Origin: Candidatus Limnocylindria bacterium
GTDB lineage: Bacteria; Chloroflexota; Limnocylindria; Limnocylindrales; CSP1-4
NCBI GenBank assembly: GCA_046566045.1
Contig: JBKHXL010000063.1
Span: forward strand, 21,460-85,459
Direction of reading: 5' to 3'
Length of the DNA: 64,000 bases
Shown: in pieces, positions 1-64,000 of the stretch
Position numbering within the stretch: the stretch's first letter is position 1
Layout: each line of letters starts with the position of its first letter
Translations under genes and position numbers: made by a program
Notes under the pieces: generated by a model
Told to the model about the DNA's origin: nothing
Databases searched by the model: none
Seen by the model: the letters and a program-made list of their open reading frames with translations, nothing else

Positions 1-2
1 GC

Positions 3-773
3 CTGACGCCCGACGTCATCTACGACCAGATGATCGCGGCCGGGGTCGCGCGCAAGCTCGTCTTCTCGTGGCTCGGGAACCCGGGCGTCGGCGGCCTCGG
101 CGCGGTCCGCCGCCGGATCGAGGGCGAGATCCCGGACGAACCCCTCGAGGTCGAGGAGTACAGCCACTTCGGGATGGTCGGGCGCTACACGGCGGGCGCG
201 ATGCACCTGCCGTTCTTCCCGCTGCGCTCGTACTTCGAGACCGACCTGCCGGTCGCCAATCCGCGCATCCAGCCGATCCGCTCCCCGTACGGCGACGAGA
301 CCATCTATGCCGTCCCGCCGCTGCGACCGGACGTCACCATCGTCCACGCCCAGCGGGCGTCGGCCGCTGGCGACACGCAGGTCTGGGGCCTGCTCGGATG
401 CCAGAAGGAGGCGGCCTTCGCAGCCGACCGGGTGATCGTGGTGGTCGAGGAGCTCGTCTCCGATGAGGTCATCCGGGCCGATCCGAACCGGACCATCATC
501 CCGGGCCTCATCGTCGACGCGGTGGTCGTCGAGCCGTGGGGCGCGCACCCGTCGTACGTCCAGGGCGCCTACGACCGGGACAACCGCTTCTACCTGGACT
601 GGGACCCGATCACCCGGTCCGAGGCGGCCGTCCAGGCGTGGCTGCGCGAGTGGGTCCACGATCTCGACGGCCGGGCAGCGTACATGGACAAGCTCGGCGC
701 GGAGCGCCAGGCGTCGCTGCGGCCGTCGGAGCCCGCGCCGTCCGGCGCGGTGGACTACGGCGCGTACCGATGA
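3..773 (+). CDS. Family I CoA-transferase subunit A (glutaconate/3-oxoadipate CoA-transferase type), 5' truncated by the window edge
   Basis: Frame is open from base 3 (LTPDVIYDQMIAAG...); motifs FSWLGNPG, EEYSH, PDVTIVHAQRA, GAHPSY; ATGA overlap with subunit B. Confidence 0.85.
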   Translation: MTPDVIYDQMIAAGVARKLVFSWLGNPGVGGLGAVRRRIEGEIPDEPLEVEEYSHFGMVGRYTAGAMHLPFFPLRSYFETDLPVANPRIQPIRSPYGDETIYAVPPLRPDVTIVHAQRASAAGDTQVWGLLGCQKEAAFAADRVIVVVEELVSDEVIRADPNRTIIPGLIVDAVVVEPWGAHPSYVQGAYDRDNRFYLDWDPITRSEAAVQAWLREWVHDLDGRAAYMDKLGAERQASLRPSEPAPSGAVDYGAYR

Positions 774-1558
774 GCGCCGCCGACCCCCGGCCGTTCACCC
801 GGTCCGAGATGATGATCGTCGCGGCGGCCCGGGCCCTCGAGGGCCAGCGGGTCTGCTTCGTCGGGGTCGGCCTGCCCAATATCGCGGTCAACCTGGCCCA
901 GCGCACGGTCGCCCCGCAGCTCGAGATGGTCTACGAGGCGGGGGTCTTCGGGGCCCGGCCGCAACGCCTTCCCCTGAGCATCGGCGACCCGACCATCGTG
1001 ACCGGCTCGACCGCCGTGGTCAGCATGTTCGAATTGTTCGGGTTCTACCTGCAGGGCGGGCTGATCGACGTCGGCTTCCTGGGGGCGGCGCAGATCGACC
1101 GGTTCGGCAACATCAACACGACCGTCATCGGCGACTACGCGGCGCCGACGACGCGCCTGCCCGGCAGCGGCGGGGCGTGCGAGATCGCGATCAACGCCCG
1201 CGAGGTGTTCGTGATCATGCGCCAGAGCGCGCGCTCGTTCGTCGAGCGCATCGACTTCCGGACGTCGCCCGGGAACCTCGGCGGTGCCGAGCAGGCCGAG
1301 CGGATCCGGCGCGAGGGCGGCTGGCTCGGGCGCGGACCGTCGGTCGTGGTGACCGACCTCGGCATCTACCGCTTCGACGAGGACGGCGAGATGCGCCTCG
1401 ATTCGCTCCACCCGGGCGCGACGGTCGTCGACGTGCGGGCCACCATCGGCTGGGACGTGCGCATCGCCGACGACCTGGCCGCCACGCCGCCGCCGACCGA
1501 GACGGAGCTGCGCCTCGTGCGCGAGGAGCTGGACCCCGGCGGCGTCTACACGAAGTAG
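770..1558 (+). CDS. CoA-transferase subunit B
   Basis: ATG at 770 overlaps the upstream TGA; FVGVGLP, MVYEAG (catalytic Glu region), GAAQIDRFGNIN, LPGSGGA, VVVTDLG. Confidence 0.88.
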   Translation: MSAADPRPFTRSEMMIVAAARALEGQRVCFVGVGLPNIAVNLAQRTVAPQLEMVYEAGVFGARPQRLPLSIGDPTIVTGSTAVVSMFELFGFYLQGGLIDVGFLGAAQIDRFGNINTTVIGDYAAPTTRLPGSGGACEIAINAREVFVIMRQSARSFVERIDFRTSPGNLGGAEQAERIRREGGWLGRGPSVVVTDLGIYRFDEDGEMRLDSLHPGATVVDVRATIGWDVRIADDLAATPPPTETELRLVREELDPGGVYTK

Positions 1559-1848
1559 CGGGGCGGGCGGGCCCTCGCGACGGCCGCGCCGTACCTCCGC
1601 CGAGTGCCGCCCGGCCCCCGGGCCGCCTCCCAGGCCACCCCCGGCCACGTTCCCTGCGCGAGCCGCCGCGCTCGCTGCGCGGACATCCCAGCGGCGGAAC
1701 CATCGGGGGACGGCATACAGGCGGTGCTCCGTAGCCGTTGTGCTCGCGTGGCGGACGACGTGGCGGGGGAGAGGCCGGTGGTGGGGGCTTCCGTCGCCCA
1801 TGTGTCCGCTCAGCGGACGCGGGCATCGGTGGCGAGCTGGCGGGTCCC

Positions 1849-2307
1849 TCAGGCGGCCGAGCCCGCGGCCGTGCCGCGCACGACGACCACCGGGCACGGG
1901 GCGTTGCGCACGACGTGATCGGACACACTGCCGAACAGGGAGCGCTCGACGCCCCGGCGTCCGTGCGAGCCGAGCACGATCAGGCCTGCCTGTTCCGCGG
2001 TGGCGGCTTCCACGATCGCCTCACCGGGGTCGCCCTCCCAGACCAGGAAGTTCGTTCGGACACCCGCCTCGCGGGCGCGTCGCACGAGGGCCTGCGCGGC
2101 GACCTCCCGCTCGCGGCGGACCTGGTCAACCCGGGCGCGGTAGCGGCCGCCGGGCAGGCGGAGCGTGCCGAGGTCGATGACGCTCACCGCGATGAGTCGG
2201 GCGCCGAGTCCCGCGGCGAGCCGGACCGCCTCCTCTTCGGCGGGCGATGAGGTGGCGGACAGGTCCGTCGCCAGCATCACCGCGTCGAACGGTCGCGGCT
2301 CGATCAT
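1849..2307 (-). CDS. Universal stress protein (USP)
   Basis: MLATDLS N-terminus; LIVLGSHGRRGVERSLFGSVSDHVVRNAPCPVVVV signature; true start is ATG at 2307 inside a longer ORF. Confidence 0.93.
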   Translation of the reverse strand: MIEPRPFDAVMLATDLSATSSPAEEEAVRLAAGLGARLIAVSVIDLGTLRLPGGRYRARVDQVRREREVAAQALVRRAREAGVRTNFLVWEGDPGEAIVEAATAEQAGLIVLGSHGRRGVERSLFGSVSDHVVRNAPCPVVVVRGTAAGSAA

Positions 2308-2342
2308 CGCGGGACGGGGGAGACGGAGGACGGGGCCATGCG

Positions 2343-2410
2343 GGCATGGTCGCGACCATGCCGGGATGCCGGAAGTGACCATGGTCCCGGAAGCGGGTGA
2401 CCTGTGGCCC
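2343..2410. promoter_or_regulatory. Candidate DosR-type operator array between the divergent usp and sensor kinase genes
   Basis: Perfect 20-bp palindrome GGCATGGTCG-CGACCATGCC (2343-2362); GTGACcatgGTCCC (2375-2388) and GTGACctgtGGCCC (2397-2410) resemble the DosR core GGGAC-N4-GTCCC. Confidence 0.55.
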
Positions 2411-2439
2411 CCCGGCGCCGCCCTGCTACGCTCCCTGCC

Positions 2440-3612
2440 ATGCGCGAGCGCCGGCTTGATCCGATCCTGGCCGAGGACACCTTCGAGGCGCTCGACGCAG
2501 CGACGCGGGCCATCGCCGAGACCCTCGACCTCGAGGCGGTCCTCCAGCTCATCGTCGAGCAGGTCCGCGACCTCGTGGACGCTCGCTACGCCGCGCTCGG
2601 GATCGCCGACGGGCATGGCCGGCTCGAGCGCTTCATCACCGTCGGGATCGATCCGGCGACGCGGGCGGCGATCGGTCCGCTGCCGGTCGGTCACGGCCTG
2701 CTCGGCGTGATCATCCGGGAGGGGCGTACCCTGCGCATCCCGGACATCGCCGCGCATCCCGATTCGTACGGCTTCCCGCCGCACCATCCGCCGATGACCT
2801 CGCTGCTGGGCGTCCCCATCACCGTGACGGGTCGGTCGATCGGCGACCTGTACCTGACCGACAAGCGTGGCGCCATCGAATTCAGCGAGGCCGACCAACG
2901 CGTCGTCGAGCTGTTCGCGCGACACGCCGGCATCGCCATCGAGAACGCCCGGCTGCACGACCGCCTGGCCGCCCTGCGCGTCGTCGCCGAGCGCGAGCGG
3001 ATCGGGCGCGACCTGCACGACGGGGTGATCCAGGGGCTGTACGCCGTCGGCCTGTCGCTCGAGGAGGTCCCGGAGCTGATCCGCGATCGGCCCGAGGAGG
3101 CCGCCGAACGGGTCGATGCCGCGATCGACGCGATCCACCGCTCGATCGGGGAGATCCGCGGCTTCATCATCGGTCTGCGGCCCGGGTTCCATTCGGCCGA
3201 CCTGGTGGCCGGCATCGCGGCCCAGGCGGACGACCTCCAGCTGAGCTCCACGATCGACGTGGAGACCGACCTCGACGTCCCGACCGCGGTCGTCGAGGCG
3301 CTGCCGGCCGACGCGCGGGGCGAGCTGCTCCACCTGGCCCGCGAGGCGCTCAGCAACGTCGTCCGCCACAGCCGGGCGACCCAGGTCCGCATCGAGATGC
3401 GGCTCGATGCCGATGACGTGGTCCTCGAGATCGCCGACAACGGCATCGGGTTCGATGCCGCGGCGCCACAGCCGGAGGGCCATCACGGCCTGCTCAACCT
3501 GCGCCAGCGCGCCGCGGCCGCCGGTGGACGGCTCGAACTCGATACCATGCCGGGGAGCGGGACGCGCCTGATCGTCCATGTCCCGACGGCAAGGGGAGCG
3601 CGCGATCGATGA
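2440..3612 (+). CDS. GAF-domain sensor histidine kinase, DosS/DevS-like (HisKA_3 + HATPase)
   Basis: GFPPHHPPM...GDLYLTDK GAF motif; ERERIGRDLHDGVIQGLY H-box; EALSNVVRHS N-box; DNGIGFD G1; leaderless (TACGCT-7nt-ATG). Confidence 0.92.
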   Translation: MRERRLDPILAEDTFEALDAATRAIAETLDLEAVLQLIVEQVRDLVDARYAALGIADGHGRLERFITVGIDPATRAAIGPLPVGHGLLGVIIREGRTLRIPDIAAHPDSYGFPPHHPPMTSLLGVPITVTGRSIGDLYLTDKRGAIEFSEADQRVVELFARHAGIAIENARLHDRLAALRVVAERERIGRDLHDGVIQGLYAVGLSLEEVPELIRDRPEEAAERVDAAIDAIHRSIGEIRGFIIGLRPGFHSADLVAGIAAQADDLQLSSTIDVETDLDVPTAVVEALPADARGELLHLAREALSNVVRHSRATQVRIEMRLDADDVVLEIADNGIGFDAAAPQPEGHHGLLNLRQRAAAAGGRLELDTMPGSGTRLIVHVPTARGARDR

Positions 3613-4289
3613 CGACACCGGAACGAGCGTCGAGTGAGCCGCCCCTGCGCCTGCTGGTGGTGGACGACCACGAGGTCGTGCGCCAGGGCCTGGTCGCCCT
3701 GCTCGACCGGCGTGAGACCTTCCAGGTCGTGGCCGAGGCCGGTACCGTGGCCGAGGCGATCGACGCCGCGCGCCGCTTCAAGCCCGACATCGTGATCATG
3801 GACGTCCGGCTGCCGGACGGCTCCGGCGTCGAGGCGTGCCGCGAGATCCGCGCCGAGTTCCCGGCCACCAGGGTGGTCATGCTGACGTCGTACCCCGACG
3901 AGGAGGCCGTGCTGTCGGCCATCGTCGCGGGCGCGGCCGGCTACCTGCTCAAGCAGATCCGGGCACGTGACCTCATCGCCGCGCTGGAGACGGTCGGCCG
4001 GGGCGGGTCGCTGCTCGACCCCGCCGTCACGGAGAAGGTCCTCGAGCGGGTGCGCCGCATCGCGTCCGGCGGCCAGACCGACGAGCTGGCGGCGCTGACC
4101 GCCCAGGAACAGCGCATCCTGATGCTCGTCGCGGAGGGCATGACCAACAAGGAGATCGCGGCCGAGATCTTCCTGTCGGACAAGACCGTCAAGAACTACG
4201 TCAGTTCGATCCTGTCGAAGCTCAACCTCGAGCGTCGCGCCCAGGCTGCCGCGTTCGTCGCCAGGCACAAGCTCGACATCGGCGGGTAG
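3609..4289 (+). CDS. NarL/DosR-family response regulator
   Basis: VVDDHEVVRQG and IMDVRLPDG receiver motifs; LuxR HTH with a DosR-like KTVKNYVS helix; ATGA overlap with the kinase. Confidence 0.95.
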   Translation: MTTPERASSEPPLRLLVVDDHEVVRQGLVALLDRRETFQVVAEAGTVAEAIDAARRFKPDIVIMDVRLPDGSGVEACREIRAEFPATRVVMLTSYPDEEAVLSAIVAGAAGYLLKQIRARDLIAALETVGRGGSLLDPAVTEKVLERVRRIASGGQTDELAALTAQEQRILMLVAEGMTNKEIAAEIFLSDKTVKNYVSSILSKLNLERRAQAAAFVARHKLDIGG

Positions 4290-4347
4290 GGCCTCGCCCG
4301 GCGCGCGCGGCGCGCGCCGCGCCTGACGGGGCCCCCTGCCGTCCGAC

Positions 4348-4401
4348 CCGGGCCGGGTCCCGGCCGGACGTGACCACCGGCACTGATGCGCAGATGCGCA
4401 T
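4348..4401. promoter_or_regulatory. Candidate DosR-like boxes plus an ArsR-type operator upstream of the sulfur-relay operon
   Basis: CCGGGccggGTCCC (4348-4361), GTGACcaccGGCAC (4370-4383), perfect inverted repeat ATGCGCA-ga-TGCGCAT (4386-4401). Confidence 0.5.
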
Positions 4402-4419
4402 ACGTCGGATGCTGCGGCC

Positions 4420-4776
4420 ATGGACGAGATCACCATCCTCCAGGCCGAGGTCCTCAAGGTGCTGGCCAGCCCGCGCCGGCTCGAGATCCTGCACTGCCTG
4501 GCCGACGGTCCCCGCGAGGTCGGGCGCATCGCGGCCGAGCTCGATCTGAGCCAGCCGAACGTCTCGCAGCACCTGGCGGTCATGCGCCAGGCCGGCATCG
4601 TCGACGCCGACCGGGTCGGTCGCGGGGTGCGCTACCGGCTGACGGATCCCGACGTGATCGTCGCCTGCGGCGTGATGCGCGCGGTGCTGGAGCGCCGCCT
4701 CCAGCGGCTTGCCGCGCTGTCGAACGGGACGGCCGTCCCGGTCCCCACCCGCATCCCCATCAGCCCCCCGAGGTGA
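4420..4776 (+). CDS. ArsR/SmtB-family repressor with two cysteines (possibly persulfide-sensing)
   Basis: LASPRRLEILHCL, SQPNVSQHLAVMR helix, YRL wing; Cys26 and Cys83. Confidence 0.9.
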   Translation: MDEITILQAEVLKVLASPRRLEILHCLADGPREVGRIAAELDLSQPNVSQHLAVMRQAGIVDADRVGRGVRYRLTDPDVIVACGVMRAVLERRLQRLAALSNGTAVPVPTRIPISPPR

Positions 4777-4781
4777 GCCCC

Positions 4782-5195
4782 ATGGACGAGTCCCTGAACC
4801 TGGTCCTGTTCTCCGGCACGGACGACAAGCTGCAGGCCGCCGCGGTCCTGACCGCCGGCGCCGCGGCGCTCGGCAAGCCGGTCAACATCTTCCTGCAGTA
4901 CTGGGCGCTGGACGCTTTCCGGGCCGATCGCATCGGCCGCGATCACGGCCTGGCCCCGGAGGCCGGCACGACCGGTCGGGAGGCCGTCGACGCCCTGGCC
5001 AGGGCCGGCCAGGCCAGCTGGGCCGAGACCCTGCGCCAGGCCAAGGACCTCGGCGCGGTGGACATCCAGGCGTGCTCGCTGTCGATGGACCTGCTGCGCC
5101 TGGACGACGGCGACCTGGACCCCCTGGTCGATGGCGTCGAGGGCGTCGCGGCCTTCTACATCAACGCTGGCGACGGCCAGATCGTCTTCATCTGA
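4782..5195 (+). CDS. DsrE/DsrF/DsrE2-like sulfur-relay protein
   Basis: LNLVLFSGTDDKLQAA...VNIFLQYWAL N-terminus; IQACSLSMDL conserved Cys; C-terminal IVFI. Confidence 0.82.
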   Translation: MDESLNLVLFSGTDDKLQAAAVLTAGAAALGKPVNIFLQYWALDAFRADRIGRDHGLAPEAGTTGREAVDALARAGQASWAETLRQAKDLGAVDIQACSLSMDLLRLDDGDLDPLVDGVEGVAAFYINAGDGQIVFI

Positions 5196-5214
5196 GCCAC
5201 GAAAGGGGCACCAC

Positions 5215-5451
5215 ATGAGCGTCGTCGAGATCACCCGGACGGTGGACGCCACGGGGCTGTCCTGCCCGTTGCCGATCGTGCGGACCGCACAGGCCAGCAA
5301 GGTCCTTCCGTCCGGTGCCGTCATCGAGGTGCTGGCCACCGACGCGGGGTCGATCAAGGACTTCGCGGCCTGGTGCAAGGCGACCGGCAACGAGCTCATC
5401 GAGCAGACCGTGGATGACGGCGTGTACCGCTTCGTCATCCGCCGGAAGTGA
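5215..5451 (+). CDS. tusA: TusA-family sulfurtransferase
   Basis: VDATGLSCPLP (CPxP) motif, LATDAGS..DF.AW, RFVIRR; SD GAAAGGGG. Confidence 0.92.
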   Translation: MSVVEITRTVDATGLSCPLPIVRTAQASKVLPSGAVIEVLATDAGSIKDFAAWCKATGNELIEQTVDDGVYRFVIRRK

Positions 5452-5459
5452 GACACGAC

Positions 5460-6011
5460 ATGACCACCGCCACGATCGACGCGCCGGCCGCCGAGCCCGC
5501 CGCCGAGGCCGCCGCCGAGGCCGCCGCCGAAGCGCGCCCCAAGGAGTTCCTGATCATCGACTACAGCGGTGACCTCGAGAAGGTCTGGGCGTCGATGATC
5601 CTGGCCTCCACGAGCGCCGCCATGGGCGTCCGGACCCGCGTCTTCGTCACGTTCTGGGGCCTCCAGGCGTTCGTCAGGGACGAGCGCCGGGTGACCGGTC
5701 GGAACTGGATGCAGAAGATGCTGTCGGTGCTGCAGCGCCCGGGGATCAGCCACCGGAAGCTCAGCAGGATGGACGTCTTCGGCATGGGCCCCTGGATGAT
5801 GCGCAAGCTCGCCGCGCAGTACCACGTCGCCAGCCCCAAGGAGCTTCTCGAGGCTGCCCAGGCGATGGGCGTCGAGTTCATCCCGTGCCAGATGACCATG
5901 GACATGTTCGGCCTCACGCCGGACGACATGATCGAGGGCATGAGCGAGCCGGTCGGTGCGGCCACCGTCATCGGCCTGCTGACCGAAGACTCCGTCCCGC
6001 TGTTCATCTGA
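5460..6011 (+). CDS. DsrE2/DsrE3-family (DrsE-like) sulfur-relay protein
   Basis: YSGDLEK..ASMILASTSAAMG..VFVTFWGL; FIPCQMTMDMFG conserved Cys; VGAAT; C-terminal PLFI. Confidence 0.88.
   Translation: MTTATIDAPAAEPAAEAAAEAAAEARPKEFLIIDYSGDLEKVWASMILASTSAAMGVRTRVFVTFWGLQAFVRDERRVTGRNWMQKMLSVLQRPGISHRKLSRMDVFGMGPWMMRKLAAQYHVASPKELLEAAQAMGVEFIPCQMTMDMFGLTPDDMIEGMSEPVGAATVIGLLTEDSVPLFI
5487..5534 (+). repeat. Four copies of a 12-bp tandem repeat encoding AAE(P/A)
   Basis: gccgccgagccc / gccgccgaggcc x2 / gccgccgaagcg in the N-terminal linker of the second DsrE. Confidence 0.85.
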
Positions 6012-6031
6012 CCGCGAAAGGATTCACCGTC

Positions 6032-6277
6032 ATGACCGAGACCGCCACCACCGTCACCCGCACCGTGGATGCCCGCGGCAGCTTCTGCCCCGGGCCGCTG
6101 ATGGAGCTCATCCGCGCCATCCGCGAGTCCGAGGTCGGCGATGTCATCGCCGTCCTGTCGTCCGACAAGGGTTCCAAGGTGGACATCCCCACGTGGGTCG
6201 AGAAGGCCGGCCACCGCCTGGTCGCCCTCGAGGCCCGCGACGGCCACGACGAGATCGTCGTCGAGAAGCGTCGCTAG
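6032..6277 (+). CDS. tusA: TusA-family sulfurtransferase (second copy)
   Basis: VDARGSFCPGP (CPxP) motif, LSSDKGSKVDIPTWV; SD AAAGGA. Confidence 0.9.
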   Translation: MTETATTVTRTVDARGSFCPGPLMELIRAIRESEVGDVIAVLSSDKGSKVDIPTWVEKAGHRLVALEARDGHDEIVVEKRR

Positions 6278-6290
6278 GAAGGACCCTGAC

Positions 6291-7448
6291 ATGCAGCGGA
6301 TCGTCATCCTGGGCGGCGGCGTCGGAGGGACGCTGACTGCCAATCTCCTGGCCAAGCGGCTGCGCACGCGCATCGACGCCGGCGAGGTCGAGCTCGTCGT
6401 GGTGGACGCCACCGGGACGCACGTCTACCAGCCCGGGTTCATGTACATCGCCATGGGCGGGGAGAAGGCGGCGAACCTGGAGCGCCCGGAGCGCTCGCTG
6501 CTCGACAAGCGAGTGACCCTGCTCGTCGGTGACGTCGTGCGCGTCGACGAGACGCGCCGGGTGATCGCCCTGGCCGACGGCATGGAGCTGGGTTACGACC
6601 AGCTCGTGCTGGCGACCGGATCGCGCATCGCCCCGGAGGCGATCCCGCACTTCGACGAGGAGGCCCACCACTTCTACACCGCCGCGGCCTCGGCCCGGCT
6701 GCGGGCCGCACTCGACGCGTTCAGGGGCGGTCGCATCGTGATCGGCATCGCCGGCATGCCCTACAAGTGCCCGCCGGCGCCGCTCGAGGTCGCCTTCCTC
6801 ATCGAGGCGGAGCTGCGCGAGCGCGGCCTGCGCGAGCGGACCACGCTCGACTACTGCTCACCCATCGGGCGCGCGTTCACCATCGAGAGCGTGTCCGGGA
6901 TGGCCACGCCGATCCTGGAGCAGAAGGGCATCGAGCTGCACACGTTCTTCAACGTCGAGGCGATCGATCCCGAACGCAAGGTCGTGCAGTCGCTCGAGGG
7001 AGAGGAGCTGCCCTACGATCTGCTCATCCTCGTTCCGCCGCACACGGGCCAGCCGTTCCTGATGGACTCCGGCCTGGCGCCCGCGCCGGGCGGCTGGCTG
7101 CCGACCGACCGGCACACGCTGCTCGTCGGCGACCGGACCGATGTGTACGCCCTGGGCGACGCCACCGACCTGCCGCTGTCCAAGGCCGGGTCGACGGCGC
7201 ACTTCGAAGCGCCGATCGTGGCCGAGCGGATCGCGGCGGCCATCGAGGGCCGCGAGCCCTCCGGGAAGCATGCCGACTACGAGGGCAAGGTCATGTGCTT
7301 CTTCGAGGTCGGGGACGGCAAGGGCACGCTGCTGCAGTTCGACTACGACCACCCGCCCAGGCCGCCGAAGCCGAACCAGTTGTGGCACCTGGGCAAGATC
7401 GTCTTCAACAAGACGTACTGGCACACGGTCCCCAAGGGCCGGGTCTAG
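6291..7448 (+). CDS. sqr: Sulfide:quinone oxidoreductase-like flavoprotein (type III/SqrC-like)
   Basis: IVILGGGVGG Rossmann motif, HVYQPG, YKCPPAPLE active-site Cys, YALGDA, KAGSTAH, YEGKVMCF second Cys, C-terminal amphipathic K.YW helix. Confidence 0.85.
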   Translation: MQRIVILGGGVGGTLTANLLAKRLRTRIDAGEVELVVVDATGTHVYQPGFMYIAMGGEKAANLERPERSLLDKRVTLLVGDVVRVDETRRVIALADGMELGYDQLVLATGSRIAPEAIPHFDEEAHHFYTAAASARLRAALDAFRGGRIVIGIAGMPYKCPPAPLEVAFLIEAELRERGLRERTTLDYCSPIGRAFTIESVSGMATPILEQKGIELHTFFNVEAIDPERKVVQSLEGEELPYDLLILVPPHTGQPFLMDSGLAPAPGGWLPTDRHTLLVGDRTDVYALGDATDLPLSKAGSTAHFEAPIVAERIAAAIEGREPSGKHADYEGKVMCFFEVGDGKGTLLQFDYDHPPRPPKPNQLWHLGKIVFNKTYWHTVPKGRV

Positions 7449-7478
7449 GCCACGCGAGGCACTGACGGGAGGAACGGC

Positions 7479-7913
7479 ATGCTCTCGAACATACTGCTCG
7501 CCGTCGACGGCAGCGACGCCGCACTTGGGGCCGCTCGGGCGGCCGCCGCGCTGGCGGCTGCGACGGGCGGATCCATCCGGGTCCTGAGCGTCCATCACGA
7601 GCCCGCCGATTCGCTCGGCGAGCCGCTCTACTCCGCCTCGTTGGACCGTTCCCTCGACGAGGCGGAGGAGCACCTCTCCGCCGCGGTCGCCGCGATCCGA
7701 GCGGCCGGCGGCCCTGAGCCGACGATCGACCGGCTGGCCGGCCATCCGGCGGACGCGATCCTGTCCGCGGCCGACGCGGGCCACCACGACGTGATCGTCC
7801 TGGGCAACCGCGGCCGCGGCCGCGTGGCCGCCGCACTGCTCGGCTCGGTCTCGACGGCCGTGGCCTCGCGGGCGAGGATCCCGGTCCTCATCATCCCGCA
7901 CGAGGCGGGCTGA
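7479..7913 (+). CDS. Universal stress protein (USP)
   Basis: ILLAVDGSD; DVIVLGNRGRG...LLGSVS..VA..ARIPVLII. Confidence 0.93.
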   Translation: MLSNILLAVDGSDAALGAARAAAALAAATGGSIRVLSVHHEPADSLGEPLYSASLDRSLDEAEEHLSAAVAAIRAAGGPEPTIDRLAGHPADAILSAADAGHHDVIVLGNRGRGRVAAALLGSVSTAVASRARIPVLIIPHEAG

Positions 7914-7929
7914 ACCCACGCCGACGCGA

Positions 7930-7961
7930 CGGCGCCCCCGGTCGGCCGACCGGGGGCGCCG
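7930..7961. terminator. Perfect 32-bp palindrome between convergent genes, likely bidirectional terminator
   Basis: cggcgcccccggtcgg-ccgaccgggggcgccg. Confidence 0.7.
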
Positions 7962-7985
7962 CGCTGTGCTCGGCCGCGGAGCGGC

Positions 7986-10900
7986 CTACTTGAACTGGAA
8001 GGTCGCGCTGTGCGTGGTGCCGTCGACCAGCTTCACGTCGAGGCGATAGCACGAGCCCTTGTACGTCTTGGCCGTCTTCCAGACGTAGGTATAGCGCTCG
8101 GACACGGGGTCGTACTGGAGACCGCTGGACCCGTTCGACACCACCTCTTCGATCGTGTCCTCCGCCACGCTCGTCGCGCAGGTGATCTTGGTCGCCTTCG
8201 GGAAGCCGGTGGCGAAGATCCCGGTCAGGCCCCGGTCCCCGCCGAGCGAGAACTTGATCGGGATGCTGCTGCCGGCGGTCGCCGTGTTGCGGACCGCGTT
8301 GTCGACGGGGGAGTAGAACCCGCCCCACGGCCAGATGATCAGCGACGCCTCGGCTGACGACATCGATGCCTCGTAGATCGGATCCGTCAACGTCGTCGTC
8401 AAGGTTCCGGTCCACGGGTTGAGAGGGATGGTTCCGCTGAAGTACGCCCGGACCTCGTACGGTCCGACCGGCAAGTCTGGGGTGGAGCCAAGGTTGGCGG
8501 TGCCGTCGGCGCCGGTCGTCACCGACTTCGTCAGGCCGAAGCCCATCGTCGTGCCGGAACCGGTCCCCTCTAGAACGAAGAACACCGTTCGGGAGCCGAC
8601 CGCGGTGCCGGAGCCATCGGGCGCCCGCAGCGTCGCTGAGATGCCGCTCGCCCCGCCAACCGTCGCGTCGGGAGCGGTCAGGACCAGGCTGGTCGACTGC
8701 TTCGTGATCGTGAACGACGTCGCGTCGCCGCTCGACGCATGCGTCGCGTCCCCGGAGAAGGTGGCCGTGAGTTGCTGGGTGCCCGGCGTGGCGATGAGCG
8801 GCAGCGACGCCGAGGCGACACCGCCGGCGTCGGTCGTCGCGGTCACGACCGACGTCCCGATGCGGAACGAGACGGTCCGGCCGGTGAGCGCGCCCGGGCC
8901 GGTCAGCGTCGCGGACACGCTCGTGCTCGCCCCGTACGTGCCGGACGAACCGGCCGTCAGGACCAGGGTCGACGCGGCGGGCTGCGGCGCCGGGATCGTG
9001 GCGAGGGAGTGGTACGCGCCCTGGTTGTCGTTGATGCCGACGAGGGCGGCCCGGTTCGCGGCCTGGACGATGAAGCGCAGGTCGGCCGGGTCATCATCGA
9101 CGCCGATGCTCAGTGTCGCCGACCAGCTCGACGGATCCATGGCGCTGCGGACCAGCGGCACCGACGCCCAGCACGTGCAGCCGTCGTTGCCGTAGGTGTA
9201 GGTGATCCAGGCGGACTGGATGTTGTCAGCGCCATCGGGATCGGTGCCGCTGATGATCGCCGTGAAGGTGACGGTCGAGCCCGACAGGTCGGCGTCGACC
9301 GCGCCGATGGTGGGTGCCGCGGCCTGACCCGCGATCGGGTCGTTGGCGGGCACGTAGAACAGCTTGAGGCCCAGGCTGGAGAACAGCCGCCTCGTGACCG
9401 GGTCGGTGCCGACCCTGTGCTGCGCCGGCGTGACCACGAGGTTGGTGGACCCACCGGAGAGGTCCCCGAAGTAGCTGGCAGCCCACATCCGGGCCGGGAA
9501 GAAGGTGGTCGACGTGAACGGCGTCTGCGCGCCACCGAACTCGGTGCCCGGTGCGCCCGTGAACGGGGTGACCCCGTTCGTGTCGGTGAAGGCACCGCTC
9601 CAGAAGCCGATGCCACGGAGGACCTTGCCCGACAGGCCGACGTTCGCCACGTAGCGCGACAGGGCCGGCTCGCCCGGGTTGGATGCGACGCCGTCAGGCC
9701 CGCTCAGATAGGTCGAGCCACCGGGCCCCGCGTTGGACGTGGTCGGGATGGGATTCGGGCCCCCACCTCCCAGGTCGAGGGTGCCGATGGTGACCGCCCC
9801 GTCCGTGGACGTGGACGTCACGATCGAGCCGCTCGAACCGCTCGTGTCGCGCGTCCCGGGCATGTCCACCGAGAACATCGGCAGGCCGAAGACGCTGGCC
9901 GTGAGGATGGCCTTCTGGTGCATCCCTTGACCTCGGGCGTGGCCGCGAGGTAGGCGAGCTTCGATGCATTGAGCGCCTGGCCGACCGCGACCGGGCCCGT
10001 CCCGACGCGCAGCTGGTGCGCGAACTCGGCGTAGATCCGCTCGCTGTACTCGATCAGCTCGTCGTCGCCGTACTGGAAGCCCGTGCCGGCGACCAGGGTC
10101 GCGCCCTTGCGGCCGAGGACCTGGGCCCAGTCGGCCGTCTGGGTGACGCCGCTGATGCCGTGCGCATCGACGAGGTTGTAGCCGGCATGGCAGCCGATGC
10201 TGAACACCAGGGCGTTCATCAGGTCGACGTCCGGAGCCAGCAGCTCCGAGGCGTTGACCGTCGTCTGCAGGTCGGCCGCGAGCGTCGCCGAGGCATCGAA
10301 GTGGCCGGCGAGGTAGACGATGTCATTCCGGGTGGGGCCAAGGAGGCTGGCCCGCAGGTCGTTCGCCGTCCAGGTGTCGTTGATCAGCGTGGCCGGCGTC
10401 GCGCCGGTGCCGGCGGCGAGCTGGTCCGTGACCTCATTCGAGGAGTCCGTCAGGAACTCGTACCCGGTCACCAGCGACGAGCCGGGGGTGACGGTCTTGA
10501 CCGTCGTGCCCTGGACGTAGGCGTCGATCATCGCCGACGCCTCTGCTGCGGTCTCGACCAGGCGCCCGACGGCAAGGTCGGGGATCGGGAAGCGGGTCCC
10601 GCCGAGCGAGAGGACCGTGCTCGCACCGTACTCGTCCTGCCCAAGGACATGGTCGCTGCGCAGGACGGCCTCGGAGGAGGTGCCGGCGCCGAGCGGCGGG
10701 ACGAACCAGGATTCCGGGGCGAGGTCGGACGGATCCGGATAGCGGAAGAACGGCACCGACGTGTCGCCCCCGACCAGCACGACGTACTGCAGGTTCGGGT
10801 TGTCGTAGGTCCGGACGACGTCACGGATGGCCGACGCGACCAGGTTCTGGGCGTAGACACAGTCCTGGTTGGCATCAGCCTGGGCGTGCAGCGCGGCGAT

Positions 10901-11325
10901 CCGGGCGTTCGTGCCGACGTCCACGACCACGCCGTCGGTGGCCAGGGCGAGGGACTGGAGGCGGCCTTCGAGGGTCGTCGTCTCGGCGGCGGTCCCCGCG
11001 ATCCGACTGCGATCCCAGACGATCACGCTGTCGTTACCGGATCCGGCCGAGCCGACCGCGGGGCGGTCCCGATCGGCGCCACGTCGGCGCACACGTTGTT
11101 CGTCGTGATCGAGATCATGAACGGCGAAATTCACGTCATAGGCGCCGTTCTTGCCGGTGACGTGGACGTAGAAGTAGCCGTCGTTGGTCCAGGTGTTCGC
11201 CGGGATCGTCGCGGCACCCGTGCCTTCGGCGACATTCCAGCCGACGAGGCTGTTCCTCGCCGCGGCGGCGTAGGCGCCGTAGATCTCGTCGCCGACGTAG
11301 TTCGGGTTGCCGATGAAGTTCGGAG
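7986..11325 (-). pseudogene. Large secreted-type protein (clan CD/C25 gingipain-like peptidase, Ig-like repeats, C-terminal PxKF domain); 5' truncated and frameshifted
   Basis: YVVLVGGD..VPF, PDLAVGRL, YLAGHF...FSIGCH dyad; C-terminal GFYSPVD..GSSIPIKFSL..YTYVWKT (PxKF); homopolymer indels at about 9925, 11061 and 11128; no start codon or signal peptide. Confidence 0.7.
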
Positions 11326-14300
11326 CAGCGCTCGCGGGCGGACTCGTGGTCGCTCGCCATGCTATCCATCCAGGCCAGGTTGACATTGCAGGTCCCGATG
11401 CGCCGGCGGTCGCCCAACGTCGTGTACAGCGACAGCGCCCGCTCGGCATAGGCCCGCGCTGCCTCGGGATCGCCCTGCTGCTGCGCCACGATCCCGAGAT
11501 TGTTGGTCAGGCCGGCCATCCCGGCCGGATCCTCGAGTCGCTCGCGGATCTCGAGCGCCTCGAGGTACCGGGTCCGTGCCTGGGCGACATCCCCTCGCTG
11601 GGCGGCCACGGTCCCGAGGATCTGCAGGACGTCCGCCGCGCCGGCGTCATCGCCGATGGCGCGGAATCGTTCGAGCGCGCGCAGGAGGATGGCGCCGGCC
11701 TCGTCGAACCGTCCGCCGCGGCGAGCCGATTCCGCGAGGGAGTGGTCGCTCCGAGCCACGAGCCACTGGTCGTCGTGGGCATCGGCGATCGCCCGGGCAT
11801 CCGTGGCCACCGCCTCAGCCCGGCCGACGTCGCCGGTGATGTGGAAGAGCTCGGCGAGCGTGAGCAGCCGCTCCACCCGGTCGGTGCCCTCGAGCAGGGG
11901 GATGAGCCGCTCGAGGTAGCGGATCGCCGCGCCGTTCGCGTAGGCGGCACGGGCCGCCTCGGCCGCGCGCCCGAGGTAGGTGCGTTTGCGCTCGCCGTCG
12001 TCGCTCAGCCAGAAGTGGTGGGCCAGCAGGTCGAGTCGCCGCTCGACGCCGTCCGGGTCCGACGTCTCCAGCCATGACCCGATGCGGCCGTGCAGCAGGG
12101 TCCGGATGGCGAACGGCAGGCTCTCGTAGGCGACCTCCTGGGTCGCCACGTGCTTGAACAGGTAGGCCTGGTCGGCCGCCCGGTCGAGGTTGACCAGGTC
12201 CGCGGCCCGCAGCGCGTCGAGGTGGGCGACGACCTCGTCGAGGTCGCCAAGCTCCGGGTACGCGCCGGGCAGGGCGGGCGCCTCGAACACGCGCCCCACG
12301 ACGCTCGCCACATTGAGCGTCCGGCGCGGCTCCTCGGCCATGTGGTCGATGCGCGACAGGACCAGGCTGTGCAGGCTCTCCGGCAGCTCGAGCGCCCGCA
12401 GAGCGTCCGCGTCGCGCAGGTCCACGTCGCGCGACGTGATGAAGCTGATCAGCTCCTCGATGTAGAACGGGTTGCCGCCCGCGCGTTCGGACACGAGCGC
12501 GACGAGGTCGTCGCTCGGGCCCGCATCGTCGCCACCGGGCAGGACCTGCTCCAGCTTCAGGCGGATGAGGGCGGCCGCCTCGTCGCTGCCGAGCGAGTCG
12601 AGGGTCAGCTCATGGAAGTCGGGGATCCCTTCGACGCCCAGCCCGCCACCGACCTGGGACGCTGGCCGGTAGGCGAGCACGATCAGCACCGGCAGCGCCG
12701 CGGTCGCCCGACCGAGGACGTCGAGCAGGTCGCGCGACAGGGGATCGATCCAGTGGCAATCCTCGAGCACGAGGACGAGCGGCTCGTCCGTGGCGCGAGC
12801 TCGCAGGCAGACGGCCAGGAGGTTCTCCAGCGAGGCCTTGCGGACCTTGGCGTCGAGCGACGAGGTCAGGTCGTTGTCCGGGATGTCGAGGTCGAGGAGC
12901 GAGGACAGGAGCGGGGCGCGCGGCACGAGCGCGGGGTCGACGGCCGCCAGCCGGGCTTCCACCCGAGCCCGCTGCCGTTCGACCGACTCGTCGTCCTCCA
13001 GGCCGAACAGGCGGCGCCAGATCTCCCGCCACACGAAGTGACTCGCGTGGGTGCCGAACGACTGGCACTCCCCGAAGGCGACGAACAGGCCGCGCCGCCG
13101 CGCGCCGCGCACGAACTCCGCGACGAGGCGCGACTTGCCCATGCCGGCCTCCGCCGCGATGCCGACGATCCGCCCGTCGCCCTCGATGGTCAGGCGCAGG
13201 GCGTCGTCCAGGCTGGCCAGCTCGGCCTGCCGACCGACGAGGTCGAGCTCGAAGCGCGTCTTGCGCCGCGACGCGCGCTCGAGCGATCCGGTCAGGGCGT
13301 GGGCCACGATCGTGGCGGTCTTGCCCTTGACGGTCAGGTCCGGCAGGCGCTCCCACAGGTACGCGTCGCCGGCCTCCTGGCGGACGGCGTCCTCGACGTA
13401 GACGGCGCCGGGCGGCGCTTTCGGCATGAGACGCGCCGACAGGTTGACCGCGTCGCCGAGGCAGACGAACGTGCGGCGCATGGCATGGCCGTACGTGCCG
13501 CTGCGCAACCGGCCGTGGGTCAGCCCGATCTGGATGTCCGTCGCGTTCGTCGTCCGCTCGAGGTCGCGCAGCTCGAGCGCCGCGGCCGCCCCACGAGCCG
13601 CATCGTCCTCGTGGGCGACCGGCGAGCCGAACACGCCGTACAGGTAGGCGCCCTTGTCGCCGAGGGTCAGCTGGAGGACGTTGCCGCCGTAGCCGGCCAT
13701 GATCCGCTGGGCGCGCCGGACGAAGTCGTCGAGCTGCGCGATGGCGTCCTCGTCGTCGTAGTCGATGTCGCCGAAGCGCAGGAAGACCGGATAGGCCGGC
13801 CGCAGCTCGGTCAGGAACTCGCCCCGGCCGGTGGTCAGGCGCTCGTAGGCCTCGGGCAGCAGCCACGGCCGAACCAGTGTCTCGTCCAGGCGAGGCGGCT
13901 CGACCACGTCCTGCACCGGGACGTCCGCGCGCAGCCGTCCGACGACCCCGAAGACCCGGCCGCTCGCCCCGTCCACCCGCCGCTCGACGAGCTCGACCCG
14001 GTCGGCCAGCGAGGCGACCGTCGACGGCTCGAGCACGACCTCGCCCTTCTCGGCGTGGTGCTCCGCCTCGGCCAGGTCGTCGATGAGCGCGCCCGCCAGC
14101 ACGTCGATGAGCTGGATCTCCGGGTCGCCGACGACGAAGCGGCGGGCCCGGCCGGTGGCGACCGCGACCTTGAGGGCCAGCGCGACCGTCGCGCCACCGG
14201 GCGTGGTGATGGTCCCCTCGCGGGCCATCGCCTGCTGCATGGCCAGGGCGGCGGCCGTCGCGCGCGACCCGTCGTCGCCGTCCAGCCAGCACGTGATCGC

Positions 14301-14585
14301 ATCGCCCGAGAAGTAGATGACCTCGCCGCCGCGCCGGTCGAGCTCCTCGATGACGGCGTGGAAGACCCGGCCGAGGTTGGCCGTCAGCTCCTCGGCGCCG
14401 CGCTGCGATCCGAGCTCGTTCGCGAGCGCCTCGGTCAGGGGGGTGAAACCCGAGATGTCGGCGAACAGGGCCGAGCCGTGGACGCGGTCCGACATCGTCT
14501 CGTGCCGGGCCAGGGCCCAGCGGCGGTCGCGCGCGATGTACGCCTCGGGGTCGTCGCGAGCGAGGTCACGAGGAGGCGCCGACAT
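11326..14585 (-). pseudogene. Class III adenylate/guanylate cyclase + AAA (STAND-like) ATPase + TPR protein, 3' truncated
   Basis: FADISGFT..GDA cyclase motif, second degenerate cyclase (GDKG), AEAGMGKSRL Walker A, LVLEDCHWID Walker B, TPR repeats; after ...ARERC the frame runs out of register into the peptidase gene up to a chance stop at 11136. Confidence 0.8.
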
Positions 14586-14628
14586 GCGCACCATCGTACG
14601 GCCCGCGACGGCTACGATGCGTTCGATG
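14583..14628. promoter_or_regulatory. Back-to-back leaderless promoters
   Basis: TACGAT-7nt-ATG on both strands (minus -10 at 14593-14598, plus -10 at 14613-14618). Confidence 0.65.
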
Positions 14629-15969
14629 CCCGCTCGCGTCCTTCGTCGTTCGACCGTCCCCGATCCGCCCGTGGCCGTGTCGGCCAGCGGGTCGTGGATC
14701 ACTGCCCGCGACGGCCGCCGCTACCTCGACGCGGCCGGCGGGGCGATCGTGGTCAACGTCGGGCACGGGCGGCGCGAGATCGCCGCGACGATGGCCGACC
14801 AGGCCGGCCGGCTGGCGTATGCCCACGGCAGCGCCTTCACGACCGAGCCGGTCGAGGCGTACGCGCGGGCCCTGGGCGACATCCTGCCCCTCGACGCTCC
14901 GGCCATCTACCCCGTGTCCGGCGGATCCGAGGCGATCGAGACCGCGCTCAAGCTGGCCCGGGCCTACCACCTGGCCCGGGGCGAGGGCTCGCGCGACGTG
15001 GTCATCGCACGCCACGGCAGCTACCACGGCAACACCCTCGGGGCGCTCGACCTGTCCGGCCGGCCGCCGCTGCGACGGCCCTACGAGCCGTGGCTGGGCC
15101 GCTTCACCCACGTGGCGGCGGCGTATCCGTACCGCGCCACGGACGCGGGCCGCTGGGCCCTGGGCGACACGGTCGCCCTGGTGGCCGATGTCGAGGCGGC
15201 CATCCGCGCCGCCGGACCCGATCGCGTCGCCGCGTTCGTGGCCGAGCCCATCGTGGGCGCGACGCTGGGCGCGGTCGTGCCGCCGGACGACTACTGGCCG
15301 GCCGTGGCCGAGGTCTGTCGGCGGCACGGCATCCTGCTCGTCGCGGACGAGGTGATGACCGGGTTCGGACGGACCGGGCGCTGGTTCGGGGTCGATCACT
15401 GGGGCGTCCGGCCCGACCTCCTCGTGGCGGCCAAGGGCGCCACGTCGGGCTACTGGCCGTTCGGCTTCGTGGCCGCCGCCGACCCGGTGGTCCGCGCGGT
15501 GACGGCGCCCGGGGCGGGGTTCGTCCACGGCTTCACCTACAGCCACGCGCCGGTCGGGGCGGCGGTCGCGCTGGAGGTCCTGCGCATCCTCCGGGACGAG
15601 GACCTCGTCGCGGCGTCGGCGGACCGGGGCGCCCGGCTGCGCCACCTCGTGGAGGACCGCTCGGGCGCCCATCCGGCCGTCGGCGAGATCCGCGGTCGCG
15701 GCCTGCTCGTCGGCATCGAGCTCGTGGCCGACCGCCCGTCACGCCGCCCGTTCCCGCGAGCCGCCCGCGTCACGGAGGCGGTCGTCGGCGCAGCCCGCGA
15801 CCGGGGCGTCCTGGTCTACTCCGGGACCGGCAACGCCGACGGCACGGACGGGGACACGATCCTGCTCGGGCCGCCGTTCGTGGTCGAGGAGGATGAGCTG
15901 GTGACCATCGCCGACGTGCTTGCCGAGGCGATCGACGCGGCCGTGGCGGCACGGGCCGCCGGCGCCTAG
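14626..15969 (+). CDS. Class III PLP aminotransferase (omega-amino acid/beta-alanine type)
   Basis: GRRYLDAAGG, SYHGNT, FVAEPIVG, ADEVMTGFGRTG, AAKG (PLP Lys), HGFTYS. Confidence 0.92.
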   Translation: MPARVLRRSTVPDPPVAVSASGSWITARDGRRYLDAAGGAIVVNVGHGRREIAATMADQAGRLAYAHGSAFTTEPVEAYARALGDILPLDAPAIYPVSGGSEAIETALKLARAYHLARGEGSRDVVIARHGSYHGNTLGALDLSGRPPLRRPYEPWLGRFTHVAAAYPYRATDAGRWALGDTVALVADVEAAIRAAGPDRVAAFVAEPIVGATLGAVVPPDDYWPAVAEVCRRHGILLVADEVMTGFGRTGRWFGVDHWGVRPDLLVAAKGATSGYWPFGFVAAADPVVRAVTAPGAGFVHGFTYSHAPVGAAVALEVLRILRDEDLVAASADRGARLRHLVEDRSGAHPAVGEIRGRGLLVGIELVADRPSRRPFPRAARVTEAVVGAARDRGVLVYSGTGNADGTDGDTILLGPPFVVEEDELVTIADVLAEAIDAAVAARAAGA

Positions 15970-16559
15970 CGGACCGGGCGGCTGATCCCGCCACGCGCCA
16001 GGAGCAGCACCCCGAGAACCACGAGCAGGATCGGGATGATCAGGCCGCCGATCGACGGGGTCAGGGCGCTCACGAGGCCCAGCAGGGTCAGCAGCCCGCC
16101 GACCGTGGCCTGCCAGCCGAGCCCGCCACCGGACAGGGCCCGGATGAGCGCAAGGGCCAGGAAGGCGATCCCGAGGCTCAACGTGGTGAGCCCGTCGGCC
16201 CGCACGCCGAAGGCCTGCAGCACCCCGGGCATCGCCAGGGCGGTGATGATCGCACCGGCGTAGAGCGAGCCCGTGCCGCGGTCCACGACCCACTTGACGA
16301 GGAACGCGAGCCCGACCGCGAGGACCAAGCCGGAGCCGAGGTCGCGCGCCTCGGGCACGAGCTGCTCGAGCAGCAGCAGGCCGCCGAAGATGAGCAGGAA
16401 CACCCCGAACCACGGCAGGCCGGGGCGGCGGCCGTCGCCGGGGCCCCACTCCCAGCTCACGAACCGGACACCGGGGCCGGCCCCGTGGCCGGGGCCGGGG
16501 CCGGGGCCGCCGCGCGGTCCGAGGCGGGTCACGTCGCCGGGCTCGTGTCGATCATCCAT
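15966..16559 (-). CDS. Hypothetical integral membrane protein
   Basis: About six hydrophobic segments after a Gly-Pro-rich N-terminus; start overlaps the MMPL stop. Confidence 0.7.
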   Translation of the reverse strand: MDDRHEPGDVTRLGPRGGPGPGPGHGAGPGVRFVSWEWGPGDGRRPGLPWFGVFLLIFGGLLLLEQLVPEARDLGSGLVLAVGLAFLVKWVVDRGTGSLYAGAIITALAMPGVLQAFGVRADGLTTLSLGIAFLALALIRALSGGGLGWQATVGGLLTLLGLVSALTPSIGGLIIPILLVVLGVLLLARGGISRPVR

Positions 16560-18934
16560 CAGCGGCCAGCGTACCCGGCCCCGGCGTCGTTCGCGAACGT
16601 CGAGCGTGCCCCGGCGGGGTCAGCCCGGGGGTCCTCGTCCTCGGTGTGGCTGAACCCCAGCCGGTCCGCGAGCCGCCCCAGGGGCCCGGGCGCCCACCAG
16701 TTCCAGTCGCCCATCAGGCGCATCGTGGCCGGCACGAGGAGCACCCGGATGATCGTCGCGTCGAGGGCGACCGCGATGGCCATCCCGACGCCGATGCTCT
16801 TGATCGTGATGACCTCCGCCAGGGCGAAGGCGGAGAACACCGTGACCATGATCAGCGCGGCGCCGGTGATGACGCCGGCCGTCCGGGCCAGGCCCTCGGC
16901 CACCGAGGCGCGGTTGTCGCCGGTCCGTCGATACGCCTCCTGGATGCGCGACAGGAGCAGGACCTCGTAGTCCATCGACAGGCCGAAGAGGACGCTGAAC
17001 ATGATGATCGGGTTGCCCGCGATGGTGTACCCGAGCGGCGTGAAATCCAGCAGCTCGGCGAGGTTGCCCTGCTGGAAGATGAACACGAGCGCCCCGAAGC
17101 TGGCGCTGATCGACAGCAGGGTCATGAGGACCGCCTTGACCGGGATGACGATCGAGCCGAACAACAGGAACAGGATCACGGCGCTGGCCACCAGCGTCAG
17201 CCCGACCGCGTACGGCGCGCGCTCGCCCTGCGAGACCAGGAAGTCGTAGCCGGTGGCGGCGGCCCCGCCCACGGCGCTGGCGATCCCGGCCGGCGCCTCG
17301 ATGGCGCGGATGTCCGGGATGAGGTCGGTCGCGTCCGGGTCCGAAGGGTCCATCGGGCTGATGGCGTCGAGCCGCACGGTGGTGCCCCGGACATACCGGT
17401 CGAGCAGCGCGTCGAGGCCGGGCGGCCGCTGGGCGGCGGGCAGGGCGTACAGGGCGGCGACCTGCTCCGGCGACAGCGCCGCGCCGGTGCGCGGATCGGT
17501 GATCGTGAACGGACCCTCGACCCGGGTCACGCCGTCGACCGCCTCGATCGCGGCGGCGTACTCGGCCAGGGCGGAGATCGTGGCCGCGTCGGTCGGGTCG
17601 GCCTCGACGTCGGCGAGGATGACGATCGGGGTCGTCTCGCCCGCGGCGAACTCCTCCTGGAGCGCCACGTAGGCGTCGCGCGACTCCATCCCGGGTGGGT
17701 AGATCCCGGCGCCGGGCACGCCCTGGCGAAGCTCGAGGAACGGGACGCCCGCCGTGAGGAGGAGGGCCAGCGTCGGGACCAGCACGAGGACCGGCCGGGC
17801 CATGACCGCCAGGGCGACCCGCTCCCAGCGCGAGCGCCGCGGTCCTGCGGCGACCCTCGCGTCCACGGCCCCCGCGCCGGGCCGGCCGCGCAGTCGCGCC
17901 ACCAACGCGCCCACCGACAGGGCGTTGACCCGCGGGCCGAGCATGCCGAGGACCGCGGGCAGGAAGGTCAGCGCGTAGAGCACGGAGGTCAGCACGACCA
18001 GCGAGCCCCCGATCCCGATCGAGCGCAGGGCCGGCGCCTCGAACAGGAGCAGGCCGGACAGGCCGATGGCGACCGCCAGGCCGCTGAACACGACCGCCTT
18101 GCCGGCCGTGGCGACCGCCCGCTCGACCGCCTCGCCGACGGTCCGACCACGGGCCAGCTCCTCGCGGTAGCGGCTGACGATGAACAGCGAGTAGTCGATG
18201 GCCAGGGCGAGCCCGAGCATGGTCGCGATGTTCAGCACGAACACGCTCATCTCGACCTGCTGGGCCACGAGGAAGACGAGCGCGAGGCTCGACGGGATGG
18301 CCAGGCCGGCGACCAGGAGCGGCATGCCGGCCGCCACGAGCGAGGCGAAGACGACGATGAGCACGAGCGCGGCGATCGGCAGCGACACGACCTCGGCGCG
18401 CTGGAGGTCCTCCTCGGACAGCCTGGCCGAGTCGGCGGTGATCGGGCCGTAGCCGGTCATGCCGGCCTCGTAGCCGGGCGGCGGCGTGACCGCGGCGCGC
18501 AGCTCGTCGACGATCTCGGCCGATGCCTCGTCGGTCATGTCGAGCCCGACGACGACGAAGGCCGCGTCGCCGGCCGTGCTGATGAAGCGCTCGTCGCCGG
18601 TCTCCGCGTACCCGACGATGCCGCTCACGCGCGGGTCGTCGGCCAGGCCCGCGATCGTGGCGGCGAGGGCCGCCTGGAACGCGTCCGATCGGGCGTCCAC
18701 GCCGGCCGCGGTCGCGCGCAGCACGATCGTGACCGAGCTCTCGCCGGTCCCGAACTCCTCGTCGAGGCGGGCGCCGACGGTCGCCGACTCGGACGACGCG
18801 TCGAGCCAGCCGCCGCTGCTGAGCGACCCCGCCGCCTGGCTGGCGAGCGTGCTGGCCAGCGCCGCCAGGACGATGGCGACGATGACCACCGGGCGTCGGT
18901 GGCGATAGACGAACGAACCCCAGCGCGCGAACAT
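16559..18934 (-). CDS. MMPL-family (RND superfamily) transporter
   Basis: GLALAIDYSLFIVSRYREE, TAGKAVVFSG, FGLSMDYEVLLLSRIQE, DATIIRVLLVPA; two-repeat architecture. Confidence 0.93.
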   Translation of the reverse strand: MFARWGSFVYRHRRPVVIVAIVLAALASTLASQAAGSLSSGGWLDASSESATVGARLDEEFGTGESSVTIVLRATAAGVDARSDAFQAALAATIAGLADDPRVSGIVGYAETGDERFISTAGDAAFVVVGLDMTDEASAEIVDELRAAVTPPPGYEAGMTGYGPITADSARLSEEDLQRAEVVSLPIAALVLIVVFASLVAAGMPLLVAGLAIPSSLALVFLVAQQVEMSVFVLNIATMLGLALAIDYSLFIVSRYREELARGRTVGEAVERAVATAGKAVVFSGLAVAIGLSGLLLFEAPALRSIGIGGSLVVLTSVLYALTFLPAVLGMLGPRVNALSVGALVARLRGRPGAGAVDARVAAGPRRSRWERVALAVMARPVLVLVPTLALLLTAGVPFLELRQGVPGAGIYPPGMESRDAYVALQEEFAAGETTPIVILADVEADPTDAATISALAEYAAAIEAVDGVTRVEGPFTITDPRTGAALSPEQVAALYALPAAQRPPGLDALLDRYVRGTTVRLDAISPMDPSDPDATDLIPDIRAIEAPAGIASAVGGAAATGYDFLVSQGERAPYAVGLTLVASAVILFLLFGSIVIPVKAVLMTLLSISASFGALVFIFQQGNLAELLDFTPLGYTIAGNPIIMFSVLFGLSMDYEVLLLSRIQEAYRRTGDNRASVAEGLARTAGVITGAALIMVTVFSAFALAEVITIKSIGVGMAIAVALDATIIRVLLVPATMRLMGDWNWWAPGPLGRLADRLGFSHTEDEDPRADPAGARSTFANDAGAGYAGR

Positions 18935-19050
18935 CCGGTGCTTCCCCTCGTGTGGCGTGACCGGCCAACCATAGGCGAACCGGCCGCGACGCCGTCGCCG
19001 CGGCCGCGACAGGCCGACCGCGCAGCCGGTCGGCGCGTAGCATCCGTTCC

Positions 19051-20004
19051 ATGGCCCATGTCCAGACCGTCCTCGGCCCCGTCGACCCCGCGGCGCTGGG
19101 CGTCACGCTGCCCCACGAGCACACGCAGATCGCGCTGTGGCACGTGCCGGATCGCTGGGACTACTGGCAGCTGACGCGCGACCCGGAGCTCATCGCCGCC
19201 GAGCTCGGCGCGTTCCGCGACGCGGGTGGCGGCACGATCGTGGACGTGACGCCGGCCGGCGTCGGTCGCGACCCGGCGTGGCTCCAGGACGTGGCCCGCG
19301 CGACGGGCCTGCACGTGGTCATGGGCGCGGGCTGGTATCGCACCGCGTACTACCCGCCCGAGCTGCTGGTCGACCGGCGCTCGGTGGACTCGCTGGCCGA
19401 CGAGCTGGTGCGCGAGATCGCCGAGGGGGTGGGGGACAGCGGCGTCCGCCCCGGCATCATCGGGGAGATCGGCACGGACAAGCCGTGGCTGTCGGCGCTC
19501 GAGGAACGGGTCCATCGGGCTGCGGGCCGCGCCGCCCGCCGGACCGGTCTGGCCATCACCACCCACGCGGTCATGTCAGCGGTCGGACTCGACCAGCTGG
19601 ACGTGCTGGAGGCCGAGGGCGCCGACCCGACCCGGATCGTCATCGGCCACGCCGACTCGTACCCGCACGTCGACCACTACCTGGCCATCGTCGAACGCGG
19701 GGCCAGCGTCGAGTTCGACTTCCTCGGGATGTCGTTCACGCCGCAGGAACGCCTCGGGGAGGGGCGCGTCATCGACGCCCTGCGCGAGCTGCTGTCGCGC
19801 GGCCACGTGGAGCGCATCCTGCTGTCGCAGGACGTCTGCCACGACAGCCAGCTCAGCCACTACGGCGGGAACGGCTACACTTATCTCGCCCGGACGTTCC
19901 TGCCGCGCCTGCGCGAGGCCGGGGTGAGCGACGCCGAGATCGAGACGATGACCGTCGCGAACCCTCGCCGCCTGCTGGCGATCAGCCCGCCAGCGAGGCC
20001 CTGA
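19051..20004 (+). CDS. Phosphotriesterase-homology (PHP) metallohydrolase
   Basis: HEH, GIIGEIG (Glu bridge), TTH, IGHAD, LLSQD metal ligands; leaderless TAGCAT-7nt-ATG. Confidence 0.9.
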   Translation: MAHVQTVLGPVDPAALGVTLPHEHTQIALWHVPDRWDYWQLTRDPELIAAELGAFRDAGGGTIVDVTPAGVGRDPAWLQDVARATGLHVVMGAGWYRTAYYPPELLVDRRSVDSLADELVREIAEGVGDSGVRPGIIGEIGTDKPWLSALEERVHRAAGRAARRTGLAITTHAVMSAVGLDQLDVLEAEGADPTRIVIGHADSYPHVDHYLAIVERGASVEFDFLGMSFTPQERLGEGRVIDALRELLSRGHVERILLSQDVCHDSQLSHYGGNGYTYLARTFLPRLREAGVSDAEIETMTVANPRRLLAISPPARP

Positions 20005-20425
20005 CCGACAGCTCCACGTTGCCCTTCAGGGCGCCGCTGATGGGGCAGCGGTCCCTGGCCGACTCGGCGGCGACCCGGAAGTCGTCCTCCGACATGCCGG
20101 GGACGACGCCCTCGACGGTCAGCGCGGAGGACACGACCTTCCAGCCTTCGTCGACCTTGTCGAAGGTGACCGAGGCCGACACCTCGAGGCGCTCCGGCGG
20201 GGTCCCGTTACGGGCCAGGGCGCCGGCGAAGGCCATGGCATAGCACGACGCGTGGGCCGCGGCGACGAGCTCCTCCGGCGAGGTCTGGCCGGCGGACTGC
20301 TCGGTCCGGCTCGACCAGCTCACGGGCAGGGCGCTGAATGCCTCGCTGGAGGAAGCCCACACCTCGCCGCTGCCGGAGGCCAGGTCCCCGGTCCAGGTCA
20401 CGTCAGCACGTCGGATGGCAGCCAT
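19982..20425 (-). CDS. osmC: OsmC-family peroxiredoxin
   Basis: RRADVTWTGDL..GSG, SPEELVAAAHASCY, CPIS..L; two catalytic Cys; SD AAGGGAG. Confidence 0.92.
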   Translation of the reverse strand: MAAIRRADVTWTGDLASGSGEVWASSSEAFSALPVSWSSRTEQSAGQTSPEELVAAAHASCYAMAFAGALARNGTPPERLEVSASVTFDKVDEGWKVVSSALTVEGVVPGMSEDDFRVAAESARDRCPISGALKGNVELSVRASLAG

Positions 20426-20635
20426 CGGATGATCTCCCTTGCTCGCTCGGATGTCGCTGCTGCGGCGTGCCCCATCGTCCCACAGGCTGGCGCCGGCGTG
20501 CCCGCTCGTGCACTCCGGTGCCCGGTGGTGGGGCCGTGTGGCGAGCGGGCCGGTCCGGTGCCGTGACCATCCGCGGGTGCCAGTGGGACGCGCGGGCGAT
20601 GTCGGATCGGTGGGGCATCCGCACACCATCGAGCC

Positions 20636-21448
20636 ATGCGATCCCCACTCCGCCGCCCCCTGCTGATCCTGCTCGCCCTCGTCATCGCGGGCACGGTCGC
20701 CCCCGTCTCGTCGGTGGGCGCCTCCGCCTACACCACGGCCGAGATCTCCGAGGCCGAGCGCGCCATCCAGACGCTCATCAACCGCAAGCGCGCGGACCGG
20801 TCGCTCGTCGGCCTGAAGTGGGACCAGCGCGTCGCCGACCTCGCCCGGGCACGGGCCGCCTACATGGCCGAGACCGGCCGGTTCAGCCATCAGCAGGCCG
20901 GCGGCGACGACGTGTTCGACATGATCGACGACTCGGGCATGACCTGGTACGGCGCCGGCGAGATCATCGCCTGGAACAACGTCGAGGACCTGGACCGGTC
21001 GGCGGCGTTCGCCGTGGACGCCTGGATGGGGTCGCGCTCGCACCGCGCCATCGTCGTCTCGTCCGGGTACAACTACGTGGGCTTCGGCATGGCCGCCGGG
21101 GCCGACGGTCGGCGCTACTGGGCCGGTGTGTTCCTCAAGGGTCCGGATCGGACCGGCGCGTGGACCAAGCTCGACTATGTCGCCAAACGGGTCGTCGACG
21201 AGGCCACCACCAAGGTCTACATCCGCTGGGACGGCAACGACACGAAGCTCCAGGTCCTCACGTCCGGCCTGCGCCACTACGAGATCGCCCGGCGCATCAA
21301 CGGCGGGGATTGGGTGTCGTACGGGACGACCACCGCCGAGACCGCGACGCGCTACTGGCCCCGCGGCAGCACGATCGACTTCCGGATCCGCGCCCGGGAC
21401 CGGGCCGGCAACTGGGGGTCGTGGCGGACGGTGACGATCACCCCCTGA
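20636..21448 (+). CDS. Secreted CAP/SCP-domain protein with a C-terminal Fn3-like domain
   Basis: Signal peptide; LINRKRA, FSH, GEIIAWN, WMGSRSHR, VGFG; C-terminal RARDRAGNWG. Confidence 0.85.
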   Translation: MRSPLRRPLLILLALVIAGTVAPVSSVGASAYTTAEISEAERAIQTLINRKRADRSLVGLKWDQRVADLARARAAYMAETGRFSHQQAGGDDVFDMIDDSGMTWYGAGEIIAWNNVEDLDRSAAFAVDAWMGSRSHRAIVVSSGYNYVGFGMAAGADGRRYWAGVFLKGPDRTGAWTKLDYVAKRVVDEATTKVYIRWDGNDTKLQVLTSGLRHYEIARRINGGDWVSYGTTTAETATRYWPRGSTIDFRIRARDRAGNWGSWRTVTITP

Positions 21449-22709
21449 CCCGACGCGGCCGGGCGCCCAGCCTGGGTCGCAGCGCCGCGACCAGGGCCCG
21501 CTGGCGGGCCGCCCGGGGCAGCGCGATGGAGGTCATGCCGCCGAACGCCCGATGGGCCTCGAGCGCCTCGGCCAGCGCGTCCAGGAACGCATCGTCGGCG
21601 AGCGGGTCGAAACCCGCCTCCCACCAGACGTCGTGGACGACCAGCGAGCCCGTGGCCCGCTCGAAGCGCGGCTCGATGCGACCCACGAGCCGATCGCCCC
21701 ACAGCAGCGGCAGGACGTAGTAGCCCCAGCGACGCTTCGCCGCGGGCACGTACACCTCCCACAGGTAGTCGAAGTCGAAGGCCGAGCGCAGGAAGTCGCG
21801 GTCCCACACGAACGGATCGAGCGGGGCGAGGAAGGCGACCCCCGCGCGCAGGGGCGGGCCGGCCCGCGCGGCCGCCTCGGCGGCCCGGAGCTGGGGCACC
21901 TCGCCGGCCAGCACGAGGCGATCGCCGCGCACCCCCTCGACCGCGACCGGCACCAGGGCGCCGGCGTCGATCAGCGCATCCCGGTAGCGATAGCGCTCGG
22001 GCGCGCGGCCGGTGCCGTACCACAGCTCGGCCTGGCCCCCGCGCGCCGGGAGCAGGCCGTGGGCCCGGTAGCGCGACAGCAGCTTGTGCGTGCGCTGGGC
22101 GGCCTCGTCGGGGCGCTCGGCCAGCAGCTCCGGCGGGAACAGGCGGTCAGCCAGGTCGTAGACGCGCCGGTTGCCCTCGCGTCGCTGGAGCCCCAGCACG
22201 CCGGCCTGGGCCAGCGCCTCGAGGATGGCCCGGACCTGATTGGTCGGGCGCCAGTACCAGTCGATCGCCCGGCGCGGCGCGACGTCGGTCGATGACAGCG
22301 GGCCCTCGGCCCGGATCCGGGCGAGCAACTCCTCGACCAGGTCGCGGTGCTCGTCCAGCGTCCGCGGCCAGTGGTCGCGGGCGAACACGTCCCAGCCGAT
22401 CCGGTACAGCGGCAGCTCGGCCGTCGGCACCAGCGACAGGCCCTTGTTGTAGGTCTCGTACAGCCAGCGCTCGTCGTAGAGCAGGGTGTCCGTCAGCTCC
22501 CGCCGGTACCCGTCGATGCGGGCGGCCAGGGCCAGATCGTGATTGCGGCCGGTGACCTCGAGCGGATCGAACTGGAGCGAGCCCAGGCGTCGGACCACCT
22601 CGCGGACCGAGTCCACGGTCCCGGGCAGCGAGCGCGGCGGGGCGAGCATGTGTCGCTCGACGAGGAATCTTCGCGCGGTGGCGCGGTCGACCGGATGGGG
22701 GATGGGCAC
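21438..22709 (-). CDS. ycaQ: YcaQ/AlkZ (HTH_42) DNA crosslink-repair glycosylase family
   Basis: LGSLQFDP (QxD) motif, FLAPLDPFVWDR, FDYLWEVYVP..KRRWGYYVLP; GTG start behind TACCAT-7nt. Confidence 0.88.
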   Translation of the reverse strand: MPIPHPVDRATARRFLVERHMLAPPRSLPGTVDSVREVVRRLGSLQFDPLEVTGRNHDLALAARIDGYRRELTDTLLYDERWLYETYNKGLSLVPTAELPLYRIGWDVFARDHWPRTLDEHRDLVEELLARIRAEGPLSSTDVAPRRAIDWYWRPTNQVRAILEALAQAGVLGLQRREGNRRVYDLADRLFPPELLAERPDEAAQRTHKLLSRYRAHGLLPARGGQAELWYGTGRAPERYRYRDALIDAGALVPVAVEGVRGDRLVLAGEVPQLRAAEAAARAGPPLRAGVAFLAPLDPFVWDRDFLRSAFDFDYLWEVYVPAAKRRWGYYVLPLLWGDRLVGRIEPRFERATGSLVVHDVWWEAGFDPLADDAFLDALAEALEAHRAFGGMTSIALPRAARQRALVAALRPRLGARPRRVRG

Positions 22710-22750
22710 GGCGCCGATGGTACGCAATCCGTTCCGCCGGGTCGTGCGAT

Positions 22751-22792
22751 ATGGTTACGGGACGACCCGATAGTCAGGAGTTACCGAACCAT
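22751..22792. promoter_or_regulatory. Possible MarR operator/promoter (inverted repeat)
   Basis: ATGGTTACGG (22751-22760) ... CCGAACCAT (22784-22792) in an AT-richer intergenic stretch. Confidence 0.35.
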
Positions 22793-22838
22793 TCACAGCC
22801 CTGGATCCGACGACGCCGCGGCGGTCGCGCTCGATCGC

Positions 22839-23285
22839 GTGATCGCGGTCTTCGACCGGATGATGCACAAGCTCATGGCCGATCACGCGCCCGAGTTGAC
22901 CGCCATCGACCTGACGATGGCCCAGACGAAGGCCCTGTACATCGTGCTGGCCGCCGGCGAGCTGCGCATGTCCGACCTGGCGGCGCGCCTGGGGGTCACG
23001 TCATCGACGGCCACGGGCGTCGTCGACCGGCTCGTCGAGCTGGGGCTCGTCGAGCGGCACGAGCTCCCGTCCGACCGCCGGCAGGTGGTCATCGTGCCGA
23101 CGCGCGACGCGGCCGTCGCCGTCGAGCGCTTCCGTGAACTGAACTCGCGCCGGATGCGCGACATGCTCAGCCGGGTGCCGGTCGCCGACCTGGCCACGGT
23201 CGAGCGAGCCCTGTCCATCCTCGACGCCGCGCTGCCAGAGCCGGCGCCGTCCAGCACCGCGCACCACGAGGGGAATCGTTCGTGA
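22839..23285 (+). CDS. MarR-family transcriptional regulator (start uncertain)
   Basis: LTMAQ..L..V, MSDLAARLGVTSSTATGVVDRLVELGLVER..DRR; GTG at 22839, or an upstream in-frame ATT at 22791 behind AGGAG. Confidence 0.88.
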   Translation: MIAVFDRMMHKLMADHAPELTAIDLTMAQTKALYIVLAAGELRMSDLAARLGVTSSTATGVVDRLVELGLVERHELPSDRRQVVIVPTRDAAVAVERFRELNSRRMRDMLSRVPVADLATVERALSILDAALPEPAPSSTAHHEGNRS

Positions 23286-26200
23286 ACCGTCTGTCCCGGA
23301 TCGCCGTCGCCAAGCGGAGCGTCACGCTCCTGTTCGCCGCGGCCCTGTTCGTCGCCGGTGTATCCGCCTGGGGCAGCCTCAAGCAGGAGCTGCTGCCGGA
23401 CATCGAATTCCCGGTCATCACCATCATCGCCCCGTACCCGGGCGCGGGTTCCGAGGATGTCGCCCAGCAGGTCGCCATCCCGATCGAGCGCACCGTCTCG
23501 AGCGTCGCGCGGCTGGAGACGGTGCAGTCCACCTCGGCCAACTCGATCGCCCTCGTGGTCGCCCAGTTCGAGTACGGCACGAACGTCAAGGAGACCCTCG
23601 CCGCCATCGAGGAGGGGATCGCGGGCGCCGGCCTCCCGGCCACGGTCCAGCCCGACGTGTCCGCCCTCAACATCAACGCGAGCCCGGTCATCATCGCGTC
23701 GATCGCCGCGACCTCGGAGACCGGCCTCGAGGCCGCCGCGGAGATCGCCCGGACCGAGATCCTGCCCTCGATCAACGCCCTGGAGGGCGTGTCGCGGGCC
23801 GACGTCACGGGCGGTCTCGAGACCCGCCTGCTGGTCACCCTCGACCCCGACCGGCTGGCCGACACGGGCATCTCCGTCAGCCAGATCTCGGGCGTGCTGA
23901 CCGCCAACAACCTGACCTTCCCGTCCGGCCAGGTGGCCGACGGCGGGACGCGCATCCCGGTCTCGACCATCGGTCGCCTGACGTCCGTGGAGCAGATCGC
24001 CGAGCTGGTCGTCGGCTTCCGGGCGGCAGCGCCCACCGCGCCCGGCGCGCCCACCGAGCCCGGCACGCCCACCGAGCCCGGCACGGCCGGCCCGCCCGCG
24101 GCCCCGACCCCGGTCACCCTGGCCGACCTCGGCACGGTCGAGCTGGTCGAGGTGGCGACCACCGGCTACGGGCGCACCGACGGCCAGCCATCGCTGTCGC
24201 TGTCGGTCAGCAAGACCTCCGACGCCAACACCGTCGACGTGGCCGAGGCGGTTCGCGAGCAGCTCGACGAGATCGCCGCGCGATACCCCGATGCGGTCAC
24301 CATCACGACCGTGTCCGATCTCTCGGTGTTCATCGAGGAGTCGACCGACGGGCTGCTGCGCGAGGGCGGGCTCGGTGCGCTGTTCGCCGTCCTGACGATC
24401 TTCCTGTTCCTGTTCAGCGTGCGCTCCACGGTCGTCGCCGCGATCAGCATCCCGCTGTCGGTCCTGACCGCGCTGGTGGTCATGCAGCTGTCGGGGATCA
24501 GCCTCAACATCATGACCCTGGGCGGCCTGGCGGTCGCCGTCGGTCGGGTGGTCGACGACGCCATCGTCGTGCTCGAGAACATCTATCGCCACCGCGCCCT
24601 GGGCGAGGACCGCTGGTCGGCGGTCATCAACGGCCCGCGCGAGGTGGCCAGCGCCATCACCGCCAGCACCCTGACCACCGTGGCGGTGTTCCTGCCACTC
24701 GGCTTCGTCGGCGGATTGGTGAGCCAGTTCTTCCTGCCCTTCGCGCTGACCGTCACGTTCGCCCTGCTGGCGTCGCTGGTCTGCGCCCTGACCGTCGTGC
24801 CGGTCCTGGCCTACCTGCTCCTCGGTCGGGTCAGCCTGAACGTGGACGCCTCGGGCGAGCCGCGCACCTCGGTGTGGGTCCGCCTGTACACGCCGACCAT
24901 CCGCTTCGTGCTGCGCTCGCGGACCACCAAGCTCGTGGTCGTCGGCGCCGCCGGGATCCTGTTCGTCGGGTCCCTTGCGCTCGCCCCGCTCCTGCCCACC
25001 CAGTTCATCGACACCGGCTCGGAGAAGCTGCTCCAGGTGAGCATCGCCCCGCCGACCGGGGCGTCCTCCGAAGCCGTGCTCGAGCGCGCGATCGAGGCCG
25101 AGGACATCGTCCGCGCGCTGCCCGGGGTCGAGCTCGTCCAGACCAGCATCCCCGGCGAGGGAGACACGAGCTTCCAGACCATCGTGGCCGCACAGAACGG
25201 ACGGCCGGCCAACAGCGCGACGCTGACCGTCCGCCTCGCGGACACCGCCGACGTGGCCGAGTCGACGACCGCCATCGCCGAGGCCCTGGCCCCGATCACC
25301 GGCGACGGCTACGACGCCCAGGTGTCGGAGGCCGCCGGCTTCAGCTCGAACGGCCTGAACGTCATCGTCAGCGCGACCGACGGCCGGCAGGTCGCGGCGG
25401 CCACCACGGCCGTGATCGATGCGCTCGCCGGGGATCCCGCGCTGGCCAACCTCCAGAGCGACCTCGTCACCGAGACGGCCGAGATCCAGGTCACCATCGA
25501 CCCGGCCGCGGCCTTCCGCGTCGGCCTCACCGCGGCGCAGGTCGCCGGCGAGGTGCGCACCGCCCTGACCGCCCAGACGGCCACCCAGGTGACCATCGAG
25601 GACGGTCGTCCCATCGACCTCGTCATCCAGGTCGACCCCGAGGCGATCACCTCGGTCGAGGCGTTGCGTGACCTGCCCGTCGGCACCGTCGCCAAGGTGC
25701 CGCTGTCCGAGGTGGCCCGCGTGGAGCAAGCCGACGTGCAGGGCAGCATCACCCGCATCGATCAGGCGCCCGCCGCATCGATCACGGCCGAGATCGTCAG
25801 CGACGACACCGGCGCCGTGTCCGCGAGCGTCCAGGCGACGCTCGACGAGCTGACCGAGTCGGGGGTCATCCCGCCGGCCGTCCAGGTCGAGCTTGCCGGC
25901 GTGAGCCAGCAGCAGAGCGAGGCGTTCGGCGGCCTGTTCGCCTCGATGGGCGTGGCGGTGCTGCTCGTCTACGTGATGATGGTCCTGACCTTCAACTCGC
26001 TCATCACCCCGTTCATCATCCTGTTCAGCCTGCCGCTCGCGACGATCGGCGCGTTCCCGGCGCTGCTCGTCACGGACCGGCCGATCGGCGTCTCGGCGCT
26101 CATCGGCTTCCTGATGCTCATCGGCATCGTGGTCACCAACGCGATCGTCCTGCTCGACCTGGTCGAGCGCCTGCGGTCCGAGGGCCGGAGCACCCACGAT

Positions 26201-26476
26201 GCCCTGATCGAGGGCGGTCGGACCCGTGTCCGCCCGATCCTGATGACGGCGATCGCGACGATCCTCGCCCTGATGCCGCTCGCGGCCGGGTTCAACGAGG
26301 GCTCGATCATCGCCGCGGAGCTCGGCACGGTCGTCATCGGCGGCCTGTTCAGCTCGACGTTCCTGACCCTGATCGTCGTGCCGGTCGTGTACTCCCTGGT
26401 GGACGGCCTGCGGGGGAGGGTCGATCGGCGGCGGGCCTCGTCGTCGAGCGAGGTGCCCGCCGGCAGCCTGGCCTAG
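23282..26476 (+). CDS. AcrB/AcrD/SwrC-type RND efflux permease
   Basis: ELLPDIEFP, GRVVDDAIVVLENI, GIVVTNAIVLLD, RVRPILMT; 1064 aa; overlaps the marR stop. Confidence 0.95.
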   Translation: MNRLSRIAVAKRSVTLLFAAALFVAGVSAWGSLKQELLPDIEFPVITIIAPYPGAGSEDVAQQVAIPIERTVSSVARLETVQSTSANSIALVVAQFEYGTNVKETLAAIEEGIAGAGLPATVQPDVSALNINASPVIIASIAATSETGLEAAAEIARTEILPSINALEGVSRADVTGGLETRLLVTLDPDRLADTGISVSQISGVLTANNLTFPSGQVADGGTRIPVSTIGRLTSVEQIAELVVGFRAAAPTAPGAPTEPGTPTEPGTAGPPAAPTPVTLADLGTVELVEVATTGYGRTDGQPSLSLSVSKTSDANTVDVAEAVREQLDEIAARYPDAVTITTVSDLSVFIEESTDGLLREGGLGALFAVLTIFLFLFSVRSTVVAAISIPLSVLTALVVMQLSGISLNIMTLGGLAVAVGRVVDDAIVVLENIYRHRALGEDRWSAVINGPREVASAITASTLTTVAVFLPLGFVGGLVSQFFLPFALTVTFALLASLVCALTVVPVLAYLLLGRVSLNVDASGEPRTSVWVRLYTPTIRFVLRSRTTKLVVVGAAGILFVGSLALAPLLPTQFIDTGSEKLLQVSIAPPTGASSEAVLERAIEAEDIVRALPGVELVQTSIPGEGDTSFQTIVAAQNGRPANSATLTVRLADTADVAESTTAIAEALAPITGDGYDAQVSEAAGFSSNGLNVIVSATDGRQVAAATTAVIDALAGDPALANLQSDLVTETAEIQVTIDPAAAFRVGLTAAQVAGEVRTALTAQTATQVTIEDGRPIDLVIQVDPEAITSVEALRDLPVGTVAKVPLSEVARVEQADVQGSITRIDQAPAASITAEIVSDDTGAVSASVQATLDELTESGVIPPAVQVELAGVSQQQSEAFGGLFASMGVAVLLVYVMMVLTFNSLITPFIILFSLPLATIGAFPALLVTDRPIGVSALIGFLMLIGIVVTNAIVLLDLVERLRSEGRSTHDALIEGGRTRVRPILMTAIATILALMPLAAGFNEGSIIAAELGTVVIGGLFSSTFLTLIVVPVVYSLVDGLRGRVDRRRASSSSEVPAGSLA
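24031..24084 (+). repeat. Three copies of an 18-bp tandem repeat encoding (A/T)PT(A/E)PG inside the RND gene
   Basis: gcccaccgcgcccggcgc / gcccaccgagcccggcac x2. Confidence 0.9.
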
Positions 26477-26512
26477 GCGGCCCGGACGAGTGCGCGTCAC
26501 GAGCCCCGACCA

Positions 26513-26584
26513 CCGGCCGTCGACGGCCGGGGCCCGGTGAGGTCCGCCGATCCGCGGCTCAAGGGCGGCGTTCGAGCCGCCCTT
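26513..26584 (+). terminator. Hairpins downstream of the RND gene (probable terminator)
   Basis: 18-bp palindrome ccggccgtcgacggccgg (26513-26530); aagggcggc-gttcga-gccgccctt stem-loop (26561-26584). Confidence 0.55.
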
Positions 26585-26722
26585 CAGCCACCGTCCGCGA
26601 TGTGGCCGCCGGCGGCTGCGACGTCCCTGTAACGCGGGCAGGCGTATCGTGGTGACCCGCAGGCGGTCCGCGCGACGACGATGCCCGGGATCGGAACCGC
26701 CACACGCCGAGGAGGCCCTCGA

Positions 26723-27310
26723 ATGCCTGATCTGTCCCTCAAGGGAGTCCGCAAGCCGGACCTGCATCTGCCCGAGATGTCGCGCGACGACATCGCCCGC
26801 GCGCTCGACGGAGCACGCCGGGACGTCGACCTGGCGCGGTTCGATCCGCGCCGCTTCGAGATGCCCGACATCGACCTGTCCAAGCTGGACGTGCCGGCCG
26901 CGGTCACGTCGGCCGCCCGGTCCGCCGGGCTCGTGAAGCAACGCCGTTCGCGAGCGCCGCTCATCGTCGGGGGTCTGATCGTCGCCGCCCTGGTCGCGAT
27001 CGCGGCCGCCATGTCGCCGGCCATCCGCCCCAAGCTCGACGCCGCGGGTCGTCGCCTGCGGGCGGCCGTCCAGGAGCGTCGCGATGCGATGCGCGACGAC
27101 GACCCGTTCGACGAGTCCGACGAGGTGGGCGAGGCGCGGGCCTTCGACGCGGCCGTGGCGGTCCCGATCGAGCCGACGGCCTACTCGGCCGATGCGCCCG
27201 CCGACGGCTCGCCGTTCGACGGCGCGAGCGAGCTGCCGGACGGCCTGGGTGCCGACGTCGAGCGGCAGGACGTCACGGCCGGAGCGACGGACGGCGGCTC
27301 CCGCTCCTGA
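26723..27310 (+). CDS. Hypothetical single-pass membrane protein
   Basis: GGAGG SD; PDL/PDI-rich N-terminus, one TM helix, acidic C-terminus; good GC3 bias. Confidence 0.7.
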   Translation: MPDLSLKGVRKPDLHLPEMSRDDIARALDGARRDVDLARFDPRRFEMPDIDLSKLDVPAAVTSAARSAGLVKQRRSRAPLIVGGLIVAALVAIAAAMSPAIRPKLDAAGRRLRAAVQERRDAMRDDDPFDESDEVGEARAFDAAVAVPIEPTAYSADAPADGSPFDGASELPDGLGADVERQDVTAGATDGGSRS

Positions 27311-27340
27311 TCGTCCGGGCGCCCTGACGGCGCCGCGTCC

Positions 27341-27511
27341 ATCGTGGCCGGCGCCGCCCTGCTCATGGACGTGCCGCGCACGGCGACCGTCACGACCGCG
27401 ACGGAGACGGTGCTGTTCGCCATCGACCGGGCACCGTTCCTCGCCGCACTGAGCGGGCACCCGGAAGCCCTCGTGGCGGCCCGTTCCGAGGTCGCGCTGC
27501 GCGCGGGCTGA
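27341..27511 (+). pseudogene. Remnant of the C-terminal half of a cNMP-binding domain
   Basis: [35 protein letters not shown] matches the phosphate-binding cassette end of CAP-like domains; the N-terminal half is absent. Confidence 0.65.
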
Positions 27512-27520
27512 GGGCCGTCG

Positions 27521-27563
27521 TTGACGCTTCCGGCGCTAATCCCGATAATCTGACTCGGAATTA
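27521..27563 (+). promoter_or_regulatory. suf promoter with an overlapping Rrf2/IscR-like operator
   Basis: TTGACG-17nt-GATAAT; inverted repeat TAATCCCGA-N9-TCGGAATTA (27537-27563). Confidence 0.6.
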
Positions 27564-27635
27564 CCGACATGGCCGCTGCGGCCGCCGCGACGCTCGAGCG
27601 CCGCCCCTCCGACGAGTGAGGAACGACACCATCCC

Positions 27636-29039
27636 ATGACCGCCACCCGCGACATCGTCACCGACCAGCGCGACCAGTTCGCGTTCCACGACGACATCGT
27701 CTACCTCGCCGAGACCAAGCGCGGTCTCAGCCGCGAGACCGTGGAAGAGATCAGCCGCTTCAAGGAGGAGCCGGACTGGATGCTCCAGTTCCGGCTGCGC
27801 GCGTTCGAGCACTTCCAGAGCCGGCCGATGCCGACCTGGACCGACGGCCTGGATCGCATCGATTTCGACAAGATCGTCTACTACCGCAAGCCGTCGGAGC
27901 GCGAGGAGCGGTCGTGGGATGACGTGCCCGAGCAGATCAAGGCGACGTTCGAGAAGCTCGGCATCCCCGAGGCGGAGCGCAAGTTCCTGGCCGGCGTGGG
28001 CGCGCAGTACGACTCCGAGGTCGTCTATCACTCGGTCAAGGAGGAGCTGAGCAAGATCGGCGTGGTCTTCATGGGCACCGACCAGGCGCTCAAGGAGTAC
28101 CCGGAGATCTTCCGCACGTACTTCGGCACGATCGTCCCGCCGGAGGACAACAAGTTCGCCGCGCTCAACAGCGCCGTGTGGTCCGGCGGATCGTTCGTGT
28201 ACGTGCCCAAGGGTGTCGAGGTGCCGCTCCCGCTGCAGGCCTACTTCCGGATCAACGGCGAGAACACCGGCCAGTTCGAGCGCACGCTGATCGTCGTGGA
28301 CGAGGGCGCCAAGGTCCACTACATCGAGGGCTGCACGGCCCCGATCTACGCCACCGACAGCCTCCATGCCGCGGTCGTCGAGGTCGTCGCCCTGCCCGGC
28401 GCGAAGGTCCGCTACACGACCATCCAGAACTGGAGCAACGACGTCTACAACCTCGTGACCAAGCGCGCCCACGCGTACGAGGACAGCACCGTCGAGTGGA
28501 TCGACGCCAATACCGGCTCGCGCAAGACGGTCAAGTTCCCGGCCATCTACCTGCGCGGTGAAGGCGCCACGGCGGACATCATCAGCGTCGCGGTCGCGGG
28601 CAGGGGCCAGCACCAGGACACCGGCGCCAAGGCCATCCACCTCGCGCCGAACACCCGCTCGCGCATCGTCAGCAAGTCCGTCTCCAAGGACGGCGGGCGG
28701 GCGACCTACCGCGGGCAGCTGAAGGTCGCGCCGGGGGCCACGAACGTCGTCGCCAGCGTGCGCTGCGATGCGCTCATGCTCGACGACATCAGCCGCAGCG
28801 ACACCTACCCGTACATCGATATCCAGGAAGACGACACGACCATGTCGCACGAGGCGACGGTCGGCAAGGTGAGCGCCGATCAGGTCTTCTACCTGATGAG
28901 TCGAGGCCTGACCGAGAACGAGGCCACAAATCTCATCGTCCAGGGCTTCCTCGGGGTCTTCACCAAGGAACTGCCGATGGAATACGCCATCGAGTTCAAC
29001 CGGCTGGTGAAGATGGAGATGGAGGGGTCGCTCGGATGA
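27636..29039 (+). CDS. sufB: Fe-S cluster assembly protein SufB
   Basis: LAGVGAQYDSE, NSAVWSGGSF, GQFERTLI, YIEGCTAP, YTTIQNWS, SHEAT, EYAIEFN. Confidence 0.97.
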   Translation: MTATRDIVTDQRDQFAFHDDIVYLAETKRGLSRETVEEISRFKEEPDWMLQFRLRAFEHFQSRPMPTWTDGLDRIDFDKIVYYRKPSEREERSWDDVPEQIKATFEKLGIPEAERKFLAGVGAQYDSEVVYHSVKEELSKIGVVFMGTDQALKEYPEIFRTYFGTIVPPEDNKFAALNSAVWSGGSFVYVPKGVEVPLPLQAYFRINGENTGQFERTLIVVDEGAKVHYIEGCTAPIYATDSLHAAVVEVVALPGAKVRYTTIQNWSNDVYNLVTKRAHAYEDSTVEWIDANTGSRKTVKFPAIYLRGEGATADIISVAVAGRGQHQDTGAKAIHLAPNTRSRIVSKSVSKDGGRATYRGQLKVAPGATNVVASVRCDALMLDDISRSDTYPYIDIQEDDTTMSHEATVGKVSADQVFYLMSRGLTENEATNLIVQGFLGVFTKELPMEYAIEFNRLVKMEMEGSLG

Positions 29040-30391
29040 CGGCCCCGGCCGCACGACCGAGGCCCGCGCGGCGGGCCCTCGACGACCTGTCCCTGCCCGT
29101 CGACGCCGCCGCGGTCGAGGCGGCCGGCGCGGGCGATCCGGACTGGCTCCGGGACGACCGCCGCGCCGCCCTTGCCGCCTACGAGGCCCTTCCCGGCGAG
29201 TCCAACCAGCTGTACACCCCATACATCGACCTGCGCGCCGCGCAGCTGGCCGACGCCAGGTTCGTGGTCGCCGCCGGCGCCCCCGATGTCGCGGACCTGG
29301 AGGCCGGCGAGGACGCCCGCATCGAGACCGGCGACGACGGCACCGTCCGGGTCGCCCTGTCCGCCTCGGCGCGCGCCGCGGGCGTGACCGTCGCCCCGCT
29401 GCGGGCCTCGGTCGAGGGGCTGCGCGATCGGCTGGAGGGTGGTGCCGCGCTCGCCGCCGACGACAAGTGGGCGCAGCTGACCCGGGCGCTGTGGAGCCAC
29501 GGCGCCGTCGTGGACGTCCCCGCTGGGGTCCGCCTGGAGCGACCCATCGTGGTCCGCTGGTCGGTCGGCGGGAGTGGTCGCGCGCTCGTGACGCGCACGC
29601 TCATCCGCCTGGGCGCCGGAGCGCGGGCCCAGGTGGTCGAGGAGCTCGTCCCGACGGCGGACGGCGCCCCGGCCGCGCAGTCGTTCTTCGCCGGCACGAC
29701 CGAGCTCGTCCTCGACGCCGAGGCGATCCTGCGCATGGCCAGCCTCCAGGAGCTGCCCGCGCACGTGGTGGCCATCCAGCATCGTCACGCCGCGATCGGC
29801 GAGGCGGCCGCGGTCCAGTGGGCGCTCGCCCAGCTCGGCGGCCGGCTGGTGCGCAGCCGCGTGGACAATCGGCTGATCGGCGACCGGAGCTCCGTCGAGC
29901 AGGTCGAGATCGTGTTCGGCAGCGACGACCAGGTGTTCGACCTGACCTCGTACACCACCCACATCGGCCGGGACACCACCGGCGACCTCTTGTCGAAGGG
30001 CGCCCTGCTCGAGCGGGCCCGCGCCTCGTTCAAGGGCCTCATCACCATCGACAAGACCGCGGTCGGCACGGACAGCTTCCTTGGCGAGTTCGGGATGAAC
30101 CTCTCGAAGCAGGCCCGCTCGGTGGCCATCCCCAGCCTCGAGATCGACCAGCCGGACTGCCGCCGCGCGATGCACTCGTCGTCGGTCGGCCCGGTCGACG
30201 AGTCCCAGCTGTTCTACCTCGAATCGCGGGGCATCCCGGAGGACGAGGCCCGCAAGTTCATCGTCCTCGGATTCCTCGAGCCCGTCGTGGCCCGCGTCCC
30301 GCTGGCCTCCGCGCAGGACCACCTGCGCGAGCTGCTCGAGGCCAAGTGGACGGCCGGCACCGACGGCGTCAGCGGCGAGGCCGCGGCGTGA
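29036..30391 (+). CDS. sufD: Fe-S cluster assembly protein SufD
   Basis: SufBD beta-helix; IPSLEI, HSSSVG, LFYLESRGI.E.EARKFIVLGFL; ATGA overlap with sufB. Confidence 0.92.
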   Translation: MTAPAARPRPARRALDDLSLPVDAAAVEAAGAGDPDWLRDDRRAALAAYEALPGESNQLYTPYIDLRAAQLADARFVVAAGAPDVADLEAGEDARIETGDDGTVRVALSASARAAGVTVAPLRASVEGLRDRLEGGAALAADDKWAQLTRALWSHGAVVDVPAGVRLERPIVVRWSVGGSGRALVTRTLIRLGAGARAQVVEELVPTADGAPAAQSFFAGTTELVLDAEAILRMASLQELPAHVVAIQHRHAAIGEAAAVQWALAQLGGRLVRSRVDNRLIGDRSSVEQVEIVFGSDDQVFDLTSYTTHIGRDTTGDLLSKGALLERARASFKGLITIDKTAVGTDSFLGEFGMNLSKQARSVAIPSLEIDQPDCRRAMHSSSVGPVDESQLFYLESRGIPEDEARKFIVLGFLEPVVARVPLASAQDHLRELLEAKWTAGTDGVSGEAAA

Positions 30392-30428
30392 TCCCTCCAG
30401 AACCCCGGCCGCCCGCGGGCGCTCGCCC

Positions 30429-30764
30429 GTGAGGCGGATCGACCTGCTGGGCGTCGACGAGGTCGGCGACGGCGAGATGCGGATGGCCTGGGTGGACGGG
30501 ACCGATCAGGTCCTCGTCATCAACCAGGGCGGTGACTTCACGGCGGTCCAGGGCATCTGCTCGCATGAGTACTTCGAGCTGGACAAGGGCTTCCTGACCA
30601 ATGGGACGCTGACCTGCGCGCTGCACCTGTCGCGCTTCGACCTGTCCGACGGCGAACCGCTCGACCCGCCGGCCGAGGAGCCGCTGGCGGTCTATCCCGT
30701 GGTGGTGGAGGACGGCCGGGTGGTCATCGAGGTCCCCGACGGACCGCTCGACCTGAGCGAGTAG
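30429..30764 (+). CDS. Rieske [2Fe-2S] ferredoxin
   Basis: CSH...CALH (CxH-x17-CxxH), RFDLSDG.P..PPA. Confidence 0.92.
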   Translation: MRRIDLLGVDEVGDGEMRMAWVDGTDQVLVINQGGDFTAVQGICSHEYFELDKGFLTNGTLTCALHLSRFDLSDGEPLDPPAEEPLAVYPVVVEDGRVVIEVPDGPLDLSE

Positions 30765-30842
30765 CGCGGGCCCCACCGGTACCCGGCCCGTACGAACGTC
30801 CGATGGACCGGGCTGCGCATCGGCGGCTAGGGTCGCCGGACC

Positions 30843-31400
30843 ATGCAGGGCGTCGAGTTCCACGGCTTCGCGGGCGATTGCACGATCGCCGGGCGCATCA
30901 CCATGTTCGGCGAGCGCCTGACCGACTTCCTCAACGGCCAGGAGCGCTTCCGGCTGCACAAGGTCGAGTTCACCAGCCTCGACGACGGCCATGTCGTGCC
31001 GATGGACTCCATCTCGCTCGAGCGCGACGACCTGCTGTGCGTCGTGGGGACCGGGCCGCGCGGTTCGGAGAAGCAGCGCGTGCGCCTCGAGGAGACGCGC
31101 ATGCAGCTGTCGATCGGGCCGTACATCATCCTCGGCCGGCTGCACTCGCGCTCAGGGCAGGACCCGATGAAGAGCGTGTTCCAGCGTGAGCCGATGATCC
31201 CGCTCACCAACGCCACGATCGCCTGGACGCAGGCTGGGCAGACGACGGTCCGCGATCTGCCGACGCTCATCGTCAACCGCCTCCAGGTCGAGTGGATCTC
31301 GGCGACCGACGAGGAGGCCGAGGCCTTCCCGGATGTCCCGGTCCGCTCGCCGTTCTCGGTGCGCCTGGCCAGGGACGGGGGACGGGTCGCGCCCATCTGA
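30843..31400 (+). CDS. Hypothetical protein with two tandem beta-rich domains
   Basis: 185 aa with strong GC3 bias; two similar halves; no recognised motif. Confidence 0.7.
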   Translation: MQGVEFHGFAGDCTIAGRITMFGERLTDFLNGQERFRLHKVEFTSLDDGHVVPMDSISLERDDLLCVVGTGPRGSEKQRVRLEETRMQLSIGPYIILGRLHSRSGQDPMKSVFQREPMIPLTNATIAWTQAGQTTVRDLPTLIVNRLQVEWISATDEEAEAFPDVPVRSPFSVRLARDGGRVAPI

Positions 31401-31438
31401 GGTCCGGGGGCCCGCTCGTGGGCCCGGCCGTCCGCCGG

Positions 31439-32626
31439 TCAGGTCGGCGACGCACCACCGCCAAGGCGCAGGTTGGCGGCGCGTACCCGCTCGTGGGAGA
31501 GCGAGAAGCGCCCCTCCTCGGGACTCGCCGGGGCGCCGGCCAGGCGCGATACCAGGTGGCTGCCGATGACCGGGCCGTGCTTGAACCCATGGCCCGATCC
31601 GCCGCCGGCGATCCACACGTTGTCGTGGTCGGGGTGGCGGTCGAGGATGAAGTGGGTGTCGGCGGTCTCCTCGTACTGGCACACGCGCGTCTCGACGACC
31701 GGCGCGGTCGCGAGATCGGGGAAGCGGCGGGCGGCATAGGCCCGGACGAGCCGGACCGATTCGGGATCCACCAGCCGGTCGCCGTCGGACGGATCGAACG
31801 GGGGCCCGGCCCGATCGGGCGCGATCTTCATCCCGCGCCCGTCCACGGCGGGCAACCCGTACGCGTCGAGGTCCGAATCCACCCAGCATGGGAGCCACTC
31901 GGCGTTGAACCGGCCGTCCCCGGCGGCCGGTCCGAGGAACAGCACGTCCTGTTTGGTCACGCTGATCCTGCCGCCGAGGAGGTCGGGGAAGAGCTGCGGC
32001 AGCCACGGGCCCGCGGCGAACACGAACGTGCCCGCGGCGTGGCGCGTCCCGTCCGTGGCGACGACGTCGAGCAGGCGCCGCCCGTCGGCCCGGCCCGGCC
32101 GAACGCCGGCCAGCTCGAAGCGACCGCCGGCCGCGGCGAAGGCACGGGCGACGGCCGCGATCCCGCGCCGGGCGAACAGCAGGCCCGCCTCCGGCTCGAA
32201 CGCCACGAAGGCGAGGTCGTCGGTCCGCAGCCCGGGCCAGCGCCGGGCGGCGACGTCGGCCGCGATGCGCTCGATCGGGACGCCGAGCGAGGTCAGGCTC
32301 GCGATCGAGTGGGCCTCGAAGCCGTCCTCGCGGTGGGCGAACCAGGCCATCCCGCACTCGACGTAGAGCCGCTCGCCGACCTCCTCGCCGAACTCGATCC
32401 AGGCCTGGCGCGCCTCGCGCGCCCAGCCGACGTAGAAGGTGTCCGCGCCGTGCGCTGCGCGGCAGATCCGGGTCTCGTCGCCGGACGTCGCGCGCGGATG
32501 ACCGGCCCCGAACGCATCGATGAGGAGCGTGGACCAGCCGGCCCGCCGCGCACGCAGCGCCGTCCAGGCGCCCATCGTGCCGGCGCCGATGACGGCCAGA
32601 TCGGGCAGGGGGGCCGAGGCGGTCAC
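31439..32626 (-). CDS. Monomeric sarcosine/pipecolate oxidase (SolA/MSOX)-like FAD amine oxidase
   Basis: VIGAGTMG, ATSGDETRI, VCQY (covalent-FAD Cys position), GGGSGHGFK; GTG overlaps the acylase stop. Confidence 0.88.
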   Translation of the reverse strand: MTASAPLPDLAVIGAGTMGAWTALRARRAGWSTLLIDAFGAGHPRATSGDETRICRAAHGADTFYVGWAREARQAWIEFGEEVGERLYVECGMAWFAHREDGFEAHSIASLTSLGVPIERIAADVAARRWPGLRTDDLAFVAFEPEAGLLFARRGIAAVARAFAAAGGRFELAGVRPGRADGRRLLDVVATDGTRHAAGTFVFAAGPWLPQLFPDLLGGRISVTKQDVLFLGPAAGDGRFNAEWLPCWVDSDLDAYGLPAVDGRGMKIAPDRAGPPFDPSDGDRLVDPESVRLVRAYAARRFPDLATAPVVETRVCQYEETADTHFILDRHPDHDNVWIAGGGSGHGFKHGPVIGSHLVSRLAGAPASPEEGRFSLSHERVRAANLRLGGGASPT

Positions 32627-35205
32627 GGGGTCAGCCTGAGGGTGGACACGGCCGCCCGCTCGATGGCCTCCGGCGTGAAGGCGAGCGGGACGGTCTCGCC
32701 CGTCGCCCAGCGCTCGATCATGTCGCCATGGTGCCGGTCGAACGGGTTGCCCGACTGGCCGGTCGTGATGATGAGCCGGGCGCCGTCGAGGTCGGACAGG
32801 TCCATGACCAGGCGGTACGACGGCAGGTTCGTGACCGTGAACAGCTCGGTCGTGTCGAGCGGCTCGAAGGTGGGATCGGTCGGGTCGGGGTAGCCGCGGC
32901 TGAAGCGGTAGTAGGTGTTGTTGATCGCCCCGGCGACGCCGTCCACGGCGATCGTCGGCGGGTTGGCGTACCACTCGAGCGGGCCGATCCCGCTCGACCC
33001 GATGGTGCTCTCCCGGAACGTGGCCGTGTGCAGCCGTCCCCACGTCCAGTCCGAGGGATCGCCGAGGTCCGCGCGCAGCTCGGCCGCGGCCTCGTCCATC
33101 GCCCGCGCGATCAGGTCGGCCCCGGTCTCGACCGCGTCCGGCGTGGTGACATCGTCCCACCACGGGTCGTCCGGCTCGGTGACCAGCCGCCCGAGCACGA
33201 CCCACGAGAGCGGGCTGCCGACGTACTCGCGGGCCAGCGGTCCGAGCTCGTCGTCGAAGATCGCGCGCAGCACCCGGTACTCCCAGACCATGTACGCGGC
33301 GCAGCCGGTGCTGACCGTGTCGCACACGCCGTCCCAGTCCGCGATGCGCGCGGCGAGCAGGCGCCCGTCGGCGGTCGTCGGGGCCGCGCCCGACAGCCAC
33401 CCGACCACGTCGCGGGCACGCAGGGGCGCGGTGTCGTACTGGATGATCGACAGCTCGTCGACCGTCAGACCGTCCTGGCCGTAGCCGTCGATCAGCTCGA
33501 TGATCCGCTCGGCGCGGTAGCCCGGATCGGGCTCGCTGGCGAGGTACGGACCGTAGGCGTCGTCGACCAGGGCGTTGTTGGCCGACACGATCCAGCCGAT
33601 GTCCGGATCGAGCTGCCACGGCAGGTCCTCGTAGGCGATGCGACCGACCCACTCGCCCCGGCCGTCGTCGCCGCGCACGGGACGCAGGCCGCGATCGCGC
33701 GGATCGGAGCGGATCGGGATGTAGCCCGGGAGCTGGTAGCCGATCCGACCGTCGACGTCGGCGTACACGAAGTTCTGAGACGGGGCGCCGTACAGCGCGA
33801 GGCTGGCCCGGAAGTCGTCGAAGTCGTGCGCCGTGTTCAGGCCGAGGATGGCCTCGAAGGTGCGGTCGGGCGCCGCCGCCGGGTGCGTCCCGGACCAGCG
33901 CAGCGCCAGTGGCGGCGCGTCCACGAGGCGCTCGTCCACGTCGTTGAGGATCGGGCCGTGGACCGTCTCGCGGACCTCCAGCGTGACCGGCTCGCCGCCC
34001 GCGACGAGGATCCGCTCCGTCCGCACGACGTATGGCAGCGCCGTCCCGTCGGGGCCGATGTAGCGGCCTGGGTCGGCCGGATCGGGCGTCTCGATGACCA
34101 GGTCCTGGACGTCGGGGTCGGCGTTGGTGGCGCCCCACGCGATGCGCGCGTTGTGCCCGAGCACGACGCCGGGCACGCCCGGGAAGCTGACGCCGGCGAC
34201 GTCGTAGGGGCAGGCGGCGTCCACGGTCGTGCAGTGCAGCCCGTTGACGAACCAGATCGACGGCATCGAGATGCCGAGGTGCGGGTCGTTGGCCAGCAGC
34301 GCCCCGCCGGTCAGCGATCGTCCGGGACCGACCACCCAGCCGTTCGAGCCGATGCCGCCGTCGGACGCCAGGCCGTCCGCGAGGTCCAGGCCGGCCAGCT
34401 CGAGCGCGCGGCCGGACAGGCGGGCCACGTCGCGCCAGGCGGTCGCCTCGGCCGCGGTCAGGGCCGGGACCGCGGTGCTCGGGCCGGCGCCGTCGCTCGA
34501 CGCGTCGCCGGTCCGATCGTCGGCCTGGGCGTCGCCGGGCGTGATGACCGGCGCGCCGTCGCGGTACGGCGGGAACAGCTGGTCGGTCCGGGCCGGGTCC
34601 GCGAGCCGGGCATCGGCCAGCATCCGGAACACCTCGGACTCCATGTTGCCGCCGAGGTTCCAGGCCTGGACCTTGCCCCAGGTCAGGGTGTCGAGCACGG
34701 TCCACGGCTCGGGCTCGACGCCGATGACGAGGTAGGCCAGACCCAGCTGATCGCGGTTCGCGTCGAGCCAGGCGTTGACGCCCGCCGCGTAGGCGTCCAG
34801 GGCCGCGCGGGCGTCCGGGCCGATGGACGCCAGGTCGCGCTCGGCCGCCCGCCGCCAGCCGAGGGTCCGGATGAACCGGTCGGTATCCAGCTGGTCCGGC
34901 CCGAACAGCTCGGCCAGCCGGCCCGCCCCGATGTGGCGCCAGACCTCCATCTGCCACATCCGCTCCTGGGCGTGGACGTAGCCCTGGGCGAGGAACAGGT
35001 CGTGGGGGGTCCCCGCCGCGATGTGGGCGATGCCGTCGATGTCGCGGTGGACGGTCACCTCGCCCTGGAGGCCGGCGATGCGGATCGTCCCGCTGACCTG
35101 CGGCAGGGCCCGGCCGGTGACGTAGGCCAGGGCGCCCAGGCCGGCGACGAGGACGACGAGCACGCCGATCAGGCCGACCGCCACCGCCCTCCGCAGGATG
35201 CGCAC
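32623..35205 (-). CDS. Penicillin/AHL acylase-family Ntn-hydrolase, N-terminally membrane anchored
   Basis: AQGYVHAQERMWQM, GIGSNGWVV (N-terminal nucleophile Ser), LLANDPHL, QNFVYAD, GQSGNPF; SD AAGGAG. Confidence 0.93.
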   Translation of the reverse strand: MRILRRAVAVGLIGVLVVLVAGLGALAYVTGRALPQVSGTIRIAGLQGEVTVHRDIDGIAHIAAGTPHDLFLAQGYVHAQERMWQMEVWRHIGAGRLAELFGPDQLDTDRFIRTLGWRRAAERDLASIGPDARAALDAYAAGVNAWLDANRDQLGLAYLVIGVEPEPWTVLDTLTWGKVQAWNLGGNMESEVFRMLADARLADPARTDQLFPPYRDGAPVITPGDAQADDRTGDASSDGAGPSTAVPALTAAEATAWRDVARLSGRALELAGLDLADGLASDGGIGSNGWVVGPGRSLTGGALLANDPHLGISMPSIWFVNGLHCTTVDAACPYDVAGVSFPGVPGVVLGHNARIAWGATNADPDVQDLVIETPDPADPGRYIGPDGTALPYVVRTERILVAGGEPVTLEVRETVHGPILNDVDERLVDAPPLALRWSGTHPAAAPDRTFEAILGLNTAHDFDDFRASLALYGAPSQNFVYADVDGRIGYQLPGYIPIRSDPRDRGLRPVRGDDGRGEWVGRIAYEDLPWQLDPDIGWIVSANNALVDDAYGPYLASEPDPGYRAERIIELIDGYGQDGLTVDELSIIQYDTAPLRARDVVGWLSGAAPTTADGRLLAARIADWDGVCDTVSTGCAAYMVWEYRVLRAIFDDELGPLAREYVGSPLSWVVLGRLVTEPDDPWWDDVTTPDAVETGADLIARAMDEAAAELRADLGDPSDWTWGRLHTATFRESTIGSSGIGPLEWYANPPTIAVDGVAGAINNTYYRFSRGYPDPTDPTFEPLDTTELFTVTNLPSYRLVMDLSDLDGARLIITTGQSGNPFDRHHGDMIERWATGETVPLAFTPEAIERAAVSTLRLTP

Positions 35206-35267
35206 CCCGACTCCTTCCGTGTTGCCCGCGACAGTGTGCCGTCCGGCGCGTCCCGCCGCCAGCCGAC

Positions 35268-36254
35268 TCAGCCGGGCAGGATCGTGCCCAGCCCGGCGCC
35301 CCGGGCTCGCTCGACGATAGCGGCCGCGAAGACGACGTCGGCCAGGCCGACGCCCAGGTGGGTGGCGACCACGCGACCGGAGGCCGGCCGGCGGGTCCCG
35401 GCCAGGATCGCCTCGCCGAAGGTGGCGTGCGGCTCCGGGTAGCCATCGAACTGCCCCGCGTCGCGGTTGGCCAGGAACTGGCCGCGCTCGTCCACCAGGA
35501 ACAGGGCCGCACCGGTCGCGACCTCGGCGGCGCACATCGTCGCGTAGTCCACCGGGACCACCAGGGCGTCATCCCGCAGCCAGTCGTCCGTCATCGCCTG
35601 GCGCTGCGCGGGATCGGTGAACGAGACGGCGCTGATGACCGTGGTCGCACCGCTCGCGGCGTCTCGAGCGGCGCCCATGACGTGCGCGGCCGCGATCCCG
35701 GCCGTCGCCAGCGCGGTCTCGGCCAGGCGCTCGGCGCGCTCGGGATGGCGATCGTGGATGAGGACCGTGGCGCCCGGCAGGACGTGCCCGATGACGGCCA
35801 GGTGGCTGCGGCCCTGGACCCCGGCCCCGATGATCGCCACGGTCCGGTCGTCGGTCGCGGCGAAGCGGCGCAGCGCGACGCCGGAGACCGCCGCGGTCCG
35901 CTCGGCGGTGATCGGCCCGCCGTCGAGGATGGCGTGCGGACGCCCCGTCGCCGGGTCGCTCAACACCACGACCGCCGCGATGGCCGGCAGGCCCTGCGCA
36001 CGATTGCCCGGGAAGCCGGTCACCCACTTGATGCCGAGCAGGTCGTCGGCTTCGCCGTCGCGCGGCCGGAGCGAGGCGGGCATGGCATGGGCGAACGAGC
36101 CCGCCGGTCGCGGGTGCACGCCGATCTTGGGCGGCAGCTCGGCGTCCGCGACGAGGGCCACCATCGTCCGCTCGGCAAGGTCGACCCGGGCCTCGACCGG
36201 GGGCATCGCGGCCTCCACGTCGGCGGCCGACAGGTACACGGGATGCCGATCCAT
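35268..36254 (-). CDS. Ornithine cyclodeaminase/mu-crystallin family imine reductase
   Basis: HAMPA, GIKWV..FPGN, ITAERTAAVS, IIGAGVQGRSH, GVGLAD; leaderless TAGACT-6nt-ATG. Confidence 0.9.
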   Translation of the reverse strand: MDRHPVYLSAADVEAAMPPVEARVDLAERTMVALVADAELPPKIGVHPRPAGSFAHAMPASLRPRDGEADDLLGIKWVTGFPGNRAQGLPAIAAVVVLSDPATGRPHAILDGGPITAERTAAVSGVALRRFAATDDRTVAIIGAGVQGRSHLAVIGHVLPGATVLIHDRHPERAERLAETALATAGIAAAHVMGAARDAASGATTVISAVSFTDPAQRQAMTDDWLRDDALVVPVDYATMCAAEVATGAALFLVDERGQFLANRDAGQFDGYPEPHATFGEAILAGTRRPASGRVVATHLGVGLADVVFAAAIVERARGAGLGTILPG

Positions 36255-36290
36255 CCGCAGAGTCTAGATGCCCGCTACGATGGGATCGTG
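36252..36290. promoter_or_regulatory. Second back-to-back leaderless promoter pair
   Basis: Minus strand TAGACT (36261-36266)-6nt-ATG; plus strand TACGAT (36276-36281)-6nt-GTG. Confidence 0.6.
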
Positions 36291-37472
36291 GCACCCATCG
36301 ACGCGGCGACGAGCCTCGAGAACCTGAAGCTCGAGCGGGACGCCATCGTCCTGTACGACGCCCTCACCGCCACCGAGCGCGACCCGGTCCGTTCGGCGGC
36401 GTTCGCGCGGATCGCGGCCAACGAGCGCCGCCACGCCGACGTGTGGGCGGCCAAGCTGCGTGCGCTCGGGGTGGACGTGCCGGACCCGACGCCGCCGCGC
36501 ATGCGCGTGCGCTTCATCATCGGTGTCGCGCGCCTGTTCGGGACGCGCGCCGTGGCCGACCTGGTCAAGGCGCTCGAGGGCGACGAGGAGGCCACCTACG
36601 AGGCGCAGGCGGGCCACCCCGATGTCGCGGCGATCGCCGCCGACGAGCGCGAGCACGCCGAGATCTGGGACCGCCTCGAAGCCGGTCGGCGCGTGCGCGA
36701 GACAGCCGGCGCGGAGCGGGACGGCAGGGCCGAGGCGGAGTCCGCCGCGTCCGCTGCCGAGATCGGCGAACGGGAGGTGTGGCACCGCCGGAGCGGCCGA
36801 TCGGGCACGCTCCGGGCGGTCATCTTCGGGGTCAGCGACGGCCTGGTCAGCAACCTGTCGCTGGTCATGGGCGTGGCCGGCGCGGCGGCGAGCAACCCGT
36901 CGTTCATCCTCCTGGCCGGCATCGCGGGCCTGCTGGCCGGGGCGTTCAGCATGGCCGCCGGGGAATACATCAGCATGCAGAGCCAGAAGGAGCTGTTCGA
37001 GCGCCAGATCGCGCTCGAGCGGGCCGAGATGGAGGCCATGCCCGAGGAGGAAGAGGCCGAGCTGGCGGCCTCGTACCGGGCCAGGGGCTTCACGCGCGAC
37101 GAGGCGGCGACGATCGCCCGTCGCATCTTCCAGGACCCGGAGGCGGCCCTTGACATGCTCGTGCGCGAGGAGCTCGGCCTCGACCCACGGGAGCTGGGCT
37201 CGCCGTGGGGCGCGGCCTTCGGGTCGTTCGTCGCGTTCGCGGCCGGCGCGGCCGTCCCGGTCATCCCGTTCCTGTTCGGCGGGAGCTTCACCGTCGTCCT
37301 CATCAGCCTCGTGCTGAGCCTCGCGGCCCTGTTCGTGGTCGGTGCCGGCGTCAGCCTGCTCACCGGCCGCAGCCTGCTGTTCTCCGGCACGCGCCAGCTG
37401 CTCATCGGGCTCGGGGCGTCGATCGTGACGTACGTGATCGGCTCGATCATCGGCGTGGCCACCGTCCGATGA
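36288..37472 (+). CDS. Ferritin/rubrerythrin-like + VIT1/CCC1 iron exporter (MbfA-like)
   Basis: ERRH and EREH di-iron motifs; LRAVIFGVSDGLVSN, GAFSMAAGEYIS. Confidence 0.9.
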   Translation: MAPIDAATSLENLKLERDAIVLYDALTATERDPVRSAAFARIAANERRHADVWAAKLRALGVDVPDPTPPRMRVRFIIGVARLFGTRAVADLVKALEGDEEATYEAQAGHPDVAAIAADEREHAEIWDRLEAGRRVRETAGAERDGRAEAESAASAAEIGEREVWHRRSGRSGTLRAVIFGVSDGLVSNLSLVMGVAGAAASNPSFILLAGIAGLLAGAFSMAAGEYISMQSQKELFERQIALERAEMEAMPEEEEAELAASYRARGFTRDEAATIARRIFQDPEAALDMLVREELGLDPRELGSPWGAAFGSFVAFAAGAAVPVIPFLFGGSFTVVLISLVLSLAALFVVGAGVSLLTGRSLLFSGTRQLLIGLGASIVTYVIGSIIGVATVR

Positions 37473-37482
37473 GGCCGGGTCG

Positions 37483-37824
37483 GTGACGGACGCTCGACCG
37501 GCGGACGCCGGCGGCCTGCGCGCCCGGCTGCTCGAGGAGGGCCTCGACCCGGGCGCGTGGTCCAACGGCCCGCACGACCGCTACAGCGCCCACGAGCACG
37601 CCTACGACAAGGTCATCGTCGTCGCGGCGGGCTCGATCCGGTTCGGGCTGCCGGGCGCGCCGGACGGCGCGATCGACCTCGCCGTGGGCGATCGCCTCGA
37701 GCTCCCCGCAGCGACGGCGCACGATGCCGTGGTCGGCGCCGACGGGGTGACCTGTCTCGAGGCGCACCTGCCCGCGGGCCGGGTCGGCGGCCGCCCCCGA
37801 CGGATCGCGGCGGGGCACTGGTGA
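37483..37824 (+). CDS. Cupin-domain protein
   Basis: YSAHEH.YDKV, GDRLELPAATAHDA. Confidence 0.85.
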   Translation: MTDARPADAGGLRARLLEEGLDPGAWSNGPHDRYSAHEHAYDKVIVVAAGSIRFGLPGAPDGAIDLAVGDRLELPAATAHDAVVGADGVTCLEAHLPAGRVGGRPRRIAAGHW

Positions 37825-37832
37825 GCGTCGGA

Positions 37833-37860
37833 CGAAACCGATGTGGCAGCGCCGGACGTA
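37833..37860 (+). promoter_or_regulatory. Possible autoregulatory ECF promoter
   Basis: GAAACC ... CGTA immediately before the sigma ATG; spacing of 17-18 nt is slightly long. Confidence 0.35.
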
Positions 37861-37864
37861 TCGG

Positions 37865-38521
37865 ATGACAGGGACGGTCGCGGACCGGTCCGGCGACGCC
37901 GCCCTCATGCTCGAGGTCGCGGCCGGATCGGAATCGGCCCTGGCCGCGCTCTATGACCGACATGCCGACGCGATCTTCGCGGCGGCGCGCCGGTCGACGT
38001 CGGACGGGGGGCTTGCCGAGGAGGTCGTGCAGGAGACGTTCCTGGCGCTGTGGGATCGTGCCGACCGCTTCGACCCGACGATGGGATCGCTGGCGTCGTG
38101 GCTGCACGCCATCGCGCGCAATCGGATGATCGACCGCCTCCGGGCGGCGGGTCGTCGGCCGACCCTGGTGCCGCTGTCCGGGACGGCGCCGGGCGGCGAG
38201 GCGGCCGACGCCGATACGCTCGAATGGGTCCTCCACGCGGGATCGATGGTGGCCGCCGGCGTGCCGACGGCCGCACCGGATGCGGCCGCGGTCCTGGGCG
38301 AGCTCCGCCGCGAACTGCAGGGCGCGGTCGCGGCGATGCCCGAGGACGAGCGGACGGTGATCGTGCTGGCCTACGGCGACGACCTGAGCCAGGCGGAGAT
38401 CGCCGAGCGCCTCGGATGGCCGCTCGGCACGGTGAAGACGAGGACGCGTCGCGCGCTCGGCCGGCTGCGACGCGTCCTGGACGAACGGGACCTGCGACCG
38501 ATGCTGGATCGACGCGATTGA
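37865..38521 (+). CDS. ECF sigma factor (SigK-like)
   Basis: EEVVQETFLALW, WLHAIARNRMID, LAYGDDLSQAEIA..LG.PLGTVKTR. Confidence 0.93.
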   Translation: MTGTVADRSGDAALMLEVAAGSESALAALYDRHADAIFAAARRSTSDGGLAEEVVQETFLALWDRADRFDPTMGSLASWLHAIARNRMIDRLRAAGRRPTLVPLSGTAPGGEAADADTLEWVLHAGSMVAAGVPTAAPDAAAVLGELRRELQGAVAAMPEDERTVIVLAYGDDLSQAEIAERLGWPLGTVKTRTRRALGRLRRVLDERDLRPMLDRRD

Positions 38522-39348
38522 TGGATCACGACGACGCACTCGAAGCGCTGGAGATCGCCGCGCTGGAGCAGGGCGGCCTCGACCGGCTGATGGCCGGGGA
38601 TACGCCCACGGCCGTCGCGGTCGCCGGGCACGTGGCGGGCTGCCCGGACTGCGTGGCCACGCTCGAGCGGCTGCGCGTGCAGGTGCCGCTCCTGCGCGAT
38701 GTCATCCGGACGACGCCGCCGGCCGACCTGCGGGCGCGCACGCTCGATCTCGTCGCCGCCCGTGGGATCGCGCGAGGGTCGCGGGCGCCACGTGCACCCG
38801 AGGTCGCGCCCGCCGGCCCCGGCGTCGCACCCCGCGCCGCGCGGGCGACCGCGCTGGCCCGCTGGGGCTGGCTCGGCGGGATCGCGGCGGCCGTCATCCT
38901 CTCGGTCGTCGCGACGACGGCGCTGGTCGGCACCCGGCTGGACGACGAGCTGGCCGGGCGGGACGCCGCCATCGCCCAGCTCGGGGCGGTCGTGGCGGCC
39001 ACGCTCGCGGTCACCGCGGAGCCGGACGCGATGCGCGTCCGCCTGGTGGCCACGGACGGGTCGGCCACGGCCGGGACCCTGCTGTTCTCGCCCTCGACGA
39101 CCGAGCTCGTGGTGGTCGCGACCGACCTCGACGCGCCGCCGGCCGGCCGCGAGTATCGCTGCTGGGTCCAGCGCGACGGCGAGCGGCAGCCCGTCGGCCG
39201 GATGTTCTTCGGTGGCGACCTCGCCTACTGGATCGGGCCCGTGCCGGCCCTCGCGGGGCTGACCGGTGGGGCCACCTTCGGGGTCTCGCTGGTGGACGTC
39301 GCGGGCGGCACGCTCGACCCCGATCCGGTGATCGCCGGAGACCTTTAG
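38521..39348 (+). CDS. Anti-sigma factor (RskA-like, zinc finger + TM + periplasmic domain)
   Basis: HVAGCPDC (HxxxCxxC), one TM helix, RskA-type C-terminal beta domain; TGATG coupling. Confidence 0.85.
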   Translation: MDHDDALEALEIAALEQGGLDRLMAGDTPTAVAVAGHVAGCPDCVATLERLRVQVPLLRDVIRTTPPADLRARTLDLVAARGIARGSRAPRAPEVAPAGPGVAPRAARATALARWGWLGGIAAAVILSVVATTALVGTRLDDELAGRDAAIAQLGAVVAATLAVTAEPDAMRVRLVATDGSATAGTLLFSPSTTELVVVATDLDAPPAGREYRCWVQRDGERQPVGRMFFGGDLAYWIGPVPALAGLTGGATFGVSLVDVAGGTLDPDPVIAGDL

Positions 39349-39695
39349 GCGGAGGACCCCGAGGCGGGGTCGGCGTTCTCGTCGCTGCCGGGCGTCCTGG
39401 CCAGTCCGGGATGGGGCATCGCACCGGGTCCAGGGCCATCCCGGTCCTCCGGCGCACGCGGCCCGGTCGTGGCCAGGTACGCCGCGTGCAACTCGAGCAC
39501 CCGCTCGGCCACGGCCGCCGAGACCGGCCTGCCCTCCTCCGTGAGGATGTCGGCGATCCAGCCGGCCTCGACCCGGCGCTCCGCTGCGCCGACGGCGTCC
39601 TCGTCGCGCCGGATGTCGAGCAGGACGAACCAGACCAACCCGCCACCCACGACGAGCCCCACGATCAGCAGCCACCAGTCGAATCCGGCGTTCAC
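39345..39695 (-). CDS. Hypothetical membrane protein
   Basis: N-terminal TM (FDWWLLIVGLVVGGGLVWFV); leaderless TATCCT-8nt-GTG. Confidence 0.7.
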   Translation of the reverse strand: MNAGFDWWLLIVGLVVGGGLVWFVLLDIRRDEDAVGAAERRVEAGWIADILTEEGRPVSAAVAERVLELHAAYLATTGPRAPEDRDGPGPGAMPHPGLARTPGSDENADPASGSSA

Positions 39696-39786
39696 CGCCG
39701 GGAAGGATAGCCGAGCGGTCGAGCTGGCCGCATCGACGTGACCCGGCCCACGCTGGCCGTGCGGCGCTGCGGCTACACTTCCGCGG

Positions 39787-40806
39787 ATGTTCACGACCAC
39801 CCCGGACCCCATCGCCCTGACCATCGGCCCGCTGTCCATCGGCTGGTACGGCCTCGGCTACGCCGTCGGCCTGGCGGCCGTCTACCTGCTGCTGACCTGG
39901 CTCGCCAGGCGGGCCGGCGAGGACCCCGAGCTGATCGGCAACGGGATCATCATCGTCGCGATCGTGGCCCTCATCGGTGGGCGCCTGTACCACGTCATCG
40001 ACCAGTGGCAGCTGTACGCGGCCGATCCGCTCAGGATCATCCTGCCGCCCTACTCCGGGCTCGGCGTCTACGGCGGCCTGGCGACCGGGATCGTCGCGGT
40101 CGCGCTCATCACCCGGGCGAAGGGGGTCTCCTTCTGGCGCTGGGCGGACGTGATCGTCCCGTCGCTGTTCCTGATGCAGGCGATCGCCCGCTGGGGCAAC
40201 TACTTCAACCAGGAGCTGTACGGGCCGCCGACCACCCTGCCGTGGGGCATCCCGATCGACTGCGAGCGCCGCATCAGCGCCTACGCCTGCGATCTACTCC
40301 CGTTCGAGACCACGCGCTTCCACCCGCTCTTCCTGTACGAGTCGCTGTCCGGCGTCATCGGCGTGCTCGCCCTGCTCTGGATCGGCTTCCGGTTCCGCGA
40401 CCGGCTGCGACCCGGCGACATCGCCGGCATCTTCTTCATCTGGTATGCCACGGTCCGCTTCGCCCTGGAGAGCCTGCGCGAGGACAACTGGGTCGCCTTC
40501 GGGATCCCCGTCGCCCAGCTCGTCAGCGTGCTGTTCATCGTCGTGACGGCGGCCATCCTGCTGTGGCGCCATCGATCCGGCGCTGCCGACAACGACCGGC
40601 CGCCGTCGATCCCGGGCGTGGCCACGTGGGGCGCCATCGGACCGAATGACTGGCAGCAGCGGCCGATCTCGGAGCCCTGGGCGGTGGCCGCCGAGCGCGA
40701 TCCGTTCGACGACGATGACGAGACGGATCCGTTCGACGACAGCGAGGCCGGGCCGGACGGGGATGGCGGGCCGGACGATCGGGAGGCGGCGCGCACGACA
40801 CCGTGA
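39787..40806 (+). CDS. lgt: Prolipoprotein diacylglyceryl transferase
   Basis: IGWYG, GGRLYHV, ARWGNYFNQELYG signature, LPWGI, HPLFLYES; leaderless TACACT-7nt-ATG. Confidence 0.93.
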   Translation: MFTTTPDPIALTIGPLSIGWYGLGYAVGLAAVYLLLTWLARRAGEDPELIGNGIIIVAIVALIGGRLYHVIDQWQLYAADPLRIILPPYSGLGVYGGLATGIVAVALITRAKGVSFWRWADVIVPSLFLMQAIARWGNYFNQELYGPPTTLPWGIPIDCERRISAYACDLLPFETTRFHPLFLYESLSGVIGVLALLWIGFRFRDRLRPGDIAGIFFIWYATVRFALESLREDNWVAFGIPVAQLVSVLFIVVTAAILLWRHRSGAADNDRPPSIPGVATWGAIGPNDWQQRPISEPWAVAAERDPFDDDDETDPFDDSEAGPDGDGGPDDREAARTTP

Positions 40807-41732
40807 CCGTGACGCCGGACGACGATCCGCGCCGACCCGAGGCGGCGCCTCCCGTCACGCCCCGTCCGCCCCGTCCGCCCCGGCGGCCACCTCCCGGTCG
40901 GATCAGTCCGCAGGCGCTCGCGGCGGCTCGCGGCGGCGCCAGGGAGGGCCTGGACTGGCTGGGCCGCCCACCCGAGGCGCACGCGTCGCTGCTCTACCGA
41001 GTGGTCCGGCTGCTCGTGCGGTTCGTGGCGTTCGGCCTCCTGCGGTTCCGCATCCGGACGTCCGGCCAGGAGCACCTGCCGGCGGGCGGCTACGTCCTCG
41101 TGGCGGCCGCCCATCGAGGCTGGATGGACCCGTTCGTCGTGCTGCACGCCCTCCCGCCCACGCCCCGGGCCTGGTTCCTCGGGAGCGGCCCGTCCACGTT
41201 CACGGCGCGCTGGCGCGAGGTGCTCATCCACCGCCTCGGCGGCCTGCTGCCGGTATGGCGCGGCGGCGTCGGCATCGAGCAGCACGTGGTGTCGGCGCGG
41301 GCGGTCATCGGCAACGGCGCCGTGTTCGCCCAGATGCCGGAGGGGACCGTCAGCGGCCCGCCGGGACGGATCGGGGTGATGCGCACCGGCTGGGCCATCA
41401 TCGCCATGCGCGTCGACGCGCCGATCGTGCCCCTGGCGATGGCCGGCACCGAGGAGCTGTACGTCGGACGCCGGATGGCCTCGCAGGTCCTGCCGCCGAC
41501 GACCGCGCACGAGCTCGCCGGCCTGCCGGCGGGCGAGCCCTTCCCGGCGCCCGGTTCCCGCGCGGAGCTGGCCATGGCCCGGGTGATGACCGACGCGCTC
41601 GCGGCCCGCCTCGGCCCCGTCGTCGAGGCGCTCCATCCCGAGACCGTCGACCCGCCCGACCATCCTCGTCGGTTGCGCCGCCGGCTCACCTGGCTGCTGC
41701 TGCGGCCCGGCCGCCTCGACCGGGGCGACTAG
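40803..41732 (+). CDS. plsC: 1-acyl-sn-glycerol-3-phosphate acyltransferase family
   Basis: HxxxxD (AHRGWMD), MPEGT, IVPLAMAG; overlaps the lgt stop. Confidence 0.82.
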   Translation: MTVTPDDDPRRPEAAPPVTPRPPRPPRRPPPGRISPQALAAARGGAREGLDWLGRPPEAHASLLYRVVRLLVRFVAFGLLRFRIRTSGQEHLPAGGYVLVAAAHRGWMDPFVVLHALPPTPRAWFLGSGPSTFTARWREVLIHRLGGLLPVWRGGVGIEQHVVSARAVIGNGAVFAQMPEGTVSGPPGRIGVMRTGWAIIAMRVDAPIVPLAMAGTEELYVGRRMASQVLPPTTAHELAGLPAGEPFPAPGSRAELAMARVMTDALAARLGPVVEALHPETVDPPDHPRRLRRRLTWLLLRPGRLDRGD

Positions 41733-41781
41733 CACCGGCCCGGCCCCGGCTGCCGGCGGCCCGCCCCTATACTCGGCCGCG

Positions 41782-43212
41782 ATGCAGTACGCCGAGTCCA
41801 TCCTCGATCTCGTCGGGAACACGCCGCTCATCCGGATCACCCGCCTGGTCCGTGACCTGGGCCCGATGGAGCGCCAGCCGCTCCTCCTGGCCAAGCTCGA
41901 GATGCTCAATCCGGGTGGCTCGGTCAAGGATCGCATCGGCCTGCCGATGATCGAGGCGGCCGAGCGAGCCGGCCTGCTCGAGCCCGGCGGCACGATCATC
42001 GAGCCGACCAGCGGCAACACCGGGCACGGTCTGGCCATCGCCGCTGCCCTGAAAGGCTACCGCTGCATCTTCGTCATGGCCGACAAGCAGTCGGTCGAGA
42101 AGCAGTCGCTGCTGCGGGCCTACGGCGCCGAGGTGGTGCTCTGCCCGACCAACGTCCCGCCCGAATCGCCGGAGAGCTACTACAGCGTGGCCGCCCGCCT
42201 TGCCCGCGACATCCCCGGGGCGTTCAAGCCGGACCAGTACTGGAACCCGGAGAACCCGGCCGCCCACGAGCGGACGACCGGCCCCGAGCTGTGGGCGCAG
42301 ACCGACGGCCGCATCACGCACTTCGTGGCGAGCGTCGGCACGGGCGGCACGATCTCCGGCACGGCGCACGTCCTCAAGGAGCGGAACCCGTCGATCCGGA
42401 TCGTCGGCGCCGACCCGGAGGGGTCCGTGCTGTCCGGCGACACCGCCCGGCCGTACCTGACCGAGGGCGTCGGCGAGGATTTCTTCCCTGGCACGTACGA
42501 CCCCGCGGTCATCGATCGCTGGGTCCGCGTCAGCGACGCCGACGCGTTCGCCATGGCCCGGCGCCTGACCCGCGAGGAGGGGATCTTGAGCGGTGGCTCG
42601 TGCGGGACCGCGATGGCCGCCGCGCGCGAGGTCGTGCGCGACCTGACCGCCACGGACGGTGGCCATGAGGCGGTCGTGGTGGTGCTCCTGCCAGACACGG
42701 GCCGGAACTACCTCTCGAAGCTGTACAACGACGAGTGGCTGCGGGTGAACGGCCTCCTTGCCACGACGGGCGCGACCACGCGCATCGAGGCGCTGCTCGC
42801 CGCCCGGCACCACGGTCCGGACATGCCGTCCGTCATCGTGGCGCGCACGACGGAGCGGGTCGGCGACGCCATCGCGACGCTCCAGGAGTACGGCATCAGT
42901 CAGCTCCCGGTCTCGGAGGAGCCGGAGGGCGACGACGTGTCGGGCCTCGTCGGCTCGATCAGCGAGAAGGGCCTGCTCGATCGCGCGTACCGGGATCCGT
43001 CGGTCGTGGAGCGCACCGTCGGCGAGGTCATGGACGCGCCGTTGCCGCTGGTCGCCGCCTCGGCCACGCTGGACGATGCCTTCGCCCTGTTGTCAGGTGG
43101 CACGGTCTCGGCCGTGGTCGCGGTCCGCGGCGAGCGCCCGGCCGGCGTCGTCACCAAGCTCGACCTGCTGGAGTACCTGGCGCATCGGCCGCCCGGATCG
43201 TCCGGGGCCTGA
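41782..43212 (+). CDS. cbs: Cystathionine beta-synthase with C-terminal CBS domains
   Basis: NPGGSVKDR (PLP Lys), TSGNTG, PDQYWN, GTGGT, EGVGEDF; C-terminal CBS pair; leaderless TATACT-8nt-ATG. Confidence 0.93.
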   Translation: MQYAESILDLVGNTPLIRITRLVRDLGPMERQPLLLAKLEMLNPGGSVKDRIGLPMIEAAERAGLLEPGGTIIEPTSGNTGHGLAIAAALKGYRCIFVMADKQSVEKQSLLRAYGAEVVLCPTNVPPESPESYYSVAARLARDIPGAFKPDQYWNPENPAAHERTTGPELWAQTDGRITHFVASVGTGGTISGTAHVLKERNPSIRIVGADPEGSVLSGDTARPYLTEGVGEDFFPGTYDPAVIDRWVRVSDADAFAMARRLTREEGILSGGSCGTAMAAAREVVRDLTATDGGHEAVVVVLLPDTGRNYLSKLYNDEWLRVNGLLATTGATTRIEALLAARHHGPDMPSVIVARTTERVGDAIATLQEYGISQLPVSEEPEGDDVSGLVGSISEKGLLDRAYRDPSVVERTVGEVMDAPLPLVAASATLDDAFALLSGGTVSAVVAVRGERPAGVVTKLDLLEYLAHRPPGSSGA

Positions 43213-43298
43213 ACGCGCGGCCCGCGCGGGCCGCCGCCCGTCGCCACGCCGGCCGGGGCCGACGCCGGCCGAGACAGACACCCGGCTACCATGCGGTC

Positions 43299-44453
43299 AT
43301 GCGAGCTGACGACATCGAGCGCGACCCAAGCTTCGACACCCTGGCGGTCCACGCCGGCGCGGAACCGGACGAGCTGACCGGCGCCGTCGCGCCGCCGATC
43401 TACCAGACCTCCACCTTCCGCCAGGACGGCGTGGCCAGCCCGCGCGGCGGCTACGAGTACGCCCGCTCGCAGAACCCGACGCGCGAGCGCCTCGAACGCG
43501 CCGTCGCCGCCCTCGAGGGCGGCCGCCACGGCATCGCCTTCGCCAGCGGTTCGGCCGCGACGGCGGCCATCGCCGAGCTCATCGGGCCGGGCGAGAGCGT
43601 CGTCGTCGGGGACGACGTGTACGGCGGCACGTACCGGTACCTGGAGCAGGTCCGCAAGCCCGGGGCCGGCATCGACACCGCCTTCGTCGACCTGTCCGGC
43701 GATCTCGACGCGCTCTGGGAAGCCGTCACAGCGAAGACCCGGCTGGTCTGGTTCGAGACACCCTCGAACCCCCTGCTCAAGGTCGTCGACATCGGGGCCG
43801 TGCGCGAGGTGCTCGACCGGCGGGCGGCGGAGGGGGGCGGTCGACCGCACCTGGTGGTGGACAACACGTTCGCCTCGCCGGCCCTGCAGCGTCCGCTGGC
43901 CGAGGGCGCCGACATCGTCTTCCACTCGGCGACGAAGTACCTGGCCGGCCACTCGGACACGATCCTCGGGATCGCCGTCACCGACGACGATGCCATCGCG
44001 GCCCGCCTGCGCTTCCTGCAGAACGCCATGGGCGGCGTGCCCGGACCGCTCGACTGCTTCCTGGTCCTGCGCGGCCTGCGCACCCTGCACCTGCGCATGG
44101 AGCGGCACACGGCCAACGCCCGGGCCGTCGCGGCGTTCCTGCGCGAGCGCCCGGACGTGGCCGCGGTGCGCTACCCGGGGACCGGCGGGATGGTCTCGTT
44201 CACGCCGGCCGCGTCGAGCGAGCGTGCCGCCGCGGATCGGGCCATCGTCATCGCCGAGTCGACCCGCCTCTTCACGCTCGCCGAATCGCTCGGCGGCGTG
44301 GAGTCGCTCATCGAGGTGCCGGCCGCGATGACCCACGCCTCGGTCGCCGAGTCGGCGCTCGAGGTCGACCCGGCGCTCATCCGGCTGTCGGTCGGCATCG
44401 AGGGCATCGACGACCTCATCGGTGACCTGGGCCAGGCGCTCGACCGCGCCTGA
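43299..44453 (+). CDS. Cystathionine gamma-lyase/synthase
   Basis: PIYQTSTF, YARSQNPTR, YGGTYR, ETPSNP, VDNTFASP, HSATKYLAGHSD, ESLGGVESL; leaderless TACCAT-6nt-ATG. Confidence 0.93.
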   Translation: MRADDIERDPSFDTLAVHAGAEPDELTGAVAPPIYQTSTFRQDGVASPRGGYEYARSQNPTRERLERAVAALEGGRHGIAFASGSAATAAIAELIGPGESVVVGDDVYGGTYRYLEQVRKPGAGIDTAFVDLSGDLDALWEAVTAKTRLVWFETPSNPLLKVVDIGAVREVLDRRAAEGGGRPHLVVDNTFASPALQRPLAEGADIVFHSATKYLAGHSDTILGIAVTDDDAIAARLRFLQNAMGGVPGPLDCFLVLRGLRTLHLRMERHTANARAVAAFLRERPDVAAVRYPGTGGMVSFTPAASSERAAADRAIVIAESTRLFTLAESLGGVESLIEVPAAMTHASVAESALEVDPALIRLSVGIEGIDDLIGDLGQALDRA

Positions 44454-44477
44454 CGGCGGCCTCGCCTCCAGGCGACG

Positions 44478-45080
44478 TCAGCGCGAGGCCCTGAAGAGCA
44501 CGAAGCCACCGGCCAGCAAGAGCGCGATCGAGCCGGCCGCGATCAGGACCGGCAGCACGGGACTCGTCCTCGGCGCGGCCGCGGCCATGGGCAGGGGATC
44601 GGGCATCGGTCGTCCGACCAGCATGTAGACATCGGCGATCGTCACCGTCTCGATACCGATGCGCTGCGGCGGGACGCCCTGGATCCAGGCAACGGCGTTC
44701 ACGACCTGCGGTGGCTCGAAGTCACGTCCGCCGATGGCCAGTGCGATGACGTCGCCGACCCGGCCGACGACGTACCCCGCGCACGGCTGGGACTGCACGT
44801 CCTCGAACCGCTCTTCGACGATCCGGTCGTCCTCGAGGACCGACCAGCCGCGCAGGAAGAACCGGCTCGTCCTGCCGGCTTCATCGGGCGGCGCGTCGGG
44901 ACCGGGATCGATCGCAACGACCTGTCCGATGAGCACACGGCTCGCTGTCGGGGCGGCGTTCGTGAACGACGGGTACGGGCCATCGCACTCCGCAGCGACG
45001 ACCTCGACGCGGCCGGCCGCGGCGATCGCGGCGAGGGAACCTGCGAGCACCGCCGCCCGGATCAGGCCTCCCGGCTGCAC
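44478..45080 (-). CDS. Hypothetical exported protein with a C-terminal membrane anchor (possible TIMP/NTR-like fold)
   Basis: Signal-like N-terminus, AECDGP..F..A....LIGQV, second Cys, C-terminal TM; starts 1 nt after the moaD stop. Confidence 0.6.
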   Translation of the reverse strand: MQPGGLIRAAVLAGSLAAIAAAGRVEVVAAECDGPYPSFTNAAPTASRVLIGQVVAIDPGPDAPPDEAGRTSRFFLRGWSVLEDDRIVEERFEDVQSQPCAGYVVGRVGDVIALAIGGRDFEPPQVVNAVAWIQGVPPQRIGIETVTIADVYMLVGRPMPDPLPMAAAAPRTSPVLPVLIAAGSIALLLAGGFVLFRASR

Positions 45081-45081
45081 G

Positions 45082-45354
45082 TCAGCCGCCGGCCATCGCC
45101 GGGAGGAGGACCAGCGTGTCGCCGTCGGCGACGGGCGTGTCGAGGTCCTGGAGATGGCGCACATCGGTGTCGTTGAGGAACGCGTTGACGAAGCGGTTCA
45201 GGTCGCCGTCGGGCGCGATGAGCTGCGAGGCGAGCGACGGATGGACCGCCACCAGCCCGTGGATGACCTCGCGGACGGAGCCCGCCGGTACCTCCACGGT
45301 CTTCGCGCCGCCGGTCGAGGTGCGCAGCGTCGGGGGGATGCGGACCGTGCTCAC
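45082..45354 (-). CDS. MoaD/ThiS/CysO-family ubiquitin-like sulfur carrier
   Basis: VRIPPTLR, LNRFVNAFLND.DVR, terminal AMAGG; GTGA overlap with thrC. Confidence 0.93.
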   Translation of the reverse strand: MSTVRIPPTLRTSTGGAKTVEVPAGSVREVIHGLVAVHPSLASQLIAPDGDLNRFVNAFLNDTDVRHLQDLDTPVADGDTLVLLPAMAGG

Positions 45355-46703
45355 GAGGCGTCCCCGAGCCACGCCTCGAAGGCGCTCAGGCTCGGCCGGA
45401 TGACCGGCGCCAGGCCGGGCTGGCCGGAAGCCACGCGGCCACCCTCGAGCGAGCCCTCGACCAGGCCGAGCGTGCGCGCATCGGGGGTCTTGAGCCCATT
45501 GCCGGTGATGAGCGCCACGACCTCGTCGCCGTCACGGATGACGCCCCGCCGACGAGCGGCCGCGACGGCCGCCAGGGTCACGCCGCCGGCCGTCTCCGGG
45601 TAGATGCCCTCGAGGCGCGCGACGTCGCGGATGGCCTCGGCCGTGACGACGTCCTCGATCGCCTCGATCGACCCGCCGCTCTCGCGCGCCAGTTCGACCG
45701 CGTAGCGACCGTCGGCCGGGTTGCCGATGGCCAGCGAGCGCACGATGGTGTCCGGCTCGCGGATGGGCTCGATGACGTCCGTGCCGCGCTCGAAGGCCGT
45801 CGCGACCGGGGCGCACCCGGCCGCCTGGCCGCCGACGAAGCGGATCGGGCGGCGCTCGATGAGCCCGAGCTCCGCCAGCTCCTCGAAGCCGCGCGCGACG
45901 CGGGTGAACATCGCGCCGCTGGCGACCGGGCCGACGAGCACGTCGGGCGAGCGCCACCCGAGCTGCTCGGCGATCTCGTAGGCAAGGGTCTTGGAGCCCT
46001 CGGCGTAGAACGGGCGGAGATTGATGTTGACGAAGCCCCAGCCGGTCTCGTCGGCGATCTCCAGGCACAGCCGGTTGACGTCGTCGTACGTGCCGGCGAC
46101 CGGCACCACCGTGGCCCCGTAGGCCAGCGCGTGGTCGACCTTGGCCGGCTCGAGGTCGGCCGGGATGAAGACGTAGGCGGGCAGGCCGACGGCCGCCGCG
46201 GCCGCGGCCGTGGCGCCCGCGAGGTTCCCGGTCGAGGCGCACGCGAGGGCGGGCACCCCGAACGCCACGGCCTGGGCCGCGGCCACCGCCACCGCGCGAT
46301 CCTTGAATGACAGGGAGGGGTTGCGCGTGTCGTCCTTGAGCCACAGCCGATCGACGCCCAGGACCGGGGCCAGGCGATCCGCGGCCACCAGCGGGGTGGA
46401 CCCGACGGCCAGCGACCGCGCCGGCGCCGCGTCCACGGGGAGCAGCTCCAGGTAGCGCCAGATGCCGGGCGCGCGGCGTTCGATCGCCGCTCGCGTGAAC
46501 GTCGCCCCGGCGAGGGCCAGGTCGTAGGTCACCTCGAGCGGCCCGAAACAGGCCGGACACACGTAGCTGATGGCGAGCGGCTGGGCGAGGCCGCAGTTGC
46601 GGCAGGCCATGCCCGTGATCCGCGCGCGCTCGCCGGCCATCGGCGCAGCCGGGTCGGCTGGCTGGCTGGTCGTCGTCGGGCGGGTCACGGTGGTCGCGGT
46701 CAC
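45351..46703 (-). CDS. thrC: Threonine synthase-like PLP enzyme
   Basis: N-terminal CRNC/CPAC Zn ribbon, GIWRYLELLP, SFKDR (PLP Lys), ASTGNL, NLRPFYAEGSKT, TGNGLK. Confidence 0.9.
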   Translation of the reverse strand: MTATTVTRPTTTSQPADPAAPMAGERARITGMACRNCGLAQPLAISYVCPACFGPLEVTYDLALAGATFTRAAIERRAPGIWRYLELLPVDAAPARSLAVGSTPLVAADRLAPVLGVDRLWLKDDTRNPSLSFKDRAVAVAAAQAVAFGVPALACASTGNLAGATAAAAAAVGLPAYVFIPADLEPAKVDHALAYGATVVPVAGTYDDVNRLCLEIADETGWGFVNINLRPFYAEGSKTLAYEIAEQLGWRSPDVLVGPVASGAMFTRVARGFEELAELGLIERRPIRFVGGQAAGCAPVATAFERGTDVIEPIREPDTIVRSLAIGNPADGRYAVELARESGGSIEAIEDVVTAEAIRDVARLEGIYPETAGGVTLAAVAAARRRGVIRDGDEVVALITGNGLKTPDARTLGLVEGSLEGGRVASGQPGLAPVIRPSLSAFEAWLGDAS

Positions 46704-46797
46704 GTCGGCTCTCCATGGGTGCGTCGCGGTGGCGCGGAGACCGGCGGTCGGATGGACGGGGACCCTGACGGTTCGGATCGGGGGCTCCGGAGAGTCC

Positions 46798-46901
46798 CGT
46801 ATCTCGCAGGATGACCTGCCCGGAATTGGCACCTTGCCGACGTCGCGTCGGTAGGTTGTCGTGGCGTCAGCGGGCCGGTCCCTCAGCCATCTCTTGATAC
46901 G
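46798..46901 (-). ncRNA. SAM-I (S-box) riboswitch
   Basis: Minus strand: cgtATCAAGAG..GAGGGAccGGCCC..TGA..CAACC..GGTGCCAATTCC..gcagg/cctgc P4..GAGATacg; P1 is cgtatc/gatacg. Confidence 0.92.
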
Positions 46902-46922
46902 TACTCTTCAGTTGTGGTCCGG

Positions 46923-46951
46923 ATGCTAGGGCCTCGTGCGCGTGTCGTCAA
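46923..46951 (-). promoter_or_regulatory. Sigma70-type promoter of the SAM-I/thrC operon
   Basis: TTGACG-17nt-TAGCAT on the minus strand. Confidence 0.75.
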
Positions 46952-47165
46952 CGCCGGCGCCGCGCCGCACCGACCCGTTTGCCTGGCGGTGCTACCATGT
47001 CGCAACGTTCCCGGCACCGAGCCGCAAACGGCGACACGACTGGCTGGAACGTATACAATCCGCCGGACAACGACTGCGGAAGCCGACTCTTGCGAGCTTG
47101 CTCGCATCAAGCGCGGCCGGTCGATCAGCGAACGTGATCGTCCGTGTCCCGAGCGCAAGGAGTCG

Positions 47166-49894
<2,729 letters not shown>

Positions 49895-50064
49895 CCCGCG
49901 GAGATGGTGGTGCGTCCGCGCACCACGCTGCGGGGCCCGTCGATGCGGCGGTCAGGCCGAGCCCGTACAGTGTCGCCACGATGGTCCGGCTGTGGGAGCA
50001 CCGGACCGCGGTGGCGCGCCGGGAGCCGCCACCGATCGCCACCCCTGGAGGAGGTCCGTTCACC

Positions 50065-52257
50065 GTGCGTCGCTTTCGCGCCATGCTCGCTGCCGCGCTC
50101 GTCGCGGTCATGGTCGCCACCGTGCCGGTCAGTGCTGCCCCGGGCAGCCAGGCCGACTCGTCTGCGGCCCGCCCGACGGTCGACCGGTCGGTCGCCCTGG
50201 TCCAGCTGAAGGGCGACCCGCTCGCCACGGCCGCCAAGACCAAGCCGGCCAAGGGCAAGAAGATCGACTTCACGTCCGCCTCGGTGCGGGCCTACCGGGC
50301 CGAGCTGTCGGCGCGGCGCAACGCGTTCAAGAAGTGGCTCGCCACCAATGCCCCGAAGGCCCGGCTGACCGGCAGCTGGGACATCAGCCTCAACGCGGTC
50401 ACGGTCAAGCTCAACGGCGCGAGCCTGACCACGATCCGCAAGGCACCGCAGGTCGCGCGCGCGGAGTATGGCGGCCTGTACTACCCGACCGCCGAGGACC
50501 CCGACCTCGCGCTCATCGACGCCGTCGCGGCGTGGGGCGCCGGTGGGGCCGCCGGCGCCGGGCGGGGCGTCAAGGTCGCCATCGTCGACTCGGGCATCGA
50601 TATCGACCACCCGTGCTTCAGCGACGCCGGGTATCCGGCGCAGACCCAGCTCGGTGACCGGCGCTTCACCAACAACAAGGTCATCGCGGCCCGCGTGTTC
50701 TACGACAAGGCCCGCAACCAGGGCCTGACCGCCGAGGCCGTGGATGACCACGGCACGCACGTCGCCGGCACCGTCGCGTGCAACCACGAGACGCCTGCCG
50801 AGGTCAGTGGCGTGACCATCCCGTACGCCCCGTCCGGGGTCGCTCCCGCGGCGCTGCTGGGCAACTACAACGTGTTCCCGGGCACCGTCGAGAGCGCCCG
50901 TTCCGAGGACATCCTCAACGCCCTCGACGCAGCCTATGCCGACGGAATGGACGTCGCCAACATGAGCCTGGGCGGCAGCGCCAGCGGCATCCAGGACCTG
51001 CTGACCATCGCGGTCGACAACCTGGACCGGGCCAACATGGTCGTCGCCGTGTCGAATGGCAACGAGGGCCCCGGCCACTTCACCGTCGGCTCCCCGGGCT
51101 CGGCCGCCCGTGCCCTGACCGCCGGCGCCAGCAGCGTCGGTCACTACGTCGCTGCGCCGGTCACGGTCGACGGGGCGTCGTATGGCGCGGTCGCCGGCGA
51201 CTTCCCGGTCGTCGAGGGCGCCCCGCTCGTCGCACCGCTCGGTGTCGTGACCTCGCCGCCGGTCGACTCCGTGAACGGCCTGTCCGTCGCGTGCTCGGCC
51301 CTGCCGGCCGGTTCGCTGGCGGGCAAGATCGCGCTGATCGGGCGCGGGGCGTGCGACTTCTCGACGAAGATCCGGCACGCGGAGCTGGCGGGCGCGGTGG
51401 CCGTGCTCGTGGCCAACCGCGCCGGCGGCGACCCGACCGCGATGGGGGAGGGCGCCTCGCCGGACGGCGTCCAGCCGACCGTCCCTGCGTACATGATCAG
51501 CCTGGCCGATTCGCAGGTCGTCAAGACCAAGAACGGCTTGAGCACCACGATCAGCCCCGACCTCGCGTACTTCCTGTCGGGCAACGACGACGTGCAGGCC
51601 TCCTTCACCTCGGAGGGCCCCACCGACGTCGACTTCCGGGTCAAGCCCGACCTGATGGCCCCCGGCGTGAACGTCCTGTCGTCCGTGTCGGGCGACTGTG
51701 GCGCACTCGGCTGCTGGGCCTTCTTCTCCGGCACCTCGATGGCCTCGCCGCACCTCGCCGGCGCCGCCGCCGTGGTCCGCGGCCGGCATCCGACCTGGAC
51801 CGCGGAGCAGGTCCGCTCGGCCATCGTCAACACGGCCGAGACCGGCGTCGTGACCAGCGGTGCGGGGGCGGTCGTGACCGACGTCAACATCGTCGGCTCC
51901 GGCCGGCTCGACCTGGATGCGGCCGTCGTCGCCAGCGCGGCGCTCGCCCCGGTGAGCGTCAGCTATGGCGCCATCCCGTCCGGCTCCGGCCAGACGCGGA
52001 CCGCCAGCGTGGCCATCACGAACCTCAGCGCAGGGACCGTCACGTGGTCGCTCGGGATCGCCGACACGGTCGGTGCGGGCGTGTCGTTCGCGACCAGCCC
52101 GTCCAGCGTCAGCCTGGCGCCCGGTGCGTCGACCACGGTCAAGGTCACGATGACCGCGGCCAAGGGCGCGGCCCGTGGCGACCACCAGGCCGTCCTGACG
52201 GTCGCGGCCGGCGGCACGACCGTGGCGCACGCCGTGGTCTACGCCTTCGTCAAGTAG
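50065..52257 (+). CDS. Secreted S8 subtilase (I9 propeptide, PA domain, C-terminal Ig/Fn-like; Vpr-like)
   Basis: Signal peptide; VAIVDSG, DHGTHVAG, GTSMASPH triad; PA domain GKIALIGRGACDF..K; SD GGAGGAGG. Confidence 0.95.
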   Translation: MRRFRAMLAAALVAVMVATVPVSAAPGSQADSSAARPTVDRSVALVQLKGDPLATAAKTKPAKGKKIDFTSASVRAYRAELSARRNAFKKWLATNAPKARLTGSWDISLNAVTVKLNGASLTTIRKAPQVARAEYGGLYYPTAEDPDLALIDAVAAWGAGGAAGAGRGVKVAIVDSGIDIDHPCFSDAGYPAQTQLGDRRFTNNKVIAARVFYDKARNQGLTAEAVDDHGTHVAGTVACNHETPAEVSGVTIPYAPSGVAPAALLGNYNVFPGTVESARSEDILNALDAAYADGMDVANMSLGGSASGIQDLLTIAVDNLDRANMVVAVSNGNEGPGHFTVGSPGSAARALTAGASSVGHYVAAPVTVDGASYGAVAGDFPVVEGAPLVAPLGVVTSPPVDSVNGLSVACSALPAGSLAGKIALIGRGACDFSTKIRHAELAGAVAVLVANRAGGDPTAMGEGASPDGVQPTVPAYMISLADSQVVKTKNGLSTTISPDLAYFLSGNDDVQASFTSEGPTDVDFRVKPDLMAPGVNVLSSVSGDCGALGCWAFFSGTSMASPHLAGAAAVVRGRHPTWTAEQVRSAIVNTAETGVVTSGAGAVVTDVNIVGSGRLDLDAAVVASAALAPVSVSYGAIPSGSGQTRTASVAITNLSAGTVTWSLGIADTVGAGVSFATSPSSVSLAPGASTTVKVTMTAAKGAARGDHQAVLTVAAGGTTVAHAVVYAFVK

Positions 52258-52289
52258 CGAGCGGGCCACCGGCCCGCAGCAGCGCCTCG

Positions 52290-52315
52290 AACGCCCCGGC
52301 CCCGGCCGGGGCGTT
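52290..52315. terminator. Stem-loop between convergent genes
   Basis: aacgccccggcc-cc-ggccggggcgtt. Confidence 0.7.
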
Positions 52316-52358
52316 CCGCTGTCCCGACCCCGGCCGGGGCGTCGACCGTCCCCGGGGG

Positions 52359-53138
52359 TCAGCTGCCGACGGCGACCAGGTGCGGCGCGTCCTGACCGGC
52401 CAGCTCGGCCGCCCTGACCTGCGAACGGGCGACGACCCGGGCCATCGCCCGGCGGTAGGCGGCATCCGTCTCCGGCAGGGGTGGCTCGCCGAGCTCTCGC
52501 GCGAGCACGTCCCGGACGCGCCGGTACTGGCGCACGACCTGCGCGCGAGAACCGGTCAGGCCATGGATCGTGAGCAGGACCGCGTGCGCCTCCTCGCGCA
52601 GGGGGTCTCGAGCGAGCAGGCGTTCCGCGGCATCGCGTGCAGCGTCGAGGTCGCCGGCCCCGAGTCGGCGATCGGCGACCGCCGCGAGCGCGTCCTCGAA
52701 CCGGTCGGCCAGCCGGTCCCGCTCCAGGGCGAAACAGTCGTGAGGGAGGCCCTCGGCGAAGTCGCCGCCGTACAGGCGGACCGCGAGCTCGGGGTCCGGC
52801 ATGGGCGGGCGGCTGGCCCGATCGAACGCGACGACGTCGAGGTCGAGGACCGCCGTCGGCCGGAGGCCGAGCGTATCGGCGTCCGTCTCCAGGATGGCGT
52901 CGGGGTCGAGGCCGGCGCTCACCAGGCCGCCGCGCAGCTGGTACAGGGCGTGGCGGAGCGGGCTTCCCGTGCCGATGAGGTCGTCGGGCCACAGGTCCGC
53001 GGCGATGCCTTCACGCGATCGCGGTCGTCCGGCGGTCGCGAGCAGGGTGAACAGTGCCCGGCCGTGCTGTCCGCGGGTGCGCACCGGCCGGCCGTCGGCG
53101 GTCTCCACCGCCATCCGCCCGAGCAGGCGGATGTGCAC
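52359..53138 (-). CDS. SARP/BTAD-domain transcriptional activator
   Basis: HIRLLG, LAADLWPD-like wHTH, LDVVAF, LYGGDF, DPLREEAH..L, YRRVRDVLARELG.PP.PET. Confidence 0.88.
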   Translation of the reverse strand: MHIRLLGRMAVETADGRPVRTRGQHGRALFTLLATAGRPRSREGIAADLWPDDLIGTGSPLRHALYQLRGGLVSAGLDPDAILETDADTLGLRPTAVLDLDVVAFDRASRPPMPDPELAVRLYGGDFAEGLPHDCFALERDRLADRFEDALAAVADRRLGAGDLDAARDAAERLLARDPLREEAHAVLLTIHGLTGSRAQVVRQYRRVRDVLARELGEPPLPETDAAYRRAMARVVARSQVRAAELAGQDAPHLVAVGS

Positions 53139-53455
53139 GCCCTGATCGGATCTCGTCCCCCCGATCCGTGGCACCGCGTTCCTCCCCTTGGGTGCATCCC
53201 CGGCACGTCACGGCGTCCGGCCCGTCCCCCCGAGGGCCGGACGCCGGAGCGTCATCGACCGGCCCCCAGCCGGTCGACCCCCGACGTCACGAGGACGCCC
53301 CCGCGACCTCGTTCGTCGCCCTGATGGTCGCACCTGCGACGTCGCAGGTCCAGTCTACATCTGACGCCTGGGTTGTCCGTCAGTTGACACTCCCGGAGCG
53401 TCACGGCCCCGGCCCGGGCTCCTTCGCGGAGCGCGTTCGCTACACTCGCCGGGCT

Positions 53456-54313
53456 GTGCCGACCGCCACCATCACCTTCGGCTTCGACCCGATCCTGCGC
53501 CTCGGACCCGACCTCGCCGTGCGCTGGCAGACGGTCGCCCTGGCCGTGGTCATCGCCGCCGTGCTGACCTGGACGACGCGCTCGGTCCGCGCGGCGCGGC
53601 TGCGCCCCGACGACCTGCTGTCGATCGTCATCGGTGCCGTCCCGGGCGCGGTCATCGTCGGACGGATCGCCTGGATCGCCGCGCATCCGGGGATCGTCCC
53701 GCTCGACCCGTGGGCGTGGCTCGACCCGTCGCTGGGCGGGGTGGACCTCGCGGCCGGGGTCCTCGGCGGGATCGGCGGGGGAGCGCTCATCGCGTCCCTG
53801 CTCGGGGTGCCGGTCGAGACGTGGGCACGGCTGGCCGCCGTCCCGTTGCTCGTCGCCATCGGGGCCGGCAAGCTGGTGATGGTCCTCGGGGGCAGCGGCC
53901 AGGGTCTGCCGGCCGACCTGTGGTGGGCGACCGCGTACGACGGGCCCGGACCGTGGGGTTCGCTCGCGGCGGCGCTGCCATCCCACCCGTCGCAGGCCTA
54001 CGAGGGTCTCGCCACGCTCGTGCTGGCGCTCGCCACGACGCGGGCGACCGGACGATCCGCGACGCCCGGCACGGCCCTGCTGGCCGGGGCGGTCGGGTCG
54101 TACGCCGTGGTCCGCGCCGCCGTCGCCCTGACCTGGCGGGACCCGGTCGTCGCCGGTCCGCTCGGAGCCACGGGCTGGACGGCCGTGCTGGTGGCCGCCG
54201 CGAGCCTCGCCGTCGCGCTGGCGGTCATCGCCCTCCACGAGCGGCGACGGCGAGGTCGAACGGCCCAGCCCGTCGTCGACTGGCCGGATCCGGCGACCCG
54301 GCCGCGGTTCTGA
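53456..54313 (+). CDS. Divergent Lgt-family paralog
   Basis: TFGFDPI, IGAVPGAVIVGRI, HPSQAYEG; lacks the R-x-G-N-F-x-N-x-E signature. Confidence 0.75.
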   Translation: MPTATITFGFDPILRLGPDLAVRWQTVALAVVIAAVLTWTTRSVRAARLRPDDLLSIVIGAVPGAVIVGRIAWIAAHPGIVPLDPWAWLDPSLGGVDLAAGVLGGIGGGALIASLLGVPVETWARLAAVPLLVAIGAGKLVMVLGGSGQGLPADLWWATAYDGPGPWGSLAAALPSHPSQAYEGLATLVLALATTRATGRSATPGTALLAGAVGSYAVVRAAVALTWRDPVVAGPLGATGWTAVLVAAASLAVALAVIALHERRRRGRTAQPVVDWPDPATRPRF

Positions 54314-54390
54314 GGCGTGCGCCGTCGAGCGAGCGTCCGGCGGCGGAGGAGTATCGTGTCGGCACCGCAGCACAAGACGAGGAACCTTCG

Positions 54391-55932
<1,542 letters not shown>

Positions 55933-55945
55933 GCGAGACGCCACG

Positions 55946-57085
55946 ATGGCCGTCCAGACGCCGACCTGGCGACCGCGCCCGACGCTGTCCGGCGCGGACT
56001 ACTCCAGCGATGCCGTGTACGCGGAGGAGCGTGAGCGGATCTGGTTCGGTGGCTGGGTCGGCATCGGGCGGACCGAGGAGATCCCCGAACCGGGCGACTA
56101 CCTCGTGCGCGACCTGGCCGGCGAGTCGATCGTCGTCGCGCGCAACCGCGACGGGGGACTGCGCGGCTTCTACAACGTGTGCGCCCATCGCGGGACGAAG
56201 CTGCTCGACGAGACCGGACCGGCCTGCGGCCACGTCTCGAAGGTCTTCAAGTGCCCCTATCACGCCTGGTCGTACGACCTCGACGGTCGTCTTGTCGGGA
56301 CGCCGAACGTGGACGAGGACGAGGCGTTCGACCGAGCCGACTACCCGCTGCACGCCATCGGCGTGGACGCGTACGGCGGTTTCCTGTTCGTCAACCTGGC
56401 CGAGGCCGCGCAGCGTCGCCCCCTGCTCGACCAGCTGCGCGAGGGCATGGAGAGCATCACGAACTTCGAGCGCTATCGCCTCGACGAGCTGCGCGTGGGC
56501 CGGCGCATCGTGTACGAGGTCGAGGCCAACTGGAAGATCGTCATCGAGAACTACAACGAGTGCCTGCACTGCCCGACCATCCATCCCGAGCTGGTGGCGG
56601 TCGTGCCGCTGTACCGCTTCGGCGAGGTGTGGGACGAGGAGACCCGCGACGACGGCAACTGGATGATCGAGGGCGCGACGTCCTTCACCAGGACCGGGCG
56701 ATCCACGCTGCCGCCCTTCCCGGACCTGCTGCCCGACGACTACCGCATGTACTACGGCACGTTCCAGTTCGCCAACGTGATGCTCAACCTTCACCCCGAC
56801 GCCGCGATGGTCTACTACGCCCTGCCGCGCGGGCCGCACCACACCACGGTCGTGTCCGAGTACCTGTTCCGCCCCGAGACGATCGCCGCGCCCGACTTCG
56901 CACCCGAGCCCGTGGTCGAGTTCTGGGACCTCATCAGCCGGCAGGACTGGGCCGTCTGCGAGCGCGCCCAGACCGGCGTGTCGTCGCGCTCCTTCCGGGC
57001 GGGCGTGTACCCCCGCCAGGACCGCTTCCTGTTCGACTTCAACCAGCACTATCGCCGGGCGATGGGGCGACCGACCCTGCCCTGA
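55946..57085 (+). CDS. Rieske non-heme iron oxygenase alpha subunit (GbcA/CntA/choline monooxygenase group)
   Basis: NVCAHRG...CPYHAWSY Rieske site; ENYNECLHCPTIHP mononuclear Fe site; RQDWAVCE. Confidence 0.92.
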   Translation: MAVQTPTWRPRPTLSGADYSSDAVYAEERERIWFGGWVGIGRTEEIPEPGDYLVRDLAGESIVVARNRDGGLRGFYNVCAHRGTKLLDETGPACGHVSKVFKCPYHAWSYDLDGRLVGTPNVDEDEAFDRADYPLHAIGVDAYGGFLFVNLAEAAQRRPLLDQLREGMESITNFERYRLDELRVGRRIVYEVEANWKIVIENYNECLHCPTIHPELVAVVPLYRFGEVWDEETRDDGNWMIEGATSFTRTGRSTLPPFPDLLPDDYRMYYGTFQFANVMLNLHPDAAMVYYALPRGPHHTTVVSEYLFRPETIAAPDFAPEPVVEFWDLISRQDWAVCERAQTGVSSRSFRAGVYPRQDRFLFDFNQHYRRAMGRPTLP

Positions 57086-57187
57086 CGCCGTAACGCCCCT
57101 GTCACCCCTCCGGCCCGCGTGGGAGTGCGTCTGTCAGGGCCACCCGGTCATGCTCGTCGGACCAGCGCACGCGCAGGGAGGCGAGCC

Positions 57188-57628
57188 ATGACCGACTACG
57201 AACGCACCACCACCCGCGAGACCACCGTCACCGACCCGACCCCGACCACCCGTGACGCGGTGCCGGTCCGCGACACGGTGAGCACGAGCGAGCGCGCGTA
57301 CCGGACCGCCGGCCCGAGCGCGAGCAGCGTCGTCGCCCGCTTCGTGACCTTCCTGTTCGGGATCCTCCAGGCGGCGCTCATCCTGCGCATCATCCTGCTG
57401 GTCCTCGTGGCCAACCAGGGCAACGACATCGTCGCCCTGATCCTCGGCATCACCGACCCGTTCGTCGAGCCGTTCCGCGGCATGTTCGCGCTCGATCGCG
57501 TGACCGGCGAGCAGGGCTCCACCCTCGACGTCGCCGCTGTCGTCGCGCTGATCGGCTGGACGCTGATCGAGCTGCTCGTGCTGGCGCTGCTGCGGATCTT
57601 CGATCGCCGCGAGGTCACGACCGTCTAG
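57188..57628 (+). CDS. YggT-like membrane protein
   Basis: ALILRIILLVL..N..N.IV..I..ITDPFV.PF.GMF; GGAGG SD. Confidence 0.8.
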   Translation: MTDYERTTTRETTVTDPTPTTRDAVPVRDTVSTSERAYRTAGPSASSVVARFVTFLFGILQAALILRIILLVLVANQGNDIVALILGITDPFVEPFRGMFALDRVTGEQGSTLDVAAVVALIGWTLIELLVLALLRIFDRREVTTV

Positions 57629-58572
57629 CGCTCCGTGACGCCGGCCGTCGCGGGAGCCGCTGCCGGGGCGGCGCTGGTGACGGCGGCCGCCAGCGCGGCG
57701 ATGTCGGCCGGACCGGTGCCGCAGCAGCCGCCCAGCCACGTGGCGCCGAGCGCCGTCCAGCCGGCGACGGTGGCACCGTCGAACGCCTCGGATGCGCTCG
57801 TCGCGACCCAACGGTGGGCGGTCGCATCCCAGCGGTCGCCCGCGTTCGGGTAGGCGATGCGCGCCAGCGCCGGGGCCGTCGCTGCGGCCGCGGCCAGGAG
57901 GTGCGGGACCAGGCGCGGCGCCGTGCAGTTGACCCCGACCGCCTCGATGCCGCCGCTCCCCGCCGCGACGGCCATCGCGTCGGCGATCGGCTCGCCGGCG
58001 GCCGTGCTGGCCTCGTCCCGACACTGGTAGGTCAGCCAGGCCCGCGCCCCGCGCTCCTCGACCAAGCGGACCAGCACCTCGGCCTCGCGCATGGTCGGGA
58101 TGGTCTCCAGCGCCAGCAGGTCCGCCCCGGCCTCCAGCAGCGCGTCCATCCGCGGCGCGTGCACCTCGCGCAGCGCGTCCGGCCCGGGATCGTAGTCGCC
58201 GCGGTACTCGGACCCGTCGGCCAGCATCGCCCCGTACGGCCCGACCGAGCCGGCGACCAGCAGCGGCCGGTCGATGTCGGCGCCGGCCGCGGCGACGTGC
58301 GCATCCCGGGCCCGGCGCGCGAGCGCGACGCTGCGCCGGATCGCCGCCAGGGCCGCGTCTCGATCGAGCCCTGCGGCCTCGAAGCCCTGGACCGTGGCCT
58401 GGTACGACGCGGTCGTGGCGACCCGTGCCCCGGCGTCGAAGTAGGCGCGGTGGACGGCCTCGATGGCGTCCGGGTCCTCGACCAGGACGCGCGCCGACCA
58501 GAGGCGGTCGGACAGGTCCAGGCCGCGCGCCTCCAGCTGGGTGGCGAGGCCGCCGTCGAGCACGATCGTCAT
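57625..58572 (-). CDS. mmuM: Homocysteine S-methyltransferase
   Basis: LDGGLATQLE, WSARVL, SVGPYGAMLADGSEY, ETIP, GVNC, YPNAG, GGCCG. Confidence 0.94.
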   Translation of the reverse strand: MTIVLDGGLATQLEARGLDLSDRLWSARVLVEDPDAIEAVHRAYFDAGARVATTASYQATVQGFEAAGLDRDAALAAIRRSVALARRARDAHVAAAGADIDRPLLVAGSVGPYGAMLADGSEYRGDYDPGPDALREVHAPRMDALLEAGADLLALETIPTMREAEVLVRLVEERGARAWLTYQCRDEASTAAGEPIADAMAVAAGSGGIEAVGVNCTAPRLVPHLLAAAAATAPALARIAYPNAGDRWDATAHRWVATSASEAFDGATVAGWTALGATWLGGCCGTGPADIAALAAAVTSAAPAAAPATAGVTER

Positions 58573-59660
58573 CCGGCCTCCCCCTCGCGACGCCGTCGGA
58601 TGGCCACGATGGTGATGTCGTCGGCAGGCTCGGACACGCCGGCGAAGGCGGCCACCGCGCCGGCCACGGCGTCGACGAGATCCTGGGCGGACCCGCCCCG
58701 GGCGGACTCGATGGCCGCGAACAGGCGGGCCTCCTCGAAGCGCTCGCCGGCGGGGGAGCGCGCATCGGTCACGCCATCGGTGTAGAGGAGCAGCGCGTCG
58801 CCCGGCCGCAGGCCGACGGCGACCTCCGGGACGGCCAGGTCGGCGAAGGCGCCGACGAGCGGTCCCGAACCGAGCACGAGGCTCGCCGGACGGCCGTCGC
58901 CGGGGACGTAGATCGGCGGCTCGTGCCCCGCGTTGGCGAAGCGGAGATGGCCCGTCGGCAGGTCGAGGCGGGCGACCATGGCCGTGATGAACAGCGACGA
59001 GCGCCGCTCCTCGACGAGGATCCGGTTGGTGCGAACGAGCGCCTCGGCGGGACCGGTCGTGTGGTCGATCGCCGCGTGGAGGAGGGGACGGGAGAAGGCC
59101 ATCAGCAGGGCGGCCGCGATGCCCTTGCCGGTGACGTCGGCGATGACCACGCTCAGCGGCCGGCCGCGCCGCCGGAGCCGGAACAGGTCGAAGAAGTCGC
59201 CGCCGACCTCGCGCGCCGCCTCGTAGTGGCTGGCGAGGTCATAGCCGGGGGTGACCGGCGCGACGAGCGACACGAAGCTGCGCTGGAGCTGCCGTCCGTG
59301 GGCGAGCTCCGAGTCGATCCGCCGCGTGGCTGCGGCACTCGCCGCGTGCCGCTCACGGGCCGTCCGTTCGACGACGGTGGCCAGGGCGGCGGCAAGGCCC
59401 GAGCCCGTGGCCCGCAGCAGGGCGGGATCGGGGGATCCTCCGCGGACGACGACCCGGCCGATGACCGCGCCGCCGAGGACGATCGGGAACGTCTCGCGGC
59501 CCGCGTCCGGCCGCCCGTCGGCGTCGGTCCCGTCGGCCGAACTGGCGAGCACGACGCCGGCCTCGTCCTCCACGCTCAGGATGGCGCTTCCGACCGACTC
59601 GCGGAACGGCGCCAGGATGATGTCGAGGCCGGCGTCCGCCAGCGGGTGGCTGCGGTCCAT
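58569..59660 (-). CDS. PP2C/SpoIIE (RsbU-like) phosphatase with a small N-terminal sensory domain
   Basis: EVGGDFFD, IADVTGKG, NAGHEPP, LLYTDGVTDA, DDITIVA. Confidence 0.92.
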   Translation of the reverse strand: MDRSHPLADAGLDIILAPFRESVGSAILSVEDEAGVVLASSADGTDADGRPDAGRETFPIVLGGAVIGRVVVRGGSPDPALLRATGSGLAAALATVVERTARERHAASAAATRRIDSELAHGRQLQRSFVSLVAPVTPGYDLASHYEAAREVGGDFFDLFRLRRRGRPLSVVIADVTGKGIAAALLMAFSRPLLHAAIDHTTGPAEALVRTNRILVEERRSSLFITAMVARLDLPTGHLRFANAGHEPPIYVPGDGRPASLVLGSGPLVGAFADLAVPEVAVGLRPGDALLLYTDGVTDARSPAGERFEEARLFAAIESARGGSAQDLVDAVAGAVAAFAGVSEPADDITIVAIRRRREGEAG

Positions 59661-59683
59661 GACGCGCCGTGCCGGGCCGGCGC

Positions 59684-60091
59684 TCAGAAGGCGGCGATCG
59701 CGCTCGACCGATCGGGATGGACGACGAACATCCGATCGAGCCCGGTGCGGGCGAGCACGCGCTCGACGCCGGGCTGCGGCGCGCACAGCTGGACCTCGCG
59801 CTGCGAGCCGCTCGTCGCGGACGCGTGCAGGGCGGTCCAGCCGGCCTCGGGATCGGGCGGCGCTTCACCGTGCATGATCCGGACGATCGAGTGCAGTGCC
59901 ACGAGGCCCGAGCTGGCCATGAAGCGGAGGTCGGTGAGGTCGAGCAGGAGCGTGCGCGCGCCGCCGTCGTACAGGGTCCGCGCGGTCTCGATGAGGCTCT
60001 CGAAGTTCGACGCGTCGAGCTCCCCATCGAGCGCGATGACGGTCAGCGGGACGCGGGCGTCCACCTGCTCGACGGTCGTCTCGAGGGCCAT
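59684..60091 (-). CDS. STAS-domain anti-sigma antagonist (RsbV-like)
   Basis: LDGELDAS, LDLTDLRFMASSGLVAL (phospho-Ser), V..VLARTGL. Confidence 0.9.
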   Translation of the reverse strand: MALETTVEQVDARVPLTVIALDGELDASNFESLIETARTLYDGGARTLLLDLTDLRFMASSGLVALHSIVRIMHGEAPPDPEAGWTALHASATSGSQREVQLCAPQPGVERVLARTGLDRMFVVHPDRSSAIAAF

Positions 60092-60573
60092 CAGCGTTCC
60101 TCCTTCGGGCGCCGGTCGAGCCGGCGTGTCAGGGTCAGGATATTGCCACCGCCGGGTCGCGGCGAGTGGGCGATCGCGTCGATGCCGGCGCGCATGAGGT
60201 GGATGCCCATGCCGCCGGGGCGACGCGCCGCCGGGGGCGTCGCGAGAACCGGGGCGGGCACGCTGGTCGGATCGAACGTCGGCGCCTCGTCCTCGATCGT
60301 GATGACGAGCCGGTCCCCGGTCCGCTCGATGCGCACGTCGAGCCAGCCCGGCCGACCGGCGTAACCGTGCCGGATCACGTTGCTGGCGGCCTCGTCGACG
60401 GCCTGGACCAGGTCGTCCTGGCACTCGGGATCGGCCGTCGGATCGGCGGCATCCACCGCATCACGGACGAGGGCGCGCACGTCCGCGACGCGAGCCGGGT
60501 CGGCATCGACGCGGATCGCCCACGGCCCCGCCCCCGGCCGGGCCGGCGAGGTGTCGCGGGCCGGGTCGGTCAC
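60091..60573 (-). CDS. RsbW-like anti-sigma/Ser kinase (HATPase_c_2)
   Basis: AVDEAASNVIRHGY, IEDEAP.FDP, RPGGMGIHLM, GNILTL; GTG overlaps the hydA stop. Confidence 0.88.
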   Translation of the reverse strand: MTDPARDTSPARPGAGPWAIRVDADPARVADVRALVRDAVDAADPTADPECQDDLVQAVDEAASNVIRHGYAGRPGWLDVRIERTGDRLVITIEDEAPTFDPTSVPAPVLATPPAARRPGGMGIHLMRAGIDAIAHSPRPGGGNILTLTRRLDRRPKEER

Positions 60574-61970
60574 GCCATCCGGGCGTAGTCGGCCGGGGCG
60601 CGCCTGATGAACCGACCGTGGCCCCGGCGACCGGTGAACGTGCCGTCGCGCACGATGACCGAGCCGCGCGACAGGACGACGTCGCTGGCGCCGAGGACCG
60701 AGCGGCCCTCGTAGCACGAGTAGTCGACGTCCATGTGATGGGTACTGGCCGAGATCGTGCGACGGCGGCTCGGGTCGTACACCACGAGGTCGGCGTCGGC
60801 TCCCACGCTGACGGACCCCTTGCGGGGATACATCCCGAACAGCTTGGCCGGCGCGGTCGAGATGATCTCGACCCAGCGCTCCCGGGTGATCCGGCCGGCC
60901 GCGACCCCGCCGTCGTGCAGCAGGTCCACGCGATCCTCGACGCCGGGCAGGCCGTTGGGAACCTTGCGGAAGTCGTCCCGACCGAGGTCCCTCTGGCCCT
61001 CGAAGTCGAACGGGCAGTGGTCGGTCGAGACGACCTGCAGGTCGTCCTTGACCAGGCCGGTCCACAGGTCCTCCCAGTGGTCCCTGGGACGGAGCGGCGG
61101 GGAGCACACGAACTTGGCCCCCTCGAACCCGTTGCCCAGGTCGTCGAGCGACAGGAACAGGTACTGCGGGCACGTCTCGGCGAAGGCCTTCGATCCGCGG
61201 TCGCGCGCGGCCCGGACCTCGGCCAGCGCCTCGCGCGCGGACAGGTGGACGATGTAGACGGGCACGCCGGCCGCCTCCGCCAGGCGGATCACCCGGTTGG
61301 TCGCCTCACCCTCGAACACGGCCTTGCGAGCCAGCCCGTGCCCGATCGGATCGGTCGTGCCGGCGGCGACGGTCTGCTCGGCCACGACGTCGATGGCCAA
61401 CCCATTCTCGGCGTGCGTCATGATCAGCCCGCCGTTTGATGCCGTCTGCTGCATCGCCCGGAAGATCGCCCCGTCGTCCGAGTAGAAGACGCCCGGATAG
61501 GCGGTGAACAGCTTGAAGTCGGGGACGCCCTCCTCGGCCACCAGGCGGTCCATCTCCCTGAGCGTGTCGTCGTTGACGTCGCTCATGATCATGTGGAACC
61601 CGTAGTCGGCCACGGCGTTGCCCTCGGCCTTCTCGTGCCACGCGTCGAGCCCGTCGCGCAGGCTCTGGCCGCGGGTCTGCACGGCGAAGTCCACGATCGT
61701 CGTCGTGCCGCCGAACGCCGCGGCCCGGGTGCCCGTCTCGAAGGTGTCCTTGGCGAACGTCCCGCCGAACGGCAGCTCCATGTGGGTGTGGACGTCGATG
61801 GCGCCCGGGATGACGTACTTGCCGCTGGCGTCGATCGTGTCGTCGGCGCTGATGCCGGCGCCAGGCAGATCGGCCCCGATGAGCGCGATGATCTCGCCAT
61901 CGACCAGGACGTCGGCTCGCTGCGAGCCCTCGGCGGTGACGATCGTGCCGTTGGTGATGAGCGTGCGCAT
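60570..61970 (-). CDS. hydA: Dihydropyrimidinase/D-hydantoinase
   Basis: IDVHTH, FGGTTTIVDF, FKLFTAY (carbamylated Lys), THAENG, IVHLS, ETCPQY, STDHCPF. Confidence 0.96.
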   Translation of the reverse strand: MRTLITNGTIVTAEGSQRADVLVDGEIIALIGADLPGAGISADDTIDASGKYVIPGAIDVHTHMELPFGGTFAKDTFETGTRAAAFGGTTTIVDFAVQTRGQSLRDGLDAWHEKAEGNAVADYGFHMIMSDVNDDTLREMDRLVAEEGVPDFKLFTAYPGVFYSDDGAIFRAMQQTASNGGLIMTHAENGLAIDVVAEQTVAAGTTDPIGHGLARKAVFEGEATNRVIRLAEAAGVPVYIVHLSAREALAEVRAARDRGSKAFAETCPQYLFLSLDDLGNGFEGAKFVCSPPLRPRDHWEDLWTGLVKDDLQVVSTDHCPFDFEGQRDLGRDDFRKVPNGLPGVEDRVDLLHDGGVAAGRITRERWVEIISTAPAKLFGMYPRKGSVSVGADADLVVYDPSRRRTISASTHHMDVDYSCYEGRSVLGASDVVLSRGSVIVRDGTFTGRRGHGRFIRRAPADYARMA

Positions 61971-62065
61971 CGGTCCCTCCTGCGACGGACGACGGGTCGG
62001 TCAGGGGGATGATGGTAGGCGATGGCGACCGGTGAGGGGAGCGTGCCCGGCGGGTGGGACGGCGG

Positions 62066-62260
62066 TCAGCCGAGGCCGAGACCCAGCGAGGCGAGGGCCG
62101 GCCAGAGCACCTCGAGCCAGGCCGCGGTGGTCAGGCCGCAGGCGACGATGGCGACCGCGCAGGCCAGCGCGGCGACGAACTTGCGGCGGACCCTGTGGTG
62201 GCGGGCATCGATGCCCTCGAGGTCCCACCAGGGGTCGCGTCGGGTACGCAGCGCGGGCAT
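62066..62260 (-). CDS. Small hypothetical membrane protein (64 aa)
   Basis: GGAGG SD about 10 nt upstream; basic N-terminus followed by one or two hydrophobic helices. Confidence 0.55.
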   Translation of the reverse strand: MPALRTRRDPWWDLEGIDARHHRVRRKFVAALACAVAIVACGLTTAAWLEVLWPALASLGLGLG

Positions 62261-62387
62261 CGTCGGGATCCTCCAGGTGGCGCATGGGCGGTGTCGTGCG
62301 GGGGTGCCTCGATGATGGCGTCCGGCGGGCGACCCGCCCAGCCTGACCCTCGGCCCATGACCCCTGCCCCGACGTACCGGCCGACGG

Positions 62388-63380
62388 TCAGTCGCGCAGG
62401 GCGGGGATGATCTCGCGGCCGTAGATCTCGAGCTGCTCTTCCTCGTCGCCGTTCATGAGGTACAGGTTGAACTGATCGACGCCCGCGTCGGCCAGCGCTC
62501 GCAGCCGCGCGATGTGATCGTCGACCGAGCCGACCAGCGCGAAGCGGTCGACGATCGCGTCGGTCACGAACGCCGCGTTGGAGCTGCCGACCTCGGCGTG
62601 GTGCCGGTAGTCGTAGCCCTCGCGGTCGCGGATGTACGTCGTCAGCTCCTCGGGCAGGTCCTCGCGCGGGTACTTGTTGACCAGGTCCACGACGTGGTTC
62701 GACACGAGCGCCGGGAACCAGCGCACGCGGTCGCGCGCCTCGGCCAGGTCGCCGACATGGGCCGGCGCCGCCGCCATGATCCTGACCGCGTCGTCGCCAC
62801 GCCCGGCCTCGACCGAGGACGCCCGGACCTGCGACACGAACCAGCGCACGAGGTCCGGGTCGCCGATCTGGAGCATCGCCCCGTCGGCGATCCGGCCGGT
62901 CAGCTTCAGGGCGACCGGCCCGTACCCGGCGATCCAGACCGGCAGGTGCCCGCCCGGGGTCCACGGCAGCTCGAGCGTCGCGCCCTCGTACTCGATCGAC
63001 CGGCCCTCGACCAGGGCGCGGATGACGTGGACCGCGGTCTCGAGGTCCCGCATCGAGGTCGGCGGCTTGCCCAGCACGCGCCGGGCGGAATCGCCGCGAC
63101 CGATGCCGAGGTCCATCCGACCCCCGCTGATCTCGTTGAGCACGGCCAGGCTGGACGCGGTGACCGACGGTTCGCGCGTGGCGGGGTTCGTCACGCACGT
63201 CCCGAGCCGCAGCGTGGTCGTCGCACCGGCCATCAGGACCAGCAGCGGATACGGGTCGCGCCACAGGACGTGGCTGTCGAACAGCCAGCCGTGACTGAAG
63301 CCGGCCGCCTCCGCCTGGCGGGTGAGGGCCAGCGTGCGCTCGATCGAGTGGTCGGGCTTGAGCGTGAATCCGAACTGCAT
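62388..63380 (-). CDS. LLM-class, probably F420-dependent oxidoreductase (TIGR03842-like)
   Basis: GWLFDSH.LWRDPY, GTCVTNP.TR, LGIGRGDSA, AGYGP, LVSNHV; SD GAGGAG. Confidence 0.88.
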   Translation of the reverse strand: MQFGFTLKPDHSIERTLALTRQAEAAGFSHGWLFDSHVLWRDPYPLLVLMAGATTTLRLGTCVTNPATREPSVTASSLAVLNEISGGRMDLGIGRGDSARRVLGKPPTSMRDLETAVHVIRALVEGRSIEYEGATLELPWTPGGHLPVWIAGYGPVALKLTGRIADGAMLQIGDPDLVRWFVSQVRASSVEAGRGDDAVRIMAAAPAHVGDLAEARDRVRWFPALVSNHVVDLVNKYPREDLPEELTTYIRDREGYDYRHHAEVGSSNAAFVTDAIVDRFALVGSVDDHIARLRALADAGVDQFNLYLMNGDEEEQLEIYGREIIPALRD

Positions 63381-63477
63381 CAGCCGTGCTCCTCTTCGGG
63401 CGCCGGACCGGGAAACGGCGCGGCTCGGCCGTCCTCCTCCAGACAGCCGAGCCGGCGCGGATGATAGCGCCTTCCGG

Positions 63478-63999
63478 CTAGGGCCGTGTCAAGTCCGTGT
63501 AGGCGTCGGGACGCCGATCGCGGTAGAACTGCCAAGTGTTGCGGACCTCGGTGATCTTGTCGAGGTCCAGGTCGCGCACGACGAGCTCCTCCTCGTGCGC
63601 CGAGGCGACGTCGCCGACGTACTGCCCGCGCGGGTCGACGAAGTAGCTCTGGCCGTAGAAGTCGTCCTCGCCGAGGTCCTCGATCCCGACCCGGTTGATG
63701 GTGCCGACGTAGTAGCCGTTGGCCACGGCGTGGCTGGGCTGCTCGATCCGCCACAGGTACTCGGACAGGCCGCGCGAGGTGGCCGACGGGATGAGCACGA
63801 TCTCGGCGCCGTTGAGCCCGAGGGCGCGGGCCCCCTCCGGGAAGTGCCGGTCGTAGCAGATGTACACGCCGATCTTGCCGACCGCCGTCTCGAACACGGG
63901 ATAGCCGAGGTTGCCTGGCCGGAAGTAGAACTTCTCCCAGAATCCCTTGACGTGCGGGATGTGGGTCTTGCGGTACTTGCCGAGGTAGGTCCCGTCGGC
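63478..63999 (-). CDS. Nitrilase-superfamily beta-ureidopropionase-like amidohydrolase, 5' truncated by the window edge
   Basis: GKYRKTHIPH, FWEKFYF.PGN, ICYDRHFPEG (catalytic Cys), TINRVG, FYRDRRP. Confidence 0.92.
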   Translation of the reverse strand, partial: ADGTYLGKYRKTHIPHVKGFWEKFYFRPGNLGYPVFETAVGKIGVYICYDRHFPEGARALGLNGAEIVLIPSATSRGLSEYLWRIEQPSHAVANGYYVGTINRVGIEDLGEDDFYGQSYFVDPRGQYVGDVASAHEEELVVRDLDLDKITEVRNTWQFYRDRRPDAYTDLTRP

Positions 64000-64000
64000 G

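Follow-up and report, generated by a model that had tools for sequence, protein, structure and literature searches.

The 64,000-nt window analysed here comes from a genome of the soil bacterium Ca. Limnocylindrales (Chloroflexota, not an actinobacterium). Ten genes within it are read by us, with moderate confidence and from sequence comparison, as a DevS/DevR-type hypoxia or gas-sensing two-component system together with one of its target operons. By this reading, all regulation in which is predicted, a DevSR-type hypoxia regulon would have recruited a sulfide-oxidation operon. The usp1 gene is divergent, followed by the genes for the kinase and the NarL-type regulator and by arsR-dsrE-tusA-dsrE-tusA-sqr-usp2. 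This gene order and the domains had been described in a first-pass annotation, and all ten genes were recovered with the expected Pfam domains. The gaps from arsR onward, described there as short or overlapping, are indeed -4 to 30 nt, and the response regulator ORF overlaps the kinase ORF by 4 nt.

1849-2307, minus strand: usp1, universal stress protein, 152 aa (Pfam Usp, 3.1e-33)
2440-3612, plus strand: sensor histidine kinase, 390 aa (Pfam GAF, HisKA_3 and HATPase_c)
3609-4289, plus strand: DevR/DosR-like NarL-family response regulator, 226 aa (Pfam Response_reg and GerE)
4420-4776, plus strand: Rv0081-like ArsR/SmtB-family regulator, 118 aa (Pfam HTH_5)
4782-5195, plus strand: DsrE2-like sulfur carrier a, 137 aa (Pfam DrsE_2, 52.8 bits; C98 in 74/74)
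5215-5451, plus strand: TusA-like sulfur carrier 1, 78 aa (Pfam TusA, 1.3e-23; CPxP C17 in 78/78)
5448-6011, plus strand: DsrE2-like sulfur carrier b, 187 aa (Pfam DrsE_2, 128.6 bits, 2.6e-37; C147 in 81/81)
6032-6277, plus strand: TusA-like sulfur carrier 2, 81 aa (Pfam TusA, 5.7e-21; CPxP C19 in 79/79)
6291-7448, plus strand: type III-like sulfide:quinone oxidoreductase (SQR), 385 aa (Pfam Pyr_redox_2)
7479-7913, plus strand: usp2, universal stress protein, 144 aa (Pfam Usp, 1.8e-29)

The arrangement of usp1 as divergent partner of the two-component system is kept in relatives. Flanking of the set by two universal stress protein genes, as annotated, is true for this locus, but it is lineage-specific, since just 3 of 58 relatives have a USP gene 3' of sqr; usp2 is a lineage-specific addition at the operon end.

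The longest kinase ORF opens at GTG 2404 (2404-3612, 402 aa). ATG 2440 is the most likely start, because a recorded protein (P0001) is identical to the 390-aa product and GTG 2404 falls inside a promoter box. The top solved matches of the GAF domain were the heme-binding GAF-A of DevS from M. tuberculosis (2y8h, 1.7e-39, 47.6% identity) and DosT (2vzw, 1.5e-37). The 22-residue spacing from His to Tyr had been read correctly, from H128 to Y150 of the 402-aa ORF (H116 and Y138 of the 390-aa protein), and these residues align with H149 and Y171 of the DevS heme pocket as proposed. Both, as well as the phospho-accepting His, are invariant among 120 homologs. The domain is thereby supported as a close homolog of the heme-binding GAF-A of DevS and DosT, and it presumably binds heme. 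The kinase is most likely a DosT-like direct O2 sensor, since Gly occupies the DosS-E87/DosT-G85 position in 114 of the 120 homologs. Unlike DevS and DosT it has a single GAF and no GAF-B, and the equivalent of H89 is absent, with Ala or Val in its place, so that its response to ligands may be unlike that of either DosS or DosT. The best solved relative of the response regulator is DevR (3c3w, 7.2e-57, 48% identity). The helix KTVKNYVS, earlier equated with the DosR recognition helix, was recovered and lines up with identical residues of DevR, and the DNA-contacting residues are kept.

The proposed regulatory link between the two-component system and the sulfur genes gained strong new support from the promoters: about 90% of relatives have tandem boxes of DevR/OsdR type ahead of the operon, and such boxes precede the kinase gene as well. 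The motif GKGMC-N4-GKCMC occurs in tandem, phased at about 22 bp, and matches the DevR/OsdR consensus: it shares the 5-N4-5 geometry of DevR and fits the OsdR consensus AGGGCCGATCGGCCCT (PMC5069765).

2375-2388, unstranded: Dev-like box 1, usp1/kinase promoter, GTGACCATGGTCCC, fits GKGMC-N4-GKCMC
2397-2410, unstranded: Dev-like box 2, usp1/kinase promoter, GTGACCTGTGGCCC, overlaps GTG 2404
4370-4383, unstranded: proximal Dev-like box, arsR operon promoter, GTGACCACCGGCAC, starts at -50 from the arsR ATG

Boxes 1 and 2 form a tandem with 22-bp spacing, and a -10-like hexamer, TACGCT (2427-2432), is found 7 nt 5' of the kinase ATG 2440. At least one strict box was present at 23 of 30 orthologous kinase promoters, mainly as 22-bp tandems. 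Among arsR promoters, 50 of 57 carried boxes, compared to 2.5% of random 163-nt background segments, and the boxes before the sulfur genes are kept in about 50 related genomes, though such counts are not independent events because the loci all come from one clade. The arsR-promoter box is situated at -49/-50 in 39 of 57 orthologs, with further ones at -71/-72 and -94/-95. Tandem pairs numbered 87 in 2.06 Mb, against a single one in reversed sequence, and 58 of the 87 were at arsR or kinase promoters. Other pairs precede genes for USP, NirK-like proteins, multicopper oxidase and NiFe-hydrogenase.

The sulfur gene core is kept in about 80 relatives; arsR heads the operon in most loci and is missing from 16. 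Whether the two-component system and the sulfur genes stay together in relatives had been set beforehand as a test of the annotation; they do so in only 12 of 49 loci, where the two lie within 10 kb with varying intervening genes. Tight adjacency was seen at only one other locus, and no sulfur operon lies close to the kinase orthologs of L162 and L164. The arsR-promoter boxes were equally frequent with an adjacent two-component system (11/12) and without it (33/37). It may be that the boxes are functional but bound by a paralogous NarL/LuxR-family regulator instead of the 3609-4289 product, the adjacency being an inherited neighbourhood. The low rate of adjacency (about 24% of loci) and the variable intervening genes would fit such paralogous control, as would the presence of more than one kinase-regulator pair of DevSR type on some contigs (L155, L160) and the fact that DevR-like recognition helices are common to paralogs. 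We still consider it unlikely, since the same 22-bp tandem boxes occur at the two-component system's own promoter in those 23 of 30 orthologous loci, the 3609-4289 product retains the DNA-contacting residues of DevR, and an adjacency of 24% is far above the approximately 0.25% that we estimate by chance for a 10-kb distance in a genome of roughly 4 Mb.

The arsR promoter contains two further elements.

4386-4401, unstranded: candidate ArsR operator, 7-2-7 palindrome ATGCGCA-GA-TGCGCAT with conserved TGCGCAT
4408-4413, plus strand: -10-like hexamer GATGCT, 6 nt before the arsR ATG, in a conserved CGAT-N-c-T block

Of the 58 arsR promoters, 55 contained TGCGCAT at -24/-25, and 30 had the palindrome with at most one mismatch. 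TGCGCAT occurred in none of 30 kinase promoters and in one of 16 arsR-less operons, being lost in the other 15. The element is separate from the Dev-like boxes and tracks the presence of arsR. The arsR mRNA would be leaderless, because the hexamer lies only 6 nt before the ATG. No Shine-Dalgarno sequence was found before arsR, while dsrEa, tusA1, tusA2, sqr and usp2 are preceded by one; a sigma-70 consensus scan gave no match.

Among solved structures, ArsR was closest to Rv0081 (6jmi, 6.2e-14), followed by BigR (1.2e-9) and SqrR (1e-7). The earlier notion of a Cys-containing ArsR stands as far as C83 is invariant (57/57 orthologs), but this is a single conserved Cys and the nearest solved relative, Rv0081, is a Cys-free hypoxia regulator. 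C26 is found in only 2 of 57, and the invariant His25 occupies the α2 position. A BigR/SqrR-type two-Cys persulfide sensor was considered for this protein and rejected, as the α2/α5 Cys pair is absent and one Cys is invariant. Control of the operon essentially by ArsR as a persulfide-sensing repressor of the SqrR/BigR/CstR kind, with the DevS/DevR pair as an unrelated neighbour, seems quite improbable to us, for the defining Cys pair is missing, Rv0081 is nearer than BigR or SqrR, 11 of the 16 arsR-less operons still carry Dev-like boxes, and the phased boxes would be left unexplained. In its favour are the first position of arsR in most operons, the conserved palindromic promoter element, an invariant Cys83 that could be persulfidated, and known sulfide-detoxification operons under such control (PMC10054925, PMC12344995).

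The sulfur genes were confirmed as noted, i.e., type III SQR together with TusA and DsrE2-like carriers whose active-site Cys are invariant. The sqr product matched the NCBIfam type III SQR model over its full length (8.7e-99), yet below the model cutoff, and human SQOR at 1.2e-31, with C160 and C336 aligned to SQOR C201 and C379. C160, C189 and C336 are conserved, and the equivalents of the SQOR catalytic Cys are present in 68-70 of 70 orthologs. Carrier b has a variable N-terminus and scored 69.8 bits with the NCBIfam DsrE2 model, under its cutoff. Persulfide dioxygenase, rhodanese and sulfite exporter genes were not found in the operon by ORF and Pfam annotation. TusA and DsrE proteins act in biosynthetic sulfur relays elsewhere, and this, together with the sub-cutoff SQR match and the lack of persulfide dioxygenase or rhodanese in the operon, could suit biosynthetic sulfur traffic (TusA-type thiolation of a cofactor or of tRNA) or the handling of some other sulfur compound; the flavoprotein would then be a disulfide reductase and not an SQR. 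We find this very improbable in view of the full-length type III alignment, both catalytic Cys being kept, and the induction by H2S of the equivalent SQR-TusA-DsrE2 set in H2S-oxidising Methylacidiphilum (PMC10205796).

In the preferred reading, a DevSR-type system with the sulfur operon among its targets, heme binding, the ligand, the pairing of elements with binders, activation versus repression and the flow of sulfur are all predicted. The single-GAF kinase would bind heme via the conserved His on the proximal side, the distal Tyr being conserved too, and be active in the deoxy or the NO- or CO-bound form. Sulfide is a possible further ligand; DosS is able to sense H2S (PMC9062744). The kinase would phosphorylate the DevR-like regulator, which would bind the tandem boxes at its own usp/kinase promoter and activate the leaderless arsR-dsrE-tusA-dsrE-tusA-sqr transcript from boxes centred near -43.5, -65.5 and -87.5, where -43.5 is an estimate, since the leaderless start rests on a weak -10-like hexamer. 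The Rv0081-like ArsR would auto-repress the arsR promoter via the TGCGCAT palindrome between -35 and -10 until a signal on the invariant Cys83 and/or His25 lifts repression. The operon products would oxidise sulfide at the membrane, type III SQR giving electrons to quinone and its sulfane sulfur passing to two TusA/DsrE2-like carrier pairs. If true, this suggests that low oxygen, and possibly sulfide itself, turns on sulfide detoxification. Overall, the first-pass interpretation is partly supported.

The combination had been taken as undescribed. This is not entirely so: an H2S-induced operon of type III SQR, TusA and DsrE2 is published (PMC10205796), as is the control by DosR of the ArsR-type regulator Rv0081 (PMC3177182). 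Our literature search gave no paper linking DosR-type control with an SQR/TusA/DsrE operon. In Methylacidiphilum fumariolicum SolV, expression of the operon MFUM_v2_0219-21 (type III SQR, TusA, DsrE2) rises in cells adapted to sulfide, and a role in oxidising H2S to sulfur has been proposed for it (PMC10205796). The same three families share a single operon here, whereas the genes run in the opposite order, with two carrier pairs instead of one (dsrE-tusA-dsrE-tusA-sqr) and arsR in the lead; DevSR-type control has not been described in SolV. As in the SqrR/BigR/HlyU and CstR systems, a small winged-helix repressor gene heads the SQR operon with a palindromic operator in its own promoter, but the operon lacks their persulfide dioxygenase or rhodanese (PMC10054925). 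The conserved α5 Cys is shared as well, while the α2 Cys is replaced by the invariant His, leaving one conserved Cys, and Rv0081 is the nearest solved relative.

With M. tuberculosis DosS/DosT-DosR the locus shares the heme-type GAF with proximal His and distal Tyr, the HisKA_3 kinase, the NarL-type regulator with KTVKNYVS, and a USP gene beside the two-component genes (PMC3177182, PMC4082495). Dev boxes there come in tandem with helical phasing at -42.5/-63.5, and the Rv0079-Rv0081 operon is under their control (PMC3177182); tandem, helically phased 5-N4-5 boxes and an ArsR-type regulator among the targets are thus common to both. The differences are one GAF in about 390 aa instead of GAF-A plus GAF-B in 578 aa, Ala/Val at H89 although Gly at E87 is shared with DosT, the half-site GKGMC instead of GGGAC, the host phylum, and the SQR/TusA/DsrE operon, no such DosR target being reported. 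OsdK/OsdR of Streptomyces coelicolor belongs to another phylum and has no reported sulfur-oxidation target, but its GC-rich palindromic box is essentially identical to the boxes described here and likewise precedes its own gene and USP genes (PMC5069765). For DevR and OsdR, such own-promoter boxes are the hallmark of autoregulation (PMC3177182, PMC5069765).

The best-supported reading of the locus is a DevSR-type hypoxia or gas regulon with the arsR-sqr operon as a probable target, every regulatory step being inferred from sequence. The gene order proposed in the first-pass annotation for positions 1849-7913 agreed exactly with the Pfam assignments, and the short or overlapping gaps described from arsR onward were confirmed, with spacers of -4 to 30 nt. 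The genes, in a window of about 72% G+C, are listed below.

1849-2307, minus strand: usp1 (Pfam Usp)
2404-3612, plus strand: kinase reading frame (Pfam GAF, HisKA_3 and HATPase_c)
3609-4289: response regulator gene (Pfam Response_reg and GerE)
4420-4776, plus strand: arsR (Pfam, ArsR HTH)
4782-5195: dsrE-like gene a (Pfam DrsE_2)
5215-5451: tusA1 (Pfam TusA)
5448-6011: dsrE-like gene b (Pfam DrsE_2)
6032-6277: tusA2 (Pfam TusA)
6291-7448: sqr (Pfam pyridine-nucleotide disulfide oxidoreductase)
7479-7913: usp2 (Pfam Usp)

The last 4 nt of the kinase gene are shared with the regulator gene. Downstream of the latter stands a GC-rich hairpin whose stability did not exceed that of shuffled sequence (z = -1.18), and no terminator is therefore claimed there. 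Scans for sigma-70 promoters and intrinsic terminators found nothing, and an Rfam scan of window positions 1-12000 gave no match. Two further genes of the window were recorded: a 1188-aa protein near the locus (11136-14702, minus strand), a large signalling regulator that joins an adenylate/guanylate cyclase domain to an AAA_16 ATPase and TPR repeats, and a cystathionine beta-synthase-like protein with PALP and CBS domains (41782-43212, plus strand), which is encoded in the same part of the genome and might supply H2S endogenously.

Searched against PDB with phmmer, the kinase GAF domain matched the heme-binding GAF-A of DevS (1.7e-39) and of DosT (1.5e-37), while GAF domains of the cNMP type scored only about 1e-5. 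Identity to DevS GAF-A was 47.6% over 147 ungapped residues. The DevS-like heme pocket noticed at first reading held up, as H128 and Y150 of the 402-aa reading frame align to the proximal H149 and distal Y171 of DevS, and neither varies among 13 orthologs or among 120 homologs of about 390 aa (family median 394 aa). The phospho-accepting His is likewise invariant across the 120 homologs. Heme binding and a response to O2, NO or CO are predicted for the kinase. The distal network of DevS and DosT (Tyr171-Glu87-His89, with Gly85 for Glu87 in DosT; residue roles in PMC4082495) is not complete here. The position of DevS E87 is Gly in 114 of the 120 homologs, as is G85 of DosT, and none of the 120 has His at the position of DevS H89, which is taken by Ala, Val or Ser. 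GAF-B is absent, since the only GAF domain that Pfam finds (residues 41-180) leads straight into HisKA_3 at 196. The GTG at 2404 falls within a promoter box, which makes the ATG at 2440 the likelier start; the resulting 390-aa protein is already on record in identical form. The response regulator consists of REC and GerE/LuxR HTH domains, and its best solved relative is DevR (3c3w; 7.2e-57, 48% identity). Alignment to 3c3w also confirmed the proposed match of the KTVKNYVS helix to DosR: this helix and DVRLPDG, with the phospho-Asp, are kept, including the DNA-contacting Lys/Lys/Asn of KTVKN.

Relatives of the locus were collected by a genome-collection scan with dsrE-like b, which returned 376; the best 80 of these (68-86% identity) all came from Chloroflexota MAGs that bear the label Ca. 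Limnocylindrales or Limnocylindria. Synteny in these relatives' loci (designated by L numbers) was followed by tblastn with ten window proteins. The order dsrE-tusA-dsrE-tusA-sqr was found in nearly all loci, with arsR ahead in most. The synteny of the two-component system with the sulfur genes, by which the proposed linkage was to be judged, turned out weak. Of 49 loci with sufficient flanking sequence, only 12 had orthologs of the divergent usp and kinase-regulator genes within 10 kb upstream of the sulfur operon, the regulators there being 80-90% identical to that of the window, and direct adjacency was seen only in L001. The genes in between varied (YceI, pyruvate:ferredoxin oxidoreductase, flavodoxin-like proteins, NirK-like nitrite reductase). 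Around kinase orthologs, the four neighbourhoods looked up kept a backbone of aminotransferase, two CoA-transferase genes, the divergent usp and kinase-regulator genes, and YceI; the sulfur operon was present in L163 and absent from L162 and L164. A metagenome scan with the kinase gave mostly short or distant contigs, with no sulfur genes on any. Flanking by two USP genes stood for the window itself, but only 3 of 58 loci have a usp2-type gene after sqr. In six relatives (L026, L036, L043, L051, L064 and L074) the gene after sqr encodes a hemerythrin-domain protein, and elsewhere it encodes an aminotransferase, an Ig-like secreted protein, an OsmC-like protein or a USP. In L019 (1189-2700) and L074 (14113-15600) the contig of the main operon bears another, divergent copy of arsR-dsrE-tusA (about 52-58% identity).

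Candidate sites of DevR/OsdR type, GKGMC-N4-GKCMC, were found at the promoters on both sides of the proposed link. The usp1-kinase spacer holds two such boxes at 22-bp distance, GTGACCATGGTCCC (2375) and GTGACCTGTGGCCC (2397), and the arsR promoter holds GTGACCACCGGCAC at 4370. The geometry is 5-N4-5, as in the DevR box, and the pattern fits the OsdR consensus of Streptomyces, AGGGCCGATCGGCCCT (PMC5069765); the literal GGGCCGATCGGCCC occurs in L015. At least one box is present in 50 of 57 arsR upstream regions versus 2.5% of equal-length random segments, and the box starts cluster at -49/-50 (39), -71/-72 (16) and -94/-95 (12). Kinase promoters carry boxes in 23 of 30 cases, usually as 22-bp tandems, loci without a sulfur operon included. 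In 2.06 Mb of locus sequence there were 87 tandem pairs, against one in the reversed sequence; 37 lie at arsR and 21 at kinase or usp promoters, and further pairs precede dsrE in operons lacking arsR. What marks the boxes is where they lie, how they are phased and how well they are conserved, rather than their number: window-wide, neither the pattern alone (8 versus 5.3 expected) nor, at up to two mismatches, the strict mycobacterial core GGGAC-N4-GTCCC (74 versus 114 expected) is enriched. A perfect box in the 3' end of arsR (4726-4739, 56 nt ahead of dsrE-like a) occurs only in the window and was set aside as a chance match. A strict box, GTGCCGCCCGGCCC, was also noted at 1604-1617, within the 290-bp gap from the end of the CoA-transferase gene to the 3' end of usp1, and a perfect 20-bp palindrome, GGCATGGTCGCGACCATGCC, at 2343-2362, in the stretch that separates the start codon of usp1 from the two boxes; this palindrome seems not conserved in orthologous spacers.

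Tandem boxes were also observed before genes for a multicopper oxidase, a NirK-like copper nitrite reductase, the small subunit of a [NiFe]-hydrogenase, USPs, a DoxX-like protein and an acetyl-CoA hydrolase/transferase (L009 1828 and 3705; L002 2125; L062 1827; L074 1483; L080 13167-13225; L044 4031). Together the box-preceded genes look like the DosR and OsdR regulons, and may form a putative hypoxia regulon of the clade. Boxes at arsR promoters are equally common without a nearby two-component system (33/37) and with one (11/12). The boxes could be bound by a paralogous regulator; the tandems at the kinase's own promoter and the DevR-like helix of its partner speak for the regulator encoded here.

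The columns of the arsR promoter were aligned on TGCGCAT, since ATG-anchored columns were blurred by indels. This element lies at -24/-25 in 55 of 58 arsR promoters, between the proximal box and a conserved hexamer, GAT(A/G)(G/C)T, and 30 of the 58 carry the palindrome ATGCGCA-N2-TGCGCAT with at most one mismatch. The hexamer ends 6 nt ahead of the arsR ATG and no Shine-Dalgarno sequence precedes arsR, while the downstream genes have one; the arsR transcript is thus probably leaderless, which would place the boxes near -43.5, -65.5 and -87.5. Control of the operon by ArsR only is a second alternative, and the TGCGCAT element, which tracks arsR and is therefore likely its operator, would suit it. 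TGCGCAT was found in none of the 30 kinase promoters. Sixteen relatives have the dsrE-tusA-dsrE-tusA-sqr operon and no arsR (L002, L007, L009, L010, L024, L025, L027, L029, L032, L033, L040, L056, L060, L075, L076 and L078). Of these, 15 lack TGCGCAT and 11 keep the Dev-like boxes, so that the two elements behave as sites of two different proteins; in L075 a box at -49 and a -10 hexamer stand directly ahead of dsrE.

The sqr product matched the NCBIfam model of type III SQR, NF049943, at 8.7e-99 over residues 2-383, its 331 bits lying below the 525-bit cutoff of this model, which describes a selenoprotein subtype. [quoted passage not shown] Pfam matches of the carriers to TusA and DrsE_2 were above cutoffs, with motifs LSCPLP and SFCPGP; the Cys of TusA CPxP is invariant or nearly so, and C98 and C147 of the DsrE-like proteins are invariant. 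The NCBIfam DsrE2 equivalog cutoff was not reached, and the carriers are therefore called DsrE2-like, not DsrE2 in the strict sense. The SQR-TusA-DsrE2 module is a known association, being published for Methylacidiphilum, where a type III SQR-TusA-DsrE2 operon is upregulated in sulfide-adapted cells (PMC10205796). The operon has no gene for a persulfide dioxygenase, a rhodanese or a sulfite exporter. A role of the cluster other than that of an SQR, which the lack of the first two would suit, fits poorly with the conserved redox cysteines and this precedent.

The ArsR protein is nearest among solved structures to Rv0081 (6.2e-14), with BigR (1.2e-9) and SqrR (1e-7) more distant. That it contains cysteine was correct, C83 in α5 being invariant (57/57), but C26 occurs in just 2 of 57. 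An α2/α5 Cys pair forming a polysulfide bridge defines the persulfide-sensing SqrR/BigR/HlyU proteins (PMC10054925); this pair is absent here, since only C83 is invariant and the position of the α2 sensing Cys of HlyU is held by an invariant His, H25. The pair His25/Cys83 might point to chemistry based on a metal, heme or a single Cys instead of a dithiol switch. A metal site in α5 or α3 was considered and not adopted: judged only by offset in the alignments, the ligand positions disagree. Heme binding through the α2 Cys is published for SqrR and YgaV (PMC12344995); for the present protein this is no more than a lead.

The proposal of a dual input is thus partly supported: the boxes sharpen the regulatory link, while linkage of the genes is weak. 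In the preferred DevSR-type reading, the phosphorylated regulator would activate the arsR-sqr operon through the phased boxes, and ArsR would repress its own operon through the TGCGCAT palindrome. Low O2 is the likeliest signal, given the DosT-like Gly of the kinase. An attractive second candidate is sulfide, as ferric DosS of M. tuberculosis binds H2S and activates DosR (PMC9062744). We consider it improbable, on present analysis, that the single-GAF kinase is a physiological sulfide sensor, H2S on the heme switching the SQR operon on, with the Rv0081-like ArsR adding through His25/Cys83 a second, sulfane-sulfur or heme checkpoint. If true, this would be the first natural wiring of DosS-type heme H2S sensing to sulfide catabolism, and would suggest an ancestral role for the sensor family.

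DevR promoters are typified by tandem, helically phased boxes near -42.5 and -63.5 (PMC3177182). Tandem phased palindromic boxes at own and target promoters, the DevR/DosR trait (PMC3177182, PMC5069765), are present here as candidate sites. DevR also controls Rv0079-Rv0081, an operon with a gene for an ArsR-type regulator (PMC3177182). The hypoxia-linked Rv0081 is the best PDB match of the present ArsR, and Dev-like boxes and a palindrome lie in the arsR promoter; Rv0081, however, has no Cys and no metal site (10.1101/465575), whereas C83 and H25 are invariant here. It would represent a distinct, Rv0081-like ArsR subgroup heading sulfide-oxidation operons. Our literature search found no published link between DosR-type regulation and an SQR operon. 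Research on DosS/DosT-DosR has dealt almost solely with the mycobacterial dormancy switch. M. tuberculosis is not known to have an SQR operon under DosR, nor is an obvious metabolic output known there for the recently reported H2S sensing by DosS. In this abundant soil clade of Chloroflexota a DosS-like sensor and its regulator appear to govern an operon dedicated to sulfide oxidation and sulfur relay, and USP, nitrite reductase, multicopper oxidase and hydrogenase genes are apparently under the same type of regulator. For a lineage that is uncultured and ecologically common, a hypoxia regulon can thus be predicted. Biochemistry gains a minimal form of the sensor with a single GAF, and a natural connection of heme-based gas sensing to sulfide metabolism becomes open to testing.

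Follow-up and report, generated by a model that had tools for sequence, protein, structure and literature searches.

The window (the whole stretch of DNA that was analysed, 64,000 nucleotides or 64 kb) carries on its minus strand a sigma-70-type promoter (46923-46951), a SAM-I riboswitch aptamer (Rfam RF00162; 46796-46903) recognised by a covariance-model match, and an expression platform of 92 nt (46704-46795) delimited by sequence inspection and folding, followed by two genes. The first gene (45351-46703) encodes a MetM-like protein of 450 residues, a fold-type II PLP enzyme of the threonine synthase (ThrC) family according to its domain and profile matches, and the second (45082-45354) encodes a MetO-like sulfur carrier of 90 residues, assigned to the ThiS/MoaD/CysO family by a ThiS-family match. 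The GTG start of the carrier gene overlaps the TGA stop of the enzyme gene as GTGA, which points to co-translation of the two. An earlier note on this DNA had listed the promoter, the riboswitch, a thrC-like gene, the overlap and a MoaD/CysO-like gene ending in GG, and all of them were found on the minus strand as placed there.

One base past the stop of the carrier gene, another GTG opens an ORF of 200 residues (44478-45080, minus strand), which may be co-transcribed with the pair. Its codon-usage score is weak (29), it has no match in Pfam or NCBIfam, and a homologue was found in none of the 83 related loci, the syntenic L001 and L002 included; as a genuine gene it is doubtful and may not be real. 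These loci are numbered L001 to L083; no Streptomyces occurs among the best 80 loci of the genome scan, and a plasmid collection added only Nonomuraea.

On the plus strand lie genes for a cystathionine beta-synthase (CBS; 41782-43212; Pfam, and NCBIfam TIGR01137 with 531.5 bits against a cutoff of 510.25) and for a cystathionine gamma-lyase/synthase-like protein (CGL-like; 43299-44453; Pfam, and PRK07811 with 458.8 bits, below the cutoff of 513), which together form a route from homocysteine to cysteine. Synteny is retained for the CGL-like gene in L001-L005 and for CBS in L001-L003. The convergence of the pair on CBS-CGL, pointed out in the earlier note, is real but not immediate, since the 200-residue ORF intervenes. 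The mmuM gene described there as nearby is likewise present, at a distance of about 10.7 kb from the operon: it encodes an MmuM-like homocysteine S-methyltransferase (57625-58572, minus strand; PF02574 with E 5.6e-75, PRK09485 with 348.5 bits against a cutoff of 215), and the Rfam scan of the window gave it no riboswitch of its own. Neither Mec, rhodanese and thrB nor a second thrC was found within the 64-kb window. None of the 58 genes called in the window showed a ThiF domain when scanned with Pfam, and a phmmer search with this domain matched none of the window ORFs, in agreement with the claim that no E1-like activator is encoded there; the lack of ThiF/MoeZ within 64 kb does not argue against the membership of the pair in a sulfur-carrier system.

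Promoter and SAM-I riboswitch

The promoter is made of the -35 box TTGACG (46951-46946), a spacer of 17 nt and the -10 box TAGCAT (46928-46923). A consensus scan for this arrangement gave 2 sites, for 0.1 expected in shuffles, and across 8 related Limnocylindria loci TTGAC and TAG-AT are invariant while the flanks vary. The aptamer downstream, the sole Rfam match in the window, scores 62.5 bits (gathering score 44.4; E 3.9e-12), matches the SAM model over its full length (positions 1-108 of 108) and reaches 105.8 bits with a purpose-built covariance model. Comparing the 39 aptamers located upstream of MetM-like genes, we observed compensatory changes in 23 of 28 pairs and 92.6% of cells paired, against 31-51% when the partners were slid, values that none of 500 shuffles matched; as the alignment was fitted to the covariance model, these figures somewhat favour the structure.

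SAM-I riboswitches typically control methionine genes. Besides the window, a SAM-I aptamer stands upstream of the MetM-like gene in 39 of the 83 related loci (38 of L001-L082, and Nonomuraea, L083), belonging to Chloroflexota, Actinomycetota, Kiritimatiellae and Sumerlaeota. The predicted control by SAM is conserved, and the expression platforms are of three kinds: a Shine-Dalgarno sequence placed inside P1 in Acidimicrobiia, U-tract terminators in Solirubrobacterales, and a long spacer as in the window.

In the window, the enzyme gene starts with GTG at 46703, aligned with the ATG of its relatives, after the Shine-Dalgarno sequence GGAGAG (46714-46709). Two segments of the platform are complementary to the latter, namely CUCUCC (46794-46789) and CCGGUCUCC (46744-46736), and a hairpin, GGGACUCUCCGGAGCCCC (46798-46781), has GGG in common with the 3' strand of P1. 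RNAalifold pairs CCGGUCUCC with the Shine-Dalgarno sequence, with only 2 covarying pairs, and the folds of the single leader sequence are uninformative on switching, since their z-scores are above 0 and the Shine-Dalgarno sequence is paired in every scenario. Because the platform contains no intrinsic (U-tract) terminator, SAM-dependent shut-off here is likely to proceed through masking of the ribosome-binding site or through Rho-dependent termination.

The MetM-like enzyme and the MetO-like carrier

The enzyme has a PALP domain (E 1e-68), unambiguously matches solved ThrC structures (E 1e-49 to 1e-57) and keeps the invariant PLP lysine, K134, within SFKDR. Its homologues reach 96% identity, and all those matched carry the name 'threonine synthase'. 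It also passes the TIGR00260 thrC model (248.7 bits, cutoff 167.1), but this cutoff cannot split the paralogue from ThrC, since the true ThrC2 of L065 (305.7 bits) and the Nonomuraea MetM-like enzyme (270.2 bits) both pass it. Cysteate synthase was considered as an identity and rejected, with 52.8 bits for TIGR03844 against a cutoff of 324.9. Another candidate that was dropped is the N-terminal ribbon of four cysteines (C34, C37, C49 and C52) as a diagnostic feature of the family, because the alignment with haloarchaeal 'thrC' genes, whose identity is near 35%, begins at residue 28, and because P0171 combines the ribbon with the canonical NPYR motif.

Sequence comparison places the window enzyme in a paralogous clade apart from the housekeeping ThrC. 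Within the clade, formed by the window enzyme together with 82 relatives, identities are at least 45%, with a mean of 61%, whereas the mean identity of its members to four threonine synthases of solved structure and to four ThrC2 paralogues is 36.6%; a UPGMA tree built on p-distances split MetM-like from canonical ThrC sequences in 200 of 200 bootstraps. Twenty-five clade-specific substitutions separate the two groups, some of them replacing motifs at ThrC positions and invariant throughout the clade: ASTGNL for ASTGNT, NLRPYYAEGSKT (clade consensus) for NSVNPxRxEGQKT, and IGNPADG for IGNPASW. The window enzyme itself has ASTGNL, NINLRPFYAEGSKT, ASG and IGNPADG in place of ASTGNT, NSVNPxRxEGQKT, GNAGN and IGNPASW, and all MetM-like sequences share the replacements at these positions. 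The arginine of NPxR thus becomes a tyrosine in the clade, and a new arginine appears three residues earlier.

Several genomes hold both kinds of enzymes. In Nonomuraea gerenzanensis, whose MetM-like enzyme is 50.5% identical to that of the window, the SAM-I riboswitch, the MetM-like gene and the MetO-like gene coexist with a separate ThrC that is 64.9% identical to the one from M. tuberculosis, and in L065, L066, L070 and L082 a canonical ThrC is encoded beside the MetM-like gene. The cyanobacterial members of the clade are 46-51% identical to the window enzyme.

The carrier belongs to the ThiS family (PF02597, E 4.7e-12), ends in PAMAGG immediately before the stop and has as its best solved relatives 4n6e_B (E 1e-18) and CysO from M. 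tuberculosis (3dwg_C, E 3.3e-16). CysO is a proven thiocarboxylate carrier, and the window protein is predicted to act as a thiocarboxylated sulfur donor. Its coupling to the enzyme is conserved: in 70 of the 83 related loci, spread over at least 8 phyla, the gene that immediately follows the MetM-like one encodes a homologue of the carrier, and in 20 of these 70 the two genes overlap as they do in the window. Among the closest relatives, L003, L006, L007 and L008 keep the SAM-I riboswitch and the enzyme gene but lack a carrier gene in the vicinity. In 8 loci, ThiF genes are part of the metM-metO cluster, L075 presents a carrier-ThiF fusion, and a small NIL-domain gene joins the cluster in several phyla. 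A CysM/CysK-like PALP gene is part of the same cluster in L015, L042, L058 and L075. As a carrier of similar identity adjoins a CysM-like gene in L049, MetO and CysO are indistinguishable by sequence.

As to how these neighbours came to light, ThiF and NIL were detected solely via fusion proteins, and cross-locus clustering of ORFs returned mostly antisense shadow ORFs and lineage-specific genes (trehalose phosphatase, Cpn60, CorA).

Proposed mechanism and rival readings

The earlier note knew of no firm biochemical assignment for such a pair, a statement now outdated: a MetM/MetO pathway of Streptomyces albulus is attributed to Hasebe, Adachi, Maruyama and Hamano (2024, Appl Environ Microbiol 90:e01247-24). 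As cited in 10.1101/2024.10.14.618325 and PMC12172450, MetM from S. albulus converts O-phosphohomoserine and MetO-thiocarboxylate into homocysteine. The parts of the pathway named in these citing papers are the carrier MetO, MoeZ, Mec and the MetO-thiocarboxylate-dependent homocysteine synthase MetM; a SAM riboswitch is stated to lie upstream of metM, and the GapMind 2026 preprint (10.1101/2024.10.14.618325) lists Mec among the requirements for maturing MetO. The window enzyme would be an orthologue of S. albulus MetM through an indirect chain: it is identical at about 50% of positions to clade members from cyanobacteria and actinomycetes, and for one of these, the 'ThrC' of M. aeruginosa, an identity of 51.6% to S. 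albulus MetM is reported. Since this M. aeruginosa member is described as acting both as a threonine synthase and as a threonine deaminase in vitro, and as not behaving fully as MetM in vivo, membership in the clade is no guarantee of function.

With this reservation, the locus is very probably a SAM-repressed metM-metO operon of a Limnocylindria-like Chloroflexota bacterium. Transcription would begin at the conserved promoter. When SAM is abundant, the aptamer would fold and turn off both translationally coupled genes, and when SAM is scarce both proteins would be produced. An E1-like ThiF/MoeZ protein encoded elsewhere would then adenylate the C-terminal Gly-Gly of the carrier, leading to its thiocarboxylate. 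The MetM-like enzyme would bind O-phosphohomoserine and eliminate phosphate to give a vinylglycine-type intermediate, as threonine synthase does, but where the latter adds water at C-beta, the MetM-like enzyme would attach the sulfur of the carrier thiocarboxylate at C-gamma. Homocysteine would be released either directly or by hydrolysis of a carrier-homocysteine adduct; it would be methylated to methionine, and the adjacent CBS and CGL-like enzymes could turn it into cysteine. The central proposal of the earlier note, that a ThrC paralogue performs a gamma-replacement of O-phosphohomoserine with carrier-COSH to yield homocysteine, thus gains support from the separate clade, the coupling, the SAM-I control and the ThiF links, and it matches MetM/MetO as described by the citing papers; we infer that the S. 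albulus chemistry would apply to the window organism.

Three other readings have to be weighed against this operon. The gene could encode an ordinary threonine synthase placed behind a SAM riboswitch, for instance one diverting O-phosphohomoserine between threonine and methionine, next to an unrelated MoaD-like gene concerned with molybdopterin or protein modification. Such a reading would agree with the passing of the TIGR00260 equivalog cutoff, with the names of the database homologues, with a ThrC core that is largely retained, PLP lysine included, and with the threonine synthase activity reported in vitro for the cyanobacterial member. Yet it leaves aside that the clade is separate and presents invariant changes in conserved ThrC motifs, that a canonical ThrC coexists with the MetM-like enzyme in Nonomuraea and four other loci, that the carrier is coupled to it across phyla, often with overlapping codons, that SAM-I aptamers recur in front of the gene, combined with expression platforms of three independent kinds, and that ThiF is fused to or clustered with the pair; we find it hardly credible. 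A further reading accepts the enzyme but makes it an O-phosphohomoserine sulfhydrylase using free sulfide or a small thiol, for which the carrier would be dispensable or conditional. The GTGA overlap, which points to co-translation, and an adjacency that is the rule in the family make this very improbable, as does the description of the S. albulus enzyme as MetO-thiocarboxylate-dependent in the citing papers. In its favour are the loci without adjacent carrier (L003, L006, L007, L008 and several more), which keep SAM-I and the enzyme, and the activator not found in the window, but the genes for sulfur carriers and E1 proteins are frequently located elsewhere in genomes.

It is also conceivable, if quite improbable, that the enzyme is a carrier-dependent synthase for another product, either cysteine made from O-phosphoserine as by CysM/CysO or some other thio-amino acid, the response to SAM then reflecting the sulfur status of the cell. 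The nearest solved relatives of the carrier are indeed CysO-type proteins, and CysM- or CysK-like genes accompany carriers in the five loci mentioned above. Against this stand the typical regulation of methionine genes by SAM-I and the placement of the enzyme in the ThrC family, the substrate of which is O-phosphohomoserine, and outside the CysK/CysM family, CysM models giving about 37 bits for cutoffs above 390. Moreover, the homologous S. albulus enzyme is reported by the citing papers to make homocysteine from O-phosphohomoserine.

Returning to the metM-metO operon, reduced sulfur may enter the amino acids of Limnocylindria-type Chloroflexota chiefly through the carrier-dependent step catalysed by MetM with MetO. 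Assimilation may then be 'homocysteine-first', running from the protein thiocarboxylate to homocysteine and from there to cysteine via CBS and the CGL-like enzyme, without O-acetylserine or O-acetylhomoserine sulfhydrylase. In a related reading, considered because L003 and L006-L008 keep SAM-I and the enzyme without a nearby carrier, the enzyme of this lineage may have a relaxed dependence on its carrier. Taken together, these two extensions are possible but rather unlikely.

The pair would carry the MetM/MetO route beyond Streptomyces and cyanobacteria, to uncultured high-GC Chloroflexota and at least seven other phyla. The gene is routinely mis-annotated as threonine synthase and its product passes the current thrC model of NCBIfam, so that a route to methionine will be overlooked when the metabolism of these genomes is reconstructed, and a route to threonine may be counted wrongly; a model able to tell the two enzymes apart could be built from the motifs specific to the clade. 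The ThiF and NIL-domain genes are possibly components of the pathway beyond those given for S. albulus by the citing papers.

Comparison with known systems

Among the enzymes acting on O-phosphohomoserine, canonical threonine synthases (M. tuberculosis 2D1F, T. thermophilus 1UIM, B. subtilis 6CGQ, Aquifex 2ZSJ) have the fold and the PLP lysine in common with the window enzyme, and presumably also the substrate and the first half-reaction. They are 38-40% identical to the window enzyme, which differs from them by its additional N-terminal four-cysteine ribbon and the motif changes of its clade, by its coupling to a sulfur carrier and by a predicted control through SAM rather than one related to threonine. 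The cystathionine gamma-synthase route of plants also uses O-phosphohomoserine as the methionine branch point, but with a fold-type I enzyme, cysteine as sulfur donor and cystathionine as intermediate.

Other known systems draw sulfur from a protein thiocarboxylate. In the HcyS/MetY/HcyD/HcyF methionine pathway of Wolinella succinogenes, reportedly described by Krishnamoorthy and Begley in 2011, the sulfur of homocysteine comes from such a donor; MetY is a fold-type I O-acetylhomoserine sulfhydrylase with O-acetylhomoserine as its substrate and the carrier is processed proteolytically, whereas no MetY-type gene is coupled to the pair in the window. Mention of this pathway is made in PMC5764234. 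In the CysM/CysO/Mec/MoeZ system of M. tuberculosis, a thiocarboxylated ThiS/MoaD-like carrier feeds a PLP enzyme of fold-type II whose substrate is a phosphorylated hydroxy-amino acid. The window enzyme is ThrC-like instead of CysK/CysM-like, would use O-phosphohomoserine in a gamma- instead of a beta-replacement and would yield homocysteine, and its gene lies behind a SAM riboswitch that would control it.

The nearest counterpart is MetM/MetO from S. albulus as the citing papers describe it: a ThrC-homologous enzyme with a small ThiS/MoaD-type carrier and an upstream SAM riboswitch, the same predicted reaction of O-phosphohomoserine with carrier-COSH to homocysteine, and an activator encoded elsewhere, as is predicted for the window organism too. 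Nonomuraea (L083), a member of the same class as Streptomyces, has a layout of SAM-I, MetM-like and MetO-like genes identical to that of the window. The differences concern the host, here a Limnocylindria-like member of the Chloroflexota; the carrier, which in the window ends directly in Gly-Gly and would need no C-terminal trimming, whereas Mec is listed for MetO; the platform, a long spacer without terminator; and the convergence of the operon with CBS and the CGL-like gene. The pathway having already been published in 2024, to follow the papers that cite it, the window pair is a further case, in Chloroflexota.

Organization of the operon and its neighborhood

The best-supported reading of the sequences is that the minus strand of the window carries a SAM-repressed metM-metO operon, which would produce homocysteine from O-phosphohomoserine and a carrier thiocarboxylate. 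We name its genes metM-like and metO-like after the homocysteine synthase and carrier of Streptomyces albulus (Hasebe et al. 2024, through citing papers). All the elements listed by the earlier note were recovered on this strand, in a window with a G+C content of 72.5%: a sigma-70-like promoter (TTGACG-17-TAGCAT, 46951-46923); a full-length SAM-I aptamer (46796-46903; Rfam RF00162, E 3.9e-12, 62.5 bits with the gathering threshold at 44.4), which is the only Rfam match in the 64 kb; a spacer of 92 nt; a Shine-Dalgarno sequence GGAGAG (46714-46709); the ThrC-like ORF of 450 amino acids (GTG 46703 to stop 45351); and a ThiS/MoaD-family carrier ORF of 90 amino acids (45354-45082), whose GTG start overlaps the TGA stop of the enzyme as GTGA and whose C-terminus, ...PAMAGG, is directly followed by the stop codon. 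Alignment with the ATG of its relatives places the metM-like start 63 nt before the first ATG. Across eight related loci, both promoter hexamers stay unchanged while their flanks vary.

The 58 genes called by a codon-usage model were all scanned with Pfam. Near the locus are an Lgt and an acyltransferase (Pfam) and, convergent with the operon, a cystathionine beta-synthase (CBS, 41782-43212, plus strand; scoring over the TIGR01137 cutoff) and a PLP enzyme of Cys/Met metabolism nearest to the M. tuberculosis-type MetB/CGL (CGL-like, 43299-44453, plus strand), while genes for ATP-dependent PEP carboxykinase and malate dehydrogenase lie upstream and divergent. The convergence on CBS and CGL noted earlier thus holds for orientation but not for immediate adjacency, as an ORF of 200 amino acids (44478-45080, minus strand) intervenes; similarly, the mmuM gene exists (homocysteine S-methyltransferase, 57625-58572; PRK09485 above cutoff) but is not close, standing about 10.7 kb away. 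The intervening ORF begins one base past the metO-like stop, has a hydrophobic N-terminus, and finds neither a Pfam or NCBIfam match nor a homologue among the 83 related loci; L001 and L002, which are syntenic, lack the ~600 nt under it. The ORF may be a gene restricted to this lineage, or it may be no gene at all.

Elsewhere in the window, a sulfur-trafficking cluster (4420-7448, plus strand) encodes an ArsR-type regulator, DsrE-like, TusA, DsrE-like and TusA proteins, then an oxidoreductase of the pyridine-nucleotide-disulfide type that weakly matches the central domain of flavocytochrome c sulfide dehydrogenase (SQR/FCSD-like); its predicted role could be sulfide/persulfide supply or detoxification. 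At 27636-30764 (plus strand), genes for SufB and SufD precede one for a small Rieske [2Fe-2S] protein, and no sufC or sufS was called between them. The window holds two Lgt paralogues (39787-40806 and 53456-54313, plus strand), the second far more divergent (E 9e-14 vs 6e-60), and both are kept in L001 and L002.

A clade distinct from canonical threonine synthases

More than 598 relatives of the enzyme emerged from a scan that took one genome per species, and we analyzed 83 loci (L001-L083): the best 80 of these, two metagenomic contigs and Nonomuraea gerenzanensis (L083). The nearest homologues, at no more than 96% identity, come from metagenome-assembled genomes, and those that are named are mostly labelled Chloroflexota or 'Candidatus Limnocylindrales'. 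All homologues are called threonine synthase because NCBIfam has no MetM model and its thrC equivalog accepts the paralogue. We aligned the MetM-like proteins with four solved threonine synthases (Aquifex, B. subtilis, T. thermophilus and M. tuberculosis) and four short ThrC paralogues adjoining the long form in L065, L066, L070 and L082. The two clusters separated in 200 of 200 bootstraps: identity is at least 45% (mean 61%) inside the MetM-like group and 62% on average among canonical ThrC, against a mean of 36.6% between them. The window enzyme shares 38-40% with the four solved ThrCs and 50.5% with the Nonomuraea protein; a 2026 preprint gives 33% between B. subtilis ThrC and MetM.

The clade-specific positions, invariant in each group and differing between them, sit within conserved ThrC motifs: ASTGNT becomes ASTGNL, NSVNPxRxEGQKT becomes N(V/I)NLRPYYAEGSKT, GNAGN becomes ASG, IGNPASW becomes IGNPADG and GLKDP becomes GLKTP. 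Several of these motifs presumably touch the substrate phosphate and carboxylate in the T. thermophilus structures, and the changes appear compatible with an altered second half-reaction. An N-terminal four-Cys ribbon is invariant across the clade, but was rejected as a diagnostic since remoter 'long' ThrC-like proteins carry it too. Haloarchaeal megaplasmid 'thrC' genes (plasmid matches H2-H19), ~35% identical to the window enzyme in an alignment that begins at residue 28 and includes the ribbon, fall outside the clade as judged by identity.

Neither a second ThrC nor ThrB, MetX, MetA or MetY was found by Pfam among the 58 called genes of the window. Nonomuraea gerenzanensis carries SAM-I with a MetM-like and a MetO-like gene at 11.81 Mb and a separate ThrC at 2.50 Mb, 64.9% identical to that of M. 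tuberculosis; therefore, the paralogue is not the housekeeping enzyme there. The PLSDB record of this locus (NZ_LT559118.1, 'Nonomuraea gerenzanensis plasmid I'), with 11.85 Mb and the housekeeping thrC, is evidently the chromosome, mislabelled as a plasmid, and served here as a complete actinomycete genome.

Recurrent SAM-I aptamers and their predicted control

Eight aptamers confirmed by Rfam were used to build a covariance model, which placed a SAM-I aptamer just upstream of the enzyme gene, in the same orientation, both in the window and in 38 of the loci L001-L082; with the Nonomuraea aptamer, found by Rfam, the total is 39 of 83 loci, labelled Chloroflexota, Actinomycetota, Kiritimatiellae and Sumerlaeota. 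Compensatory changes affect 23 of 28 pairs in the 39 aptamers. Loci labelled Cyanobacteria, Nitrospirota or Aquificota gave no SAM-I match, in agreement, for Cyanobacteria, with PMC12172450 on Microcystis, which also places a SAM riboswitch upstream of S. albulus metM.

In Acidimicrobiia (e.g., L010, L018, L029, L048), the Shine-Dalgarno GAGGAGG lies within the P1 3' strand and the start codon 7-9 nt past the aptamer, a platform whose layout indicates direct translational control. Contrasted with it are L038, L050, L061, L063, L056 and L009: in Solirubrobacterales and some others (e.g., L009) a GC hairpin then a T-run follow the aptamer, the predicted signature of transcription termination. 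The window and its near relatives present instead a spacer of ~90 nt without terminator. The use of three distinct platforms for one regulatory task argues for selection on SAM repression of the metM-like gene, as would suit a methionine-pathway enzyme rather than threonine synthesis. For the window, we propose masking of the Shine-Dalgarno sequence, to which both CUCUCC (46794-46789, within a hairpin sharing GGG with P1) and CCGGUCUCC (46744-46736) are complementary; RNAalifold gave weak support to the masking helix, single-sequence folds were uninformative, and Rho-dependent termination is the alternative. In L065, a Chloroflexi groundwater MAG, metO is closely followed by a T-box leader (7116-7542, plus strand, 104 bits); this locus also has a canonical thrC upstream (2594-3694) and no more than a weak SAM-I-like match (29.9 bits) at 4832-4933.

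Carrier coupling and the proposed pathway

The metO-like gene directly follows the enzyme gene in 70 of the 83 loci, overlapping it as in the window in 20 of these. Gly-Gly ends 55 carriers; about 10 have short C-terminal extensions and would need trimming. As the earlier note had remarked, the window encodes no E1-like activator: Pfam scans of the 58 called genes detected no ThiF/MoeB/MoeZ, JAMM/Mec or rhodanese, and phmmer with a ThiF domain gave zero matches against the window ORFs. Nevertheless, the carrier is tied to E1-type activation by its relatives: in L075 it is fused via Gly-Gly to a ThiF domain (PF00899, E 2.5e-87; ORF 7226-8293, directly after the metM-like gene), and seven other loci (Nitrospirota, Thermodesulfobacteriota, Sumerlaeota, Chloroflexota) have ThiF genes in the cluster.

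ThiF ORFs were noted in L015, L042, L058, L052, L049 and L054. L015 and L042 each combine two ThiF genes with a CysM/CysK-like PALP gene in one cluster (PALP, ThiF, MetM, MetO, NIL, ThiF), where one carrier may serve both cysteine and homocysteine synthesis. An ORF of ~80 amino acids with a NIL domain, absent from the window, comes immediately after metO in Nitrospirota, Thermodesulfobacteriota, some Chloroflexota and L075 (L015 7614-7853, L042 7534-7815, L058 7567-7806, L066 1793-2041, L070 1712-1948, L082 7608-7844, L075 8300-8542). L049 (7264-7506) and L032 (6388-6630), where no adjacent metO was found, have it right behind the metM-like gene, and in L052 (Sumerlaeota, 7623-8156) Pfam finds ThiS plus NIL in a carrier-NIL fusion. 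The NIL protein may be an extra component of these clusters, not listed in the literature examined. The closest relatives of the window enzyme (L003, L006, L007 and L008, 65-82% identity) keep promoter and aptamer but lack a metO-like gene within 6 kb; in L003 the enzyme gene is followed, ~330 nt on, by the CGL-like gene. Either the carrier gene lies elsewhere in these genomes, or their enzyme has come to depend less on a carrier.

The earlier note knew of no firm biochemical assignment for its inferred chemistry, which had in fact been published in 2024; its homocysteine-synthesis interpretation is supported by this MetM/MetO chemistry, the clade separation, the carrier coupling and SAM-I. 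Papers citing Hasebe et al. describe the S. albulus pathway as made up of the carrier MetO, MoeZ, Mec and MetM, a homocysteine synthase dependent on MetO thiocarboxylate. PMC12172450 reports Microcystis aeruginosa homologues of the S. albulus pair (enzyme 51.6% identical to MetM, carrier 47% to MetO), as well as partly threonine synthase and deaminase behavior in vitro for a cyanobacterial member. In the window, the carrier would need no maturation protease because it ends in Gly-Gly; charged by an activator encoded elsewhere, its thiocarboxylate would react with O-phosphohomoserine, and the resulting homocysteine would be converted to methionine, or to cysteine via the neighboring CBS and CGL-like enzymes. 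A carrier-homocysteine adduct might form and need a Mec-type hydrolase, a step modelled on M. tuberculosis, in which CysO-cysteine is hydrolysed by Mec. These results are of practical use chiefly for correcting annotation and for documenting the breadth of the pathway's distribution and the variety of its regulation, the operon being a Chloroflexota example of a system known since 2024.
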